Shown: positions 1 through 64,000, counted from the first letter of the stretch. The stretch is 64,000 nt of DNA from Longimicrobiales bacterium (GCA_035461245.1 DATHVP010000008.1:6000-69999); one strand, 5' to 3'. Program-made: numbers and translations. Notes: generated from the sequence alone by a model not told the origin.

Positions 1-690
1 AACAACCCCATCGCCATCATCAGTGCCAAGGCGCGGCTGATGCTGCGCGAGGGGCGCGAGCAGCTGCCACCGCGGGCACGGGAGGAGGTCGCCAAGATAG
101 CTGAACTGGCGGACCGGGTGGCACGCATTGCACAGGGGCTGCTTTCATACTGCCGCCCCGCCCCCGGGATCCGCCAGCCGCTGGACGTGCGGCTGCCCGT
201 CCGGCGAGCGCTCGCATATGTGGAAGGACGCGCCCGCCATGCGGGTGTGGTGGTCAACGACAGCCTGCCACTCGCACTGCCGGCTGTAGTGGCGAACGCC
301 CCGGAGATGGAGCAGGTGTTCCTCAACCTGTTTCTCAACGCGCTGGACGCCATGCCCGATGGCGGCACGCTCGAGGTGAGTGCGTCCGTCCTGCCGTCGG
401 CGGCGCACGACGGAGCGGCTGATGCCATTGCCATCGAGGTGCGCGACACGGGGTGTGGCATTGCCCCGTCCATCCGGGACCGGATCTTCGAGCCGTTCCT
501 CACGACCAAGGGCGGCAGGGGCACGGGTCTGGGCCTCTCCATCTGCCAGGGCCTCGTGCGGAGCCACGGCGGCGAGATCTGCCTGCACAGCGAGGCGGGT
601 GGCGGCACACGGGTCCGGGTGACCCTGCCTGTGGCGGTGGCAGCAGCTGCTCATGGTCGACCGGCGCGGGTGGCGGTGAACCATGCCTGA
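1..690 (+). CDS. sensor histidine kinase, C-terminal part (5' end lies outside the window)
   Basis: The frame-1 ORF is open at the window start. NNPIAIISAKARL looks like the tail of an H-box. It is followed by an N-box (FLNLFLNALDAM), G1 (VRDTGCGI), F (FEPF) and G2 (GRGTGLGLSI), which are HATPase_c motifs. Confidence 0.85.
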   Translation, partial: NNPIAIISAKARLMLREGREQLPPRAREEVAKIAELADRVARIAQGLLSYCRPAPGIRQPLDVRLPVRRALAYVEGRARHAGVVVNDSLPLALPAVVANAPEMEQVFLNLFLNALDAMPDGGTLEVSASVLPSAAHDGAADAIAIEVRDTGCGIAPSIRDRIFEPFLTTKGGRGTGLGLSICQGLVRSHGGEICLHSEAGGGTRVRVTLPVAVAAAAHGRPARVAVNHA

Positions 691-2068
691 GCTCAGGGTG
701 CTGGTCGTGGATGATGAGCCCGGCATGCTGGAGGTCTGCACGGATATCCTGCGGGAGCTGCCGGGCGTGCGCGTCGTGGCCGAGAGCGACTCGACCCGGG
801 CGCGGACGCTGCTCGACGGAGGAACCTGGGACCTGCTCATGACGGACCTCTGCATGCCAGACGTCGATGGGCTGCAGCTGCTGCGAGCCGCGAGGGAGCA
901 GGACCCGGAGCTGCCGGTGCTCATGCTCACGGCGTTCCCCAGCGTCGAGACCGCGGTGGAAAGCATGAAGCATGGTGCTGCTGACTACCTGACCAAGCCG
1001 TTCCTGCCTGACGACCTGCTGCACACGGTGCAGCGACTGCTCGACAGCCGACAACTCCGCGCGGAGAACCGGCTGCTCCGAAGGCAGGTCGAGCGCGGTC
1101 ATACGTTCGGCGAGATGATCGGTCAGAGCGCCGCCATGCAGGCCGTCTTCGAGCTGATCGATCGGGTCGCCTGTTCAGATGTGGACGTGCTCATAACCGG
1201 CGAGACCGGGACAGGCAAGGAACTCGTTGCCCGTTCCATCCACCAGCGCAGCCAGCGCGCTGGCGGCCGCTTCGTGCCGGTGGACTGCGGAGCCATTCCG
1301 GAGGAGCTGCTGGAGAGCCAGCTCTTCGGTCACGAGCGAGGAGCGTTCACTGGTGCCCACACCCGGAGCATGGGTCTCCTCGAGTTCGCTCATCGGGGTA
1401 CGTTCTTCATGGATGAGATCGCCCAGCTGGCCCCCCGCCTCCAGGCCAAGCTGCTGCGGGCGCTGCAGGAGCGCCGGATCCGCCGGGTGGGTAGCACGCA
1501 GGAACTGGACGTTGACGTACGTATACTCGCAGCCACTGCCCTCGACCTGCAGGCGGAGGTGACGGCGCAGCGGTTCCGCATGGACCTGTTCTATCGCATC
1601 AACGTGGCCCACGTGCATCTCCCGGCCCTGCGACAGCGTGTCGAGGACATCCCGTCCCTGGCCGCTCATTTCCTCACCCGATACGGTGCGGAAATGCAGC
1701 GGACCGGCATGCAACTCGATGGCGGGGCGCTGGAAGTGCTGTGCGGCTACTCCTGGCCGGGTAACGTGCGAGAGCTGCAGAACGTGATCAAGCGCAGCAT
1801 TGCGCTGGCGCGGCGCGAATGCATCCGCGTTGAAGACCTGCCGGAGCACATCGTGACTGCCGCTGCCGTGCCCGGCACTGGGGAGGGCCCGGGATTCTTC
1901 GACCTGCGCGACCAGCACGTGGCCAACTTCGAGCAGGAGTACCTGCGTCAGCTGCTGAAGTCATGCCGGGGCAACATCTCCCAGGCCGCAGGTGAGGCCC
2001 GCCTGCCGCGGGGCACGTTCTATCGCCTTCTCGGCCGCCACGGCCTGGACCCCTCAAGCTACCGCTGA
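683..2068 (+). CDS. sigma-54-dependent response regulator (NtrC family enhancer-binding protein)
   Basis: There is a REC domain (VLVVDDEPGM, TDLCMPDVDG, LTKP). The AAA+ core has Walker A GETGTGKE and the sigma-54 contact loop ERGAFTGA. A C-terminal Fis-type HTH is present (ISQAAGEARLPRGTFYRLL). The ATG overlaps the kinase stop by 8 nt. Confidence 0.95.
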   Translation: MPELRVLVVDDEPGMLEVCTDILRELPGVRVVAESDSTRARTLLDGGTWDLLMTDLCMPDVDGLQLLRAAREQDPELPVLMLTAFPSVETAVESMKHGAADYLTKPFLPDDLLHTVQRLLDSRQLRAENRLLRRQVERGHTFGEMIGQSAAMQAVFELIDRVACSDVDVLITGETGTGKELVARSIHQRSQRAGGRFVPVDCGAIPEELLESQLFGHERGAFTGAHTRSMGLLEFAHRGTFFMDEIAQLAPRLQAKLLRALQERRIRRVGSTQELDVDVRILAATALDLQAEVTAQRFRMDLFYRINVAHVHLPALRQRVEDIPSLAAHFLTRYGAEMQRTGMQLDGGALEVLCGYSWPGNVRELQNVIKRSIALARRECIRVEDLPEHIVTAAAVPGTGEGPGFFDLRDQHVANFEQEYLRQLLKSCRGNISQAAGEARLPRGTFYRLLGRHGLDPSSYR

Positions 2069-2192
2069 GCACTGTTCCATCGCCGTGACACGGCCGGGGC
2101 CGCTGTCTCATCGGCGTTACACCTCGTCCAGCTGTTGCAGCAGCAATCACTTCCGCAGTTCATGGCGCCACCGCCCGTCCATTCTCCCTGGA

Positions 2193-2216
2193 GCCTGTCT
2201 CATCAGCGAGACAGGC
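2193..2216. promoter_or_regulatory. perfect 9-bp inverted repeat (gcctgtctc-N6-gagacaggc); candidate activator-binding site or terminator hairpin
   Basis: The repeat was read directly. It lies 125 nt after the regulator stop and about 105 nt upstream of the sigma-54-type promoter. No T-tract follows, so it is not a classical intrinsic terminator. Confidence 0.35.
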
Positions 2217-2319
2217 GCTGGCCTGCGCGCCGCTGGCGCCCCGGGTTGCTGGTGGCATAAGACCAATCAGAGCAAGCAGTTATGCTGTACATGCCAGTTG
2301 GGCCGCAGCCGGGCAGGTC

Positions 2320-2335
2320 CGGCACCGCGATTGCC
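2320..2335 (+). promoter_or_regulatory. candidate sigma-54 (-24/-12) promoter
   Basis: The sequence cGGCACcgcgaTTGCc has GG at 2321-2322 and GC at 2333-2334, matching the canonical TGGCAC-N5-TTGC spacing. It lies 98 nt upstream of ATG 2432 and immediately downstream of a sigma-54 activator gene. Confidence 0.55.
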
Positions 2336-2431
2336 CTTATCAGGAGCGTCACAATGCCGCGCGCCGGCGGAACGTTGCGGGGAACGGTGCCGCGGAAGCT
2401 TGACTGCACGAACGAACCTGTGGGGGGATCC

Positions 2432-3853
2432 ATGAAGCGGACGTACTGTCGAAGCTTTCGCGCCGTCCTGGTGCTGGCCGTTGCTTCAGCCGTGGGCTGC
2501 GAACCTGACGTGGTATATCGGGACCCGGTGCTGTACGACGCACCGCCTGCCGGTGCAGGTGACTTCCTGGGCTACTCGGCAGCGGCAACAAAGCGCACGG
2601 TGTGCGGTAACTGCCACATAGGGAAACAGCGGGAGTGGGAAGAGACGGCCCACGCTGATGCCTGGGCCACACTGGCGCAGAGTGGCGCCATGCAGCCGTT
2701 GTGTCAGGAGTGTCATACGGTCTCGTCACGGGGCAACGTAGTTGCCACTCCCAGTGTCGGGTGGCCGGCCACACAGAACGCGCGCTACCGGGACGTACAG
2801 TGTGAGGCGTGCCACGGCCCGGGCCTGCTCCATGTAATGAACCCGGACGCGCGAGGGAATCGCCCGCTGGCCCCGGTGGCAGTGGCGGCGGACCCGGCCT
2901 GGGGTTGCGGCCAGTGCCACTCAGGCGCGCACCGACCTTATGCCGAGGAATGGGCGGGATCGCTGCACGCCAGGCAGGTCGGCTCCCGCAGCACGAACGT
3001 GAACTGCATTGGTTGCCACGAGGCGAAGGGCGTGCTGCGCGCCTGGGGGGTGAAGTCGACGATTCTCGAGGAGACGACTGATGCAGGTCACATGGCGATC
3101 ACGTGCGTGGTCTGCCATGACCCGCATGATGCTCGGAACAGCGGGCAGTTGCGCTTCCCCATGGATGTCCCGTCGGTGCAGGAGAACCTGTGCATGAAGT
3201 GCCACCAGCGCAGGGGCACACCGGACCTGGCCTCTCAGTCGGCCGGCCCGCATTCGCCCGAAGGTCCGCTGCTCCTCGGTGAGGCAGGCTGGCTGCCACC
3301 AAACTTCGAGTATCCGGCGGGCGCACTGGTGGGGAGCCACGGCAGTGACAGGAACCCGCGCCTGTGCGCCACCTGCCACGTCACCGATTACCAGGTGCAC
3401 GACCCGATCACCAGCGCTTCGGGATTCCGCGCGACGGGGCACAGCTTCCAGGCGATCCCGTGCGTGGATGACGGCGGCGTGCCCACCGGCGAGCGTTCGT
3501 GTGAGATGACCCAGCGTTCCTTCCGTAGCTGCACGAGTTGCCACCTCACTGAAACTGCAGCGCGGGCGGCCCTCAGTGTGGCCGAGATGCGCATCAGCCG
3601 ACTGGCGGGCGAAATCGGCAGCATGCTGCCGCGCATCGCTGCCTCCGAGTTCAGCAACACCGACAACCGGTACACGACGGCGGAGGGTGCGCGCTTCAAC
3701 ATGCAACTGGCTCAGAAGAAGGGCTCGGTCGCCCACAACCCGTTCCTGCTGGAGGCGCTGCTCCTGGCCAGCATACGGCAGATCGAGATCGACTACGGCA
3801 TCAGGCCATCCGCTGCAGTGTCACTGCAGGCGGAGCTGACGCAGCACGACTGA
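2432..3853 (+). CDS. nonahaem c-type cytochrome, probable lipoprotein
   Basis: Nine CxxCH motifs are present (CGNCH, CQECH, CEACH, CGQCH, CIGCH, CVVCH, CMKCH, CATCH, CTSCH). The start was moved from 2282 to ATG 2432, giving MKRTYCRSFRAVLVLAVASAVGC, a signal peptide with a lipobox-like AVGC. Confidence 0.9.
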   Translation: MKRTYCRSFRAVLVLAVASAVGCEPDVVYRDPVLYDAPPAGAGDFLGYSAAATKRTVCGNCHIGKQREWEETAHADAWATLAQSGAMQPLCQECHTVSSRGNVVATPSVGWPATQNARYRDVQCEACHGPGLLHVMNPDARGNRPLAPVAVAADPAWGCGQCHSGAHRPYAEEWAGSLHARQVGSRSTNVNCIGCHEAKGVLRAWGVKSTILEETTDAGHMAITCVVCHDPHDARNSGQLRFPMDVPSVQENLCMKCHQRRGTPDLASQSAGPHSPEGPLLLGEAGWLPPNFEYPAGALVGSHGSDRNPRLCATCHVTDYQVHDPITSASGFRATGHSFQAIPCVDDGGVPTGERSCEMTQRSFRSCTSCHLTETAARAALSVAEMRISRLAGEIGSMLPRIAASEFSNTDNRYTTAEGARFNMQLAQKKGSVAHNPFLLEALLLASIRQIEIDYGIRPSAAVSLQAELTQHD

Positions 3854-3946
3854 TGGATCCAGACTCGGATGGGCGGCGGCCGGACCCCTACCCCGGCCCT
3901 GCCGGTGCCGGCTCGCCGCCCACCGAGTGGCTCGCAGAGGAAGGTC

Positions 3947-4801
3947 ATGCATGTGACTGCCGGATCCGGGAGGCCATACCGCTGGCCATTCACTGCAGCT
4001 GCCGTACTGCTGGCATCGCTGGTGCTGGTGACCGCGGGCGCGGCCATGCTTTCAGTCCGGAATGAGTCCCGCGCCGTGCATGCGGCTGGTTCCGGTGCCG
4101 TCTATTCGACCGGTGCGCACCCAGCGTTGCCCGCTGGCGCCGGGCCTGCCATCGCCGCCTCGAACGACCGCACGATTGCGAGCGTCCCGACGCCGGTGGC
4201 CGAGACCACCCGGCGGCGCGCGTTCGACCACGCTGTGCATGAATCCGTCAGCTGCACACGCTGCCATGGCGCGGGTGGTGAGCATCGAGCCCTGCTGGTG
4301 CGCGGCCCCGCGGACTGCGCTGCCTGTCACCACGACGACGCGGCCCCGCGCATCTGCAGCGATTGCCATGCACTGGCAGGGCTGCCTGAGCCAGGCCATG
4401 TCATCCTTCGACTTGCCCTGGGCGTTTGGGCGGCGCCGCAGGAGCGGGAGCTGCCCTTCGGTCACGCCGTGCACGGCGCGGTTGATTGCCGTGAATGCCA
4501 CCAACGCCCCGTGACGCTTGCCATGGAACGCAGCTGCGGGTCCTGCCACGAGGCGCACCACTCCGCTGCATCCGATTGCGCGGCGTGTCATGGGCCGGCA
4601 ACAGCGCGGGCGGAGCACGTTCACGGTGCCCGCGTGCACCTGTCGTGCGAGGGTGCGGGCTGCCATGCGGGTGCCGTTGCGCCTGCGCCGGACCTGTCGC
4701 GCAGTCTCTGCATCGCCTGCCACGCGCCGCAGGTCGAACACGAACCGGGCGAGGCCTGCGCCCGCTGTCACCTGCTCGCGGCAGCGGGAGGTGCCCCGTG
4801 A
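3947..4801 (+). CDS. multihaem c-type cytochrome (c3/c7-type repeats), N-terminal membrane anchor or signal
   Basis: Eight CxxCH motifs are present (CTRCH, CAACH, CSDCH, CRECH, CGSCH, CAACH, CIACH, CARCH), plus one CX4CH (CEGAGCH). There are F-x-H-x2-H...CxxCH units (FDHAVHESVSCTRCH, FGHAVHGAVDCRECH). ATG 3947 is preceded by AGAGGAAGG. The hydrophobic N-terminus reads FTAAAVLLASLVLVTAGAAML. Confidence 0.85.
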   Translation: MHVTAGSGRPYRWPFTAAAVLLASLVLVTAGAAMLSVRNESRAVHAAGSGAVYSTGAHPALPAGAGPAIAASNDRTIASVPTPVAETTRRRAFDHAVHESVSCTRCHGAGGEHRALLVRGPADCAACHHDDAAPRICSDCHALAGLPEPGHVILRLALGVWAAPQERELPFGHAVHGAVDCRECHQRPVTLAMERSCGSCHEAHHSAASDCAACHGPATARAEHVHGARVHLSCEGAGCHAGAVAPAPDLSRSLCIACHAPQVEHEPGEACARCHLLAAAGGAP

Positions 4802-6273
4802 GATGCAGGCTTCCAGCCATGGCCGGCCTGCTGCTGCCAGGCGTGCTGGCCGCCGCTCCGCTGGGTGCGCAACAGGTCCGCGTGACCGGCGCCTCCACCA
4901 TGAGATACATCGAGCTGCGGCCATTGGCCCGGGACAGCGTGGCGGAGGACCAGGTGCCTGGTTCCGGGCTGCTGCGCCAGTTGCCTGACGGCCGCACCGT
5001 CCGATGTGTGCCCGGGGATCCCTTCTGTCGTTACTCTCGTCCGGGCGAGCGGGTGGCCGCCGTGCCGCTGCTGCAGGACCTCGAAGCCAGCGCATGGGGA
5101 CTCGGCCGCGGCGTCCGGGGTTTTGCGCACCTCCGCATGCGCAGCGCATTGGGTGGAAGCGCCGGCATCTGGCCCCAGGAGGACGACGCTGTCGAACTGC
5201 TGGCCGCGTACGCCGAACTTGAGCGCACGCGGTACCGGATCCGTGCCGGTCGGCAATGGCAGGTATCCGGACTTGGTTTCTACAATTTCGATGGCATGAA
5301 TGCCGGCGGCGAGCCCGTGGCGCGAACCTGGGTCGAAGTGTACGCCGGACGCAGTCTGGTCCGGGGCATGAATGAATCCCGCGCCGGTGGCGCCCTCGAG
5401 GCCATCGAGGAATTCGCGCCGGCGGCGCACGGTATCATCGCCGGTGCCCACGCCCGCTACCGCCCCGCCACGGGCGTGGCGCTGTCCGCGTCGTATCAGG
5501 CGGACTTCCGAAGTGATGGTGCCGGGCTGTTCGCGGAGCTCGCCGCTCTGCATGCCTCGTGGCAGGGCGGCGCGGCGTCCGTCGAAGTGGCAGTGGAGAC
5601 GGATGTTGCCACTCTCGGACTCAACGAGGCGCGCGTGTCGGTGCATGCATCGCCCCGGGGGCCAGTGGCGCTCCACGGCGAGCTTCGGCGCTACCGCCCC
5701 TACTTCGAGCTGTGGACGATCTGGGGCGCGTTCTCACCCGTCGGCTTCGACGAAGCGCGTTTCGGCGCGACCTGGGCGGCCTCTGGTCGCAGGCTGCTGT
5801 TCCGCACGGACCTCGCGCACCGCCGCTACGGTGATGCCGGGGTGGCCAATTCCCTTGATGAGTTCCGCGGCAGCGGCTGGGGTGTCCTGGTTGGTGGAAC
5901 CTGGCTGCCGGCGCCCGCCTGGCGTGTAGATGGCGCGTATCGGGTGGAGGCGGGATTCGGCGCGGCCCGCCGGGACGGTCATGCGGGCGTCACGCGCCGG
6001 CTCGGTACTGCGGGCTCCCTGTCACTGCAGGCTCTGGCCTTCCAGCGTCTCTACGAGTTTCGTCTCGACGAGGGCACTGTCCGTGGCGTGACGGCGGAAC
6101 TGGCGCTGCCCCTCCTGCCCCGGGCGACGCTGTTCGCCACCGGCGCGGCGTATCGGCACCCCGCTGGCCGCTCCGGCGGGGTCGACTGGAACCAGCGCCG
6201 TGGCAGCCTGCGTCTCCAGTGGATGCTCGGTTCGGAACCGTCGCTACCCGCCTGGAATGGAGGTGGGCAATGA
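4798..6273 (+). CDS. predicted outer-membrane beta-barrel protein (family not recognised)
   Basis: GTG 4798 is preceded by GGGAGG (4786-4791) and overlaps the upstream stop (GTGA); ATG 4819 is the alternative start. The Sec-type N-terminus reads VRCRLPAMAGLLLPGVLAAAPLGAQQ. There are no long hydrophobic helices. Many short amphipathic Tyr/Trp/Arg/Gly-rich stretches occur (YRIRAGRQWQVSGLGFYNF, WRVDGAYRVEAGFG, SLSLQALAFQRLYEF, GSLRLQWML). Confidence 0.55.
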   Translation: MRCRLPAMAGLLLPGVLAAAPLGAQQVRVTGASTMRYIELRPLARDSVAEDQVPGSGLLRQLPDGRTVRCVPGDPFCRYSRPGERVAAVPLLQDLEASAWGLGRGVRGFAHLRMRSALGGSAGIWPQEDDAVELLAAYAELERTRYRIRAGRQWQVSGLGFYNFDGMNAGGEPVARTWVEVYAGRSLVRGMNESRAGGALEAIEEFAPAAHGIIAGAHARYRPATGVALSASYQADFRSDGAGLFAELAALHASWQGGAASVEVAVETDVATLGLNEARVSVHASPRGPVALHGELRRYRPYFELWTIWGAFSPVGFDEARFGATWAASGRRLLFRTDLAHRRYGDAGVANSLDEFRGSGWGVLVGGTWLPAPAWRVDGAYRVEAGFGAARRDGHAGVTRRLGTAGSLSLQALAFQRLYEFRLDEGTVRGVTAELALPLLPRATLFATGAAYRHPAGRSGGVDWNQRRGSLRLQWMLGSEPSLPAWNGGGQ

Positions 6274-7709
6274 CGCGCGCCCGGCTGCTGCAGGCGGGAA
6301 CGGCGCTCGCTGTGCTCGCCGCCGGCGCCGGCCTGGTGCGAGGCGCACCGGGCGGCGGCGACCTGTTCCCCCATGCCGTGCATGAGCGCCTGTTCCCTGT
6401 GTGCGAGAGCTGTCACGCAGGCGTGTTCGCCGATGAACCGGCTGCCGCGTTCCCGCAGCCGGCCCACTGCCGCCACTGCCACGATGGTGTGAGGGCGGAC
6501 TCCGTTGCCTGGACCGGGGCCGCACCCCGCGTGTCCAACCTCCGCTTCTCCCATGGGCAGCATGGGAGGGCACTGGCGGCAGCGGGTGAACCTGCAAGCT
6601 GCCAGGCCTGTCATGCCCGGGGCGGCGAGCCGGCGCGCATGGACGTCGGTGCCGCCACCGCCGAGCGCTGCATCGCCTGCCACGAACACAGTGCGACGAC
6701 GCACATGGCGCTGCCCGCCGATTGCAGCCGCTGCCACCTGCCGCTGGATCGGGTGGCGGAACTGAGCGCCGGCCGCATCGCCCGCTTCCCGCGACCGCCC
6801 TGGCACGAAGCGGACGACTTCATACTGACGCACGCAACGACGGCCGCACCGGCCGATGCGTCGTGCGGCGTCTGTCACGCCCGCCAGACGTGCGAGCGCT
6901 GCCATGCCAATGCGTCGGCCCTGGCCGCGGTCATGGCGCTGCCGCAGGACACCCGCGTGGCGCAACTGGAACGCGGACGGCCGGCTGTGTATCCGCTGCC
7001 GGCAGGACATGCCGCGGCGGACTGGCACCTGGCCCACGGTACGGCTGCCCGTGCCGCCGTCGGTTCCTGCGCCAACTGCCACACGCGACCCAGTTGCACG
7101 GCATGCCATGCGGGCGGTGACGGCCGTGCGCTCGCGCTGGTGGCGCAGCTGCCGCCGGTGGCGCCCGGCGCGGCACCGGGCGTGGATCCTGCGCGCATCA
7201 CGCGAGGCGTGCATGGCGCCGATGTCCGGCTGCAGCACGGCCGCCTGGCGGCGTCCGGGCAACTGGACTGCGCCCAGTGCCACGCCCGTGCCGAATGCTC
7301 CGAGTGCCACGCCGCAGCGGACTCCCGCGCGTTCCACCTGCCGAACTTCGTGGAACGGCACGCCGTGGATGTCTTCACCGGCCGCGGCGAGTGCCAGGCC
7401 TGCCACAGCACCGACACATTCTGCCGTGCCTGCCATGCACAGGCGGGCATTGCCTCCGGCGACATGAAAGCGGCGTTCCATGATGGCCAGCCCATGTGGG
7501 TGCTATCCCATGGCCGCGCCGCGCGACTGGGCCTGGAGGCCTGCGCTTCCTGCCACCGGCAGAGCGACTGCGTGCAGTGCCATTCGGCGGCGGGCGGCTG
7601 GGGGGTCAACCCCCACGGCCCGGGTTTCACCGGCCGGGGCGAGTCCCGCAGTGCAGCCAGCTGCCGGCTCTGTCACCTGGCCAGCCCGCCGAGAGGAAGT
7701 GGATCATGA
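6270..7709 (+). CDS. 16-haem c-type cytochrome (polymer of c3/c7-type units), periplasmic
   Basis: Sixteen CxxCH motifs were counted by eye. Paired units recur, such as SCGVCHARQTCERCH, SCANCHTRPSCTACH, DCAQCHARAECSECH, ECQACHSTDTFCRACH and ACASCHRQSDCVQCH. The signal peptide reads MTRARLLQAGTALAVLAAGAGLVRG. ATG 6270 overlaps the barrel stop (ATGA). Confidence 0.9.
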   Translation: MTRARLLQAGTALAVLAAGAGLVRGAPGGGDLFPHAVHERLFPVCESCHAGVFADEPAAAFPQPAHCRHCHDGVRADSVAWTGAAPRVSNLRFSHGQHGRALAAAGEPASCQACHARGGEPARMDVGAATAERCIACHEHSATTHMALPADCSRCHLPLDRVAELSAGRIARFPRPPWHEADDFILTHATTAAPADASCGVCHARQTCERCHANASALAAVMALPQDTRVAQLERGRPAVYPLPAGHAAADWHLAHGTAARAAVGSCANCHTRPSCTACHAGGDGRALALVAQLPPVAPGAAPGVDPARITRGVHGADVRLQHGRLAASGQLDCAQCHARAECSECHAAADSRAFHLPNFVERHAVDVFTGRGECQACHSTDTFCRACHAQAGIASGDMKAAFHDGQPMWVLSHGRAARLGLEACASCHRQSDCVQCHSAAGGWGVNPHGPGFTGRGESRSAASCRLCHLASPPRGSGS

Positions 7710-10006
7710 GTGTCGATCGGCGCATGTTCCTCAAGGGTGCCGCAGTGGCGTCGGCGGCGGCCATCGCACCCGCAGGCCTGGCCGCCGCTGCCGGGTCCCG
7801 CGCCAGGCAGGTGCCGGAATGGCACCGGGCCCCCTGTCGCTTCTGCGGTATCGGCTGCGGCCTGCTCGTCGCCGTGCAGGACGGTCGCGCAGTCGCGGTA
7901 AGGGGAGACCTCGAATCGCCAGTGAACCGCGGGATGGCATGCGTGCGCGGTTACCATGCCATCCACACGCTGTACGGGCGGGACCGCGTCACCAGCCCGC
8001 TCATACGTCATGCAGGCAGGCTCGTGGCGGCAACCCCCGCCGACGCGTACGACCTCATCGCGGGGCGGATCAAGGAGGTCGTCGCCAGCCAGGGTGCGGA
8101 TGCCACAGGCGTGTACGGCTCCGGTCACTGGAGCGTGACGGACGCGTACGTGGCGGCGAAGCTGTTCAAGGCCGGGCTCGGCACGAACAACGTGGACACC
8201 AGCACGCGGCTCTACCACGCTTCTGCCACGGCCGGATTCCTGAGCACCTTCGGCCAGCCGGGGGCACCCGGCTGCTTCGCCGACGTCGAGTTCGCGGACA
8301 CGTTCGTGCTGTGGGGCCACAACATGGCCGAGACCGATCCGGTGCTCTTCTCCCGCATCCTGGAGCGGCGGCGGACCAGTCCCGCCGTGCGCATCATAAC
8401 CCTCGGCACGCAGGCCACGCGCACCAGCTACGCTGCTGATCGCGCCCTGCTGCACCGGCCGCATGCGGAGATCGCCCTCGCCAACGCCATATGCAGCGCC
8501 GTGGTCCGGCGTGGCGGGGTGGACAGGAACTTCGTGAGCCGCCATGTCGCCTTTGCCAGGGGCACGGACGCTCCCGGCTACGGTGCGCATGAGCAGGTCA
8601 CTGTCACCGACGACGTCGTTCCCTCGACGTTCGACGCGTTCGTACGGTTCCTCGAGGACTATCGACCGGAGCAGATGGAGGCCGCTACCGGCGTGGCGGC
8701 CGCCGACCTCAACTGGCTCGCCGCGCTGTATGCCGATCGTGGACGGAAGGTGCTGTCCGTCTGGGGCAGCGACCTGAACCAGCACGTGCGTGGCACCTGG
8801 CTGAACAACGCGCTGCACAACATCCACCTGATCACCGGCAAGGTCGCGTCACCGGGGAACGGCGCCCTGTGTTGCGCCGCTCAGCCGGGCGGTGCCGATG
8901 CCGTCCACGCAGCCGGCGCCACGCCCGATGGACTGCCCCGCGGCTCCGTCTCCAGCGCTGCCGACAGGCAACACGCCGCCCGGATCTGGGGCGTGCCGGC
9001 CAGCCGCATCAGTGCCCAGCCGGGCCGGACGGCCCTGGCCATGTTCCGCGGCGTGGAGAGCGGCGCCATGCGCTTCCTCTGGGTGCAGGCCACGAACCCG
9101 CTGGCCAGCCTGCCGAACGCCCGGCGCTACCGGCGGGCGGTAGCCGACGGGAACGCGTTCCTTGTGGTGACAGAAGCGTATCCAACCGTCACTTCTGCCG
9201 CCGCCGATGTGGTACTGCCTGCCGCCCTGTGGCTGGAGCGGGAAGGCGTGTACGGCAGCAGTGAGCGGCGCAGCCAGTACTTTCCGCGGGTCGTCCCCGC
9301 GCCCGGCTCCGCAAGGGCCGATGGCTGGCACATGGTCGAGGTCGGCCGGCGGCTGGGCTTCGGCGCACTGCTGCCGTGGCAGGAGCAATCCCTCGTGGCC
9401 GATGCCTGGGCAGAACTGATCCGCTTCCATCCGACGGCGCAGCCGGTGTCCCTTGCCGTGATGCGTAACGGTCCGGGCGCCATCTGGCCGTTCGGTGGTG
9501 AGCAGGAGGCGGGCTGGCGCTACAGCACCGCACACGATCCTGGCACCGATCGGTCCAGGGGCGCATTCCACTTCTACGGCTACAGTGACGGGCGTGCACG
9601 CATCTGGCTTCGGCCTCACGAGCCGCCGGCGGAAATGCCCGACGAACGCTACCCCTTCTGGCTCACCGTGGGGCGTGTACTCGAACACGGCGGGACGGGC
9701 ACGCTTACCCGCCGCGTGCCCGCGCTGCAGCGCGCCGTGCCGCGTGCGTACGTCGAACTGAGTCGGAAGGACGCGACAGCACTGGGCATCCGCGACGGCG
9801 AGCGCGTGCGCCTGGTGACACGCCGAGGGTCGCTGGAGATGGATGCGCGCATAGAGCACCGCAGCCAGCCCCAGCAGGGCCAGGTTTTCGTGCCGTGCTT
9901 CGATGAAGACGCGCCCGTCAACCTGCTGACTCTCGATGCATGCTGCCCGCTAGCCGGACAGCCGGACTACGGCAAGTGCGCCGTGCGCGTGGAGCGCCTG
10001 ACATGA
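7706..10006 (+). CDS. Tat-exported molybdopterin oxidoreductase catalytic subunit, NapA-like but lacking the Cys Mo ligand
   Basis: The twin-arginine signal reads MSVDRRMFLKGAAVASAAAIAP. The FS0 4Fe-4S motif is PCRFCGIGCG...NRGMACVRGY. The C-terminus is NapA-like (VFVPCFDEDAPVNLLTLDACCPLAGQPDYGKCAVRVE). The segment TRLYHASATAGF aligns with the NapA ARHCMASA motif (see findings). ATG 7706 overlaps the upstream stop (ATGA). Confidence 0.9.
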   Translation: MSVDRRMFLKGAAVASAAAIAPAGLAAAAGSRARQVPEWHRAPCRFCGIGCGLLVAVQDGRAVAVRGDLESPVNRGMACVRGYHAIHTLYGRDRVTSPLIRHAGRLVAATPADAYDLIAGRIKEVVASQGADATGVYGSGHWSVTDAYVAAKLFKAGLGTNNVDTSTRLYHASATAGFLSTFGQPGAPGCFADVEFADTFVLWGHNMAETDPVLFSRILERRRTSPAVRIITLGTQATRTSYAADRALLHRPHAEIALANAICSAVVRRGGVDRNFVSRHVAFARGTDAPGYGAHEQVTVTDDVVPSTFDAFVRFLEDYRPEQMEAATGVAAADLNWLAALYADRGRKVLSVWGSDLNQHVRGTWLNNALHNIHLITGKVASPGNGALCCAAQPGGADAVHAAGATPDGLPRGSVSSAADRQHAARIWGVPASRISAQPGRTALAMFRGVESGAMRFLWVQATNPLASLPNARRYRRAVADGNAFLVVTEAYPTVTSAAADVVLPAALWLEREGVYGSSERRSQYFPRVVPAPGSARADGWHMVEVGRRLGFGALLPWQEQSLVADAWAELIRFHPTAQPVSLAVMRNGPGAIWPFGGEQEAGWRYSTAHDPGTDRSRGAFHFYGYSDGRARIWLRPHEPPAEMPDERYPFWLTVGRVLEHGGTGTLTRRVPALQRAVPRAYVELSRKDATALGIRDGERVRLVTRRGSLEMDARIEHRSQPQQGQVFVPCFDEDAPVNLLTLDACCPLAGQPDYGKCAVRVERLT

Positions 10007-10851
10007 GGGCCCGCGCCCGCGGCCTGACGGCAGGCGCCCGCGTCCTGACTGCTGGCGCTGCAGCGGCTGGTGCGTGGCTGCTGCTGTGGGGCCTCAACGG
10101 TGCCCTCGAACGGCGCGTCGCAGGGCGGCTCATGCATGTTGCGATGCCTGCCGGCGCTGGCCCCGCGGATGTTCGCCATGCGGCTGACCTGCCTGGCGCT
10201 CGCCTCATCGCACCGGCTGCGCCCATCGCTGCCGAAGCGCTCGTGTTCCGCTCCACCCCTGCGGCCGTGGCCTCAGCCGTCGCCGTGGTGCGGAGGGCGG
10301 ACGCTCACCCCCGGACACTGGCGACATATCGGTCCCTGCGCGCCTATCCGGGAGCGCCGCCACGGGTGCCACACGGCCTTACCATCGAAGAGTTCCGGCA
10401 GTCTTCCTGCAACAACTGTCATGAGCGAGGCGGTTACGCGCCGCGTTTCGGTGCGTATGTCCCGGTCACGCCCCACCCCGAGCGCGCCGGCTGCCTGCAA
10501 TGCCACGCCACGGACGCGACGGTGGTTGGCCGGCCGCTGCCGGACGACCGGCCCGACGCACTGTGCCGCCAGTGCCATGCCGCCCTTGCCGCCGCGCCGG
10601 CAGAGCGCGGACCTGCCTGGCCGGCCGCGGCATGGCCCGAGGTGCGGGGCAGTGCCGACGGCGCGCCGCCCGACATCCCCCACGACGTGCAGCAGCGGGG
10701 CAATTGCCTGGCATGCCACATGGGGCCGGCGGCAGTGGCGGAGATCCGCACGACCCATCCCGACCGGACGAACTGCAGGCAGTGCCACCTGGCCCCCGCC
10801 GAAGGCTGGTGGCCTACATTGTCGCCCCCGTCGTCGACAGGTCTGCCATGA
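10003..10851 (+). CDS. pentahaem cytochrome c made of two NapB-like dihaem units plus one extra haem
   Basis: The first unit is PPRVPHGL...CNNCH...THPERAGCLQCH and the second is PPDIPHDV...CLACH...THPDRTNCRQCH. Both match the NapB pattern (PP-x-IPH...C-L-x-CH...H...C-x-QCH, recalled from memory). CRQCH lies between them. ATG 10003 overlaps the upstream stop (ATGA). Confidence 0.7.
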   Translation: MRARARGLTAGARVLTAGAAAAGAWLLLWGLNGALERRVAGRLMHVAMPAGAGPADVRHAADLPGARLIAPAAPIAAEALVFRSTPAAVASAVAVVRRADAHPRTLATYRSLRAYPGAPPRVPHGLTIEEFRQSSCNNCHERGGYAPRFGAYVPVTPHPERAGCLQCHATDATVVGRPLPDDRPDALCRQCHAALAAAPAERGPAWPAAAWPEVRGSADGAPPDIPHDVQQRGNCLACHMGPAAVAEIRTTHPDRTNCRQCHLAPAEGWWPTLSPPSSTGLP

Positions 10852-11594
10852 CGCGACTCTGCTCGATCATCTTCCTCGGCGCCGCCGTCACCTGGTCGGG
10901 CTGCACCCGCGGCGATGCCGCCCGCCCTGAGCACGTCGCCGCCGATGCGCCGTCTCTGTCCGCGGCAGTGCCGACGCTGGCGGCTGCAGAACCCGCTCCT
11001 GCCCACGCCGGCGATGACGGGCCGATCCTGGAGCCGGGACAGCTGCGCAGCCTGCGCACCGCCGTCGTGCACGGCCGCACGGGTCCTGACGGGGCGCCGT
11101 TCGACGTGACGCTGCGCACACCCGGGGATGCTGGCCATGCGCGCCGCTTCGGCACGCACACCATCGACATCGCGCTGCGCTCCGGCGACGTGGGCGTCAT
11201 CCAGTATCCGTGCACCGCCTGCCACCTCGGCCGTGCCCTGGACCTGCAGGAGGAGCGCATGGCCGGCGCCCATGCGGACCTGCAGGTGACGCATCCCCGA
11301 GAGACGGGGGCTGCATGCCGCACCTGCCACTCCGCTGACAACGTCGAACTGCTGGCCCTGCGCAGTGGGGAGCAGACCACACTCGACCACGCGTACCGGA
11401 TCTGCGCTCAGTGCCATTTCAGCCAGGCGGATGCGTGGGCTGCCGGGATCCACGGCAAGCGACTGGACGGCTGGCAGGGCCGTCGCGTCGTCATGGGCTG
11501 CACCGATTGCCACGACCCCCACGCGCCCGCACTGCATGTGCGCCTGCCGTTCCGGCCGCCCGCCTTGCCCAGCACCGGGAGACGCCAGCCATGA
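10848..11594 (+). CDS. tetrahaem c-type cytochrome, probable lipoprotein (NrfB/ActA-like role)
   Basis: Four CxxCH motifs are present (CTACH, CRTCH, CAQCH, CTDCH). The signal reads MTRLCSIIFLGAAVTWSGC, with a lipobox-like WSGC. ATG 10848 overlaps the upstream stop (ATGA). Confidence 0.8.
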   Translation: MTRLCSIIFLGAAVTWSGCTRGDAARPEHVAADAPSLSAAVPTLAAAEPAPAHAGDDGPILEPGQLRSLRTAVVHGRTGPDGAPFDVTLRTPGDAGHARRFGTHTIDIALRSGDVGVIQYPCTACHLGRALDLQEERMAGAHADLQVTHPRETGAACRTCHSADNVELLALRSGEQTTLDHAYRICAQCHFSQADAWAAGIHGKRLDGWQGRRVVMGCTDCHDPHAPALHVRLPFRPPALPSTGRRQP

Positions 11595-12709
11595 TTGCCG
11601 AATCAAGCCGGGAGTTCCGCCTGGAGGACCTGCTGCGCCGTGTCGCCGCCGATGCGGATGCGTCCATGTCTGACCCGACAGCCGCTGCCACTGCCAGCGG
11701 GCCGCCCGCGTCCCGGCAGCAGTCCGCCCGTCCACCCTGCGCCGGTGAGGACGGCTGCAGTGGCTCGTGCAGCGGGGATCGCGGGACGCTGGCTGGGAAG
11801 CCGGTGGACCGGCGCAGGGCGCTGGGGATGCTCCTGGTTGGTGCGGGCGCCGGTGTCCAGGCCGCCTGCGCACCCGCAAGTGCGGCCACTGATGAGGAGC
11901 GTGAGGTGAAGCTGCTCCAGTGGCGCGAGTACATCAAGAACAACTACCGGCGGATGACGGAGCACGAACGCGCTGACACCATCCAGCGCCTGGAACGGCT
12001 GGCGCAGCTGCGCAGCGGAGTGAATGTCCTGATACAGGACACGCCTGCGCAGCCGGGCGTCATGTTCGGTTACGCGTTCAACATCAGCAAGTGCAAGGGG
12101 TTCCGCAGCTGTGTCGAGGCCTGCATCAACGAGAACAACCTGGATCGACGCGCGGATACCCACTACATCCGCATCTTCGAGATGGAGAACGGCGTCCTCG
12201 ACCTTGATCACGGGGACGCTACTTTCGCCCATGAGGTCCCGGCCGCCGGGCATTTCTACCTCGGCACGCAGTGCTTCCAGTGCGCCAACCCGCCGTGCGT
12301 CAAGGTCTGCCCCGTGGGCGCGACCTGGCAGGAGCCTGACGGCATAACCGTCGTCGATTACGACTGGTGCATCGGCTGCCGGTACTGCATGGCCGCCTGC
12401 CCGTACTGGGCTCGCCGCTTCAACTGGGGCCAGCCCGAAGTGCCGGCCCAGGAGGTCAACCCGAACCAGCACTACCTCGGGAACCGGGCGCGCAGGAAGG
12501 GCGTCGTCGAAAAGTGCACGTTCTGCATCCAGCGTTCACGGGAAGGCCGGCTGCCCGCCTGTGCCGAGGCATGCCCCACAGGTGCACGCGTGTTCGGCAA
12601 CCTGCTGGACCCCGGTTCCGAGATCCGCTGGGTGCTGGAGAACAGGAACGTGTTCCGCCTGAAGGAAGACCTGAAGACCGAACCGCGGTTCTGGTACTTC
12701 ACCGACTGA
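11591..12709 (+). CDS. 4Fe-4S ferredoxin-type subunit of the NrfC/PsrB/DmsB family with an internal Tat motif
   Basis: Cluster motifs are present: CKGFRSCVEAC, CFQCANPPCVKVCP, CIGCRYCMAACP, CTFC...CAEACP. DRRRALGMLLVGAGAG is twin-arginine-like. ATG 11591 overlaps the upstream stop (ATGA). The N-terminal roughly 70 aa are unusual (see findings). Confidence 0.9.
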   Translation: MIAESSREFRLEDLLRRVAADADASMSDPTAAATASGPPASRQQSARPPCAGEDGCSGSCSGDRGTLAGKPVDRRRALGMLLVGAGAGVQAACAPASAATDEEREVKLLQWREYIKNNYRRMTEHERADTIQRLERLAQLRSGVNVLIQDTPAQPGVMFGYAFNISKCKGFRSCVEACINENNLDRRADTHYIRIFEMENGVLDLDHGDATFAHEVPAAGHFYLGTQCFQCANPPCVKVCPVGATWQEPDGITVVDYDWCIGCRYCMAACPYWARRFNWGQPEVPAQEVNPNQHYLGNRARRKGVVEKCTFCIQRSREGRLPACAEACPTGARVFGNLLDPGSEIRWVLENRNVFRLKEDLKTEPRFWYFTD

Positions 12710-12746
12710 TGAACCGCCCGCGACGAGCGGGCACGGCACGGGCTGC

Positions 12747-14075
12747 GTGATCATGCATCTCCTCGCGTTCCTGCGAACCGCCGTCACCTCCGCCACATCG
12801 GGCGGCTGGCGCTACCGCGCGTGGCTGCTCGTGCTGGCCGCCACCATATCGGTCGGCGCCATGGCGTATGGCATCCAGTTGCGCGACGGGCTGATCGTCA
12901 CGGGCATGAACGACCACGTGAGCTGGGGACTCTACATCTCCAACTTCACCTTCCTCGTCGGCCTCGCCGCCGCCGCCATGATGCTGGTGCTGCCCGCGTA
13001 TGTGCTCAGGGACGTGGACTTCGCGCGCGCCGTACTCATGGCGGAAGCCGTCGCCGTCGCCGCCCTCGTCATGTGCCTGCTCTTCGTCGTCGTGGATGTT
13101 GGCAATCCCATGGCCGGCTGGCATCTCATGCCCGTCATCGGCTCGCTGAACTGGCCCAGCTCACTGCTGGCCTGGGACGTCATCGTGCTCCACGGGTACC
13201 TCGCCCTCAACCTGGCCATACCATTCTACATCCTCTACTCCAGGTACACCGGGCGCGTACCGGACAAGCGCAAGTACCTGCCATGGATGTACGTGGCGGT
13301 CATGTGGGCCGTAAGCATCCACCTGGTGACGGCGTTCCTTTTGGCCGGGCTGCCCGCTCGCCCGTTCTGGAACACCGCCCTGCTCGGCCCGCGCTTCCTC
13401 GCCTCCGCGTTCACTGCTGGCCCGGCGTTCGTGATCCTGCTCCTCTACTTCATCCGCAGCCAGACACGGTACGAGATCAGTGATGGAGCATTCACGAAGC
13501 TCGCACTCATCACGACAGTCGCCGCCCAGATCAACCTGGTGATGCTGGGCTCCGAGCTGTTCTACAAGTTCTATGCGCCCACTCACCACGGCATCAATGC
13601 GAAGTACCTGTTCCTCGGGCTGGATGGCGCGAACGCACTTGTACCGTGGATCTGGTCGGCCATTGCCCTGAACGTTCTGGCGACGCTGGCGCTGTCCATC
13701 CACCCGCTGCGCCGCAACCCTCGCACGCTCATGGTTGCATGCGCTGTCCTGTTCATTGCCATCTGGGTGGAGAAGGGCATCGGGCTCGTGATACCGGGGT
13801 TCGTGCCGTCTCCCCTCGGCGAGATCGTGGAGTACTCGCCCACCTGGATCGAGCTGGCGGTGACGGCCGGCGTCTGGGCCGTGGGCCTGCTGGTCCTGAC
13901 CGTCCTCGTCCAGGTGGCGCTGCCCATCGAGCTCGGCCTCGTGCGCAGTCCCTACATTCACGCCGACCGGCAAGCCGGCGTCATCAGGCCGCGCCTGACG
14001 CGAACACAGGGCGTTCGCCGCGACGAACGGCCCACCGACCGGAATCGGGGCGGGCGCCCCGTACGCACACGCTGA
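12747..14075 (+). CDS. NrfD/PsrC-family integral membrane quinol-interacting subunit
   Basis: The protein is polytopic, with about 10 hydrophobic helices. The N-terminal region is typical of the NrfD family (GMNDHVSWGLYISNFTFLVGLAAAAMM). It follows an NrfC-like gene. The start is GTG 12747, or alternatively ATG 12753. Confidence 0.85.
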   Translation: MIMHLLAFLRTAVTSATSGGWRYRAWLLVLAATISVGAMAYGIQLRDGLIVTGMNDHVSWGLYISNFTFLVGLAAAAMMLVLPAYVLRDVDFARAVLMAEAVAVAALVMCLLFVVVDVGNPMAGWHLMPVIGSLNWPSSLLAWDVIVLHGYLALNLAIPFYILYSRYTGRVPDKRKYLPWMYVAVMWAVSIHLVTAFLLAGLPARPFWNTALLGPRFLASAFTAGPAFVILLLYFIRSQTRYEISDGAFTKLALITTVAAQINLVMLGSELFYKFYAPTHHGINAKYLFLGLDGANALVPWIWSAIALNVLATLALSIHPLRRNPRTLMVACAVLFIAIWVEKGIGLVIPGFVPSPLGEIVEYSPTWIELAVTAGVWAVGLLVLTVLVQVALPIELGLVRSPYIHADRQAGVIRPRLTRTQGVRRDERPTDRNRGGRPVRTR

Positions 14076-14126
14076 ACAACACCCGCGGCAGGCAACCCCT
14101 CGCCCGCTGCTCACAAGGAGGCATCC

Positions 14127-15098
14127 ATGCCCGGATTCTCGCCGAACGACACCCGCTACCCCTTCGCGGCAGTAATCACCGGCGCTGGAGTGGCCGCCAT
14201 TGCGGGTGGGCTCCTCATGCTTGCGGGATTCCTCCCTTACCTGGCGGCGGGGGCAGGAGTCGCACTGGGCCTGTTCATCGGCTCCTCCATCAAGTATGCC
14301 GACCAGTGGGAGAAGGCCGTTCTGCTGCGCCTCGGTCGCTATCGCGGGCTTCGCGGACCCGGATACTTCGCCGTCGTGCCGATCATCGATCGCATCAGCT
14401 ACCACATCGACCAGCGCATCCGGACCACTGCGTTCGGCGCCGAGTCGTGCCTGACCCGGGATACCGTGCCGGTGAACGTGGACGCCATCGCCTTCTGGGT
14501 AGTCTATGACGCGGAGCGCGCCGCCCTCGAGGTGCAGGACTATGACGAGGCCGTCATCCTCTCCGCCCAGACCGCACTGCGCGATGCCATCGGCAAGCAT
14601 GACCTCGCCGAGCTCATTCAGTCGCGGGTTGAACTCGGGCGCGGGCTCAAGGAGGCACTGGAACTGAAGATGGAGAACTGGGGCATTCACGTACAGTCCG
14701 TCGAGATCCGCGACGTTATCATCCCGCCAGCACTGGAGGACGCCATGTCCCGCCAGGCACAGGCGGAGCGGGAGCGGCAGGCCCGCATTATCCTCGGTAC
14801 TGCCGAGACCGAGATCGCCTCCAAGTTTGTCGAGGCGGCTGACAGTTATCGCGAACACCCGGCTGCATTGAACCTCCGTGCCATGAACATGCTCTATGAG
14901 AGCATCGTCAAGCGCGGCTCCCTCATGGTCGTGCCGTCGGGCCTTGCTGATTCCCTGAACGTGCCAAGACTGACTGGCCTCATGGGCGTGGCCGCCATGG
15001 TGCCCGGCAACCAGGCCCTCATGCAGGCCGAGCCCACGGATGGGGATGGCCTCGCCAGCCAGCGCCACCCTCTGCCGATCATGGCGGACAGTCAGTGA
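14127..15098 (+). CDS. SPFH/band-7 (stomatin/prohibitin-like) membrane protein
   Basis: An AAGGAGG RBS precedes the start. An N-terminal TM region is followed by the band-7 core (WEKAVLLRLGRYRGLRGPGYFAVVPIIDR, RDTVPVNVDAIAFW, IQSVEIRDVIIP, QAQAERERQARII). Confidence 0.9.
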   Translation: MPGFSPNDTRYPFAAVITGAGVAAIAGGLLMLAGFLPYLAAGAGVALGLFIGSSIKYADQWEKAVLLRLGRYRGLRGPGYFAVVPIIDRISYHIDQRIRTTAFGAESCLTRDTVPVNVDAIAFWVVYDAERAALEVQDYDEAVILSAQTALRDAIGKHDLAELIQSRVELGRGLKEALELKMENWGIHVQSVEIRDVIIPPALEDAMSRQAQAERERQARIILGTAETEIASKFVEAADSYREHPAALNLRAMNMLYESIVKRGSLMVVPSGLADSLNVPRLTGLMGVAAMVPGNQALMQAEPTDGDGLASQRHPLPIMADSQ

Positions 15099-15144
15099 GC
15101 CATCCCACGATCCTTCATGTCCCGCTCGAGCCCGGGAGGCCGAA

Positions 15145-15843
15145 ATGGACAACAACATCGTTGCGCACAGGACTTCCTATGTCGTATCCACCGATGCGCT
15201 GCCGGTCATGGGCTGGACCGCAGGCGTTGCCGCGACCTGGGCAGGCGCCGGCGGTGCCGCCGGTGGCGCCCTCGTAGCCGCGTTCCTCCTCTCCGGGCGC
15301 ATGCACCCCGACGGCGCCGTGCCCATGACACTGCTGCTCGCCACCGCCGGCAGCCTGCTCGGGCTCGTTCACGGCGCCGTCCTCGGGTTCATCGGCCGTC
15401 ATGCTGGCGGCACTGGTGAATTGCGCACCCGCGACAGGGCCTTCGCTGTCTTCGTTGCCACGGCCGCGGTCCTCGCGTCCATCGCGCTCGCTCTCTGGCT
15501 CGTGCTCAGTTCCATCGTCGCCAGGGCCGGCAGCGCCTGGGGCTGGCTCGCCTTCGCCATCGGGACCCTCGCGGCCCTCGCCGTTGCCGCCCAGGCCTCC
15601 GTCATCGGCTGGCATTCCCTCATGACTGCCTTTACCGAGTGGCCGCAGCACCGGCTCGGTTTTCGCCTCGTGGCCGGATCCTTCACCACCATCACACTCG
15701 TGCTGCTCGCCCTGCGCCCCGCATTGCCTGGTACTTCACTCCAACTTCCCATGCTTGGCTGGATCCTCGTCGCGGGACTTGCCACCATCTGGATCGCGAC
15801 TCCCGGCATCATCGTCGCACTGCGGTTGCGCCGCACCCGGTGA
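15145..15843 (+). CDS. hypothetical polytopic membrane protein
   Basis: GGGAGG (15134-15139) precedes ATG 15145. The protein is Ala/Gly/Leu-rich with about 6 hydrophobic segments. No family was recognised. Confidence 0.5.
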   Translation: MDNNIVAHRTSYVVSTDALPVMGWTAGVAATWAGAGGAAGGALVAAFLLSGRMHPDGAVPMTLLLATAGSLLGLVHGAVLGFIGRHAGGTGELRTRDRAFAVFVATAAVLASIALALWLVLSSIVARAGSAWGWLAFAIGTLAALAVAAQASVIGWHSLMTAFTEWPQHRLGFRLVAGSFTTITLVLLALRPALPGTSLQLPMLGWILVAGLATIWIATPGIIVALRLRRTR

Positions 15844-15850
15844 ACCGTGG

Positions 15851-15887
15851 CTACGACGCTGTGGGGCATTCCCCCACAGCGTCGTAG
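15851..15887 (+). terminator. strong hairpin just after the stop codon (16-bp perfect stem, 5-nt loop)
   Basis: The stem is ctacgacgctgtgggg-cattc-ccccacagcgtcgtag. It begins 8 nt after the stop at 15841-15843. No U-tract follows, so it is an atypical intrinsic terminator. Confidence 0.55.
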
Positions 15888-15982
15888 GGCCAGTCCCCGC
15901 ACAAGGTTCGGTATGCCTCCCGACGGCGCTCCCGGTCGTAAAATCATACCTTTAGGTGCGAAATCAAACACGGGAGGATTTC

Positions 15983-16993
15983 ATGACGAACATGCGAACG
16001 ATAATGGCTGGTACGGCTGCGGCCGTGGTGATTGGAACGGCGGGCTACGCCATGACGACGCAAGGCAGTGAGGAAGTGGAGTACACTGATTTCGGCGTGG
16101 TGACCACCACAACCGATCCAGCGTGGGATGCGCGGGTCATGCCGGCGTCCTCGGCGCCGGTGAAGGAGTTCCGCATCCCGATGACGCACGTGGAGATCGA
16201 GATTGCGCCGGGCGTGACGTACGAGGGCTGGACCTTCGGCAACACGGTGCCGGGCCCGACCATCCGGGTGAACCAGGGGGACCTGGTGAAGGTGACGCTG
16301 GTGAATGAGAGCGACATGCCACACAGCATTGACTTCCACTCGGCGCGGATTCCCATGGACGTGGCGTTCAAGACCATTGGCCCGGGCGAGGAGCTGGAGT
16401 TCGAGTTCGTGGCAAACGATCCGGGCGCGTTCATGGTGCACTGCGGCACGCCGCCGGTCCTGATGCACATCATGCAGGGCATGTACCTGCCGATCATCGT
16501 GGACCCGAAGGGTGGCTGGGGCACGCGTGCGGACAAGGAGTTCGTCATCGTGCAGAGCGAGTTCTACACCCAGGAGCGGGATGGCAGGCATGTCCCCGAC
16601 TGGAACGCTGCGCTGGCGAAGAACGCGTCATATGTGGTGTTCAACGGCCGTGCGGACCAGTACCAGGCCGCGCCGCTGGAGGTGGACGTGGGTGACCGGG
16701 TCCGGTTCTTCGTGGTCAACGCCGGCCCGAGCGTGCACAGTGACTTCCACGTGGTGGGCGCCGTTTTCGACCGGGTCTACCCTGGCGGCAATCCGAAGCA
16801 CGTCATCGAGACGGTCCAGACGTGGACGGTCCCGGTGGGTGGCGGTGCGGTGTTCGAGACTGAGTTCAATGCCGGCGCCAGCGGTGAGGGTGTATACGCC
16901 TTCGTGACACATGCCTTCGCGGACGCGAGCAAGGGTGCGGTGGGCCTGGTCAAGGTCGGCCAGCCGACCATCGCGGCGGGCATGTCCCACTGA
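15983..16993 (+). CDS. nirK: copper-containing nitrite reductase
   Basis: The protein has a two-cupredoxin size. Copper motifs are present: HSIDFH (T1 His, catalytic Asp, T2 His), VHCGTPPVLMHIMQGM (T2 His-T1 Cys...His...Met), DFHVVGAVFDRVY (catalytic His) and AFVTHAF (T2 His). GGGAGG lies 5 nt upstream of ATG 15983. Confidence 0.9.
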   Translation: MTNMRTIMAGTAAAVVIGTAGYAMTTQGSEEVEYTDFGVVTTTTDPAWDARVMPASSAPVKEFRIPMTHVEIEIAPGVTYEGWTFGNTVPGPTIRVNQGDLVKVTLVNESDMPHSIDFHSARIPMDVAFKTIGPGEELEFEFVANDPGAFMVHCGTPPVLMHIMQGMYLPIIVDPKGGWGTRADKEFVIVQSEFYTQERDGRHVPDWNAALAKNASYVVFNGRADQYQAAPLEVDVGDRVRFFVVNAGPSVHSDFHVVGAVFDRVYPGGNPKHVIETVQTWTVPVGGGAVFETEFNAGASGEGVYAFVTHAFADASKGAVGLVKVGQPTIAAGMSH

Positions 16994-17044
16994 GGCAGCG
17001 GGGTCGCACCGGAGACGGTGCGGCCCTCTCCATCCGGAGGATCC

Positions 17045-17512
17045 ATGAATACCCGAACCACACCGGCGCCGACGGCCTGGCGCATGATCTCACAGACGGC
17101 GGAATACGCGCTGCGGGTGGTGCTGTACCTGGCGGCGCGGCCGGCGGGCGAGCGGGTCGGCGCATCACGGGTGGCGGCAGAGCTGGGCATACCAGAGCGC
17201 TACCTCGCCCGGGTGATGAATGCGCTGGCCCGGGACGGCGTGCTCCTGTCGGCCCGGGGTGCCCAGGGTGGTTTCAGCCTGGCTGTCCTGCCAGCGGCGC
17301 TGACGCTGGGCGCGGTGGTGGCGCCGTTCGACGCGGTGGGCCAGGCCCCGCAGTGCCTGCTGCGGGAGCAGCGGTGTGACCCGTCCGATCCGTGCCTCGC
17401 CCACGAGCACTGGCACTGTATAGCCGGCGGGGTGCGGCACTTCTTCCAGACAACGACAATTGCGGACCTGCTGGGTGACGAGCTCACGTCGCCATTGGCG
17501 CTCCGGCACTAA
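17045..17512 (+). CDS. Rrf2-family transcriptional regulator (NsrR/IscR-like, three-Cys cluster site)
   Basis: The wHTH core reads ISQTAEYALRVVLYLA...ELGIPERYLARVMNALARDGVLLSARGAQGGFSL. The cluster-ligand pattern is CLLREQRCDPSDPC (C-x6-C-x5-C). A GGAGG RBS is present. Confidence 0.85.
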   Translation: MNTRTTPAPTAWRMISQTAEYALRVVLYLAARPAGERVGASRVAAELGIPERYLARVMNALARDGVLLSARGAQGGFSLAVLPAALTLGAVVAPFDAVGQAPQCLLREQRCDPSDPCLAHEHWHCIAGGVRHFFQTTTIADLLGDELTSPLALRH

Positions 17513-17528
17513 TCAGAGAGTGACGACA

Positions 17529-17729
17529 ATGAACGCAGTCGAGATAGCGCAGCTTCCGGTGAACGAGACAATCCGTCGCTACCCGTCGGCCGTTGAGCTG
17601 TTCAACCGCTACGGCATCGACGCCTGCTGTGGTGGCGACGCACCGGTCCGTGAGGCAGCCGTTCGCGATGGGGCGGACGCCGACGCACTGATGGCGGAAC
17701 TGCTGCAACTCGTGGAGGCGGGCGCGTGA
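17529..17729 (+). CDS. small ScdA_N (DUF542)-like protein
   Basis: This 66-aa protein contains VNETIRRYPSAVELFNRYGIDACCGG. This matches the N-terminal domain of RIC/ScdA/YtfE di-iron repair proteins (D-x-CCGG signature, recalled from memory), but it lacks the hemerythrin domain. Confidence 0.7.
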   Translation: MNAVEIAQLPVNETIRRYPSAVELFNRYGIDACCGGDAPVREAAVRDGADADALMAELLQLVEAGA

Positions 17730-18037
17730 GGGTGCTGTCATCAGGGCCCGGCCAGCGGGATGAGCGGCCGGCCACGGAGATCCTGCACGACGAGGCGAGT
17801 GTCCGGGTCGTGATGTTCCACCTGAAGCCAGGGCAGCAGGTGCGGCCGCACACGAGCCCCAGCAGCGTGCTGGTGACGGTGCTGTCGGGCCACGGCGAGT
17901 TCACCGGCGCAGACGACGCAACGGAGCTGAACGCCGGTGACTCCGCAGTCTATGAGCCGGGTGAGGTGCACGGCATGGTGGCCGGCACCGAGCCGTTGCG
18001 GTTCCTGGCCATTATCACCCCGCGCCCCGGAGGCTGA
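17726..18037 (+). CDS. cupin-domain protein
   Basis: The protein is 103 aa. A cupin_2-like pattern is present (FHLKPGQQVRPHTSPSSVLVTVLSGHGEF ... PGEVHGM). GTG 17726 overlaps the upstream stop (GTGA). Confidence 0.7.
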   Translation: MRVLSSGPGQRDERPATEILHDEASVRVVMFHLKPGQQVRPHTSPSSVLVTVLSGHGEFTGADDATELNAGDSAVYEPGEVHGMVAGTEPLRFLAIITPRPGG

Positions 18038-18040
18038 GCG

Positions 18041-19264
18041 ATGAAGCCGGACATTGCTGCCGCAGACTTCAGCCAGGCGCCCTACCTGGTCATCTGGGAG
18101 ACGACACGCTCGTGCGACCTGGCGTGCAAGCACTGCCGTGCAGAGGCCGTAACCAACCGGCATCCGCTTGAATTGACGACGGCGGAAGCGAAGCGGATGA
18201 TGGATGACGTCCGGCGCTTTGGCCGGCCCCTGTTCGTCCTGACCGGCGGCGACCCGCTGAAGCGGCCTGACGTGGTTGAACTGGTGGAGTACGGCACGTC
18301 CATCGGCCTGCGCATGGCGATGACGCCCTCCGGTACGCCGCTCATGACGGAGCCCGTGCTGCGGCAGCTGAAGGACGCCGGCCTGGCGCGGCTGGCCGTG
18401 AGCCTGGACGGCTCGACGCCCGCCATCCATGACGCGTTCCGCGGCGTAGACGGCTCCTGGGACTGGACCATCAACATGCTGCGGACCGCCCGCGAGATCG
18501 GGCTTACGACGCAGGTCAACACCACCGTCAGCCTGCACAACCTCACGGATTTCGACGCCCTCTGCGAGCTCATGGTAGGGCTGGGCATCACGCTGTGGAG
18601 CGTCTTCTTCCTGGTCCCCACGGGCCGTGCCAAGGCCGACGACGTGGCCAGCGCTGACGAGTTCGAGCATGTCTTCAACCGGATGTACGACCTGTCGAAG
18701 ACGGCGCCGTTCGACATCAAGAGCACGGCGGCGCCGCAGTACCGGCGAGTGATCCTGCAGCGGCAGGTCGCGGAGCGGCGGGCGGGCGGGCGGTCCGAGG
18801 CTCCGTCGCCCATGACCGCCGGGGTCGGCTTCTCGCTGGCCGACGGGGTCGGGCGTTCGAAGGGTGTAAATGATGGCGACGGATTCGTCTTCATCAGCCA
18901 CACCGGCGCCATCTGCCCGTCAGGCTTCCTGCCGCTGGCAGCGGGCAATGTGCGCATGCACGACGTGGTGGATGTCTACCGCAATTCACCGATGTTCGTG
19001 GCGCTGCGGGATCGTGACCAGTTGAAGGGCAAGTGCGGCGTCTGCGAATACCGCGACGTGTGCGGCGGCAGCCGCGCCCGGGCCTACGCCGTGACCGGTG
19101 ACATGCTGGAGTCGGAGCCGTTCTGCAGCCACGTCCCCGCGCGCTACCGGCGCATGGTGGAAGAAGGGACGGCGGAGCCCGTGGAGGAGTACTTCGCCCG
19201 GCGCACTGGCGGCCCCGCCGCCGGTCCGGCGACGGTACCCGTGGCCATGGCCAGCCGTCGCTGA
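18041..19264 (+). CDS. radical SAM/SPASM-domain enzyme (NirJ/AhbD-like)
   Basis: The CDLACKHC (Cx3Cx2C) radical SAM motif lies in WETTRSCDLACKHCRA, and GGDPL is present. The C-terminal Cys-rich SPASM-like region reads KGKCGVCEYRDVCGGSRARAY...PFCSH. Confidence 0.85.
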   Translation: MKPDIAAADFSQAPYLVIWETTRSCDLACKHCRAEAVTNRHPLELTTAEAKRMMDDVRRFGRPLFVLTGGDPLKRPDVVELVEYGTSIGLRMAMTPSGTPLMTEPVLRQLKDAGLARLAVSLDGSTPAIHDAFRGVDGSWDWTINMLRTAREIGLTTQVNTTVSLHNLTDFDALCELMVGLGITLWSVFFLVPTGRAKADDVASADEFEHVFNRMYDLSKTAPFDIKSTAAPQYRRVILQRQVAERRAGGRSEAPSPMTAGVGFSLADGVGRSKGVNDGDGFVFISHTGAICPSGFLPLAAGNVRMHDVVDVYRNSPMFVALRDRDQLKGKCGVCEYRDVCGGSRARAYAVTGDMLESEPFCSHVPARYRRMVEEGTAEPVEEYFARRTGGPAAGPATVPVAMASRR

Positions 19265-19289
19265 CGATGTAAGGAAGGTGCGAGGAGGG

Positions 19290-19322
19290 CGGGGAGCCTG
19301 CCGCGAGACGGCCGGCTCCCCG
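19290..19322. terminator. hairpin between convergent genes (cggggagcc-N15-ggctccccg)
   Basis: A 9-bp GC-rich stem lies between the radical SAM stop (19264) and the cytochrome c stop (19328). It is followed by ttgtat on the plus strand. Confidence 0.4.
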
Positions 19323-19327
19323 TTGTA

Positions 19328-19747
19328 TCAGCGGCTGACGGCGTAGACGTAGGCCGCGACCTGACGGATCTGGTCCTCGGAGAGGGGTGCGCCGCCCATG
19401 GCCGGCATGGGTGCAGGGAACTGCACGGGCTGAGCGACGCCCTCGCGGATGACCCTGACGATCTCGTCGAACGAGCCGTCGGTGTTCAGCCACTCCCCGT
19501 CATTCAGGGCTGGCGCCAGTGGGCTGCCCGTGGCGTTCCTGCCATGACAGGTGAAGCACGTCTGCTGGTTGAACACCTGCTGGCCGGCCGCCACCATGTC
19601 CTGCGTCACGCCTTCCGGCAGTTCCACCATGGGCAGCGCACCGTTGCCTGCAGCACTCCCCCCCGTGGTGCCCGGCGTGCTGTCGTCTGCGCCACCGCAC
19701 GCGGTGACCATGGCTACCGCCATCAGCGCGGCTGTACGTCGCAACAT
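19328..19747 (-). CDS. monohaem class I cytochrome c, probable lipoprotein
   Basis: The signal reads MLRRTAALMAVAMVTACGG (lipobox). A single CFTCH motif is present, with a distal PMPAMGG Met region. The size is 139 aa. Confidence 0.85.
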   Translation of the reverse strand: MLRRTAALMAVAMVTACGGADDSTPGTTGGSAAGNGALPMVELPEGVTQDMVAAGQQVFNQQTCFTCHGRNATGSPLAPALNDGEWLNTDGSFDEIVRVIREGVAQPVQFPAPMPAMGGAPLSEDQIRQVAAYVYAVSR

Positions 19748-19794
19748 TGCGTCTTCCTCCAGTTGTTACAGGATGGCCCGCCATCCGGCGGGTC

Positions 19795-20250
19795 TCAGAA
19801 CCGTTCTCCGCGAGCCTCCCGCAGGTGGCTGCCGACGGGACGGATACGAGGCCACATGGCCACGAAATACACGGCAATGCCCACGACCTGGCCAAGACCC
19901 CCGGCCACGATGATCCATGGCAGCACCGTGGCCTCGCTCCAGGCGCGGGCCGCCTCCGCGACGAAGCGGGCGCCGGTGGCGAGGGCGAGGACCCAGTAGG
20001 CGATGCTGACACGCCCGGGTGAATAGAGCGTGTCGTCCTTCGGCGGCCGCGGGAACAGCCACAGGGCTACGCCGAAGATGAGGAACATGACGAAGCCTAC
20101 GAGTATGGCGTGGGCGTGGGCCGACACGAGGTGCGGATGCGGCCAGACCCCGAACAGCTCGCGTCGCACCAGGAGCCATGCACCCAGGACGAGCCCGGCA
20201 AAGAGGAAGCCGATGCCCGTCTTGATGAAGCGGCGTACGAGAGTGTACAT
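19795..20250 (-). CDS. hypothetical 4-TM membrane protein with a HAHA motif
   Basis: There are four hydrophobic segments. The motif SAHAHAILVGFVMFLIFGVALWLFP resembles motifs repeated in the 12-TM protein at 22565-23872. Confidence 0.5.
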   Translation of the reverse strand: MYTLVRRFIKTGIGFLFAGLVLGAWLLVRRELFGVWPHPHLVSAHAHAILVGFVMFLIFGVALWLFPRPPKDDTLYSPGRVSIAYWVLALATGARFVAEAARAWSEATVLPWIIVAGGLGQVVGIAVYFVAMWPRIRPVGSHLREARGERF

Positions 20251-20265
20251 GGCTCCTGCAGAGGC

Positions 20266-20508
20266 TCAGGAGGCCCTGGTCACGAGCACGCGCCAGGTCT
20301 CAGGGCCGTCCTCCAGGTACTCGAAGGCGAAGCTGTCGTCGCCCCGGGTGGCGCGCAGGGTGTAGTACATGCACTTCGGGTCATGGTCCACGGTCAGGCG
20401 CATGGCCTGGCCGGCAGGCAGGGCTTCGTACGCGTCCATGATCCGGTCGTACCTGTCCTTCGGTTCTACTGCGCGGACGTCCACGTCCACGGGTGTGGCA
20501 ATGCTCAT
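20266..20508 (-). CDS. DUF2249-like small protein
   Basis: The sequence VDVDVRAVEPKDRYDRIMDAYEALPAGQAMRLTVDHDPKCMYYTL...FEYLEDGPETWRVLVTR is a paralogue of 21203-21442. The start was moved to ATG 20508, which overlaps the upstream stop (ATGA). Confidence 0.7.
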   Translation of the reverse strand: MSIATPVDVDVRAVEPKDRYDRIMDAYEALPAGQAMRLTVDHDPKCMYYTLRATRGDDSFAFEYLEDGPETWRVLVTRAS

Positions 20509-21203
20509 TGTCCCGTCCCTGTGAGTGTGAGAGGCGCGCTGGCGGCCCTGTCGCCGCTGCTGCCGCAGCCCCAGCCGCCCCGCCGGCCGAGCCAGCCTGC
20601 CCACGCGACTCGATACCTATGGGAGCTGGGCGTGACGATGAGGGGCCCTGCGTAACCGGCGAGTGCCAGCACCCGCAGGGTCGCGCCGATGCCCCGGCCG
20701 TCCTGCAGGGCCGTCTCCGGCCCGCCGCCGACCAGGCGGATGCAAACAGGACCCCCGTTGTGTCGGCTGATCCGCTCCGCATCGGAGGCCGGATCCATCA
20801 CGGAATCGTCCACCTGCCATGCGAACGGCACGGTGGCGGGGAGGAGCGGCAGCCACCCGTCCGCGGGGCCATGCATGAGTGGCAGTGCCGTGACACCCGC
20901 AGCCATCGCAACACTCGCTGCTGCCACCGCGGCCTCATTGTCGTGGCCACGGTCCAGCACCAGGGGCACCGCCAGCCGGCGCGCTACCACGGTCGCCAGT
21001 GCGGTATGGGCCTCGTCGGCCAGGATGGACGTCAGTCTGACGCCCTCGCCCAGGTCCGCGTCGTCAACATGCCCCAGGCTATCAAACGCCGTGACATCCG
21101 ACGTGCTCACCTCGAGGGCCAGCAGTCCCCGCCGGGCGCATGACTCCGCCAGTTCGGCCACAGTGGCATGTGGGTCAGCGCCGGAGCCGAGTCCGAGACG
21201 CAT
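20505..21203 (-). CDS. hypothetical protein (possibly xylose-isomerase-like TIM barrel)
   Basis: The ORF is translationally coupled on both sides. There is a weak resemblance to sugar-phosphate isomerase/epimerase folds (IRLVGGGPE...LRVLALAGYAGPLIVTP). The family assignment is not secure. Confidence 0.4.
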   Translation of the reverse strand: MRLGLGSGADPHATVAELAESCARRGLLALEVSTSDVTAFDSLGHVDDADLGEGVRLTSILADEAHTALATVVARRLAVPLVLDRGHDNEAAVAAASVAMAAGVTALPLMHGPADGWLPLLPATVPFAWQVDDSVMDPASDAERISRHNGGPVCIRLVGGGPETALQDGRGIGATLRVLALAGYAGPLIVTPSSHRYRVAWAGWLGRRGGWGCGSSGDRAASAPLTLTGTGQ

Positions 21204-21442
21204 CAGAGCGTCCGGCTGATCTGCACGGCCCACACCGTGGGGCCCTGCTCCAGGTACTCCCAGCCGAATGTGCCGGCGTGCTCGTACTCGAACTGGAACC
21301 GCAGCGGCTTCGGGTCGTGGTCGTTGACCAGGACGAATGCCTCACCCGGCTCCAGCGACTTGAACGTGTCGAAGATGGCGGGATGCTTCTCCCGCGGCGG
21401 GATGGGGCGGACGTCGAGTATGCGTGCTGTCGTGCTCATCAT
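21203..21442 (-). CDS. DUF2249-like small protein
   Basis: The sequence is ILDVRPIPPREKHPAIFDTFKSLEPGEAFVLVNDHDPKPLRFQFEYEHAGTFGWEYLEQGPTVWAVQISR. ATG 21442 overlaps the upstream stop (ATGA). Confidence 0.7.
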   Translation of the reverse strand: MMSTTARILDVRPIPPREKHPAIFDTFKSLEPGEAFVLVNDHDPKPLRFQFEYEHAGTFGWEYLEQGPTVWAVQISRTL

Positions 21443-22260
21443 GTATCTCCCGTGCGTCGAATGAACAGTCGGACGAGGTCGGGACCCTGTTCCCGGACCT
21501 CGTGCTGAAAGCCCCGCTCTTCCAGCAGCGGGATGAGGAACTGAGGCACGCGGACGTTCAGCTGCACCAGTGTGCCGCCGGGCGGCAGCTGCTCCAGTGC
21601 GGCCAGCGTCCGCATCATCGGTTCGGGCGGCTCCAGGCCGCGTACGTCGAGGACGACGACGTCGTCGGGCATGTCACCGGCGTCCTCCGCCTGCGCGGTG
21701 GCGGCCGGGGCGGCGGCCGCAGCCGTCGCACTGTAGAAGTGGATGACCCAGTCGTCGGCCGCCCGCTGCTCCGTCCAGTGCAGGAACCCCCGCTTCGCCA
21801 GCACGGCATAGAGGGGAACGGGCTCGAAGATGGCACGCAGCACGAACGCGCCGTCGTCCGGCACCTCGCGGACCGCGTCCATGATGAGGCTGAACGGCTC
21901 GCGCCCGGCGCGGAGCTCGTCCCTGACGTCCAGTGTCACCGTCCGTTCCGCCGGGATCATCGCCAGTTCCCACGGCATGGCCGCGGGCGAAGTCTTCTCC
22001 GTCAACGGTCCTCCTGTCATGTCCTCCGCTTCTTCCTCCGGCACCGGTGCACCGGCATGTTCGTTCAGGCGTGCCAGCAGTAGCGAGCAGTCCACGCCGC
22101 CCATGCGGGCGGCCTGTTCCACCGTGACCAGCCGGGTCATGATTCGCCGCATGGTCGGGTTGCGCAGGCGCTCGAACGCAGGCGACAACTCGATGAAGAC
22201 GTCAATCAGCGTCTCGTCCCCCGCCAGGACCGCCGACACCCGGTCACTGCCGGCAATCAC
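21439..22260 (-). CDS. DUF1858-like N-terminal domain fused to two DUF2249-like domains
   Basis: The N-terminus reads [50 protein letters not shown]. It is followed by [22 protein letters not shown]...FEPVPLY and then [40 protein letters not shown]. The start was set at GTG 22260, which overlaps the DUF59 stop (GTGA). Confidence 0.65.
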
Positions 22261-22568
22261 CAGCCATCTTCCTGGATGAGGCCGGGATGCCACTGGGGAT
22301 CCCAGACCAGGCATGGGTGCACGTCGCCCACGCCCTCGACGGCGTGGACCGCCTGCAGGATCGCGTTGGTGATGTGCTCCTCCAGCGGACAGCCCGGCGT
22401 CGTCAGCGTGTATGTCACGATCACCGTGGAGCCCTCCACCACGACGTCGTAGACGAGGCCCAGCGTGACGATGTCCAGGCCGATCTCGGGGTCAATGACC
22501 GTGCGCAGCGCATCCATGACCACGCGCTCGTCCGGCGTGGCGGCAACTGGCTCAGCGGGCAGCGTCAT
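22257..22568 (-). CDS. DUF59 (MIP18/SufT-like) Fe-S assembly-related protein
   Basis: The sequence is [50 protein letters not shown], containing the typical DPE...D-x-V-x-LG-L-V and TxxxCP motifs. ATG 22568 overlaps the upstream stop (ATGA). Confidence 0.8.
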
Positions 22569-23872
22569 GGGCGAATCCTCCAGAGCAGAAGCATCTGTGA
22601 TGCGACGATCGCCGTGCCCGTGACGAACACCAGCGCCGCCGCGCGGGCGGGCTGTGCCATGCCCAGGCCGATGGCAACGAGCAGGGCGGCGGCACCCGCC
22701 AGCAGCGCCGCGACCGCGGCGTTGGCCAGCGTCGCCGAGTAGAGGTCCTGAACCCGTGGCACGGGACGGCGCCCGGCCAGCGGACCGAACCGGTGGTACC
22801 ACACCAGGAACGGCACGATCTTGTAGTAGTGCGCGACGACGAACAGTGACACCGCCAGGAGGATGGCCGTCACGTACGTCACCGCCAGCACGCCGCGGTT
22901 TGCCAGGATGATGACGGGTCCAGCCAGGAGCATTGCCGCCACCAGGAACAGGAGCGCGCCGGCGGCCAGCCGCATGCCGGGATCCAGGACGCGACGGTGT
23001 CGCGTGACGTAGAATGCTCTGGCCTGCAGCAGGAACGCGCCGCACCCGGCGGCGATGAGCACCGCCGGCAGCCAGTAGCTCACCAGGCGTGGCGCATGGT
23101 GCAGGAACGCCAGCACGCCGCTACCGGAGGCGACCAGCGCTACGGCCGCCTTCGCGAAGCGGTCCTGTGCGCCATGGCTCAGCAGGAACATGGGCAGCAG
23201 CCGGTGTCCCACGCCGATCATGACCAGCAGCACCCAGCCCGCCAGCGCCACGTGCAGGTGCACGCCCAGCGCAGCGAGCCGCCCGCCGCCGAGGAAGCCC
23301 CAGCGCAGGTTGCCCGTGAGAGCCAGGCCGAGGACCAGGGTTACTGTCAGGTAGCACGTCGCCAGCGCCAGCGCCCACCACGTGACGTCCCGGCGCGTGG
23401 CCGACTTCAGTGTCGCCGCCAGGTTGCCAGCGAACAGCAGTACGCCCATGCCCATCACAACTGCTCCACCCAGCAGCAGCATCGGTCGCCCCGTCGCCAG
23501 CCCGGTGACGAATGCCAGCAGGCCGGGCACATGCAGGGCGAAGGTCACGTGCGCCAGTGTCACGGAGCGGATGGGACGGTCCAGCGCCACCGGCAGGAAC
23601 TGGTACAGCGCGCCCATGATGGACGTGGTGATCCAGCCCAGAGTGAACAGGTGGGTCAGCGCCGCCACCCGCGGCGACAGGTACTGGCCCGCCGCCAGGT
23701 CCGGCGCGTGCAATACCGCACCGGCGGCGCCCAGCAGCAGGAACCCGAGGGCAGCGGCGAAATGTTCGCCCGGCAGGATGGCCGGCGGTGCCTTCGACGA
23801 CGCCGACCCCGGCAGCGGCCCGGCGGCCGCGGGGCGCGCTGCCGCACTGCCCGCCACGGTCGCCGCGTTCAT
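22565..23872 (-). CDS. hypothetical 12-TM His-rich membrane protein
   Basis: The protein is 435 aa from ATG 23872, which overlaps the ctaA stop (ATGA). There are about 12 hydrophobic helices. His-containing helix motifs recur ([23 protein letters not shown]; [25 protein letters not shown]; [15 protein letters not shown]). No family was recognised. Confidence 0.6.
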
Positions 23873-25032
23873 GGCGTCGCCTCGGCCGTGCTCCGGCCGC
23901 CATGAACGCCCACGCGGGCCGTCAGCACCCGGTGCAGCCAGCAGAGCCACACGCCGAACAGCACCATCGCCATGCCCTGGTGGATGACACCGAGGCTCAC
24001 CGGCACCAGCAGAAGCAGCGTGGCGATGCCCAGGGCGTACTGCACCGCCATCAGCACCGCAAGCGCACCGGCATACCGCCGGGATGCCGGGTCCGTCACC
24101 CCCTCGCGCACCAGCATGAACAGCCCCACCACTGCCACAGCCAGCAGCGTCCCCAGCACCCTGTGCACCCACTGCACCGATGCGGGGTTCGCAACAAAGT
24201 TGTAGAGCACGGGCTCCAGGTGTAACAGCTCCGGCGGCGTCAGCCGCCCGCCCATCAGCGGGAATGTCGGGTAGAACTTGCCCGCCCGCAGACCGGCAAC
24301 GAAGGCGCCCCATACCACCTGCGCCGCCAGCAGCACCCCCGTCACTGCCAGGCCCCGCAGCATCATGCGGCGGGCAGCTGCCGGGAACTGCGCGGCGCCG
24401 CGGGTCGCCAGGTCACGGGCCAGCCAGACGGCCCAGCCGAAGATCAGGAACGCCAGGCTCAGGTGCGCCGCCAGCCGGAAATGGCTCACGCTCGGTCGGT
24501 CCACCAGCCCGCTCTTCACCATGAGCCAGCCCATCACCCCCTGCGCAGCGCCCAGGCCGAACAGCAGCAGCGCGCGACGCAGCATCGGACTCGTGAACCA
24601 GCCCCGCACCCAGAACACGACGAACGGCACCAGGAACACCAGCCCGATGCCACGCGCCAGCAGGCGATGGAAGTATTCCCAGAAGAAGATGAACTTGAAC
24701 TCCGACAGCGTCATGCCCTGACGCCACGTCTGGTACTCCGGGAACTGCCGGTACAGCTCAAACGTCGCCTGCCACTGCGCATCCGTCAGTGGCGGGATCA
24801 CGCCCATCAGCGGCTGCCAGTCTACTATGGAGAGCCCCGACAGCGTCAGCCGCGTTATGCCACCCACGATCAGCACCGCGAACGTCATGGCCGCAACGCT
24901 CCACAGCCACACCCGCATCGGCCGCCGCCGCGACTCCGGGATCGCCTCCGTCCAGTGTCCCGCCGACGCCACCGGTCCCGCTTCCGCCACCAGCGGCATC
25001 ACTGCTGCCTGCCCCATGTTCATCCGCTCCAT
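23869..25032 (-). CDS. ctaA: haem A synthase (COX15/CtaA family)
   Basis: COX15-type motifs are present (VGGITRLTLSGLSIVDWQPLMGVIPP, EFKFIFFWEYFHRLLAR, HRVLGTLL, VIHQGMAM). There are about 8 TM helices. Confidence 0.85.
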   Translation of the reverse strand: MERMNMGQAAVMPLVAEAGPVASAGHWTEAIPESRRRPMRVWLWSVAAMTFAVLIVGGITRLTLSGLSIVDWQPLMGVIPPLTDAQWQATFELYRQFPEYQTWRQGMTLSEFKFIFFWEYFHRLLARGIGLVFLVPFVVFWVRGWFTSPMLRRALLLFGLGAAQGVMGWLMVKSGLVDRPSVSHFRLAAHLSLAFLIFGWAVWLARDLATRGAAQFPAAARRMMLRGLAVTGVLLAAQVVWGAFVAGLRAGKFYPTFPLMGGRLTPPELLHLEPVLYNFVANPASVQWVHRVLGTLLAVAVVGLFMLVREGVTDPASRRYAGALAVLMAVQYALGIATLLLLVPVSLGVIHQGMAMVLFGVWLCWLHRVLTARVGVHGGRSTAEATP

Positions 25033-25177
25033 CCCTCGTGCCTGCCCCCGTCGCCCGCCGCCGCGTACGACGAAAATCGCACATCAAGGTATGAAATACT
25101 CGCCGCCGCGCTGTCGGAGGTTGTCAGACAGATGTGTGGGGGATTTCCCCGCAGCGAACAGCGGTGACGGCGGCGGA

Positions 25178-25687
25178 TCATGGGCGGTACGGCGTCCGGG
25201 CGTGGAGGCGACCGGCATCGGCGTCAAGCGTCACGAGGCCGACGTCGCCGGGGCCGAGGAGCAGGGTGGTATCCAGTGCGGCGAGGATGGTGGAGCCATT
25301 GGCCGCGGCCCGTATGAGCTGGAGCTGGATGCTGTGCCGACCGGGCTCGAGGTTCCTTTCCTCGAGGACAATGAGGGGGCGATCGCCCTTGAAGCCGCCG
25401 CGCACCAGGTGCAGGGTGTCCGCGACGCTCCCATCCACGGCCAGTACGATCATGAAGTCGGACTCGTCCCGGGTGCACACCTCCGGCGACCGCATGTGGA
25501 CGGGCAGGCTCTCGAGTTCCTCCTGGCTCCGTGGCCGGCAGTCCTCGGTGGCGGGCACAGTCATGCGCCATGAGAACCGGAGCGCGGCGTCGTCAGCGCC
25601 GGGTGCCGAGTAGCCGGGTGCGCGGGCCAGCCCGGCGATGGGCAGGGTGAGCAGTGCGGCGGAAAGGAACACACGCACGCGCTTCAT
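25178..25687 (-). CDS. hypothetical secreted protein
   Basis: The signal peptide reads MKRVRVFLSAALLTLPIAGLARA. ATG 25687 overlaps the upstream stop (ATGA). No family was recognised. Confidence 0.45.
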   Translation of the reverse strand: MKRVRVFLSAALLTLPIAGLARAPGYSAPGADDAALRFSWRMTVPATEDCRPRSQEELESLPVHMRSPEVCTRDESDFMIVLAVDGSVADTLHLVRGGFKGDRPLIVLEERNLEPGRHSIQLQLIRAAANGSTILAALDTTLLLGPGDVGLVTLDADAGRLHARTPYRP

Positions 25688-27288
25688 GAGACCTCCGCGG
25701 GTTCGTCGTTCTGTCTGGCCTGGCAGAGCGCGATGATGTTCACGTCCTCCTCATCGTCCCCCGGCAGCGCGTTGATCTGGTCCCGGAACGCCGTGACAGC
25801 CGCATGCAATTCCACCCCCTCGCCGATATTGGCCTGGACGAGCCGCAGACGGTTCCGGTCAACCCGGTCCTTCAGGTCCGCCATGCGGCCGTGGAAGAGT
25901 CGGGCATCCGCCCAGGTCACGCCCTCACGGGTGCGCCCGTCATGCTCCGGGCAGCCGACGACGAGGACACCGCCTGCGCCACCGCGAATGAGTGTTTCCA
26001 CGGTGGACGAGTGCAGGGATCCCACGCACGGCACGCTGAAGAGCCTGGCTCCGGAGCGAGCGGCTTCGCCGGCCGCGGCGCTCCACGAACAGCCGACGAT
26101 GACGACGTCGTCCTCCGCCGGTTTCTCGGTGGCGAGGAAGGCGCGGACATCGGCCAGCTGGTCCCGGCCACTGAAGCCGAGGGCGCTGATGGCCATCGGC
26201 GGGCATGAGCCGACGCAAATCCCGCAGCTCGTGCACAGGTCCGTCTTCACCCGGGCGACGAACTCGCTCCGCCGGCCATCGTCCTGCCGGCTCACCATCT
26301 CGATGGCGTCGTACGGACAGTCGTGGACACACTGCTCGCAGCCCGTGCACGTTCGCTCATCCACCACCGCGGGCGCCGGCAGCGCCACCGTCCTCGGCCG
26401 GGTCAGCCACGGCACGGCGACGAGCGCCCCGGCGATTGCCACGCCCAGGAACCACACCACGCCCGCGGGCATGCGCTGCGTTATGGGCACCCAGAAACCA
26501 AAGAACCAGTCCAGCGGCACGTCCGATGGCACGCGCAGGAGGTCCGCCGGCGCCGCCATTGGCAGCGGCCACACCACAGCCGCCACCGTCAGCGCCGCGA
26601 TGGATCCCCACAGCACCGGCCGGGAAGGGAGCAGCACCGGCCGGGCCACCCGCGCCACATGCACCCACAGCAGCAGCGCGATGCTGAGGGGCAGCGCAAT
26701 GTGCGCAAACAGGTTGACGAAGAAGAAGGCGTGGGGCGGCTCGGCGTCGCCGGAAAAAGACCGGCTCAGCGGCTCCGTGAACAGCGGCAGCGCGTCCAGC
26801 AGCCGTGCCCCCTCCGCGGCCAGCAGCTGCGCATGCGTGTCCCACACCAGGACGTAGCCCGTCCAGCCCGTCACCAGGATCACCCCCACCAGCACCAGCC
26901 CGCTCACCCACGCCAGTGCCCGGGGGCCCCACGTGCGACGCTGCACGTACATGCGCACGGCGTGTACGCCAGCGGCCACCAGCGCCGCATCCGACGCGAA
27001 CCTGTGCAGCGCGCGGATCCAGCGCCCCGCCAGCGCCTGCTCGTTCAGCCTTGCCACCGACGTGTAGGGCGCGCCCAGGCGGTAGAACAGCAGCAGGTAT
27101 ACGCCCGTCACCAGCAGAACTCCCAGCAGGCCCACCGTGATGGCGCCGCTGTGATACAACGGATTGTGTCGCGATGTATGGATCCGGTTCGCCAGCGCGT
27201 CCACTCGCGCCAGCCAGCGGTAGCCCCGTCGTGGCTCCATGCCGCCCCAATGGTTATGCGTTCCCCACACGCGTGCACACTCATGCAC
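25684..27288 (-). CDS. fusion protein: dihaem cytochrome b (N-terminal domain) + 2x[4Fe-4S] ferredoxin + MvhD/FlpD-like domain
   Basis: Two His pairs are spaced 14 apart in TM helices (ALHRFASDAALVAAGVH; AHIALPLSIALLLWVH), as in cytochrome b. Ferredoxin motifs CTGCEQCVHDCP and CTSCGICVGSCP follow. The C-terminal region VVIVGCSWSAAAG...FSVPCVGSLHSS...VLVVGCPEHD is typical of the hydrogenase delta-subunit family. An alternative start is ATG 27240. Confidence 0.8.
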   Translation of the reverse strand: MHECARVWGTHNHWGGMEPRRGYRWLARVDALANRIHTSRHNPLYHSGAITVGLLGVLLVTGVYLLLFYRLGAPYTSVARLNEQALAGRWIRALHRFASDAALVAAGVHAVRMYVQRRTWGPRALAWVSGLVLVGVILVTGWTGYVLVWDTHAQLLAAEGARLLDALPLFTEPLSRSFSGDAEPPHAFFFVNLFAHIALPLSIALLLWVHVARVARPVLLPSRPVLWGSIAALTVAAVVWPLPMAAPADLLRVPSDVPLDWFFGFWVPITQRMPAGVVWFLGVAIAGALVAVPWLTRPRTVALPAPAVVDERTCTGCEQCVHDCPYDAIEMVSRQDDGRRSEFVARVKTDLCTSCGICVGSCPPMAISALGFSGRDQLADVRAFLATEKPAEDDVVIVGCSWSAAAGEAARSGARLFSVPCVGSLHSSTVETLIRGGAGGVLVVGCPEHDGRTREGVTWADARLFHGRMADLKDRVDRNRLRLVQANIGEGVELHAAVTAFRDQINALPGDDEEDVNIIALCQARQNDEPAEVS

Positions 27289-27405
27289 ACGACAGTGGTG
27301 TCGGGCTCACCCCTACATCACGTAGGGGAACCTCCCTATGGCGCACCACCGTCCGCCGGTATTATATCATATTCGCATGAGAAACTCAAATGGACGGCAG
27401 GGACC

Positions 27406-27915
27406 ATGCTGAATCAGTCGGCAGACCACGCGTTGAGGGCCGTGCTGTTCGTGGCACGGCAGGCGGAGGACGTGCCATGCAGTGCCGACCTCATCGCGTC
27501 GACGCTGGACGTGCCGCGCAACTATCTGGGCAAGCTGTTGAACACGCTGGCGCAGACGGGCGTGCTGCTGTCCACGCGGGGGCCGCGGGGCGGCTTCCGG
27601 CTGGCGATGGACCCGGCGTCACTGCCGCTGGCGCGGATCGTTGAGCCGTTTCACCGGCTGCCGGAGCGACGCACGTGCCTGCTGGGCAACGGGGCGTGTG
27701 ATCCGGACAACCCGTGTGAGTCGCACGACCGGTGGCAGGCGATGACGGACCATCTCACGCAGTTCTTCGAGCGGACGACGGTGGCGACGATGCTGAGCGG
27801 CCACGGCGACGACGACGGCACCACCGTCATCATGCATCGGACCCGGCCGGCGCGGGACGTTGGCGCCACATCGCCGACATCCGGCCAGGGGTCGTACCGG
27901 CGTACGGGGACATAG
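27406..27915 (+). CDS. Rrf2-family transcriptional regulator (second NsrR/IscR-like paralogue)
   Basis: The wHTH core reads MLNQSADHALRAVLFVARQ...LDVPRNYLGKLLNTLAQTGVLLSTRGPRGGFRL. The cluster pattern is CLLGNGACDPDNPC (C-x6-C-x5-C). The start was moved from 26323 to ATG 27406, after an AT-rich intergenic island. Confidence 0.85.
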   Translation: MLNQSADHALRAVLFVARQAEDVPCSADLIASTLDVPRNYLGKLLNTLAQTGVLLSTRGPRGGFRLAMDPASLPLARIVEPFHRLPERRTCLLGNGACDPDNPCESHDRWQAMTDHLTQFFERTTVATMLSGHGDDDGTTVIMHRTRPARDVGATSPTSGQGSYRRTGT

Positions 27916-27947
27916 CAGGGATCCACCTATCAACTGGGGAGAGGACA

Positions 27948-28124
27948 ATGGCGAAGCTGCCGGGAAGCGACCACACGACGACGCCGGACGAGATACCGCT
28001 GGGCCAGCGGCTGTATGACAACTGGCTGCTGCTGATGATAGCCGGCATCGTCATCATGGCGGTGATCTACACGGGGTGGGGCATGTGGGAAATCGCGAAT
28101 CTTCCGACCTCGACACTGCCATGA
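27948..28124 (+). CDS. small single-TM protein, possible oxidase subunit IIa-like
   Basis: The protein is 58 aa with one TM helix (WLLLMIAGIVIMAVIYTGWGMW). A GGGGAGAGGA RBS is present. Its stop overlaps the subunit II start (ATGA). Confidence 0.45.
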   Translation: MAKLPGSDHTTTPDEIPLGQRLYDNWLLLMIAGIVIMAVIYTGWGMWEIANLPTSTLP

Positions 28125-28735
28125 GTGAACACGGGAAGCAGGACAACGGGGAGACGATGCACACGGGCATGGTCGCGCCGAAGGGGCGCTGGTGGGTGCC
28201 TGCGCACAAGTCGGAGAAGGTATGGTTCGCCATTGCCTTCGCCTGGTGCATGGTACTGTTCGCCATGATGCCGCTGTGGCACTGGAAGGGCGGCCAGAAC
28301 CCGACGGGCATCCGGGCGAAGGTGGACCCGGTGGAGTTCCGGGCGCGGGTGGACCAGTTCGTGGACGACTACCAGGTGGACGTGCTGAACGGGTTCCCGG
28401 TGGTGGAGCCTCCGCCGGGAAGTGACATCTACCTGATGGGGCGGATGTGGAGCTGGTATCCGGTGCTGAAGCTGCGCAAGGGCGTGGAGTACACGCTGCA
28501 CCTGTCGTCCATCGACGTGAACCACGGCTTCTCCCTGTACCCGGTGAACATCAATTTCCAGGTCGTTCCGGGCTACAACTACGGGCTGAAGATCGTGCCC
28601 ACGGAGGCGGGCGAGTTCGGCATCATCTGCAATGAGTTCTGCGGCATCGGGCATCACATGATGCTGGGCCGGGTGATCGTAACGAATGAGGACGGGTCCA
28701 TGCCCGGCACAACGACAGTCGCGGAGGTGCACTGA
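28121..28735 (+). CDS. haem-copper oxidase subunit II, CuA-type (B-family-like, no cytochrome c domain)
   Basis: There is one TM helix and a cupredoxin domain. The CuA ligands are VNHGFSL and CNEFCGIGHHMM (H...C-x-E-x-C-G-x2-H-x2-M). Confidence 0.9.
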   Translation: MSEHGKQDNGETMHTGMVAPKGRWWVPAHKSEKVWFAIAFAWCMVLFAMMPLWHWKGGQNPTGIRAKVDPVEFRARVDQFVDDYQVDVLNGFPVVEPPPGSDIYLMGRMWSWYPVLKLRKGVEYTLHLSSIDVNHGFSLYPVNINFQVVPGYNYGLKIVPTEAGEFGIICNEFCGIGHHMMLGRVIVTNEDGSMPGTTTVAEVH

Positions 28736-30495
28736 TGACGACGACGGTAGCCGACCGGCCGCACGGACGTGCGCCATTGAAGGAATGGGCGTTCCGGACC
28801 TGCGGCGTGACCGGGCTGAAGCTCGACCGGCAGGGCGAACTGCTCATCAAGGCGCATGCGGTGGTGGCCACGGTCATGCTGCTCATCGGCGGCATCAGCG
28901 CGCTGCTGATCCTGCTGACGCGCTGGCAGACGGTGCACCTGCTGGACCCCGTGATGTTCTACCGCGTGCTCACGGCGCACGGCCTCACGATGCTCGTCTT
29001 CTTCATCATCTTCTTCGAGATGGCGGTCCTCTACTTCGCCGCGGGGCCGATGCTGAACAGCCGCATCGCCGCGCCGAAGTTGGGGTGGTTCAACTTCGCG
29101 CTGATGCTGACGGGCGCGACGCTGGCGGAGGTCATGATCTGGACGGGCAAGGCCGACGTCCTCATGACGTCGTACATCCCTCTGCGGGCGGATCCGCTGT
29201 ACTACCTGGGCATCATACTGTTTGCGGTAGGTGCACTGCTGGTCTGCTTCCAGTTCTTTGCCACGCTGGTCGTGGCGAAGCGGGAGCGCACCTACGAGGG
29301 CTCGCTGCCGCTCATCACCTACGGCGCGGTTACGGCGGCCATTATCGCCGTCATCACGCTGCTGCACGGCGCCGCGACCTACATTCCCACGTTCCTCTGG
29401 TCAATCGGCCTGATTGATGTGGACCCGCAGCTCTACCGGATGCTGTGGTGGGCACTCGGACACTCGTCGCAGCAGATCAACGTGGCCGCGATGGTGGCCA
29501 TCTGGTACCTGCTGGGCGCGCTGACGGTTGGTGCGGTGGTGCTGAACGAGAAGATCAGCCGCACGGCGTTCGTGCTGTACATCCTGTTCATCTCCATGGC
29601 CTCGGCGCACCACCTGCTGGTGGACCCGGGCTTCAGCTCTGCCTGGAAGGTGGTGAACACCAGCTACTTCATGTACATGGCGGTGCTGGCCAGCATGCTC
29701 CACGGCTTCACGGTGCCGGCGGGCGTGGAGGTGGGGCAGCGGCTGCGTGGCGTATCCCAGGGCCTGTTCGGCTGGGTGAAGAAGGCGCCCTGGGGCGATC
29801 CCGGCTTCAGCTCCCTGGTGCTCTCGGTGGTCGTGTTCGGCTTCGTCGGTGGCATCACGGGAGTCACCATCGGGACCGAGCAGATCAACATCGTCGCCCA
29901 CAACACCCTGCGCGTGCCAGGCCACTTCCACGCAACGGTGGTGAGCGGTACGACCATGGCCTTCATGGGGCTGACGTACTACCTGATCCCGCTCATCTTC
30001 CGCAGGAAGGTCGCATTCTGGCGGGCGGCACAGTTGCAGCCGTACCTGTTCGCCGGCGGCATGCTGGTGTTCTCCATCTTCATGTCATTCTCCGGCGGGT
30101 TCGGCGTGCCGCGGCGGACGTGGGACATCACGTTCAGCGGCGCGCCCTTCGAGATGGCGTTCCACCCGGTGGTGGACGGCCTGATGGCCATCATGGCGCT
30201 GGGCGGCATCGTCGCGGCCATCGGTGGCGGCCTCTACATCGTCATCACGGTGTGGTCTGTCTTCTTCGGTGAGAAGTTCACGGAGGCGGATCGTGTGCCA
30301 GGCGCGAAGGGCCTGCCCCAGGGGCTGACCCGTCCGCCGCGCCCGGTGACTGCCGCCGACGAGAAGAACCTGCCCACCGGCCGGCTCGGTCACGCGCCGG
30401 GCACCATGATCCTGGTGGCGGTGTTCCTGGCGGCCTTCGCCATCTACTACTTCGCCAACTGGAAGATCCTGTCCTTCGTCTGGAAGATCGGATAA
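28735..30495 (+). CDS. haem-copper oxidase superfamily subunit I, B-family-like, lacking the cross-link Tyr (probable NO reductase, eNOR-type)
   Basis: All six metal-ligand His are present: LTAHGLTML, WWALGHSSQQ, SAHHLL, PGHFH. The Thermus ba3 GHPIVY motif (recalled from memory) reads GHSSQQ here. There are about 13 TM helices. The start overlaps the subunit II stop (TGATG). Confidence 0.85.
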   Translation: MTTTVADRPHGRAPLKEWAFRTCGVTGLKLDRQGELLIKAHAVVATVMLLIGGISALLILLTRWQTVHLLDPVMFYRVLTAHGLTMLVFFIIFFEMAVLYFAAGPMLNSRIAAPKLGWFNFALMLTGATLAEVMIWTGKADVLMTSYIPLRADPLYYLGIILFAVGALLVCFQFFATLVVAKRERTYEGSLPLITYGAVTAAIIAVITLLHGAATYIPTFLWSIGLIDVDPQLYRMLWWALGHSSQQINVAAMVAIWYLLGALTVGAVVLNEKISRTAFVLYILFISMASAHHLLVDPGFSSAWKVVNTSYFMYMAVLASMLHGFTVPAGVEVGQRLRGVSQGLFGWVKKAPWGDPGFSSLVLSVVVFGFVGGITGVTIGTEQINIVAHNTLRVPGHFHATVVSGTTMAFMGLTYYLIPLIFRRKVAFWRAAQLQPYLFAGGMLVFSIFMSFSGGFGVPRRTWDITFSGAPFEMAFHPVVDGLMAIMALGGIVAAIGGGLYIVITVWSVFFGEKFTEADRVPGAKGLPQGLTRPPRPVTAADEKNLPTGRLGHAPGTMILVAVFLAAFAIYYFANWKILSFVWKIG

Positions 30496-31415
30496 TGACG
30501 AGAAACGCAACGACTCCTCCCGGGCTCGACCGGGAGGAGTCACAGGCCATGGCAGGGCTCATCGTCCTGTTCCTGACGACTGCCGCATGGTGGGCCCTCG
30601 CCCTCTGGCCGGTGGACGGTGCACCGGCCTGGCTGGAGCGGACCCGCTACGTCTGCTTCGGTGTTGCGGAGAACGGACTGCCCGATACCGGCGGCTGGAT
30701 CGGGCTCATTGCAGGACCGCTGGGTATGTTCAGCATCCTGGCCGTGGGCTGGAACGGCGGCATGCGCAGCCTGCTGCGGCGGACCCGGAGTTCGCGGCCG
30801 GTGGCAGCAGCCCTTACGACGCTTGCACTGGGCACCATGGTGATGGTGACGGGCGCCACGGTGCGCGTCCAGCAGGCCATGGCCGCGCCGCCGTGGCTGC
30901 AGGAGGACAGCGGGCTCCCGCCGGAGACGTATCCCCGGCTGGATCGTGAGGCGCCGGGCCTCGTACTCACGGCGCAGGACGGCGCGCTCTTCGATATCGC
31001 GTCCCTCACGGGCAGGCCGGTGCTCGTCACCTTCGCGTACGCCCACTGCACCACCATCTGCCCGGTCATCGTCATGCACGCGTTGAAGGCGCAGGAGGCA
31101 CTGCGGGGCACGGTGCATGAGCCCGCCGTCGTCGTCGTCACGCTGGACCCGTGGCGGGATCCGCCGTCCCGCCTGGCGGGCATGGCCCGGAGCTGGGGCT
31201 TCCCTGCTGAGAATGCCTGGATCCTCAGCGGCGCCATTGACGAGGTGGAGGCTGCCCTCGATGCCTGGGACGTCCCCCGCAGTCGGGATGAACGCACGGG
31301 CGAGGTGACGCATCCGTCGCTGGTGTACGTGCTGGACCGGGACGGGTCCATGGCGTACGCCTCCACCGGCGGCATTGACGCCCTCGTATCGCTGGTGGAG
31401 CGGCTCGAGCCATGA
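30495..31415 (+). CDS. SCO1/SenC-family copper chaperone with an N-terminal polytopic membrane domain
   Basis: A thioredoxin-like domain carries FAYAHCTTICP (CxxxCP) and a distal His (EVTHPSLVYVLDRDG). Three to four hydrophobic helices precede it. Confidence 0.85.
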   Translation: MTRNATTPPGLDREESQAMAGLIVLFLTTAAWWALALWPVDGAPAWLERTRYVCFGVAENGLPDTGGWIGLIAGPLGMFSILAVGWNGGMRSLLRRTRSSRPVAAALTTLALGTMVMVTGATVRVQQAMAAPPWLQEDSGLPPETYPRLDREAPGLVLTAQDGALFDIASLTGRPVLVTFAYAHCTTICPVIVMHALKAQEALRGTVHEPAVVVVTLDPWRDPPSRLAGMARSWGFPAENAWILSGAIDEVEAALDAWDVPRSRDERTGEVTHPSLVYVLDRDGSMAYASTGGIDALVSLVERLEP

Positions 31416-32272
31416 GCGCCGCGGTGCGGGCCTACTTTGAACTGACGAAGCCGGGCATCACGCTCTTCATCGGCATCACCGCCGGTGCCGGGTTCATCAC
31501 CGCGCTCGGTGGCTGGGGCATGCCCGGGCTGCTCATGGTGACACTCCTTGCAACGATGCTCATGTCGGCGGGCGCGGCCACCCTGAACCAGGTCGTGGAA
31601 CAGCGGTGGGATGCCATGATGGCGCGTACGGCTTCACGGCCCATCCCCTCGGGTCTCGTCAGTGAGCGTTCCGCCCGGGTGTTCGGGTGGGCCCTGAGCG
31701 GCATCGGCCTGGTGCTGTCACTGGCGCTGCTGCCCTGGGCGACGGCGCTGTTCCTAGTGCTCTGTCACGTCAGCTACGTCTTCGCCTATACGCCGCTCAA
31801 GCGCCGCACGCCCCTGTGCACGCTGACTGGCGCCATACCCGGTGCACTGCCGGTGCTGGCCGGGTGGGCTGCCACTGGCCAGCCCATCGACGTTGTGGCC
31901 ATCGCCCTCACGGGCGTGCTGTTCATGTGGCAGATCCCCCATTTCCTGGCCATCGGCTGGATGGCACGGGACGATTACGCCAGCGCCGGTTGCCCGATGC
32001 TGGGCGTAGTGGAGTCTACCGGCCGGGCCAGTGCGCGCATTTCGCTGTTCTATGCGTCGGCCATGCTGGTCTGCGCCCTCGTCGTGGGCGTCATGTCCGA
32101 CGCCGGCGCCGTGTTCCTGGCGACGGCGCTGGCAACGGGCGGCGCGTACGTCCTTTTCGCCTGGCGTTTCGTACAGCGGCGCGACCGGGCTCCGGCCCGT
32201 CAGCTGTTCTTCAGTTCCCTCCTCGTCCTGCCCATCCTCCTGGGCGCTCTGATGCTGGACCTGGCAGTATGA
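31412..32272 (+). CDS. ctaB: protohaem IX farnesyltransferase (haem O synthase)
   Basis: The protein is a UbiA-family polytopic protein (YFELTKPGITLF, NQVVEQRWDAMMARTASRPIPSG, YTPLKRRT, WQIPHFLAI). ATG 31412 overlaps the upstream stop (ATGA). Confidence 0.9.
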   Translation: MSAAVRAYFELTKPGITLFIGITAGAGFITALGGWGMPGLLMVTLLATMLMSAGAATLNQVVEQRWDAMMARTASRPIPSGLVSERSARVFGWALSGIGLVLSLALLPWATALFLVLCHVSYVFAYTPLKRRTPLCTLTGAIPGALPVLAGWAATGQPIDVVAIALTGVLFMWQIPHFLAIGWMARDDYASAGCPMLGVVESTGRASARISLFYASAMLVCALVVGVMSDAGAVFLATALATGGAYVLFAWRFVQRRDRAPARQLFFSSLLVLPILLGALMLDLAV

Positions 32273-32417
32273 AGCACGTCGGCGATCGGACCTTCTCACC
32301 GGCCCCCTCCCGCCGGTAGTCTGATCGTCGGCGGGCTCGCCATGCCGCCGCACCGTTGCGGAGATGCGCGCGACCCGTAAGCTCAGGGATGGTTTCATCC
32401 CTACTGACTGACGATTC

Positions 32418-33404
32418 GTGAAGATCACCTGGATCGTCCGCAACTGGTTCCTCGCAGGGTTGCTCACGGCTGCTGGCCTGGCCTTTGTCTTCCCGGCGGT
32501 GGGCGCCAGGGGCGGGCCGCTCGCCCCCGAAGTGACGGCCAAAGCCGCCGTCGCCATCATTTTCCTGTTGCAGGGACTTGCCCTGTCCCCGGAGGCGCTC
32601 CGGGCGGGTGCCATGCGCTGGCGCCTGCACAGCGCTACCCAGTTGTTCATCTTTGCCCTGTTTCCCGCCGCCGTCCTCGCCGCCGATCATGTGGCCGGCC
32701 CGGTCCTCGGCCTGAGCCCGGAAATCCGCGTCGGCTTCATCTTCCTGGCTGTCCTGCCCACCACCGTTTCCACGTGCGTGGTGCTCACCGCCGTGGCGGA
32801 CGGGAACGTAGCCGGAGCCCTGTTCAACGCGGTGTTCGCGAACCTGGCAGGCGTGCTGCTGACGCCGCTGTGGGCTGCGCTGCTCATCGGTTCCGCCAGC
32901 GACGGGCCGCCCCTGCACGCCATGGTCCTGGAGATCGCGCTGCTGCTGCTGGCGCCCCTCGTCGCCGGACAGCTCCTCCGTCCTGCCCTGGCACGCCGCA
33001 ACCTGATCCACCGGCGCCTCGTCAGCGTGCTGTCGAACGCGATCCTGCTCTTCATCGTGTTCACCGCCTTCGCCAACTCCGTGCACGACGGCGCGTTCCG
33101 GACAACTGGGCCGGCAGAGGTCGCCCTGGTGCTCCTGTGCGCCATTGTCCTGTTCGCCGTCGCTGCCAGCGGCGCGTGGCTGCTGGGCCGCCGCCTGGCC
33201 TTCGACCCGGCGGACGCCCGGGCCCTCTTCTTCTGTGCCCCCCAGAAGACGCTCGCCGCCGGGGTGCCCATGGCCCAGATCCTGTTCGCCGGCAATCCCG
33301 CCCTCGCCCTGATCCTGCTCCCCCTCATGGTCTACCACGTCGCCCAGCTCATTGCCGGCGCCTTCCTGGCTGACCGGCTCCGGATGCCTTCCGCAGCAGC
33401 GTGA
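32418..33404 (+). CDS. bile acid:sodium symporter (BASS/YfeH-like) family transporter
   Basis: The start is GTG. The polytopic protein contains IIFLLQGLALSPEAL and FLAVLPTTVSTCVVLT, motifs typical of SBF-like transporters. Confidence 0.8.
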   Translation: MKITWIVRNWFLAGLLTAAGLAFVFPAVGARGGPLAPEVTAKAAVAIIFLLQGLALSPEALRAGAMRWRLHSATQLFIFALFPAAVLAADHVAGPVLGLSPEIRVGFIFLAVLPTTVSTCVVLTAVADGNVAGALFNAVFANLAGVLLTPLWAALLIGSASDGPPLHAMVLEIALLLLAPLVAGQLLRPALARRNLIHRRLVSVLSNAILLFIVFTAFANSVHDGAFRTTGPAEVALVLLCAIVLFAVAASGAWLLGRRLAFDPADARALFFCAPQKTLAAGVPMAQILFAGNPALALILLPLMVYHVAQLIAGAFLADRLRMPSAAA

Positions 33405-33565
33405 TCCGCCCCGCGGACGCTGCATGCCTGCTCGTCTGGAGCTGGCGCTGGTCTGGCGCGCGGTTGCGCGCCGCTGCAATCTATCCGGTGCGCCGCTCCC
33501 ACCGGCGCCGCCAGCCGGATGGGAAGAACAGGGACCCCGGACCGGGGGAGCAGGTACTAACAGGC

Positions 33566-33880
33566 ATGAACGGGACTTCAATGGCTCTGCCCATGACGGC
33601 GGTCACGGTGGTGGCCATGGTGCTGCTTGCCGCGGCCGTTACGCGGGCGTTGCGCGCCAGGCAGAGGGCCGCCCGTACCGTCGAGAAGCCGAATTCCGAG
33701 TATACCTGGCAGGCAGTCCGGGAGAAGGAAGCCATCGGCCGCTGGCACGGTATCGATCTCGACTCACTCCACGAGATCAACCGGGAGGAAGTGCAGAGGT
33801 TGCTGGCCGTTGCCGAGGCCACCGGCGCTGACGCCCTCCGCCCCGCAGAGCGCCGGTTCCTGGACGCCCTGGCCGGCTGA
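33566..33880 (+). CDS. hypothetical small membrane-anchored protein
   Basis: ATG 33566 follows GGGGGAG. There is one TM helix (LPMTAVTVVAMVLLAAAV) and then a charged soluble tail. No family was recognised. Confidence 0.4.
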   Translation: MNGTSMALPMTAVTVVAMVLLAAAVTRALRARQRAARTVEKPNSEYTWQAVREKEAIGRWHGIDLDSLHEINREEVQRLLAVAEATGADALRPAERRFLDALAG

Positions 33881-33912
33881 ACCGCAGCCCTGAACCATCC
33901 TGATGGGAGCGG

Positions 33913-34542
33913 TCAGCCGCCCGTCTGGAGGTAAGCCCGGGCCTCGTTCACCCGGTCGGCAAACGCCCTGGCATCCGTTTCACTGAACCCCTGCATCACC
34001 GGTACGCCATTCAGGTGCACGGACTCGAACACGTCCTTGCCCCGGACGCTCCATAGCACCAGACGCCCGGACTCGTAGCGGGCCTCCGCCAGATCGACCA
34101 GGGAGTACTCGATGCCCCGGTTCAGCAGCAGCTTCAATCCGCCCCGCAGCATGCTGTCCAGCAGGCTCGCGAGGAATCCCCGCTCCGCGTCCTCAGTGTC
34201 CCCCCGGACGGTTTCCTCCAGCCCCTGGTCGGTGAGCTGCAGCATGAGCGTGGTATCCAGCAGGAGCAGCGCCATGCGGCCGTCCGTAGAGGTGATGCTG
34301 TACGACGCTCGCGTCGGCGACGCCCTCGCCACCAGGCGTGCCACCGAATCCTGACCTGTAAGGCCGGCCTGCCTGGCCGGCGGCGTATCCGACACGAAAG
34401 GCGCGGGCACCGGGCCACCAGGGGCCTGCCGCCCGTGCGGCGCGGGCGGCTGAGCCTCGCCATATGCCGGAAGGTGGACCAGCGCCGCGACCAGAACCGC
34501 GCCTGCCACCACCGTCCTTACCGTCGCCACGGACAGGCACAT
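33913..34542 (-). CDS. hypothetical secreted protein
   Basis: The start was set at ATG 34542 (MCLSVATVRTVVAGAVLVAALVHLPAYG, a signal-like sequence). No family was recognised. Confidence 0.4.
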   Translation of the reverse strand: MCLSVATVRTVVAGAVLVAALVHLPAYGEAQPPAPHGRQAPGGPVPAPFVSDTPPARQAGLTGQDSVARLVARASPTRASYSITSTDGRMALLLLDTTLMLQLTDQGLEETVRGDTEDAERGFLASLLDSMLRGGLKLLLNRGIEYSLVDLAEARYESGRLVLWSVRGKDVFESVHLNGVPVMQGFSETDARAFADRVNEARAYLQTGG

Positions 34543-34603
34543 GCGCCGCTGCCCACCGGACGTTCCGGGCGTCACTGACAAAGGGACCTCCGTTGCCGAA
34601 GGA

Positions 34604-35014
34604 TCAGCGCCGGCGCGGCGTTCCGCCGTGGCCGCCATGCACGTGTGTCGTGTCCGCCAGCGTCAGTACATAGCGTGACACGGCCTGCAGCTGTGCGTCC
34701 GAAAGGTGGCTCTGTGCCGGCATCAGGCCGAATCGCTCTATGGCGTGGGCGGGCATCGCCGACCGTTCCGCCACAGGCTCCTTCAGATATGACACCAGTG
34801 CCGCCACCGCCTCGGCCGTGTCTGCGTGCTTGCGCAGGTAGTACGCCGCTGCGTGGGACATGGGCGGCGCCGCCTTCGCCGGCGGTTCCACGGAATGGCA
34901 CATGGCACAGACCAGCTCGAAAATGCGGGCGCCTTCTGTCGCGTCCGCCTGCTGGGCACCCGCTGGAACCGCCATCACTGCCGTAATCGCAGCCGCTACT
35001 ATCGCCATTCGCAT
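34604..35014 (-). CDS. monohaem cytochrome c
   Basis: The signal reads MRMAIVAAAITAVMAVPAGA. A single CAMCH motif is present, with downstream Met candidates (PPMSH, SAMPAH). Confidence 0.75.
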   Translation of the reverse strand: MRMAIVAAAITAVMAVPAGAQQADATEGARIFELVCAMCHSVEPPAKAAPPMSHAAAYYLRKHADTAEAVAALVSYLKEPVAERSAMPAHAIERFGLMPAQSHLSDAQLQAVSRYVLTLADTTHVHGGHGGTPRRR

Positions 35015-35243
35015 CTCGGTTCTCCGTGCCTGGGTGGGTGCGACAGTCGCCGCTCCTCACTCTAATCGGACTCCCCCTCATCAGCAACTCAGCTATTGCG
35101 CATCCGCGCTCACAGGAACGGGATAACAACGCAATCGGCGGGCGGCTACTAGCAAGATAGTTGACAGCCGGTGCGACCCGCGGCATGTTGTAACTAGAGA
35201 TGTAGTTGACAACGCCGGCAAGGCCCTGCACGGAGGTGGTTTC

Positions 35244-35891
35244 ATGACGGCAAACGACCGGATGAAGGCAGGATTCGGGGACTGGCTGTGGTACTCGGTG
35301 GCGGCTGCGGCAGCGTTGCACCTGGCGCTGTTCGCCTTCTTTCCGAGCATGACGGCGGCTGACTACCGGGGGAGTAGCGACGAACTGGTGGCAATCGACA
35401 TCCCGGACCAGATCGAGATCCCGCCGCCGCCCGAGCAGATTGCCCGCCCGGCCACTCCTGTGGTGAGCGATGTGAGCATTGACGACGACATAACCATCGC
35501 GCCGACCACGTTCGATGCGAACCCCATCGAGAACCTGCCGCCGCCTCCCACGACGTCCCGGGGCGAGGACGACCTGGCAGCGGCCCCCCGGTGGGTCCCC
35601 ATGGAGGTGCGGCCGGAGCTGCAGAACCAGCGGGATCTGGAGCGGCTTCTGGCGCGCCACTACCCGCCCAACCTGCTCGCGGCGGGGATCAGCGGCACGC
35701 CTGTCCTGTGGTTCTTCATTGATGAGAACGGACGGGTGCTGGACACCCGGCTTCATACGTCCAGCGGATATCAGGCCCTGGACGAGGCGGCGCGACGTGT
35801 GGCGCCGGAGATGCGTTTCTCGCCGGCAATGAACCGCAACCAGAGGGTCCGGGTCTGGGTGGAGATCGGTATCAACTTCGTGGCGCGCTGA
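35244..35891 (+). CDS. TonB-family energy transducer
   Basis: A GGAGG RBS is present. The protein has an N-terminal TM helix, a Pro-rich spacer (IEIPPPPEQIARPATP, NLPPPPTTS), and a TonB_C-like end (YPPNLLAAGISGTPVLWFFIDENGRV...SSGYQALDEAARRVAPEMRFSPA). Confidence 0.8.
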   Translation: MTANDRMKAGFGDWLWYSVAAAAALHLALFAFFPSMTAADYRGSSDELVAIDIPDQIEIPPPPEQIARPATPVVSDVSIDDDITIAPTTFDANPIENLPPPPTTSRGEDDLAAAPRWVPMEVRPELQNQRDLERLLARHYPPNLLAAGISGTPVLWFFIDENGRVLDTRLHTSSGYQALDEAARRVAPEMRFSPAMNRNQRVRVWVEIGINFVAR

Positions 35892-35908
35892 GGGCGAGGC
35901 TGGCGCGG

Positions 35909-37951
35909 TCAGAACAGGCGGATCTGGATGCTCACCAGGCGGCCGGGGCGGGGCAGGCCGCACTGGTCGTAGATGGCGGTGTTGGCAGCGTTGTCCACGG
36001 ACAGGCGCGCTTCGGCGCGTGTCAGCAGTGAGGCGGGTGAATGGCGCAGGGCCCAGCTGCGGTGAATGTCCATGTCGACGCGGGTGCCTGCCACCAGTTC
36101 CACGTCTTCGCCGGACGCGGACAGGCAGAACTGGCGCCCGGTAAAGCGGGCGCGCCCGTTCCCGGACGCGGACAGGGGCAGTGGGATGCTCCCGAACAGC
36201 GAGCCGGCGACGGCGGGCTGGTTCTCCGGCCTGCCGGCCTGTCCGGTGGGAGAGACGAGCGTGGCGGACTGGACTGTAAGGTCGCCCCCGATGGCGAGGG
36301 CCCCTGCAGTATACGCGGCCAGCAGTTCGAGTCCCCGGGTGCGCAGCCGGCTCTCGTTCACGCGCTGGAAGCGTCCATCGGGCAGGGCGATGCGGACAAT
36401 GGCGTCGTCCAGGTGCTGGGCGAATACGACGGCCTGCAGCTGAGCGGCACCCAGATGGGACGTGACGCCGGACTCGACGGCCATCAGGCGCTCGGGCCCG
36501 AGCTCCGGGTTCGGAGCGAACCGCTGCAGCGCCCCCGAGAACGCCTCCCGAAGGCTGGGGAACCGGCCCCGTCGGCTGGCACCCACGTGCAGCCCCACGC
36601 GGTCATGAACGAGCGCGCTCACGCCGGTCCGTGCACCCCAGGCGTGGCGTGCGGGCACGCCTGGCTTGTCTCCGGTCTCCATGTTGTCCGCCATGTCCCA
36701 CGCGCCGCCCGCACTGAGTCGGACATCCCGGAACAGGCCGCCACGGGGCGCCCCGCGCCACTCCGTCTCCACGCCGGCACTCATCAGCCGCTGGCGGTAG
36801 TGCCACGTCCCGCCGGGCACCGTTTCGTCGTGTCGTATATCGGCCAGGGTGAATGCCCCCCGCAGGTCCCCGTGCCTGCCCAGTGTGTGGTCGCCCAGCA
36901 GCCGCAGCGTAAGGTTGCGGTCGTCGCCATTCTCAAAGCCGGACCGTTCCGAGTAGCTGCGGTCGGAATACGCGACGATCTCCGTGCGGCCGCTGTCGTA
37001 GCCCACGCTGAACTCCAGGTCTCCCGTGCCACCGAACGGTGTGCCATGGAAGCCAGTCCCGCCCGACACCACTGCGAGGGTTCGCGACACGTGCGGATAC
37101 CGCCAGAAGCGTGGCGCCGGCTCATCGAGTTCCGCCGCAATGCCCCGGGCGCCGGTTGACGAAGACAGCGTGGTGGACAGCCATGCGCCGGTATCGTGTC
37201 GGTACCGTGCCGCGGCGAAGGCGTCCCTGCTGCGAGCGTCGGTATTCAGCCGCAGGCCCGCCCCGGCGCCGGGCTGTGGCTCCACGATGCCCGCGGCCAG
37301 GGGCTCGCCCGGTGTATTCCTCCAGCCGGCGCCAACACGTACCAGCAGGTTACCGGCGGCGACGTCGAGGGGCACGGTGGCGTTGCTGGTGCCGCCGAAT
37401 CCTCCGGCGTGATCCGCGCCTGCAGTCGCAGTCACGGAACGGGGCGGATCGTCATGCTCGCCCGCAACGCTCATCTCCACCACACCCCCCAGTACGTTGG
37501 GGCCGTGCAGCATGGAGCCAAGGCCACGGGTGAAGCGCAACCCGGTCACCGCCGTTGCCGGAACGACGGAGACGTCTGAACGGGCATCCCAAGTCAGGTT
37601 CAGCGGGATGCCGTCCACGAGCACGGCGACCTGTCGGGACTCGGAGCCCCGGGCGAGAATCTCGGCCTCACCCCGCGAGTTGGTGCGGACGTGGAGCAGG
37701 GGCACCTCCCGCAGCACGTCCTCGAGGGTGGGTGCTGCGCCGAGCCGGAGTGAATCACGCGTGACCTGCAGCGCACTGGTGCCACCGGCGGTAGTGAGCG
37801 CGCGCGGCCCGTGTACCCGCAGCTCACCCAGCCGCAGCACGACGTCCGCGCGCACCGTGTCTGAGCGCGCCGTGTCGGCGGCCTGTCCATGGAGGCCGGG
37901 TGCGCCGGCCATCGTGGCGATGGCCAGCACGATGACGATATGACGACTCAT
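35909..37951 (-). CDS. TonB-dependent outer-membrane receptor
   Basis: A signal peptide is present. The plug domain reads TLEDVLREVPLLHVRTNSRGEAEILARGSESRQVAVLVDGIPLN. A long beta-barrel region follows, and the C-terminus ends in an aromatic residue (IQIRLF). Confidence 0.85.
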   Translation of the reverse strand: MSRHIVIVLAIATMAGAPGLHGQAADTARSDTVRADVVLRLGELRVHGPRALTTAGGTSALQVTRDSLRLGAAPTLEDVLREVPLLHVRTNSRGEAEILARGSESRQVAVLVDGIPLNLTWDARSDVSVVPATAVTGLRFTRGLGSMLHGPNVLGGVVEMSVAGEHDDPPRSVTATAGADHAGGFGGTSNATVPLDVAAGNLLVRVGAGWRNTPGEPLAAGIVEPQPGAGAGLRLNTDARSRDAFAAARYRHDTGAWLSTTLSSSTGARGIAAELDEPAPRFWRYPHVSRTLAVVSGGTGFHGTPFGGTGDLEFSVGYDSGRTEIVAYSDRSYSERSGFENGDDRNLTLRLLGDHTLGRHGDLRGAFTLADIRHDETVPGGTWHYRQRLMSAGVETEWRGAPRGGLFRDVRLSAGGAWDMADNMETGDKPGVPARHAWGARTGVSALVHDRVGLHVGASRRGRFPSLREAFSGALQRFAPNPELGPERLMAVESGVTSHLGAAQLQAVVFAQHLDDAIVRIALPDGRFQRVNESRLRTRGLELLAAYTAGALAIGGDLTVQSATLVSPTGQAGRPENQPAVAGSLFGSIPLPLSASGNGRARFTGRQFCLSASGEDVELVAGTRVDMDIHRSWALRHSPASLLTRAEARLSVDNAANTAIYDQCGLPRPGRLVSIQIRLF

Positions 37952-38168
37952 GTCGGGCGAGTCTCCTGGCGCAGGTCGGCGAAGTCAGCAGGCGCAGGAG
38001 ACTAGCGGAAGCCTGCCTTCCGGCCAAGTCTCCGGCTGCCCTGCAAGCATGTCATGCAACGCCTCAGCAGCCGTCAGGCCCGCTTGTGCGGCAGCTCCTC
38101 AGCCGTGCCACCTTGTACGGGTGGCAAAGTGGACGCACCTTGAAGGTGTTCCCTGGAAAGGAGGCTCC

Positions 38169-38729
38169 ATGGTCGAAGTGCCGGAACGGCGCATCTCACC
38201 TGTTCGCGTCACCGCCGCGAACGCCCGGTTGCGACGCCGCCATCGGCTTGTCGCATGGGGCGCAGTAGGGGTGACGATAATCGTTCACGTCTGGCTCCTG
38301 TTCTTCACCCCGACATTTGCCATCTTCAGTGATCCCGGCCATGCAAGGATGGTGGTCGTGCTGGGCGAATGGCACCATCCGTCCCAGCCTGGCAGCGAGA
38401 TTGATCCCGCCCGCGCGACAGCCGACACGCTGCCGCTGCTTCCGGTCCTCCTGAATGAGGGCATCGTCCAGCATCGCGTGCCGCGCCTCTACCCGTACCC
38501 GCTGTGGAAGGAGCGCGAGCCGGCCAGTGCACTGGTCGAGATCGCCATCAGAAGCAATGGCCGGGTGGCGCAGGTGACCGTACTCGAACCTTCGGAAATC
38601 GGTGCGGATGAGGCGCTCGTCAACCTGGTGCGACTGATGAGGTTCTCGTTGCCGGCGACACAGGCGTCCGGCGGCTTCCTCGGCGTCGCCGAGGTCGCCG
38701 TGGTATCCCCGTCGCGGGTGCCGCGTTGA
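38169..38729 (+). CDS. hypothetical membrane-anchored protein with a weak TonB_C-like end
   Basis: An AGGAGG RBS precedes ATG 38169. There is one TM helix (WGAVGVTIIVHVWLLFF). The C-terminal region ALVEIAIRSNGRVAQVTVLEPSEIGADEALVNLVRLMRF resembles TonB C-terminal domains. Confidence 0.45.
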   Translation: MVEVPERRISPVRVTAANARLRRRHRLVAWGAVGVTIIVHVWLLFFTPTFAIFSDPGHARMVVVLGEWHHPSQPGSEIDPARATADTLPLLPVLLNEGIVQHRVPRLYPYPLWKEREPASALVEIAIRSNGRVAQVTVLEPSEIGADEALVNLVRLMRFSLPATQASGGFLGVAEVAVVSPSRVPR

Positions 38730-38826
38730 GCAGCGCCGCCGTGTCCCGCTGGCACCGGCGCGAAATGTGCCCAATGGCCCCCGCAGGCAGATGAGATCAG
38801 TGACTCACGGGAAGCGAGTTCCGTCC

Positions 38827-41196
38827 ATGACCCGACGTGCGCTGTACGGCGCCCTCACGATTGTTGTGCTGGCCGTAGTCGTCACTACGCTGCTGCTGGC
38901 ACGGACCTCCGGCGGGGACGACACCGGCGCGCCGCAGGGCGAGGTCGCCCGCGAAGTACAGGCGCTGGACCTGGACGACATGCCGGAGCGCGCAGAGGCC
39001 TTCCTGGCGACGGACCGGCCGTGGCGAGCGTCCATGGTCATGCGCACATACCTGGAGCGGGTGTCTGATGCGCTGCCCGAGCACCGTGTGCTGGCCGCCC
39101 GTGCGGAAGCCGGCTGGGGCGGCTGGGATCGCGTCGTCGCCCTGCTGCGCGGCGTACAGGCCCTGGAGACGTACGACAACGGCATCGGCGGGTACCTCCT
39201 CGCCCGCGCCATGGACGAGGCCGGTGACGCGCGGGCAGCCGTTGACGGCTACAACGCCTTCCTGGCGCTGTCACCACCGGCCGGCGAGATGCAGGCGGAG
39301 CGTGCGGCGGCCCGGCTGCGCCTGGCGCTGGCGCTCATGCGCGCAGGTGACCGCGCCGCCGGCCAGCAGCAGCTGGCAGCCGTCCGCGCCGATGCGCCCG
39401 CTGCCGGCGTATGGCTCGACCTGCTGCAGGCTGACGCCCTGGCCGAATCCGGTGACACCGCGGCCGTGCGGGCGGCGGTCGCCGCTCATGCGGATGGCAT
39501 TCCGGGGCTGCATGCGTGGCGCGCCCGCATCCGCGCTGCCAGTCAGGCAGGTGACCACGCCCAGGCCCGCGCCCTGGCCAACCGCGCCCGGGCGTGGGCC
39601 CGCACGGACGCGACTCGGGCCGAGTTCCTCCTGTCCGCCTCGCAGGAAGCGCTTGCCATGCGTGACACGCCCGCCGGACGCGCGGGGTTGCGGTCCGTCA
39701 TGGAGATGAATGCGGCCGGCCCGGCGGCGCGCGCCGCCGCCACGGAGCTGGTGGCGCTGGGCGGCCTCACCCCGACGGAAGCGCTGGCGGTGTCCCGCGT
39801 CTACCGTGCCCAGGGCCTGCACGAGGAATCCCTCGACGGCTACCGCCGGTGGCTGGCCGCGGGTCAGGGTACGGCCGCCGAGCGCACTGCCATCCAGCTC
39901 GAGTACGCGGACGCGCTGTTCTACGCGCTCCGCTACGATGAAGTCGCGGCCGCCCTCCAGCCGGTGCGCAGCGAGACCGCGGCCCAGTCGCTGCTGGCCC
40001 GTACCGAGGCGCACCTGGGCAACGCGGAGGCCGCGGCCCGCATCTATCTCCGCGTCGCCGCCGCCAATGCCGGCAACGCCAATGGCGTGCAGGCGCTTTA
40101 CCTGGCAGCCAGCGCCTGGCACGACGCCAATGAACTTGACCGCGCGGCGGAACTCTACCGTCGCGTCATCCGCGAGTATCCCGGACGTTCGCAGATGGGG
40201 CTGGCCATGATGCGGCTGGCGGGCATCCATTTCATTCGCGGCGAGCACGCGGCCGCACGCGAGTTGTGGGACGACTACCGCCGTCGCTATCCCCGCGGTA
40301 CGCACGCCGTCGAGGCGACATACTGGGCTGGCCGGGCCCGGGAGGCGGCCGGCGACAGCGCCGGCGCGGCCGTCCTGTTCAGGGCCGTTCGGGACGCAGA
40401 CCGCGAGTCCTACCACGCGTTGCGCGCCAGCCAGCGCCTGGGCGTGCCTTTCTGGCCGCTGCCCATGAGCCCCATGCCCGCTGCCGACGCCGCCGCCGAT
40501 CGTCGTGTCGCCACGTGGATGCGCGGTATCGACCTGCTTCGCAACGCCGGCTTCCACGACGCCGCGTCGGCAGAGGCCGATCGCATCGTGGCCGCGGCCG
40601 GCAGTGACCGGGCCACCCGTTACGCACTTGCGGAAGCCCTCGTCGAACGGGGCTACAGCCAGCGTGCCCTGCGCCTGGGCAATGCGCTGCGCGGCAACCA
40701 GCCGCCAGACCGGCGCCTGCTGCAGATCCTCTACCCGTTCCCGTTCCGTACCCTCATCAGCGAGGAGGCCCGGGACCGGGGCTTCGACCCGTTCGTCGCC
40801 GCCGCACTCATCCGCCAGGAGTCCATGTTCGAGGCGCGCATCACGTCGCCCGCCGGCGCCCGCGGCCTCATGCAGGTCATGCCGGCCACCGGGCGCACCC
40901 TGGCCCAGTCCGCCGGCGTGCACCCGTGGGACGGCGAACTGCTGTACCAGCCGGAGATCAATGTGCATCTCGGAACACGCTACGTCGCTCAGCACCTGGA
41001 GACGTACGACGGGTCATTGCCGTCCGTGTTCTCCGCCTACAACGCCGGATACCACCGCGTGGACTGGTGGAAGAACTTCCGCGAATATGAGGACGAGGAA
41101 CTGTTCACCGAGCGGATCCCGTTCCGCGAGACGCGCGACTACGTCAGGATCCTGACCCGCAACCTCGCCATCTATCGCGGGCTGTACGGTTCGTGA
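38827..41196 (+). CDS. soluble lytic murein transglycosylase (Slt70-like: helical repeat domain + SLT domain)
   Basis: The C-terminal SLT catalytic region reads ALIRQESMFEARITSPAGARGLMQVMPATG...AYNAGYHRV. The Ala-rich helical N-terminal domain is long. A signal anchor follows ATG 38827. Confidence 0.85.
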   Translation: MTRRALYGALTIVVLAVVVTTLLLARTSGGDDTGAPQGEVAREVQALDLDDMPERAEAFLATDRPWRASMVMRTYLERVSDALPEHRVLAARAEAGWGGWDRVVALLRGVQALETYDNGIGGYLLARAMDEAGDARAAVDGYNAFLALSPPAGEMQAERAAARLRLALALMRAGDRAAGQQQLAAVRADAPAAGVWLDLLQADALAESGDTAAVRAAVAAHADGIPGLHAWRARIRAASQAGDHAQARALANRARAWARTDATRAEFLLSASQEALAMRDTPAGRAGLRSVMEMNAAGPAARAAATELVALGGLTPTEALAVSRVYRAQGLHEESLDGYRRWLAAGQGTAAERTAIQLEYADALFYALRYDEVAAALQPVRSETAAQSLLARTEAHLGNAEAAARIYLRVAAANAGNANGVQALYLAASAWHDANELDRAAELYRRVIREYPGRSQMGLAMMRLAGIHFIRGEHAAARELWDDYRRRYPRGTHAVEATYWAGRAREAAGDSAGAAVLFRAVRDADRESYHALRASQRLGVPFWPLPMSPMPAADAAADRRVATWMRGIDLLRNAGFHDAASAEADRIVAAAGSDRATRYALAEALVERGYSQRALRLGNALRGNQPPDRRLLQILYPFPFRTLISEEARDRGFDPFVAAALIRQESMFEARITSPAGARGLMQVMPATGRTLAQSAGVHPWDGELLYQPEINVHLGTRYVAQHLETYDGSLPSVFSAYNAGYHRVDWWKNFREYEDEELFTERIPFRETRDYVRILTRNLAIYRGLYGS

Positions 41197-42371
41197 CGGA
41201 CGGTTCCCCGAAGGATCCCTCCCAAGGGGGCGCCGCGGCGCTGGCGGTCTCACCGGCGGCGCGCGAACTGCACCGCCGCGCCCTCGTGTGGGACGCCCAC
41301 ATGGATTCCCTCCACCGCGCCCTCGTGGACGACCTGGACCTGAGCCGCCGCTCCGCCGCCAACGGTGACCTGGACCGCTGGCAGGAGGGCGGCATCGACG
41401 TGCAGGTGCTGGCCGTGTGGGTGGACACCATCTACCTGCCGCACCACGCCATGCGGCGCGCACTCCACCAGGTCGACCTGTGCCACCGCCTGGCGGAGGC
41501 GAACCCCCGGCGCATGGCGCTGGCGCGCAGCGCCGCCGACGTGCGGCGCATTACCGACGGCGGGCGGCTGGCCGTGCTGCTGGCACTGGAGGGCGGCGCG
41601 GTCTTCGGCGACGACCTGGCGCAGCTCCGCACGCTGTACCGCCTGGGCGTCCGGTCCGTCACGCTCACCCATTCCGCCAGCACTACGTGGGCCGATGCCT
41701 CCACGGACGCGCCGCGCTGGCGCGGCCTCAACGACTTCGGCCGGGACGTCATCCGCGAGATGAACCGGCTCGGCATCGTCGTCGACGTGACGCACGTCTC
41801 CGATGACACCGTGCTCGACGTGCTCGAGGTGAGCCGCGCGCCCATCATCGCGTCCCACTCCAACGCCCGCGCCCTGTGCGACCACCCGCGCAACCTGAGT
41901 GACACACTCATCCGCGATATCGCCGCCACCGGTGGCGTCATCGGCGTCAACTTCTATCCGCCCTTCCTCGACGAGAGCGCCCGTGACGCCATGACCGGCG
42001 GAGCCGGCGACCTCCTCCGGTTCCTGAACGAACCCGTGGACGTTGTGCCGGCGCGGCTGGACGAAGTCGCCGTCCAGCGGAGCAGGGCCTTTCAGGCCGT
42101 CACGGACATCCCATCCGTCCCCCTGGGCCGGCTACTGGACCACATCGATCATATCGTGGCTGTGGCCGGCGTCGAGCACGTGGGGCTCGGCAGCGACATG
42201 GACGGCATCAACGCCTTCCCCCAGGGCCTGGAGTCCGCTGCGGACTTTCCCCGCATCACCGAGGGGCTGCTGCGACGGGGCTACACGGAGGACGGGATCC
42301 TGGCCATCCTGGGCGGCAACTTCATGCGCGTGCTGGAACAGGTACAGGATTCCGCCGTCACCGCCGCCTGA
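41193..42371 (+). CDS. membrane dipeptidase (peptidase family M19)
   Basis: M19 motifs are present: VWDAHMD, DVQVLAVW, VRSVTLTHSAS, GIVVDVTHVSD, PIIASHSNARALCDHPRNLSD, GVIGVNFYPPFL, HVGLGSDMDG. Confidence 0.85.
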   Translation: MTDGSPKDPSQGGAAALAVSPAARELHRRALVWDAHMDSLHRALVDDLDLSRRSAANGDLDRWQEGGIDVQVLAVWVDTIYLPHHAMRRALHQVDLCHRLAEANPRRMALARSAADVRRITDGGRLAVLLALEGGAVFGDDLAQLRTLYRLGVRSVTLTHSASTTWADASTDAPRWRGLNDFGRDVIREMNRLGIVVDVTHVSDDTVLDVLEVSRAPIIASHSNARALCDHPRNLSDTLIRDIAATGGVIGVNFYPPFLDESARDAMTGGAGDLLRFLNEPVDVVPARLDEVAVQRSRAFQAVTDIPSVPLGRLLDHIDHIVAVAGVEHVGLGSDMDGINAFPQGLESAADFPRITEGLLRRGYTEDGILAILGGNFMRVLEQVQDSAVTAA

Positions 42372-43308
42372 ACGAGAGTACGTCAAAGGCGGCTGTTACC
42401 TCCAGATCACCCGGCGGGCGTGCCCCGGCTACCGCGCCATGGAATGCGCCGGGCGTCATCGCCAGCAGGTTGGCGACGTCGTCACCGCTCAACTCCACGG
42501 CGTATTCCAGAGGCGTGGCGTCGGTCAGGTCGAAGGCGCCGGCAAACATGGCCTCGACGCCGGCCCGCTTGTCCGTCGCCATGCCGATGGGCAGCAGGTC
42601 CGCCATCTCGCCAAGGTGCCGCTCCCGCGGTATCACCACCAGCAGCAGGCCGCCCGGCCGGACCAGCCGCGCGAACTCCGATGCGCTGCGCGGCGCAAAC
42701 ACGTTCAGCAGTACGTCCACCGCACTGTCAGCCAGGCAGATGCCATGGGTGATGTCGTTCAGGAACAGTGTGGCGCCCGGGCAGCGGCGGGCCGCCGCGC
42801 GCAGTGCCGGCGGCGAGATGTCGCAACCGTAACCCTGCACGCCGACATCCACGCCTGCGGCGCGTGCGTCGCCGCCATCGCTATCACCCTCACTCACGCG
42901 GTCCAGCACTGCGGCGAGGTAGTAGCCGTCGCCGCAGGCGGCATCCAGCACCACCGACTGCGCCGAACCGGGCGGCGTCCGGAGGTGAACCAGCACGCGT
43001 TCCGCCAATGCGTCCCGCAGTGGATGGTAATGACCAGAATCCAGGAACCGGCCGCGGGCGGCGATCATGTCGCTGGTGTCGCCAGTGCGGCCCGACCGCC
43101 CGTGTCCATGGGGCAGAAGATCCACGTAGCCGTGCCGGTTCAGGTCGAAGCTGTGCCGACGCGCACATCCGTAGCCGCCGGGCCGGCGCTGCAGCACGTC
43201 GCGGCACACGGGACAGGTCAGTAGTCCGGCGGGGCGCGAACACCGCGCCTCGGCCGGCGGACCAGCCCCGGCCGGCGGACCAGCCCCCGGTTGTCGGTTA
43301 CGGCTCAT
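42358..43308 (-). CDS. rlmA: RlmA-like class I SAM-dependent rRNA methyltransferase with a Zn-ribbon N-terminus
   Basis: The sequence CPVCRDVLQRRPGGYGCARRHSFDLNRHGYVDLL is a Cys4-type start, as in RlmA. The SAM motif is VVLDAACGDGYY. The start was set at ATG 43308. The N-terminal 20 aa contain the tandem GAGPPA repeat. Confidence 0.7.
   Translation of the reverse strand: MSRNRQPGAGPPAGAGPPAEARCSRPAGLLTCPVCRDVLQRRPGGYGCARRHSFDLNRHGYVDLLPHGHGRSGRTGDTSDMIAARGRFLDSGHYHPLRDALAERVLVHLRTPPGSAQSVVLDAACGDGYYLAAVLDRVSEGDSDGGDARAAGVDVGVQGYGCDISPPALRAAARRCPGATLFLNDITHGICLADSAVDVLLNVFAPRSASEFARLVRPGGLLLVVIPRERHLGEMADLLPIGMATDKRAGVEAMFAGAFDLTDATPLEYAVELSGDDVANLLAMTPGAFHGAVAGARPPGDLEVTAAFDVLSFRRR
43252..43287. 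repeat. perfect 2 x 18-nt tandem repeat (ggccggcggaccagcccc) inside the 5' end of the methyltransferase CDS
   Basis: The repeat was read directly. It encodes GAGPPAGAGPPA on the minus strand. Confidence 0.9.
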
Positions 43309-43469
43309 CCGATCATCTACTTTCCACAATTCTCCGGCGGAATTGCCGGCGATCGAATGGGTCTCTGCGCCAACTGAACCAGGATGGCGCGCTCCAGGCC
43401 GCGTGCGGATCCAAAGGTAGGGCCGGATCCCGGGCGATTCCATGTCTGGACGTGGCGAAACCGACAACC

Positions 43470-43529
43470 GGGCGCTGGTCCGCTGCTGGGGCGCTGGTCC
43501 GCTGCTGGGGCGCTGCTGGTCCGCCGGCC
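43470..43529. repeat. 2 x 19-nt tandem repeat (gggcgctggtccgctgctg) plus a third variant copy, inverted relative to 43252-43287
   Basis: The repeat was read directly. Positions 43515-43529 (gctggtccgccggcc) are the exact reverse complement of 43252-43266 and of 43270-43284. Confidence 0.9.
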
Positions 43530-43597
43530 ACCGTCAGTTGCCAGAAACACTGCAATTCCGGTACTTTCGGTCATTGTCCCGCCGAATGGAGTAGTCA

Positions 43598-44491
43598 ATG
43601 ATCAGGATCCTGGCCACGTCATTCCTTACGTCGTTCCTCCTGTTCTCCGCAGCGCCCATGGATGCCACAGCACAGGCTCACGACCATAGTGATCACCAGG
43701 TGATCCTCATCACCGGCTCCACCGACGGGCTGGGCAGGGAAGTGGCCGTTCGCCTGGCCGCCGACGGTCATCACATCATCGTCCACGGCCGTAACCGGGA
43801 GCGAGGCGAGGCGGTGGTCGGGGAGATCGAGGCGGCGGGCGGCAGTGCCGCATTCTATGCAGCAGACCTGGCCTCCCTCGAAGAGGTACGCGCCTTTGCC
43901 GGGCGCGTACTCGACGACTATGACCGCCTCGACGTCCTGGTCAATAACGCCGGCATCTGGCTCTCCGGCGACAATGAGCGCCGCCTGAGCCAGGACGGCC
44001 ACGAGCTTCAGTTCGCCGTGAACTACCTCTCGAGCTACCTGCTGACCCGGATGCTGCTGCCGCTGCTGCACGAGAGCACGCCCGCGCGCATCGTCAACGT
44101 GGCGTCCGCTGCCCAGACCCCTATCAACTTCGATGACGTGATGATGGAGGAGGGGTACACGGGCGGCCGGGGCTACGGCCAGAGCAAGCTCGCGCAGATC
44201 CTCTTCACCTTCGACCTTGCCGAGGAACTCGTGGGCACGGGCATTACGGTTAACGCGCTGCATCCGTCCACGCTGATGGACACGCAGATGGTGCGGGACG
44301 CCGGCGTCGCTCCTCGCAGCAGTGTGGACCAGGGCGCCCGCGCCCTGCTCCAGCTCATCACCGGCCAGGACATGGGGACCGGTCGGTACTTCAACGTGAT
44401 GGAACCGGCACGGGCCAATGCCCAGGCGTATGATGCCGACGCCCGCGCCCGCCTCCGTCGCCTGAGCGATGAACTGACAGGCTTGCAGTGA
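43598..44491 (+). CDS. short-chain dehydrogenase/reductase (SDR)
   Basis: The cofactor motif is ITGSTDGLGREVA (TGxxxGxG), with NNAG also present. The catalytic Y-x3-K is YGQSKLA. The N-terminus is signal-like. Confidence 0.9.
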   Translation: MIRILATSFLTSFLLFSAAPMDATAQAHDHSDHQVILITGSTDGLGREVAVRLAADGHHIIVHGRNRERGEAVVGEIEAAGGSAAFYAADLASLEEVRAFAGRVLDDYDRLDVLVNNAGIWLSGDNERRLSQDGHELQFAVNYLSSYLLTRMLLPLLHESTPARIVNVASAAQTPINFDDVMMEEGYTGGRGYGQSKLAQILFTFDLAEELVGTGITVNALHPSTLMDTQMVRDAGVAPRSSVDQGARALLQLITGQDMGTGRYFNVMEPARANAQAYDADARARLRRLSDELTGLQ

Positions 44492-44549
44492 GCCGGCAGG
44501 CAGGCTGAACGGAACCGCCGACACTTCACACGATACCGCAGGAGCGCAA

Positions 44550-46454
44550 ATGTCCGTCCTGGTATTGCTTGCTGCCAGCTTCCTGGCCGCCACCGACACC
44601 ACCGCCTGGACGGTGCTGAACCACGGGCGCCCCGCCGGCGAAATGACGGTGGCCCAGGGCGGCCGAGACGTCGTCGTCACATACCAGCACATCGACCGCA
44701 ACCGCGGCCGCTGGCTGCACCACACGTACACCCTTGACGGCGATGTGCTGCTGAGGTTCGAGGCCCGGGACATGGGCCGGGACCTGGTGCCCGGCGAAGT
44801 CGGGACGTACGTGGAAGTGGCGGGTGACTCCGTGATCCAGCAGACTGGGCAGCGCCGCATGGCACGTCCCGTCGTGCCCGGCATGCTGGTGGCGGCGCCC
44901 GGTGCCTCGCCCTGGGAGCACGCCCGCGTTGCCCGCCTCGCCCTGCAGCGGCCTAACGGTGCAGCCCGCCTGTCGGAGACATCGGATGTCTACGCTACGG
45001 TCGTGGGCGACGTCGACGTCCCTACCAGCCGGGGCACCGAGCGCGTCCGGCTCGTCCACATGCGCGGCATGGGTGGCGCCGGCACCGCAGTGTGGCTCGA
45101 TGCCGACGATCAGCTCTTCGCCAGCGAGGTGGGCTGGTTCATCACGGTCCGCCGGGGCGCCGAGGAGGCACTGCCCGCGCTGCGCGCTGTCGAACTCGAC
45201 TTCCGCGAGCGGCAGGCCGACCAGCTCGCCGCGGCCATGATGCAGCCGTTGCACGATGCCCTGGTCATCCGCAACGCCAACCTGTTCGACAGCGAAACCG
45301 GCACCATGCGCCCGGGCACTAGCGTTCTCATTCGCGGCGAGCGCATAGCCGAGGTCGGGCCGGACGCCGAGGTAAATGTGCCGGCCGGCGCCACGGTCAT
45401 CGACGCTGCCGGCCGCACGGTCATGCCCGGGATGTGGGAAATGCACGGCCATCTCATGCACACTGGCCAGCTCGGTCCGGCCGTGCAGCAGCTCGCCCGC
45501 GGCATCACCACGGTGCGCGACCTGGCCGCCGACACCGACGTCGCCGTCCGGCATCGGGACCGGGCGAACGCACACGCCATCGTTGCGCCGCGACTGATCC
45601 TGGGCGGCTTCATCGAGGGCCCCGGCGACTGGGCCGGCCCCAGTGACGCCCTCGCCCGCACCGAGGCCGAAGCCCGGCAGTGGGTGGCACTCTACGACTC
45701 CCTGGGCTACCGCCAGGTCAAACTGTACAACCTCGTGCATCCGGATCTCGTCCCTGCCATCGCCGAGGAGACGCGCCGCAGGGGCATGATCCTGTCCGGG
45801 CATGTGCCACGGGGGCTCACCACGCACGCCGCCATCAGGCTCGGCTTCGACGAGATCAACCACGCCGCGTTCCTGTTCTCCACCTTCTTCCAGGACTCAC
45901 TGTACGTGCCGGAGATGAGGCCGTACTCCGGCGTCGCTGCCATCGTCGCTCCCGGCTTCGACGTGGAAGGCGACGACATGACCGGACTCATCCGCCTCAT
46001 GCAGGAGCACGGCACCGTGGTGGACGGCACGTTCAACCTGTGGATGGGTGGCCGCGCACTGCTTGACGGCCGCGAGGACGCCGGTGCCCGGGCATACTCC
46101 CGGCTAATCCGGCGCCTGCATGACGCCGGCATCACCCTCGTGCCCGGCACCGACAACATTACCAGCAGCAGCTACGTCACCGAGCTCGAACTCTATGAGC
46201 ATGCCGGCATCCCCGCGCCCACCGTGCTCCAGATGGCCACCCTCGGTTCCGCCCGCGTCATGGGCGAGGATGCTGATTACGGCAGCATCACGCCTGGCAG
46301 GGTGGCGGACATCATCATCGTCGATGGGGAGCCCGCACGCCGGATCGCTGACCTGAACAACGTCCGGCAGGTCATCCGGGCAGGACGTGTCTACCACAGT
46401 GAGGCGCTGCGGACTGCACTGGACGAGGCCAGCCGCGTATCGGTCACTCGCTGA
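44550..46454 (+). CDS. amidohydrolase-family metallohydrolase with an N-terminal extra domain, secreted
   Basis: A signal peptide is present. The metal motif is VMPGMWEMHGHL (HxH). Also present are LVPGTDN and a C-terminal ADIIIVDGEP...VIRAGRV, typical of the amidohydrolase superfamily. Confidence 0.8.
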   Translation: MSVLVLLAASFLAATDTTAWTVLNHGRPAGEMTVAQGGRDVVVTYQHIDRNRGRWLHHTYTLDGDVLLRFEARDMGRDLVPGEVGTYVEVAGDSVIQQTGQRRMARPVVPGMLVAAPGASPWEHARVARLALQRPNGAARLSETSDVYATVVGDVDVPTSRGTERVRLVHMRGMGGAGTAVWLDADDQLFASEVGWFITVRRGAEEALPALRAVELDFRERQADQLAAAMMQPLHDALVIRNANLFDSETGTMRPGTSVLIRGERIAEVGPDAEVNVPAGATVIDAAGRTVMPGMWEMHGHLMHTGQLGPAVQQLARGITTVRDLAADTDVAVRHRDRANAHAIVAPRLILGGFIEGPGDWAGPSDALARTEAEARQWVALYDSLGYRQVKLYNLVHPDLVPAIAEETRRRGMILSGHVPRGLTTHAAIRLGFDEINHAAFLFSTFFQDSLYVPEMRPYSGVAAIVAPGFDVEGDDMTGLIRLMQEHGTVVDGTFNLWMGGRALLDGREDAGARAYSRLIRRLHDAGITLVPGTDNITSSSYVTELELYEHAGIPAPTVLQMATLGSARVMGEDADYGSITPGRVADIIIVDGEPARRIADLNNVRQVIRAGRVYHSEALRTALDEASRVSVTR

Positions 46455-46577
46455 CGACGGACAGCTGCCCATCGGGCAGGCGTCCCTTCTGGCGTCACCG
46501 ATACCGTGCCGCGCGCGGGAACACGCCTTGCAACCCGGGGATTCAGTCGGTAACGAGACCCCCACCCGAGAGCAAGC

Positions 46578-47894
46578 ATGGCGACGGTAGTACGGCAGGA
46601 CCCGGCGGCGGACAACCTGACGGCGCGATACGACCGTGTGCGTGAACTCAGCGAGCAGCTGTGCGAGCCGCTGGCGACGGAGGACTACGTCGTCCAGTCG
46701 ATGGAAGACGTCAGCCCGACCAAGTGGCACCTGGCCCATACCAGCTGGTTCTACGAGACATTCATCCTCAAGCCTCATCTGCCCGGCTACCGTGAGTTGA
46801 ACCCGGCGTACGCCTACCTGTTCAACTCGTACTACATGCAGGCCGGCGAGCGGCACTGTCGGGCCCAGCGAGGTTACATCTCCCGGCCCACGGTGGCAGA
46901 GGTATTCCAGTATCGTCACCATGTGGATGAAGCGATGCGCTCGCTCCTGGGTGGTGCCGCGGTTGCCGGGCCAGGTGGCAATGCGGCTGGGGAGGGCGTC
47001 GCCGCTGACCCGGCCGCCGTGGCGCGCCTGTTGGAAATCGGGCTCAACCACGAACAGCAGCACCAGGAACTCATGCTCACGGACATCAAGCACGTCTTCT
47101 CCGTGAACCCCCTGCGTCCGGCATACCGCACGGCGACCGGCAGCCCGGAGGCGTCGCCGCAAACGCCCGCCCTTGAGTGGGCGGACTTCGAGGGCGGCCT
47201 GTGCGAGATCGGCCACGATGGCGCGGGGTTCTCCTACGACAACGAGTCGCCCCGGCACCGGGTGTGGCTGGAGCCGTTCCAGCTGGCCAACCGCCTGGTG
47301 ACTGCGGGCGAATACATGGAATTCATGGCGGACGGTGGCTATCAGCGCCCGGAGCTGTGGCTGTCCATGGGATGGGCGACGCTGCAGGAGCAGGACTGGT
47401 CGGAGCCGTTCTACTGGGAGCAGCGCGACGGTGCATGGATGCATTATACGCTGGCGGGCATGCGTCCCGTGGATCCCGCCGAGCCCATCTGCCACCTGAG
47501 CTACTTCGAGGCCGACGCGTTCGCTCGCTGGGCCGGCGCGCGCCTGCCAACGGAGCCCGAGTGGGAAGTTGCGGCGGCGACCGTGCCCGTGCGCGGCAAC
47601 TTCGTGGAGGACGGTGTACTGCATCCCGCACCGGCGTCCTCCGCCGGCGGCCTGCAGCAGATTTTCGGCGATGTCTGGGAGTGGACCAGCAGTCAGTACA
47701 CGCCGTACCCCGGCTACACGCCACCGCCCGGCGCGCTGGGCGAGTACAATGGCAAGTTCATGTGCAACCAGTTCGTGCTGCGCGGCGGCTCGTGCGCGAC
47801 GTCGCAGACGCACATCAGGGCGACGTACCGCAACTTCTTCCCGCCGGACGCCACGTGGCAGTTCAGCGGGCTGCGCCTGGCGCGCGGCGCGTGA
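46578..47894 (+). CDS. egtB: ergothioneine biosynthesis sulfoxide synthase EgtB (DinB-like + FGE-sulfatase domains)
   Basis: EgtB-type motifs are present: SPTKWHLAHTSWFYETFIL, LEIGLNHEQQHQELMLTDIK, and the C-terminal GDVWEWTSSQYTPYPGY...RGGSCATS. It sits next to egtD. Confidence 0.85.
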   Translation: MATVVRQDPAADNLTARYDRVRELSEQLCEPLATEDYVVQSMEDVSPTKWHLAHTSWFYETFILKPHLPGYRELNPAYAYLFNSYYMQAGERHCRAQRGYISRPTVAEVFQYRHHVDEAMRSLLGGAAVAGPGGNAAGEGVAADPAAVARLLEIGLNHEQQHQELMLTDIKHVFSVNPLRPAYRTATGSPEASPQTPALEWADFEGGLCEIGHDGAGFSYDNESPRHRVWLEPFQLANRLVTAGEYMEFMADGGYQRPELWLSMGWATLQEQDWSEPFYWEQRDGAWMHYTLAGMRPVDPAEPICHLSYFEADAFARWAGARLPTEPEWEVAAATVPVRGNFVEDGVLHPAPASSAGGLQQIFGDVWEWTSSQYTPYPGYTPPPGALGEYNGKFMCNQFVLRGGSCATSQTHIRATYRNFFPPDATWQFSGLRLARGA

Positions 47895-48907
47895 GTACGG
47901 GAACATCGGACGCGGCGCCCGACGCAGCCGCGGCGGCCGCTGTCGGCGGCGGGTCGGCTCCTGCCGCCGACGAGTTCCGGCAGCACGTGCTCGAGGGGCT
48001 CCGGCCGGGCGCGCGCAAGCTGTCGCCCAAGTACTTCTATGACGACGTAGGCGCCCGGCTCTTCGAGGAGATCACCAATCTCGACGAATATTACCCGACC
48101 CGCGTGGAGACGGGGATCCTCGAGGCCCATGGGGATGCCATGGCCGCCGCCGTGGGCAGACGCGCCCGGATCGTGGAGTTCGGCAGCGGCAGTGGCGACA
48201 AGACGCGCCTGCTGCTGCGCCGGCTGCAGGACCCGGCCGTGTACGTGCCCGTGGACATCGCCTGCACACAGCTCCACGAGTTCGCCGCGCAGCTGCGTGC
48301 CGAACTGCCGTCCGTACCGGTGGAGCCGGTCTGTGCGGACTACATGCAGCCGCTGTCGCTGCCGGCGGCGGGGAAGGCTGCGCGGACCGTCGCATTCTTT
48401 CCCGGTTCAACCATCGGCAACCTGGAGCCGCTGCAGGCGGCTGCGTTCCTGAGCCGCATCGCCCGCATGGCAGGTGACGGAGGTGGACTGCTCCTGGGCA
48501 CGGACATGCACAAGGATACGGACGTGCTGGAGCGGGCGTACAACGACGGGGCCGGCGTCACGGCCCGCTTCAACGTGAACATGCTGGAGCGCATGCAGCG
48601 CGAGCTGGGTGCCCAGCTGGACCTGAGCGCCTGGCGACACCATGCGCTCTATGACGAGGCCAATCGTCGTATCGAGATGCGACTGGTCGCCGGCACCGAC
48701 ACGAGCATCACCGTGCCCGCGCCGGATGGCCCCGCGGAGTTCAGGTTCGCCACCGGCGAATGGATCACCACCGAGTACTCCCACAAGTACACGCCCGATG
48801 CCATCCGCGACCTCGCCGAGCGCACCGGTTGGGCTGTAGAGCAGGCGTGGATGGACGAGAGGGCCTGGTTTGCCGTCTGGCTGCTCACCAGTACAGGCCG
48901 CCACTGA
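47891..48907 (+). CDS. egtD: L-histidine N-alpha-methyltransferase EgtD
   Basis: EgtD-type motifs are present: LSPKYFYDDVGARLFEEITNLDEYYPTRVE, IVEFGSGSGDKTRLLL, FFPGSTIGN, EYSHKYT. GTG 47891 overlaps the egtB stop (GTGA). Confidence 0.85.
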   Translation: MSTGTSDAAPDAAAAAAVGGGSAPAADEFRQHVLEGLRPGARKLSPKYFYDDVGARLFEEITNLDEYYPTRVETGILEAHGDAMAAAVGRRARIVEFGSGSGDKTRLLLRRLQDPAVYVPVDIACTQLHEFAAQLRAELPSVPVEPVCADYMQPLSLPAAGKAARTVAFFPGSTIGNLEPLQAAAFLSRIARMAGDGGGLLLGTDMHKDTDVLERAYNDGAGVTARFNVNMLERMQRELGAQLDLSAWRHHALYDEANRRIEMRLVAGTDTSITVPAPDGPAEFRFATGEWITTEYSHKYTPDAIRDLAERTGWAVEQAWMDERAWFAVWLLTSTGRH

Positions 48908-49859
48908 CCGTCAGCGACCACATCCGCATGGGCGCGATGGACTGCGCGTTCCGGGCGTGGCGCGCGTCCACCTCGAGGAAGTAGCGACCCCTCGTCCCGG
49001 CCTCCATCCGCACGCCGCCGCCGACGCTGCCGCCGAGATACTCCAGCGACGGACCCGTGGAGTCCCATGCGCCCAGGCTGACCGTGCCAAAAGGCGCGAC
49101 CCGCCCCGTGCTGCGCACCCGGGCGGCGACGGCCACGTGCCGGACGTCCCCGGCATCCCCGAAGGATCCGAGACCCAGCTCCGGGCCGAGGGCGAAGGAG
49201 GGCCGCAGTTCCGCCAGGACGGTCAGCCGGGCCACCGGCCCCGTGCCCGTCATTACCGAGCCGCCCTCGTCGGCAATGCTGGCCCGGGCCAGCCCCGCCG
49301 CCACGGTACCCGATCCGATGGCACTGCCCGGCCGCCCTGTCCTTACAGGCCCGGCTGCGGGCTCCTCTGGTGGCCGGGCAGGATCGGCGCCGGGGCCGCC
49401 GGGGCCGTCCGCCGGCCGCGGGGCCGGTACCGCGGCGCCGATGATGGCGCCCCCCACGAACCCGCTGACGACCCCCAGCGCCGTCATCCCCAGCCATACA
49501 CTGCCGCAGTCGTTGTACGCGCCGCCGCTGCAGTACAGGGCGTAGAGGCCGCCGACAGTCAGCCCCGCAGCGCCGCCCAGCAGGGCGCCGTAGCGGGCGA
49601 AGCGCCAGGTCTGCCGGCCGCGGCGCTCCTGCTCGAGCCACGTTGCAGGCAGTCCCCGCGTGCCGGCTGCGCCGGCCGGACCGGGCAGGCCTGCCGCACC
49701 AGCGAGCCCGGTCGTGCCAGCCGCGCCGGCATCGATGGGTGCCACAATGATCGGCAGGACCTCAGGTGAAGGCTTGTCGAATACGGAGCCCTGCGCCACC
49801 GCGCCGCTCGCACTGGCCACCAGGAGGAAGGCCGGGACGGCCGCGGATCGGAAGATCAT
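48885..49859 (-). CDS. hypothetical secreted/outer-membrane protein with a short collagen-like G-X-Y run and Gly-zipper segments
   Basis: The signal reads MIFRSAAVPAFLLVASASGAVAQG. Nine G-X-Y triplets occur (GAAGTTGLAGAAGLPGPAGAAGTRGLP). Gly-rich hydrophobic segments follow. The C-terminal beta-rich part ends in YW. Confidence 0.45.
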   Translation of the reverse strand: MIFRSAAVPAFLLVASASGAVAQGSVFDKPSPEVLPIIVAPIDAGAAGTTGLAGAAGLPGPAGAAGTRGLPATWLEQERRGRQTWRFARYGALLGGAAGLTVGGLYALYCSGGAYNDCGSVWLGMTALGVVSGFVGGAIIGAAVPAPRPADGPGGPGADPARPPEEPAAGPVRTGRPGSAIGSGTVAAGLARASIADEGGSVMTGTGPVARLTVLAELRPSFALGPELGLGSFGDAGDVRHVAVAARVRSTGRVAPFGTVSLGAWDSTGPSLEYLGGSVGGGVRMEAGTRGRYFLEVDARHARNAQSIAPMRMWSLTVSGGLYW

Positions 49860-52171
49860 TGCACTATCCTGAACTCGCGGGGTGGTGTTTCACCTCGCAG
49901 ATGGGTGACGAAGTAGTCCCAGGTGCGGCGGACGAAGTACGGCTCGTTGGCAAAGCCATGGTTCCGGTTCGGCATCACGATGGTGTCGAAGTCCCGGTCG
50001 TGACGGATCAGTTCGTTGATGAGCTGGAGCGTCATGTTCGGATGCACGTTGTTGTCCATGGTGCCGTAGGCGATCAGCAGCCGGCCCTGCAAATTCGCAG
50101 CCGCCAGCTGGACGGCCTGGTTCGTATACGTGTCCGTTCCGTCATTGCGGGGTTCCAGCAGCCCCTGCCATTTCTCGCCCCAGTAGTACGTATAGCCCCG
50201 ATTGTCCATGTTGCCGGCACTCGCCACGCCCACATGGAAAAAGTCGGGATGCTGCAGCATGGCCGCGGCGGTGGCGAAACCGCCGCCGGAATGGCCGTAG
50301 ATGCCCACCCGGTCCAGGTCGATCCAGGGGTGGCGGGCCGCCAGTTCGCGCATGCCGGCGATCTGGTCGGGCAGCCCGTTGTCCGCCAGGTTGCCATGGT
50401 AGTAGGCCTGGAAGGGCAGGGACCGCATGGGGCTGCCCAGCCCGTCCATCTGCACCACGACGAAGCCCAGTTCCGCCAGCGCCTGCGCGTTGCCGCGCCG
50501 GCCGGCGGAGAACGTGCGTGGCCCGACACTGCCCGCCTGCGGGCCGGGATAGATGTGGTTGATGATGGGGTAGCGTCGGGACGGGTCGAAATCGGACGGC
50601 CGGTACATGACGCCATGCAGGTCTGTCTCGCCGTCCCGCGCCTTGACCGTGAACGGCTCCGGCGGCGTCCAGCCTGTGGCTACGAGCTGTGCGACGTTCG
50701 CCTCCTCCAGCCCCACGACCATCCCGCCGTCCGCCCGGCGCAGCACGGTGACCGGCGGCCGCGACACCGTGGAGTGAGTACTCGTGAACCAGCGGCCATC
50801 CGGTGACATGGTGATGACGTGGTCGGCGTCCTCCGGCGTCAGCAGCGCCAGCTCCTGCCCGTTCAGCCGCACACGGTACAGATGGCGATGGTACGGATCG
50901 CGTCCCGGCTCCCGGTTAACCGCGGTGAAGTAGACCCAGCCGCCGGCCTGGTCCACGTGCAGCACGTCAACAACCAGCCACGGCCCTTCCGTGATGCGAT
51001 TTTTCAGCGTTCCTGTCGCCAGGTCGTACAGGTACAGGTGGCCGAAGCCGTCCCGGTTCGAGTACCAGATGACCTCGCTGCGGTCATGGAGCACCCGCCA
51101 GTTTGGGACGCCGCGACCGCCACCGCTGGACTCGAAGTAGGGCTCGCCGCGCTCCTCGATGACGGTGCGGACCGCGCCCGTGGCCGCGTCGGCGATGCGC
51201 AGCGCCACATCGCGATAGTCCCGCGACACCGACATGAACGCCACCTGACGTCCGTCCGGGCTCCACTCCGTATCGGCGATGGCGTCGCCCCGCAGCCGGC
51301 CGCAGCAGCTGGACGAGCGCTGGTGATCCGCGGGCGCCTGCACCGGCACGACGCGGCCGGCGTCCACGTCGGCGATCACCCACTCATGCATGGGCACCAC
51401 ACTGTCACCGGGCAACGCGTACGCCCAGGAATGCAGCACGGGCCGACCGGCGGCCATCTGCAACAGGTGCATGTCGCCGACACCACGTTCGTCGAGGCGG
51501 AACGTCAGCAGCTTCGATCCGTCCGGTGACCACGTCACCGCCGGGCGGTCGCTGCGGCGCCAGCCTTCATTGTCGGTCGCGTAGCCGTACCGTTCCGCGC
51601 CGTCGCTCGTGAGGCGAACGTCGCCACCGGCGGCCATGTCCCGGACCCACAGGTCATGCTCACGGCGGAACGCGGCGTACCGGCCATCCGGCGACATGAC
51701 CGAGTTCGTGACGGCCTCGATCGCCGTTGCAGGCCGCTCGCAGGTGTATGCCACGACGTCGCACTCCCAGCGCCGCCGGTCAAGCTCGAATCCCAGCCCG
51801 CGCCCGTCCTGGGTGGGCCGCAGCCGTTCCAGTGGCAGCGACCACGGTGAGTACGCCGTGCCTGTCACCTCCGTCAGCGTGCGCGCGAGGTGCTCATGGT
51901 CGAACGCGCGTTCACGCGTGCCACGCGCCGCGTCCACCGTGATGAACTCATGGCCGTCCGGCGTGCGTACGCGGTACCAGAACCGGTCCGGCGTCGGCCA
52001 TTCAGGCCGGACCTCGGCGCGGTGCACCAGTGGCTCCACGACGGAGCCGAGCAACTGCGCAGCCCTCTCGTATCGAGCGCGAATGTCCTGTGGCTGCTGC
52101 TGCGCACAAAGCGCGGAAAAGCTCGTGAGGACGGCGCAGACCAGGGTCAGCGCAGCTGGTGCGTGCTTCAT
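49856..52171 (-). CDS. S9-family serine peptidase (dipeptidyl-peptidase IV-like: beta-propeller + alpha/beta hydrolase)
   Basis: The start was set at ATG 52171 (MKHAPAALTLVCAVLTSFSALCAQQ signal). The nucleophile elbow is GIYGHSGGGF. The C-terminal end reads DNNVHP...MPNRNHGF (Asp and His of the triad). Confidence 0.85.
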   Translation of the reverse strand: MKHAPAALTLVCAVLTSFSALCAQQQPQDIRARYERAAQLLGSVVEPLVHRAEVRPEWPTPDRFWYRVRTPDGHEFITVDAARGTRERAFDHEHLARTLTEVTGTAYSPWSLPLERLRPTQDGRGLGFELDRRRWECDVVAYTCERPATAIEAVTNSVMSPDGRYAAFRREHDLWVRDMAAGGDVRLTSDGAERYGYATDNEGWRRSDRPAVTWSPDGSKLLTFRLDERGVGDMHLLQMAAGRPVLHSWAYALPGDSVVPMHEWVIADVDAGRVVPVQAPADHQRSSSCCGRLRGDAIADTEWSPDGRQVAFMSVSRDYRDVALRIADAATGAVRTVIEERGEPYFESSGGGRGVPNWRVLHDRSEVIWYSNRDGFGHLYLYDLATGTLKNRITEGPWLVVDVLHVDQAGGWVYFTAVNREPGRDPYHRHLYRVRLNGQELALLTPEDADHVITMSPDGRWFTSTHSTVSRPPVTVLRRADGGMVVGLEEANVAQLVATGWTPPEPFTVKARDGETDLHGVMYRPSDFDPSRRYPIINHIYPGPQAGSVGPRTFSAGRRGNAQALAELGFVVVQMDGLGSPMRSLPFQAYYHGNLADNGLPDQIAGMRELAARHPWIDLDRVGIYGHSGGGFATAAAMLQHPDFFHVGVASAGNMDNRGYTYYWGEKWQGLLEPRNDGTDTYTNQAVQLAAANLQGRLLIAYGTMDNNVHPNMTLQLINELIRHDRDFDTIVMPNRNHGFANEPYFVRRTWDYFVTHLRGETPPREFRIVQ

Positions 52172-52291
52172 GGTGAATCTCGTCAGGAGTGGGTGCGAAC
52201 GTTCGCCAACAGCAGAAGGATGCTCGACGCGACGGACTCCGGCAACTATGTTGCCCGCAGCAACCCACTCCACCGTCCACTCGAGGAGAAG

Positions 52292-54886
52292 ATGATGCTT
52301 CTTGAGCGAGTCGCCTGCATGCGCCTGCCCGTCTCACGGGCGCTGTTCGCCCTGCTCCTGGCCGCCGCCGCCGCCGCACCACTTGCCGCTCAGGTCCCGA
52401 CACCGGCGTCCGTCTTCGGTTTTGAGCCCGGCGAGGATTACAAGCTGGCGGATTACACGCAGCTGACCGAATACTACCGCGCCCTCGCCGCGGCCAGCGA
52501 CCGCGTGCAGCTGCAGCAGATCGGTGAGTCCACGCAGGGCCGGCCCATGTTCGTGCTCTTCATCTCCAGCCCGGAGAACCTGGGGCAGCTGGAGCGGTGG
52601 CGGACCACCAGCGAGCGCCTGGCCCGGGCACGGGACCTCACCGACGAGCAGGCCCGCCAGCTCGCCCGCGATGGCAAGGCCATCATCTGGCTGGACGCCG
52701 GCCTCCACTCCACCGAAGTGGCGCATTCACAGTTCGCGCCCGTGCTCGCGCATCATCTGGCGACAGACGATTCAGAAGAGACACGGCGTTTCCGCAACGA
52801 CGTCGTCGTCCTCCTCATGCCGGGCATGAACCCCGACGGCCATGACATTGTCGTGGACTGGTACCGCCGCAACCTGGGGACGCCGTTCGAGACGACGAGC
52901 CCGCCGTGGGTCTACCACGAGTACGTCGGGCACGACATCAACCGCGACTGGTTCATGATCACGCAGGAGGAGACGCGCAACGTCTCCCGCGTGCTCTACG
53001 AGGAGTGGTACCCGCAGATCATCTACAACCACCACCAGACGGCGCCGTTCCCCGCGCGCATCTTCATCCCGCCCTTCGCCGACCCCGTGAACCCGCACAT
53101 CCCGCCCCTTGTCGTGCGCGGCGTGAACATGGTGGGCGAGCACATGGCGAAGCGGCTGGAGGAGGAAAACATGCCCGGCGTCGTCTCGCGCATGTCCTTC
53201 ACCATGTGGTGGAACGGCGGCATGCGCACGGTGCCCTACTTCAAGAACATGGTGGGCCTGCTGTCCGAGGTGGGCCACGCCTCGGCTACCCCGCAGTACC
53301 ACGAGCCCGAGAACCTGCCGGAATACTTCGGTACCGGCAGCCACCGTATCAGCGCTCGCGAACCCAGTGTCTACTACGCCAACCCCTGGCAGGGCGGCTG
53401 GGCGCGTCTGGGCGACGCCGTGCAGTACCACTTCGTCTCGTCGCTGGGCGCCATCGACATTGCCAGCCGGCTGCGCGAGGACTGGCTCTACAACATCTAC
53501 CGCATGGGTCGCGACGCCATCGCCGCCGGTGAGGCCGGGGGACCGTACGCGTACGTGATCCCGGTGGACACCATGCAGTGGGACGCCGGCGAGGCGGTGA
53601 ACCTGGTGAATACGCTGCGGCGGGGCGGCGTCGAGGTGCACCGCGCGTCACAGCCTTTCACCGCCGGGGGCACCCGCTACGCCGCGGGCTCGTACGTGAT
53701 CCCTGCCGGCCAGGCGTTCCGCGCCTATGTCCTGGACCTCATGGAGCCGCAGGAGCATCCCCACGCCGAGCAGTATCCCGGCGGGCCGCCCCAGGCGCCT
53801 TATGGCGGCCTGTCCGGCTGGACGCTGCCCATCCAGATGGGTGTGCGGGCCGACCGGATCGAGGATGCGTTCACTGCGCCGCTCGCGCCGGTGGACGTGG
53901 CGCCGCCGCCGCCGGCTGCCGAGCCGGCCCGCGCGCAGTTCGGTTATGCGCTGACGCCGCGCCGCAACGAGAGCTTCCTTGCCCTCAACCGCATCCTGTC
54001 CGAGGGCGAGCGCGTGCACCGGGCCCGTGCCTCGTTCCAGGCAGGTGGCCGCAGCTTCGACCCGGGCACGTTCATCGTCGAGGCTGGCGCCCAGACGCAC
54101 GCGCGGCTGGCGGCGCTGGCCCGGGATGTGGGCCTGGAGTTCGTCGCGCTGGACGCGCGGCCGGGCGTCGAGATGACCACCGTCTCGCGTCCCCGCGTGG
54201 GCCTGTACCGGCCATGGACTTCGAACATGGACGAAGGCTGGACCCGCTACGTGCTGAACCAGTACGAGTTCGATGTCACGACCCTGCGCAACGCCGACAT
54301 CCGCGGCGGCGACCTGGCCGGGTACGATGTCATCATTTTCACCGACCAGAACGCGAACAGCATCATGAACGGCCAGGCCCGCTCACCGGTGGAGGAGTAC
54401 GTGGGCGGCATTGGGGAGGAGGGCGTGAGCGCACTCAGGCGGTACATGGCAAACGGTGGGCGCATCCTCGCCTTCGATGCCGCCACCGAGTTCGCCATGG
54501 AGCAGTTCGACCTGCCCGTGCGCAACGCCATCGGCGGGGTCAGCCGCAACGAGCTGTACATCCCCGGCTCGCTCATTCGCATGGACGTGAACACGGCGCA
54601 CCCCGTCGCCTGGGGCATGCAGGCGGAGGGCGCCGGCTTCTTCCAGGACAGTCGCGCCTTCGAACTGGCACAACCGGGTGCCGCGGAGATCGTGGCGTCG
54701 TGGGCGGAGCGGGACCTGCTGCTGAGTGGCTGGGAGATCGGCGCCGAGGAGCACGTGGCGGGACGCGGGGCGGTGGTCCGGGCGCCTGTGGGCCAGGGCG
54801 ACGTTGTCCTCATTGGCTTCCGGCCCCAGTTCCGGGCGTGGCCAACGGGGACCTACCCGCTGATCTTCAACTCGACGCTCCGCTGA
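52292..54886 (+). CDS. M14-family zinc carboxypeptidase-like protein, secreted, with a long C-terminal extension
   Basis: The start was set at ATG 52292 (signal LFALLLAAAAAAPLAAQ). The Zn motif HSTE (HxxE) lies in WLDAGLHSTEVAH, and NPDGH is also present. Confidence 0.8.
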   Translation: MMLLERVACMRLPVSRALFALLLAAAAAAPLAAQVPTPASVFGFEPGEDYKLADYTQLTEYYRALAAASDRVQLQQIGESTQGRPMFVLFISSPENLGQLERWRTTSERLARARDLTDEQARQLARDGKAIIWLDAGLHSTEVAHSQFAPVLAHHLATDDSEETRRFRNDVVVLLMPGMNPDGHDIVVDWYRRNLGTPFETTSPPWVYHEYVGHDINRDWFMITQEETRNVSRVLYEEWYPQIIYNHHQTAPFPARIFIPPFADPVNPHIPPLVVRGVNMVGEHMAKRLEEENMPGVVSRMSFTMWWNGGMRTVPYFKNMVGLLSEVGHASATPQYHEPENLPEYFGTGSHRISAREPSVYYANPWQGGWARLGDAVQYHFVSSLGAIDIASRLREDWLYNIYRMGRDAIAAGEAGGPYAYVIPVDTMQWDAGEAVNLVNTLRRGGVEVHRASQPFTAGGTRYAAGSYVIPAGQAFRAYVLDLMEPQEHPHAEQYPGGPPQAPYGGLSGWTLPIQMGVRADRIEDAFTAPLAPVDVAPPPPAAEPARAQFGYALTPRRNESFLALNRILSEGERVHRARASFQAGGRSFDPGTFIVEAGAQTHARLAALARDVGLEFVALDARPGVEMTTVSRPRVGLYRPWTSNMDEGWTRYVLNQYEFDVTTLRNADIRGGDLAGYDVIIFTDQNANSIMNGQARSPVEEYVGGIGEEGVSALRRYMANGGRILAFDAATEFAMEQFDLPVRNAIGGVSRNELYIPGSLIRMDVNTAHPVAWGMQAEGAGFFQDSRAFELAQPGAAEIVASWAERDLLLSGWEIGAEEHVAGRGAVVRAPVGQGDVVLIGFRPQFRAWPTGTYPLIFNSTLR

Positions 54887-54962
54887 GCTGACCGACGGCG
54901 GCGGGTCCACGGGACCCGCTCAAACGGGCGTGGGTGGCAACATAATTGCTACTCACGCCCGT

Positions 54963-57212
54963 ATGCGGTTACGGGACAAGCTATTGGCATGCCTCGCGCC
55001 CATCGCGGCGGGGCTGTTTCTCTGTCTGCCAGCCACGGCACAGGATGCCGATCAGGACAGCCTGGCCGCGGGCTCGCCCCGGGTGGAGCGTATCCGGTTC
55101 CCGGGAGCGGAGAGCCTGGACGCCGGTGACCTGGCAACGCGCATCCGTACGGAGGAAACGCGGTGCCGGGTCTGGCTGCTGCGGCCGCTGTGCGCCATCA
55201 CCGACTGGCGGCTGATCCACATCCGCCGGTACCTGGACGCCGAAGAACTGGCGGCTGACGAGGACCGGCTTCACGTCTACTATTTCCAGCGCGGCTTCCG
55301 CCACGCGACGGTGAACACGCGCCTGGCGCCCAGGGGCCGGGGCGTGGAGGTCATTTTCGAGGTGGAGGAGGGTCCGCCCACGCTGGTGGAATCCCTCGAC
55401 GTCGTCCAGACGCGGGACGCCGTGTCGGCCCGGCAGATCCGACGGGCCGACCTGCCCCGTGAGGGTGAGCGGCTGGACCTGGTGCGCCTCACCGACGGCG
55501 TCATCCGCCTTACGGACCGGCTGGGCCGGGGCGGCTGGCTGGACGGCGCGGTGCATGACACCGTGGATGTGTCGGCGGACGGACTCCGCGCTGCCGTCCG
55601 GGTGGCCATAGACCCCGGGCCGCGTTCAACGCTGGGTGGCCTCGAGGTCGTCGGCAATGAGCGCGTCACTGAGCGCACCATCGCCGACGGCCTGCGCCTG
55701 CGGCAGGGACGGACGCTGCGCCTCCAGGATCTTGTCGCCAGCCAGCGCAGCCTGTACGAGTCGAACCTGTTCCACGAAGCGCGTGTCCGTGTGCCGGCAC
55801 AGACGGACAGCGCCAAGGTCGTGGAGGTCACGGTCCGGGAGGCGCCGCCCCAGTCCGCGCGCATCGGCGGCGGCCTCAACACCATGGAGTTCGTCCAGGC
55901 CGAAGCCCGCTACACGAACTACAACTTCTTCGGCGGCGGTCGGCGCGTGGAAGTGCGAGGCACGGTAGGCAACCTGCTCGCGGACGAACTCAGCGGGCGC
56001 GGCATCTTCCGCAACGTCCGGCGCGAGAATGCCGGCGGCCTGGATCCTGACGCATTCACCCGCCCGACGTGGCTGGCGAGCATTGACCTCATCCAGCCGT
56101 CATTCCGTTCGGCATCGAACACCCTGGGGCTGGCAGTCTTCACCCACCGCAGGATCGTGCCGGGCATTGTCATAGACCGGGGCATCGGCGCGGAACTGTC
56201 CGCGACCCGGCGCCTGGATTACCAGACGCCCGTGACCATTGCCTACCGGTACGAACTGGCCGCTCTCGACGCCGGGGAACTCTACTTCTGTGTCAACTAC
56301 GGCATCTGTGACCTGCCCACCGTGGCGGTGCTCCAGGAACGGCAGCGGCTTTCGCCCGTCCAGGCGAGCTTCATCGCCGACAAGGGCAACGATCCCATCG
56401 CACCCACGGACGGCTACCGGATCCGGGTCAATGCGGAGCACGCGTCCGGCATGACCATGTCCGACTTCGCGCACCACCGCCTGTCCGCCGACGCGTCGCT
56501 CTATTACCCGCTGGACGTGCACCGCCGCCGGGTGCTCGCCGGCCGGCTGCGCCTCGGTGCCGTCCGGCCGCTGGACGGCGCGGCAGGCACGGGCCTCCTC
56601 GGCGACGATGACGGGACTGATCTGGGCCGCGTCCTCCACCCCCGCCGCCGCTTCTACGCCGGGGGCGCCCGCTCCGTGCGGGGCTACACCGAGAACCAGC
56701 TGGGGCCGAGAGTGCTTACCGTAAGTCCGGAAGCGCTGCTCGACGACGGCGCCGGGTGCGCCGAGGCACAGATACTGGATGGCTCGTGCGACCCGAATAT
56801 GCTACCCATCGCTGTTTTTCACCCCCGGCCGGTGGGCGGCCGCAACGTCATCGAGGCGAGCGTCGAGTACCGGTTTCCTCTCCGGGCCAACATCCAGGCC
56901 GCTGTCTTCGTGGACGGCGCCAGAGTCGGCGGTCCCGGCGGCTCAGTACCAGGCGGCGCCGTCGCCGCGGTTACGCCCGGCGCGGGTGTGCGCTTCGAGT
57001 CGCCCGTCGGCCCCATCCGCGTTGATCTCGGCGTACGGCCGCTGGTGAAGGAGGAACTGCGGGTCGTCACCGAGATGCGAGACGACGATGGCACCGCCCG
57101 GCTGGTGCCGCTGGCGCTGCCGCGCACATACGACCCCCTGGGCGGGCGCAGTTTCCTGCGGCAGGTGCTCGGCCGGCTGACACTGCACCTCTCCATCGGC
57201 GAGGCCTTCTGA
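54963..57212 (+). CDS. Omp85-family outer-membrane protein (TamA/BamA-like; POTRA repeats + surface-antigen barrel)
   Basis: A signal peptide follows ATG 54963. POTRA-like repeats are present (VERIRFPGAESLD..., LESLDVVQTRD..., LGGLEVVGNERV...). The C-terminal barrel has RFYAGGARSVRGY and a terminal aromatic residue (IGEAF). It immediately precedes a TamB-like gene. Confidence 0.8.
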   Translation: MRLRDKLLACLAPIAAGLFLCLPATAQDADQDSLAAGSPRVERIRFPGAESLDAGDLATRIRTEETRCRVWLLRPLCAITDWRLIHIRRYLDAEELAADEDRLHVYYFQRGFRHATVNTRLAPRGRGVEVIFEVEEGPPTLVESLDVVQTRDAVSARQIRRADLPREGERLDLVRLTDGVIRLTDRLGRGGWLDGAVHDTVDVSADGLRAAVRVAIDPGPRSTLGGLEVVGNERVTERTIADGLRLRQGRTLRLQDLVASQRSLYESNLFHEARVRVPAQTDSAKVVEVTVREAPPQSARIGGGLNTMEFVQAEARYTNYNFFGGGRRVEVRGTVGNLLADELSGRGIFRNVRRENAGGLDPDAFTRPTWLASIDLIQPSFRSASNTLGLAVFTHRRIVPGIVIDRGIGAELSATRRLDYQTPVTIAYRYELAALDAGELYFCVNYGICDLPTVAVLQERQRLSPVQASFIADKGNDPIAPTDGYRIRVNAEHASGMTMSDFAHHRLSADASLYYPLDVHRRRVLAGRLRLGAVRPLDGAAGTGLLGDDDGTDLGRVLHPRRRFYAGGARSVRGYTENQLGPRVLTVSPEALLDDGAGCAEAQILDGSCDPNMLPIAVFHPRPVGGRNVIEASVEYRFPLRANIQAAVFVDGARVGGPGGSVPGGAVAAVTPGAGVRFESPVGPIRVDLGVRPLVKEELRVVTEMRDDDGTARLVPLALPRTYDPLGGRSFLRQVLGRLTLHLSIGEAF

Positions 57213-60200
57213 TGACCCGCCGGCGCAGGATCGCTGCCTATGCCGGCGCTGGTGTACTGCTGGTGGTCGTCCTGCTGGCGGCTGCGGTCCTCGTCATCAC
57301 GAACACCGACTGGGGTCGCGAGCGCGTCCGCCTCTTCGCGCTGGACCGCCTCGCCGCTGCCACCGACGGCACCGTCGAGATCCGCCGGATCGAGGGCAAC
57401 CTCCTGCGGCGCATCTACCTGCTGGACGTGCGCATCGTAGATGAGCAGGGCCGGCCGTTCCTGCAGGCGGATACCATCCGGAGCCGCTTCTCCCTCCGCG
57501 GCCTGCTGCGCCAGCGCATCGCCCTCACCAACGTGCGCATGGTACAGGGTGTCGTGATACTCGATGAGCCCCCGGGCGAGGACTGGAATTACGTTCGAAT
57601 TTTCCGCATCGAGCCGGAAGAGCGGGTGCCGGATACCGCCGTTGGCTGGGGCGACTGGGTCTCCCTGCACAACGTGCAGCTCGTCAACACGCGGATCATG
57701 ATCCGCTCCGCCTGGGCGCCGCCAGAGGACATCACACCGGAGGAGCGGGCACGAGCCATCGAGCGCGCCCTCAGCGGCGAGATGCGCGACAACATCGTGG
57801 CGGTGGAGGGCGGATACCAGAACGTCATGGATTTCCGCCAGCTGCACGCCACCATGCCCGTGATTGTCCCCGCTCACCCCGACTCCGCAGGCATCCCCAT
57901 CGAGATCAGCCACTTCACGGGCATCGCGCAGCCGTTCCGTCCGCCGGTGGCGCAGGTGGAGGCGCTGGCCGGCAGGTTCCGCCTGGAGCGGGATACGCTG
58001 CACTTCACGGATGTCCGGGCGGACCTGCCCGACTCGCGCCTCGCCGTGGCCGGCCTGTATGCCCTGAGTTCGGGGGACCTGCTGCTGCGGATGAATGGGG
58101 CACCCATGGCGTTCGACGATATGCGCTGGCTGTACCCCCGGATGCCGGAGGAGGGCGGCGGCGATGTGCGCGTCACCGTGTCGGCGCGGAGCCTGGCCAC
58201 GCGGATCATCGCCGAGGACATGGACATGGCTGTCGGTGAGGCGACCCTCGAGGGGCGGATCGATGTGACCCTCGGTGACACGCTGCGGCTGGGTGACACA
58301 GACGTACGCTTTACGCGTCTGGGCTCCGGCCTCCTCGCCCGCGTCCTGCCGGCCCTGGCGTTCCCGCGGGATGGCGTGTTCACCGGCCGTGCCGCCGTGA
58401 CCGGGCCGCCTCACGCCCTGGCCATTGATGGCGACGTCACGTTCCATGATGACGCCGGCCCCTCCAGCCGCGTCATTGCCGAGGGAGAACTCGGCGTGCA
58501 GCCCCAGCTCCGCTTTGGGGCCATGCACCTGGAGTTCCGGCCGCTGCACGCGCACCTCATTCGTGCGTTCGCCCCTGAGTACCCGCTGCGCGGCGCCATC
58601 ACCGGCGTTGCCAGCCTCACCGGCACGACGGACCTGCTTCAGCTGCGGTCGGATCTGTTCATTGACGAGCCGGGCGTCGGCCGCAGCCGGATCCTGGCGG
58701 CAGGCCGCATGGACCAGAGGCAGGACCTGCGCCTGGACGACGTCGTGGTGCGGATGGATCCCCTGCGCGCCGACCTGCTCAGGGACGCCGTGCCCGAGCT
58801 GCCCCGCGGCGCCCTCATCGCCGGCACGGTACGCCTTGACGGCGCGCCCCAGCGCTCCCTTCAGGTGGATGGCGCCATTGCCCTCGACGACCCCGCTTCC
58901 GGCACCAGCAATATTGCCGCGCGCGGTGGCATCGAGTTCGGCGACGAACTGCGGCTCAGCGACATGGTGGTGCGCGTGGATCCACTGCGTGTGGACCTGA
59001 TCCGCGGCTATCAGCCGGAGCTTCCAGCCGGTGCCACCATGGTCGGTTCGGTGCGGCTGGCAGGCGTGCCGTCCCGGGAGCTGCAGGTCGACGGCGACGT
59101 CGTCCTCTCCGACCCGGCGTCGGGCGTCAGCGAGTTCGGCGCCACCGGGTTGGTCTCGTTCGGGCGGGAACTCCGCTTCGATGGACTGGGCCTGCGGCTG
59201 CACAGTGTGCAGCTCGACCTGCTGCGGCCGTGGGCGCCGGACCTGCCGCCGGGAGGCACGGTGGCAGGCGCCCTCACACTCACGGGCGCTCCTGCCCGCT
59301 CCCTCGCGGTGGACGGCGGCATCACGCACGTCGATCCACGGCTGGGCACCAGCCGCTTCGCCCTTGCCGGCGGCCTGGAATTCGGCGATGGCCTGGCATT
59401 CCGGAACCTCGACGTCCGCATGGACCCGCTCCAGCTCGCCCTCGTGCGCGGCTTCCTGCCCGACCTGCCCATCGGCGGGGTAGTGGCGGGGCGGGCCGTA
59501 CTCGATGGCACGCCACAGCGCTTCACCGCCCGCGGCAATGTCGTCCACGATGAGGCCGGCCGCCGGTCCCATGTGGCCGGATCCATGGAGCTCGCCACAG
59601 GTCCGGGCGGCTGGGCCGTGGCGGACCTTCAGCTCCAGCCGCTGGACCTGGGAACGGTCGGGCGGTTCGTGCCGGCAGCGGGCCTGCACGGCAGCGTGAT
59701 GGGTTCGTTCCGCGCCCGTGGTCGCATGGACGACCTGCGTCTCGACGCGGACCTGCGGGTGGCCGGTGGCGGCAGCATTGCGCTGGACGGCTGGATCAAT
59801 GCCACCGGTTCCGAGCCCGCGTACGATCTCCGCGCTCGCACCGACGCCTTTGACATCGCCGCCGTCACCAGCCGTGCGCCGGCCGTGACATCCCTCACGG
59901 GACGCATCGCCGCCGAAGGCCGCGGTACTGACCCGGCCACCATGTCCGCCAGCATCTCGGCGGATCTCGTGGATCTTTCCGTGGACGACGTCGCCGCAGA
60001 CCGGCTACTGGTGGATGCCCGCATCGACGGCGGCCTCGCGCACTTCGACACCGGCTTCGTGCGCCTGGGCACTGCGGAAGCGCAGGTCAACGGCGCGTTC
60101 GGGCTCGCCGCCGGACGTCACGGCGAACTCGCGTTCTCGGTCCGCGCCGACTCGCTGCACGCATTTGCCGGCGCCATGCCCGGCACCCGGGAGGGCGTCC

Positions 60201-62848
60201 CGCCAGCGCCCACGCGCACACTCCTCGCCGCCGACACGCTGGTGGTGGACACCGCCGCCTTCGCCCGGCCGCAGCAGCCGCTGGAGGAACCGGTACGTCC
60301 TGCAGTCACTCCGCGCTATGCCGGCGGCTCCCGGGAGACGGGCACCCTTACCGTCGCCGACATCTCGGCCGCAGTGCGGGAGCCGGAACGACTGGCCCGC
60401 GACACCGCCACGGGTGCCCTACCCCAGGGACGGGACGTGCCACTGCCTGCCGTGGCGTTGCAGGATTCGATCGACCTGCCGCGCACCGACACCGTGATCA
60501 CCCTGGATGTGCCTGCCGACTCCCTGGCGGGAAGCCTCTTTGCCGAAGGCGTGCTCCGGGGCAACATCCACCAGTTCGACGCCGACGGCCACGCGGAAGT
60601 GGACGGACTGGTGTTCCGGGGCGCACAGGTGGCCGCGGGAGCCGTAGACTTCGTTGCCCGGGACGTGCGCACTCCCGTGGCCGACGTGGAGGTAGACGGA
60701 CGATTCGAGGGCGTGCGCGCCGCCGGCGTCGCGTTCGACAGCGTTTCTGTAGAAGGCGGATACCGCGGCGACAGGCACGGCCAGGGTCGGGCTGTCCTCG
60801 CGGCGTATCAGGATGACGACACGGATGTGCATGCGGACGTGGCCTTCACTCTGGCGCTGGAGCGGAACGAACTCCGCGTGGCCGACGCCACCATCCGTTT
60901 CGACACCACCACCTGGCAGGCGGCTCAGCCCGGCGTCATTGCGTGGGGCGGCGGCGACCTCGAAGTCGAGAGCCTGGAGTTCGTCAGCAATGACGGCGGC
61001 AGGATCTTCGTGGACGGCGTGCTGCCCGCTGCGGGCAGCGGCAACTTCGACCTCCAGCTCCGCAACTTCCAGCTCGAGCAGGTCGCCACGCTGCTGCAGC
61101 TCGAGGATGACCTGGAAGGCGCCATTGACCTGGACGCCCGCGTCACTGGCACCCGCTCAGCGCCCGTCATCAACGGGACCGGAGAACTGCGCGACGGTCG
61201 GCGCAATGGCGGGGAGTTGCCGGATGTCCGGGCCGTTCTCGCGTACGCAGACGAGACCCTCACCGCGGATGCACTGCTGCTGCACGAGGGGCGTACCCTC
61301 GCCACTCTGGACGCACGACTGCCCATGGACCTCGCCGTCACCACCACCGGGCCGCGCCTGCTGGACGGGCCGCTGCAGGTGGATATCAGCGCCGACAGCA
61401 TCCCTGCCGAGATGCTGCCGGCGTTTACCGGCGTGGTGGAGGACACCCGCGGTCGCATCAGCGGCGATATCGCGATCAGGGGCACGTTCTCCCGGCCGTT
61501 GATGGAAGGCGTGGCCAACCTCGACCTCGGACGGGCGCGCGTGGTCCCCCTCGGCGTCACCTTCGACGACATCGCCGCAACGCTGACCCTGGACGGCTCC
61601 ACCATCTCGGTGGACTCAATTGTCGCGTGGGGCGGGGGGCCCGCCCGGGTCACCGGTACGATTGACGTGGCTGACCTGTCAGATCCCGTCTTCGACCTGG
61701 TCCTCGACGCCGACAACAGCCGTGTCATCAGCACCGCGGACGTGGAACTCCGAGTGGATGCCGACGTCACCGTGACCGGCGCGCTTTCCGGCCTCCTCGT
61801 CCAGGGCGACATCCACGCCCGCAGCGGAACCATTCGCGTGCCGGAACTCGCTGAGCTCGGCCGGACCAATGTCGTAAACCTCGATGACCCCGGTACCTTC
61901 GACCGTGACGGTGGCGCGCTGGATGACTTCCAGCCGCTGGAGCCACGGCAGCCCGAGGTCCTGCGCAATGCGACCGTTGATGTGGGAATTGTCATTGACC
62001 GGGACGTCTGGGTCCGGTCCACGGAGGCCAATGTAGAGATCTACACGCCGCCCGATATCGGTGCGTTGAGGGTCCAGGCCAACGGAACCGATGGAATTGT
62101 CCTGCGCGGGAGCATCAACACCGATCGCGGTGACTATGAATTCATGGGGCGGCGCTTCCGCATGACGCGCGGCGCCATGGCCTTCATGGGCGAGTCGCCC
62201 ATCAACCCCATCCTGCAGATCGCCGCCGAGCACGAGGTCCGGCTGCCCGGCCGCGAGGCACTGCAGATCCGGATCGTCATCGGGGGCACCATCGACGACC
62301 TGGAGATCACCCTCGAAAGTGGCGCGCAACCGCCCATCTCGCAGTCCGATCTGCTGAGCTTCCTCGCGTTCGGACGCGACGCCTCCTCCCTGCTCCAGCA
62401 GCAGGGATCCGGGCTGTCCGGCCAGGGCGGCGCGGCCGGCGAGCTGGTCGGCAACATCGCCGGACTGGCCACTCAGCAGCTTACGTCCGTGGCTCTCGAG
62501 GCGGCCGTGTCCGAAGTGGAGCGGGAAGTGGCCCGGGAACTGTCCCTGGACATGTTCCGCATCAGTTCCGCTGACGTGCCCGCCGAGGTCTTTACCGGCG
62601 GCTACGGCGACATCTTCCGGGCCACCGAGGTCGAGGCCGGTCGCTACCTCCGGCCCCGCCTGTTCCTTGCCGCCCAGGCCCGGGGCGGCAGGCCCGGTCT
62701 GCGACTCGAGTATCGCACGCCGCGAGGATACGAGTGGCATGCCGCCTGGCAACCCCGATTCATGCCCGTGGATCCGACCCTCATGGACGTGGCACCCGGC
62801 CGGACCACCGTGTTCGGGACGTTCCTGTTCCGGGAGTGGCGCTTCTGA
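57212..62848 (+). CDS. tamB: TamB-like translocation and assembly module protein (AsmA-like, DUF490 C-terminus), 1878 aa
   Basis: The N-terminal signal anchor reads IAAYAGAGVLLVVVLLAAAVLVI. The very long beta-rich repetitive body ends in a region that is DUF490-like (GRYLRPRLFLAAQARGGRPGLRLEYRTPRGYEWHAAWQPRF). The start overlaps the upstream stop (TGATG). Confidence 0.8.
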   Translation: MTRRRRIAAYAGAGVLLVVVLLAAAVLVITNTDWGRERVRLFALDRLAAATDGTVEIRRIEGNLLRRIYLLDVRIVDEQGRPFLQADTIRSRFSLRGLLRQRIALTNVRMVQGVVILDEPPGEDWNYVRIFRIEPEERVPDTAVGWGDWVSLHNVQLVNTRIMIRSAWAPPEDITPEERARAIERALSGEMRDNIVAVEGGYQNVMDFRQLHATMPVIVPAHPDSAGIPIEISHFTGIAQPFRPPVAQVEALAGRFRLERDTLHFTDVRADLPDSRLAVAGLYALSSGDLLLRMNGAPMAFDDMRWLYPRMPEEGGGDVRVTVSARSLATRIIAEDMDMAVGEATLEGRIDVTLGDTLRLGDTDVRFTRLGSGLLARVLPALAFPRDGVFTGRAAVTGPPHALAIDGDVTFHDDAGPSSRVIAEGELGVQPQLRFGAMHLEFRPLHAHLIRAFAPEYPLRGAITGVASLTGTTDLLQLRSDLFIDEPGVGRSRILAAGRMDQRQDLRLDDVVVRMDPLRADLLRDAVPELPRGALIAGTVRLDGAPQRSLQVDGAIALDDPASGTSNIAARGGIEFGDELRLSDMVVRVDPLRVDLIRGYQPELPAGATMVGSVRLAGVPSRELQVDGDVVLSDPASGVSEFGATGLVSFGRELRFDGLGLRLHSVQLDLLRPWAPDLPPGGTVAGALTLTGAPARSLAVDGGITHVDPRLGTSRFALAGGLEFGDGLAFRNLDVRMDPLQLALVRGFLPDLPIGGVVAGRAVLDGTPQRFTARGNVVHDEAGRRSHVAGSMELATGPGGWAVADLQLQPLDLGTVGRFVPAAGLHGSVMGSFRARGRMDDLRLDADLRVAGGGSIALDGWINATGSEPAYDLRARTDAFDIAAVTSRAPAVTSLTGRIAAEGRGTDPATMSASISADLVDLSVDDVAADRLLVDARIDGGLAHFDTGFVRLGTAEAQVNGAFGLAAGRHGELAFSVRADSLHAFAGAMPGTREGVPPAPTRTLLAADTLVVDTAAFARPQQPLEEPVRPAVTPRYAGGSRETGTLTVADISAAVREPERLARDTATGALPQGRDVPLPAVALQDSIDLPRTDTVITLDVPADSLAGSLFAEGVLRGNIHQFDADGHAEVDGLVFRGAQVAAGAVDFVARDVRTPVADVEVDGRFEGVRAAGVAFDSVSVEGGYRGDRHGQGRAVLAAYQDDDTDVHADVAFTLALERNELRVADATIRFDTTTWQAAQPGVIAWGGGDLEVESLEFVSNDGGRIFVDGVLPAAGSGNFDLQLRNFQLEQVATLLQLEDDLEGAIDLDARVTGTRSAPVINGTGELRDGRRNGGELPDVRAVLAYADETLTADALLLHEGRTLATLDARLPMDLAVTTTGPRLLDGPLQVDISADSIPAEMLPAFTGVVEDTRGRISGDIAIRGTFSRPLMEGVANLDLGRARVVPLGVTFDDIAATLTLDGSTISVDSIVAWGGGPARVTGTIDVADLSDPVFDLVLDADNSRVISTADVELRVDADVTVTGALSGLLVQGDIHARSGTIRVPELAELGRTNVVNLDDPGTFDRDGGALDDFQPLEPRQPEVLRNATVDVGIVIDRDVWVRSTEANVEIYTPPDIGALRVQANGTDGIVLRGSINTDRGDYEFMGRRFRMTRGAMAFMGESPINPILQIAAEHEVRLPGREALQIRIVIGGTIDDLEITLESGAQPPISQSDLLSFLAFGRDASSLLQQQGSGLSGQGGAAGELVGNIAGLATQQLTSVALEAAVSEVEREVARELSLDMFRISSADVPAEVFTGGYGDIFRATEVEAGRYLRPRLFLAAQARGGRPGLRLEYRTPRGYEWHAAWQPRFMPVDPTLMDVAPGRTTVFGTFLFREWRF
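58523..59854 (+). repeat. about six tandem ~74-aa (222-nt) protein repeats inside the TamB-like CDS
   Basis: A recurring unit reads V-R-M/V-D-P-L-x-x-D-L-L/I-R...P-E/D-L-P-x-G...G-x-P-x-R-x-L-x-V-D-G. Anchor codons lie at 58754, 58976, 59198 and 59420, exactly 222 nt apart. Weaker copies flank them on both sides. Confidence 0.75.
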
Positions 62849-62905
62849 CGGCGGCCAGGTCGGTCGTGCCGGTCCGGTGCTTTGTCGGGCGCTGGGATGT
62901 CCCCC

Positions 62906-63352
62906 TCAGCGGCGTGTCAGGTACACCGGCCGCCACTCGTCGTCCACCAGGACGGCCGTGCTCAGACCCTCCCGGTCCACCCGCCCCGCGCGCAGCATAC
63001 CGCCGCGAAAAACCACACTGTCGCCCGCCAGCTCGTACCTGTCCTGGACCAGCAGTACCTCGCTCGCCCCATCGCCCCGCCTGACGCCCAGCTGCAGCAG
63101 GTAGTCCCCTGGCGCGCCCGGTGTGACGTCTCCGAAGTACACGCCGACCAGGTACAGCTCACCGCCGCCGGCAGTGACCAGGAGTTCACGGGATTCATAG
63201 GTCCCCCCCAGGCCGGCTTCCGCCGCGGCCGCCGCTGCCGGGTCCAGTCCCGCCGTCGGCGCCGTCACATCAGAACACGCGGCCAGAGCCGGCAGCCCAA
63301 GCAGGCATGTCAACATCCGCAGCGCGTTTCGATCCAGCCTGTCTTTCAACAT
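62906..63352 (-). CDS. hypothetical lipoprotein
   Basis: The signal with lipobox reads MLTCLLGLPALAACSD. No family was recognised. Confidence 0.45.
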   Translation of the reverse strand: MLKDRLDRNALRMLTCLLGLPALAACSDVTAPTAGLDPAAAAAAEAGLGGTYESRELLVTAGGGELYLVGVYFGDVTPGAPGDYLLQLGVRRGDGASEVLLVQDRYELAGDSVVFRGGMLRAGRVDREGLSTAVLVDDEWRPVYLTRR

Positions 63353-63776
63353 TGTATGGATGTCCCGGGAAAAGCAGCGAGCCCGCCTCGGCGAGTGCGT
63401 GCCGGACGTATGTGCAAAAGCGGACCCGAACTGGGCCTGGAGGGGTTAAAGTATTACACAGCAGCGTGTTGGGTGATGAGCGGACGGTCCCAGGTGTCCG
63501 ACATGGCTGTCCGCCAATCGGTCAACTCTCCGTTCCCGGCCCTGTATCCTGTTGTCACGCCTCATTCTGGCCCCTCAGCGTCCGGAAAACAGGCAGTGTC
63601 CGGATCACGAGCGACTGCCACCGTGTAAAAGGGGTTCACATGCCGGTCTGTCAGGGTTACATTACTGTATCTCATTCAATGACAATGCGTTCGGCAATGA
63701 GGCCAGAGGGTTCCCCACCGTTGGGGGAGTCACGGAGCGACTGACCTGTAGGTCGATTCTTGGGAGGAATGCGGGT

Positions 63777-64000
63777 ATGCGACGATTGCTGCTCACGGGC
63801 CTGATGGCGCTGACATCCGGTGCGCTGGCGACGGCCGCGGAGGCGCGGGAACCCTCGCTGCGCGGGTCGCCGGCGTCCATGCAGGAACAGAATCGGGTGG
63901 CGCAGGCCCACGGACTGACGTTCTACCGCACGAGTGGAGAGATCCATGCGGCTGTGGACCGGGGCGAGCTGATCCCGCTGGAAGGCAACGAGGACTATGA
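63777..64000 (+). CDS. hypothetical secreted protein, N-terminal part (3' end lies outside the window)
   Basis: GGGAGG (63762-63767) precedes ATG 63777. The signal peptide reads MRRLLLTGLMALTSGALATAAEA. The frame is open to the window end, so it is not in the ORF track. Confidence 0.4.
   Translation, partial: MRRLLLTGLMALTSGALATAAEAREPSLRGSPASMQEQNRVAQAHGLTFYRTSGEIHAAVDRGELIPLEGNEDY

Follow-up and report, generated by a model that had tools for sequence, protein, structure and literature searches.

An operon of an uncultured Longimicrobiales bacterium (Gemmatimonadota) encodes a haem-copper enzyme whose subunit I is labelled cytochrome c oxidase in the database, and its sequence raises the question of whether the enzyme reduces O2 or NO. 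The operon is a five-gene run at 27948-32272 of the window, by which we mean the whole stretch of DATHVP010000008.1 (GCA_035461245.1) that was analyzed, 64,000 nt on one strand. A first-pass annotation of this DNA had proposed an eNOR-type nitric oxide reductase with its own copper and haem A supply. Using the definition of eNOR given by Hemp & Gennis 2008 and Murali et al. 2024, we conclude that the locus is likely to comprise the eNOR-family nitric oxide reductase of this bacterium together with its cofactor-assembly genes.

The five genes lie on the plus strand in the arrangement that had been proposed. They encode a 58-aa protein with a single transmembrane segment at residues 27-45 (27948..28124), a subunit II with one TM helix and a cupredoxin domain (28121..28735; phmmer match to ba3 subunit II, 1.1e-16), an eNOR-type subunit I (28735..30495; Pfam COX1, 6.4e-64), a membrane-anchored SCO copper chaperone (30495..31415, alternative start 30549; SCO1-SenC, 2.8e-21), and the haem O synthase CtaB/CyoE (31412..32272; TIGR01473, 238.9 bits, cut-off 210.3). 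Reading frames overlap or abut throughout, with overlaps of 1-4 nt at 28121, 28735, and 31412, where the ctaB start overlaps the SCO stop, and a further overlap at 30495 with the longer SCO start. The SCO protein carries the CxxxC motif CTTIC at residues 167-171 and His255 in its 288-aa form, and its hydropathy peaks lie upstream of the SCO domain. A gene for an Rrf2-family regulator (27406..27915, plus strand; Pfam Rrf2 5.6e-22, TIGR00738 90.2 bits) stops 32 nt short of the 58-aa gene, and the transcription unit probably starts with it. The haem A synthase gene ctaA is indeed in the divergent cluster, on the minus strand at 23869..25032 (CtaA/COX15; Pfam COX15-CtaA 3.2e-101), downstream of genes for a cytochrome b fusion and a 169-aa protein.

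Subunit II contains a complete CuA site, composed of H135, C170, E172, C174, H178, and M181 in the pattern H...CxExCxxxHxxM. All ligands align with those of ba3 subunit II, as expected from the initial reading; in the phmmer alignment, ‘cnefcgighhmm’ is matched to ‘cnqycglghqnm’. Glu32 occupies the position of the K-channel entrance Glu of ba3 (‘ekvw’ versus ‘ekgw’). The 58-aa protein has no Pfam match and no match to any PDB chain. Homologues of 36-60 aa are encoded ahead of subunit II in Thermomicrobium, Thermus, Defluviimonas, and locus L090 as well, and tblastn found the small-protein gene in 39 of 48 proteobacterial loci. The protein belongs to a conserved family of small proteins encoded just before subunit II in eNOR operons, and it is possibly a third subunit of the enzyme. 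The ba3 operon likewise encodes a small single-TM protein ahead of subunit II, namely subunit IIa; no sequence similarity was detected between the 58-aa protein and an approximate subunit IIa query.

The residue that distinguishes this enzyme lies in helix VI of subunit I. The best solved homologue is the ba3 oxidase of Thermus thermophilus (PDB 1EHK, 1XME; E 2e-43 for subunit I and 1e-16 for subunit II), which is about 30% identical and reduces O2. HMMER alignment to its chains matches H82, H243, H292, H293, H397, and H399 with the six ligand histidines, and the Arg pair, the CuA site, and the K-channel positions are also common to both enzymes. In the same alignment, ‘ghpivy’ of ba3 pairs with ‘ghssqq’ without a gap, and the cross-link tyrosine Tyr237 is replaced by Gln247. 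The codons agree: His243-Ser-Ser-Gln-Gln247 is encoded by CAC TCG TCG CAG CAG at 29461..29475 on the plus strand, with His243 at 29461-29463 and Gln247 at 29473-29475. Retention of the six histidines and loss of the tyrosine, both noted in the first-pass annotation, are thus upheld, as are its other sequence-level observations.

The change is fixed in the family. In an alignment of 194 related subunit I sequences covering four bacterial phyla and a haloarchaeon, the motif WWxxGH[SAG][ST]QQ[IV]N is invariant across Gemmatimonadota, Proteobacteria, Thermus, Thermomicrobium, and the one haloarchaeon. Invariant positions include H243, Q246, Q247, N249, H292, H293, S320, H323, H397, R460, and R461. 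Because Q246, Q247, and N249 do not vary in these sequences, the Tyr-to-Gln change is not a chance event. Inspection of the proton-channel residues, which had been recommended, revealed that K-channel-like residues are kept. In ba3 numbering (after Chang et al. 2009), Y258 corresponds to Y248, S320 to S309, H323 to T312, T326 to T315, and E32 of subunit II to E15.

Several lines of evidence place subunit I outside the O2-reducing B family, where the first-pass annotation had asked for a phylogeny. In a neighbour-joining tree of 44 sequences, which has no A- or C-family outgroup and no sNOR, gNOR, nNOR, or bNOR references, it falls in a Gln-bearing clade recovered in 91 of 100 bootstraps, with ba3-type B-family oxidases outside. 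It scores 784 bits with an eNOR HMM built from clade members outside Gemmatimonadota, compared to 532 with Tyr-retaining ‘GHxxQY’ relatives and 336 with ba3-type sequences. Identity is 26-30% to ba3-type B-family sequences and 49-55% to sampled proteobacterial members, for which a GTDB scan gave the best 80 loci; no relative outside Gemmatimonadota exceeds about 55%. As the tree and HMMs contain neither of the biochemically tested eNORs, Rmar_0161 of R. marinus and that of Magnetospirillum, the probable placement in eNOR draws on the Gln criterion, a Lys variant, the resemblance of the operons, and grouping with named homologues from haloarchaea and Thermus. The published hallmark of eNOR is a Gln where the cross-link Tyr would be (PMC8756737, section 2.7.1, Table A4). 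The Lys variant is a Thermus clade member in which the low-spin haem ligand at position 399 is Lys rather than His, a change known for ‘some eNORs’ (PMC11214002). On this reading, the database name is a mislabel, and the operon is a typical one for eNOR.

Other branches of the haem-copper superfamily also lack the cross-link tyrosine, and NO reduction is shown or proposed for cNOR/qNOR, bNOR, sNOR, and gNOR. The residue at this position is Q in eNOR, N in sNOR, and E in c/qNOR (PMC8756737, Table A4). cNOR and qNOR, which are kin of the C family, combine an active-site Glu with cytochrome c or a fused quinol domain instead of CuA; here the helix VI motif lacks Glu and the partner subunit is of CuA type. 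PDB matches at E <= 1e-3 include only ba3-type, Aquifex, and aa3-600 oxidases and no NorB chain. Assignment to sNOR, or to bNOR, which shares the active-site structure of sNOR, is contradicted by Gln247 in place of Asn. In gNOR, a metal-ligand His is replaced by Asp and CuA is absent (PMC11214002; PMC8756737, Table A4), whereas all three metal-ligand histidines and a full CuA site are kept here. A ba3-type O2 reductase is disfavoured by GHSSQQ in place of GHPxVY, by low identity, and by the separate clade.

The closest experimental precedent is the eNOR of R. marinus DSM 4252, described by Murali et al. 2024 and the only eNOR ever assayed (PMC11214002). It, too, is a haem-copper enzyme of two subunits, with CuA in subunit II and no cross-link tyrosine; it shares the K-channel-like residues, among them the Ser that corresponds to ba3 S309, and it is also associated with haem A biosynthesis genes, nir, and nap. 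The enzyme reduces NO but not O2 with several donors and contains haem As in both sites (PMC11214002). R. marinus belongs to a different phylum from the organism studied here, and activity, haem As, and metal content have been determined only for the enzyme of R. marinus. A second precedent is the eNOR operon of Ferrigenium straubiae (bioRxiv 10.64898/2026.01.22.701106), which together with the 48 proteobacterial loci has the gene set found here: a small protein, subunits II and I, haem O synthase, SCO, a cytochrome b/[Fe-S] protein, and a small uncharacterised protein. The order differs. In Proteobacteria, a single strand carries small-II-I-ctaB-SCO-cytochrome b fusion-p170-hemerythrin, with the SCO gene following subunit I in 42 of 48 loci; in the window, SCO precedes ctaB, an Rrf2 gene leads the operon, and the fusion and 169-aa genes are divergent, together with ctaA.

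Two readings would deny that the missing tyrosine marks an NO reductase. It is very improbable that the locus encodes an O2-reducing B-family-like oxidase that dispenses with the helix VI tyrosine or uses another one. Its database label, its kinship with ba3, and the presence of CuA, SCO, ctaA, and ctaB, which are typical oxidase equipment, do point to an oxidase. The nearest sequences outside the Gln clade (35-43% identity) are also archaeal ‘GHxxQY’ relatives from Hodarchaeales and Thermoproteota that keep the tyrosine and lack a denitrification context; they have Q246 and the [IV]N motif in common with the Gln clade, and their genes run in the order small-II-I. They probably correspond to the ‘K family’, a group of O2 reductases said to cluster with eNOR (bioRxiv 592808). 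Against this stand Gln in place of Tyr in 194 of 194 family members and the low identity to ba3-type sequences. In C-family enzymes, the cross-link tyrosine has migrated to a position six residues before the HH motif. The first-pass annotation had named such a substitute as evidence that would count against its proposal, and this was examined: the C-family position is occupied by Ile286, but four other invariant tyrosines (Y258, Y282, Y311, Y314) are present in helices VI-VIII. Of these, Y282 is in helix VII, 10 residues ahead of the HH motif, and favours the oxidase reading. However, structural models of eNORs have no migrated tyrosine, and the R. marinus enzyme does not reduce O2 (PMC11214002). 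The other reading, a decaying or non-functional oxidase paralogue in which loss of the tyrosine is incidental, draws on the loss of that catalytic residue and nothing further. It is effectively refuted by the conservation data, as conservation among the 194 sequences reaches 97% or more at 177 positions of subunit I and there are more than 120 close homologues; in addition, the frames are intact and overlapping, and GC3 is 0.91, as in expressed genes of this 69% GC genome.

Genomic context is consistent with respiratory NO reduction. A linked denitrification module at 15956..19747 begins with a NirK-like nitrite reductase gene (15956-16993). It continues with a second Rrf2 gene (17018-17512), a cupin gene (17654-18037), and a TIGR04053 radical SAM/SPASM gene (18041-19264), all on the plus strand, and ends with a lipoprotein-type cytochrome c gene (19328-19747, minus strand). 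The nirK reported 11 kb away corresponds to this NirK-like gene, which ends 10.96 kb upstream; its protein scores 182.6 bits with TIGR02376, below the cut-off of 296.3, and has type 1 and type 2 Cu ligands in the pattern H123-x4-H128, H162-C163-x7-H171-x4-M176. The denitrification gene set also occurs beside the homologous oxidase on Thermus thermophilus plasmids and in Gemmatimonadota locus L091, where NirK is ~8 kb from the oxidase homologue. Furthermore, nirS and nap adjoin the L090 homologue, and nirK adjoins the Thermus homologue, with nirS too in one plasmid. In agreement with the original claim that norB and norZ are missing, an HMM search of all six-frame ORFs of at least 60 aa in the window, together with Pfam labels of the called genes, yielded no second full-length haem-copper subunit I of norB/norZ type. 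Another NOR may be encoded elsewhere in the genome, outside the window.

The regulator upstream had been described as NsrR-like. It belongs to the Rrf2 family and has three clustered cysteines (C91, C98, C104), the number that bind the [4Fe-4S] cluster of the NO-sensing repressor NsrR, but its identity as NsrR depends on context: it scores 34.6 bits with the NsrR model NF008240, for which the cut-off is 182, and does better with IscR. In Thermus plasmids and Gemmatimonadota loci, too, the homologous oxidase has Rrf2 genes beside it, and the protein may regulate the operon. Between the Rrf2 gene and the divergent cytochrome b fusion gene (intergenic region 27241..27405), there is a sigma-70-like match on the minus strand at 27389-27361 (TTGAGT-17-TATAAT, 10 of 12 plus a TG extension). 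This is the only match in 24900-32600, and it is weak evidence because 0.8 were expected. No inverted repeat was found in the intergenic region.

The divergent genes extend the system beyond 27948-32272. The first encodes a fusion of cytochrome b, 2x[4Fe-4S], and FlpD domains (25684..27240, minus strand; Pfam Cytochrome_B 3.7e-14, Fer4, FlpD 1.5e-10). Its N-terminal part, with about six TM helices and His pairs spaced by x13 (His79/His93, His180/His194), is a dihaem cytochrome b; its C-terminal part, with two CxxCxxCxxxC motifs and an FlpD/MvhD-like domain, is predicted to be cytoplasmic. In 48 of 48 proteobacterial loci, the fusion gene lies no more than 10 kb away on the same strand, and it was also found in Defluviimonas, L090, L091, and L092. 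The second encodes a 169-aa protein (25178..25687, minus strand). It has no Pfam or NCBIfam match, and its 130 homologues are all labelled ‘hypothetical’. C50, H64, M65, C71, and a GDRP motif are invariant. The AF2 model (pLDDT 92.7) consists of an N-terminal TM helix and a β-sandwich, for which Foldseek retrieved only generic β-sandwiches from the PDB (TM-score about 0.4). Homologues were found by tblastn in 39 of 48 proteobacterial loci, and one of 172 aa follows the cytochrome b fusion in Defluviimonas. Both proteins are near-universal eNOR partners; the one description of their genes that was found, for Ferrigenium, calls them ‘rather unusual’ (bioRxiv 10.64898/2026.01.22.701106). Tentatively, the fusion and the 169-aa protein, and perhaps the proteobacterial hemerythrin, could be integral parts of eNOR rather than bystanders. 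Candidate roles are a quinol-linked electron module for the fusion and a metallochaperone for the 169-aa protein. As a dedicated electron-input or supercomplex module, they might bypass bc1 and connect NO reduction with the quinone pool or with a donor in the cytoplasm; alternatively, they might supply the electrons and metal needed to make and insert haem A and the non-haem metal when O2 is very low.

The residues of the enzyme suggest how it would work, with substrate, electron donor, haem type, non-haem metal, and proton uptake inferred. CuA of subunit II would receive electrons from a periplasmic c-type cytochrome, for which there are two genes nearby, and electrons would pass through the low-spin haem (His82/His399) to a binuclear site. 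This site would contain a high-spin haem (His397) and a non-haem metal bound by His243, His292, and His293, and would catalyze 2 NO + 2 e- + 2 H+ -> N2O + H2O. As Gln247 replaces the tyrosine that gives the fourth electron in O2 reduction, no O2 reduction is expected. Protons would probably be drawn from the cytoplasm through a K-channel analogue leading from Glu32 of subunit II to Thr326, His323, Ser320, and Tyr258 of subunit I; NO reduction would consequently be electrogenic. CtaB and CtaA would supply haem O and haem A, and SCO would load CuA.

This scheme leaves some conserved genes without a part. The fusion (48 of 48 proteobacterial loci) and a hemerythrin gene (46 of 48; none was found here) are not needed for electron transfer from cytochrome c to CuA. 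ScdA_N and DUF2249 genes, which are associated with NO or iron stress, are also present in the divergent cluster. An eNOR-family enzyme might therefore serve NO detoxification or signalling in aerobic growth, or might catalyze a different reaction, such as other N-oxide chemistry, with coupling to the Fe-S/FlpD module in the cytoplasm and to the hemerythrin of Proteobacteria. The low turnover of the R. marinus enzyme (0.68 NO per second; PMC11214002) would suit such a role, and ‘NO or alternative substrates’ have been left open (PMC8756737). We nevertheless consider this unlikely. In lineages far apart from each other, NirK, NirS, and Nap genes recur beside the enzyme, and eNOR is the sole NOR of R. 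marinus, which denitrifies to N2 (PMC11214002). In addition, enor exceeds all other nor types of estuarine sediments in both abundance and expression (PMC13592168), and the Ferrigenium operon is expressed under denitrifying conditions (bioRxiv 10.64898/2026.01.22.701106).

As a respiratory eNOR, the enzyme would, together with NapA-like and NirK-like enzymes, give this bacterium a route from nitrate to N2O, which bears on assigning N2O production in soils and sediments to Gemmatimonadota. The finding will not surprise specialists, as the family has been described, an assay of one member exists, and recent metagenome surveys count eNOR as a matter of routine. Accordingly, the view that the family is recently and sparsely characterised is true biochemically, given the single assayed enzyme, but not genomically: eNOR occurs in 547 GTDB genomes (PMC11214002), and in a survey of one estuary, 860 of the 1486 nor genes were enor (PMC13592168). 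The added value is modest and lies in the evidence that eNOR is accompanied across phyla by a cytochrome b/Fe-S/FlpD fusion and by a β-sandwich protein that is uncharacterised. These conserved partners point to unexplored parts of eNOR electron or cofactor supply.

The first-pass annotation described a haem-copper oxidase operon at 27948-32272 with a divergent ctaA, and gene calls, Pfam and TIGR01473 place these genes exactly there. On the plus strand of this window of ~69% G+C, an Rrf2 regulator gene (27406-27915) is followed by genes for a 58-aa single-TM protein (27948-28124), for subunits II (28121-28735) and I (28735-30495; Pfam COX1, 6.4e-64), for an SCO protein with its start at 30495 or 30549 and its end at 31415, and for a haem O synthase (31412-32272; TIGR01473, above cut-off). 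Neighbouring reading frames share 1-4 nt at 28121, 28735 and 31412, and also at 30495 with the longer SCO start. As only 32 nt separate the Rrf2 stop from the 58-aa gene, the regulator gene is probably the head of the transcription unit, which Rrf2 would control. The divergent genes begin 165 nt from the Rrf2 start on the minus strand; they encode a cytochrome b/2x[4Fe-4S]/FlpD fusion (25684-27240), a 169-aa protein without a family match (25178-25687) and CtaA (23869-25032). The 58-aa protein may be likened to subunit IIa of ba3, the Thermus B-family O2 reductase, by position only; comparison with a ba3 IIa sequence and with PDB chains detected no similarity.

Subunit I is 100% identical to an NCBI/ENA protein of a Longimicrobiales (Gemmatimonadota) MAG. 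Among solved structures, it is matched best by the subunit I chains of ba3 from T. thermophilus (E ~2e-43). In the alignment to these chains, ba3 ‘ghpivy’ pairs with ‘ghssqq’ of the window protein without a gap, and the codons previously reported are correct to the nucleotide: His243 is encoded by CAC (29461-29463) and Gln247 by CAG (29473-29475). All six His ligands are kept, as had been claimed; H82, H243, H292, H293, H397 and H399 align with the ba3 ligand histidines, whose numbers and roles are those of the ba3 literature. The C-family Tyr position, six residues before the HH pair, is occupied by Ile286, and the conserved Y258, Y282, Y311 and Y314 are the candidates for a Tyr near His243. 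Models of eNOR, the CuA-containing nitric oxide reductase family, are without a migrated Tyr (PMC11214002). The cross-link Tyr position is Q in eNOR, N in sNOR, E in cNOR/qNOR and Y in oxidases (PMC8756737, section 2.7.1, Table A4), and Gln at this position separates eNOR subunit I from O2 reductases and other NORs (PMC8756737).

A HMMER search across 1.84 billion cluster representatives gave relatives that fall, by helix VI motif, into four types: ‘GHxxQQ[IV]N’, ‘GHxxQY’, ‘GHP[LIV]VY’ and ‘FHxxHY’. The query’s own QQ type includes Gemmatimonadota, Natrarchaeobius (representative P0124, 40%) and representative P0121 (54%). The QY type, which retains Tyr, is archaeal (Hodarchaeales, Thermoproteota; 35-43% identity), and the third is the ba3 type, with 26-30% identity to the window protein. 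Searches with tblastn identified QQ-type homologues on plasmids of Defluviimonas (49%), Thermomicrobium roseum (megaplasmid, 48%) and Thermus thermophilus (denitrification plasmids, 45-50%), with no assayed eNOR among them. The Thermus protein reads GHFK for GHFH, a His-to-Lys change at the low-spin haem ligand. Since this change is found in ‘some eNORs’ (PMC11214002), it ties the QQ clade to eNOR as those authors define it.

We also scanned GTDB using an alignment of six diverse eNOR-type sequences and the pattern [WY]W[GAI]xGH[GSM][SAT]QQ. This matched >600 stretches, at least 510 of them confirmed relatives; the best 80 of these are all Proteobacteria and constitute our proteobacterial set. 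Across 194 aligned QQ-type sequences, H82, Y147, W239, H243, Q246, Q247, N249, Y258, Y282, H292, H293, H323, E332, R336, H397, R460 and R461 are invariant. Position 399 is His in 193 of the 194 and Lys in Thermus, and position 320 is Ser in 192.

In a neighbour-joining tree (44 sequences, 517 columns, Kimura distance, 100 bootstraps) without A-family, C-family or other NOR references and without Rmar_0161 of R. marinus, the only assayed eNOR, the QQ clade was recovered in 91 of 100 bootstraps. The window protein is nested among Gemmatimonadota, beside P0121 and Proteobacteria, and the ba3-type sequences fall outside this clade, which answers the question of whether subunit I would group with them. 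Against group HMMs, the window protein scored 784 bits with the eNOR model, built without Gemmatimonadota, 532 with QY, 336 with B family, 309 with HxxHY and 241 with the group without the HH motif. Support for the earlier eNOR-type reading of the operon comes from the published Gln diagnostic, the Lys substitution seen in Thermus, the matching operon content and the grouping of subunit I with homologues from haloarchaea and Thermus, lineages with reported eNOR.

The nearest relatives outside the Gln clade are the QY proteins P0125, P0128, P0129 and P0146, two of which have a named source: Hodarchaeales (Asgard) and Thermoproteota. One QY-type locus has the gene order small protein, II, I seen in eNOR operons (L093, 6288-8749), and no denitrification genes were found in that locus. 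A Tyr-containing ‘K family’ is reported to cluster next to eNOR (bioRxiv 592808); the QY sequences probably belong to this O2-reducing family, from which eNOR would derive. At the P0121 locus (L090), a 497-aa haem-copper-like protein (7844-9337; motifs ‘GGGHVLQLA’ and ‘PAHYHAS’) is encoded directly upstream of the eNOR genes. Judged from its motifs, it appears to be of the same type as P0219, P0248 and P0270, which are without the HH metal-ligand pair and fall near the eNOR and QY relatives in 71 of 100 bootstraps.

Subunit II aligns with its ba3 counterpart at 1.1e-16 and carries the complete CuA pattern first noted from the sequence (H135, C170, E172, C174, H178, M181). Its Glu32 (‘SEKVW’) is aligned with the Glu of ba3 ‘YEKGW’. 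In subunit I, S320, H323, T326 and Y258 are aligned to S309, T312, T315 and Y248 of the ba3 K-channel, as reportedly listed by Chang and colleagues in 2009, with family-wide conservation. These residues agree with the set described for eNOR, which includes the S309 equivalent and may therefore allow energy conservation (PMC11214002). The mechanism proposed for eNOR most likely applies to the window enzyme. Cytochrome c would reduce CuA, from which electrons would pass to the low-spin haem and on to the high-spin haem/non-haem metal site, where 2 NO would be converted to N2O. The enzyme would contain haem A or As, with Fe or Cu at the active site. Protons would be drawn from the cytoplasm via the K-channel analogue, and turnover may be electrogenic. 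The Tyr-to-Gln change would take away the fourth-electron donor needed for O2 reduction.

The gene neighbourhood is conserved. Window proteins were compared by tblastn with the 80 proteobacterial loci, and occurrences were counted in the 48 whose flanks extend 6 kb or more in both directions. Upstream of subunit I are subunit II (48/48) and the small protein (39/48); downstream are SCO (42/48) and ctaB (36/48). The fusion is encoded on the same strand in all 48, a median of 2.5 kb downstream, followed by the 169-aa protein (39/48, median 3.5 kb) and a hemerythrin (46/48, median 4 kb), the gene for which ends the operon in those 46 loci. Only three of the 48 contain ctaA. For example, the annotated order on the Defluviimonas plasmid is small-II-I-cyoE-SCO-cyt b-172 aa-hemerythrin. 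The P0121 locus reads small-II-I-SCO-cyt b/Fer4/FlpD-UbiA and adjoins napA, napD and nirS, and two other Gemmatimonadota loci share the divergent layout of the window. In contrast to the proteobacterial operons, no hemerythrin counterpart was detected in the window; the sole tblastn match (47633-47869) is weak (E 5e-4) and lies inside an unrelated gene. DUF2249 and ScdA_N proteins may fill this role in Gemmatimonadota and Thermus.

In Ferrigenium, genes for eNOR II, eNOR I, haem O synthase, sco1 and a ‘scaffold protein’ are described as common and the cytochrome b/[Fe-S] genes as ‘rather unusual’ (10.64898/2026.01.22.701106). Our counts indicate that cytochrome b/[Fe-S] genes are the rule beside eNOR in Proteobacteria and Gemmatimonadota; none were present in the loci inspected from Thermus, Thermomicrobium and haloarchaea. 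The fusion has about six TM segments, two CxxCxxCxxxC motifs and two His pairs (H79/H93 and H180/H194), each spaced x13, which fits two b haems. Given its charged N-terminus and even helix number, the Fe-S/FlpD part is predicted to be cytoplasmic. The 130 homologues of the 169-aa protein are all labelled ‘hypothetical’, and the family has invariant C50, H64, M65 and C71 and a GDRP motif. Its AF2 model (pLDDT 92.7) consists of an N-terminal TM helix and a β-sandwich, for which Foldseek retrieved only generic β-sandwiches from the PDB. Hypothetically, the 169-aa protein or the fusion could be a metallochaperone or an extra subunit.

Genes further upstream in the window provide a denitrification context. 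A plus-strand set at 683-14075 has the look of a periplasmic reductase complex of non-canonical type that would feed the pathway by reducing nitrate or another oxyanion. It comprises a sigma-54 response regulator, a pair of multihaem cytochromes (2282-3853, 3869-4801), a NapA-like molybdoenzyme (7496-10006) whose 689 bits fall short of the NapA cut-off of 904, a Fer4_11 protein (11411-12709) and an NrfD-like membrane subunit (12747-14075). The NirK-like gene (15956-16993) scores 182.6 bits with TIGR02376, below the 296.3 cut-off, with the Cu ligand pattern present; nearby are genes for another Rrf2, a cupin and a lipoprotein-type cytochrome c. At 18041-19264, the plus strand encodes a radical SAM/SPASM protein of TIGR04053 (AhbD/NirJ-like; 474.9 bits, cut-off 395). 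The homologous oxidase on Thermus plasmids is likewise surrounded by nirK, radical SAM, cytochrome c, Rrf2, ScdA_N/DUF542 and cupin genes, and a similar set without cytochrome c occurs in a Gemmatimonadota locus (L091). The radical SAM/SPASM gene is syntenic with nirK, cytochrome c, Rrf2, cupin and eNOR genes in Longimicrobiales and Thermus (L005, 1668-2816; L087, 1633-2760); on the Thermus plasmids, ScdA_N/DUF542 genes follow the eNOR genes. As the window contains no nirS, a role in haem d1 synthesis is unlikely there; that it modifies haem without O2 for a haem A-dependent eNOR is purely speculative. The scanned window genes include no nosZ. The upstream regulator, previously called NsrR-like, belongs to the Rrf2 family and is at most a candidate NsrR (34.6 bits against a cut-off of 182). 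A candidate shared operator, AAGGTATGAWWT, present upstream of both nirK and ctaA, was dropped because the same is true of 3 of 100 shuffles, and a search of the divergent promoter region for inverted repeats came up empty.

We likewise found no norB or norZ in the 64-kb window: an HMM of diverse subunit I sequences detected no second full-length haem-copper subunit I among 578 six-frame ORFs. Its sole other match, a weak one, was to a 435-aa membrane protein rich in hydrophobic segments, encoded after ctaA in the divergent operon (22565-23872, minus strand) and without matches in Pfam, NCBIfam or PDB. One 22-letter segment bears a weak resemblance to the helix X region with which haem-copper subunit I binds haem (16.9 bits; E 5e-5, 578 ORFs); comparison showed the protein to be unrelated to the 497-aa protein of L090. 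A 151-aa protein (19795-20250, minus strand) has three to four hydrophobic segments and a weak Pfam COX1 match (profile positions 2-149; 6.5e-6), and its 145-aa homologue directly precedes ctaA in L091 (2145-2582). This protein may be an assembly factor, or else a paralogue resembling a fragment of the subunit I N-terminus. Between ctaA and the 435-aa gene on one side and the cytochrome c gene on the other, the minus strand (20266-22568) encodes a ScdA_N(DUF1858)-DUF2249-TusA-DUF2249 protein, two single DUF2249 proteins, a 232-aa unknown protein and a SufT/PaaD-like FeS_assembly_P protein.

The eNOR family was proposed in 2008, and its assay appeared as a 2021 preprint and then in PNAS (2024). 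It has been reported in 547 GTDB genomes (PMC11214002), and among the nor types of a 2026 estuary survey it ranked first in both abundance and expression, with 860 of 1486 nor genes (PMC13592168). As the family has already been proposed, assayed and widely counted, the window operon is a further member of a described family and of modest interest. The most useful by-product is evidence for the fusion and an uncharacterised β-sandwich protein as regular companions of eNOR.
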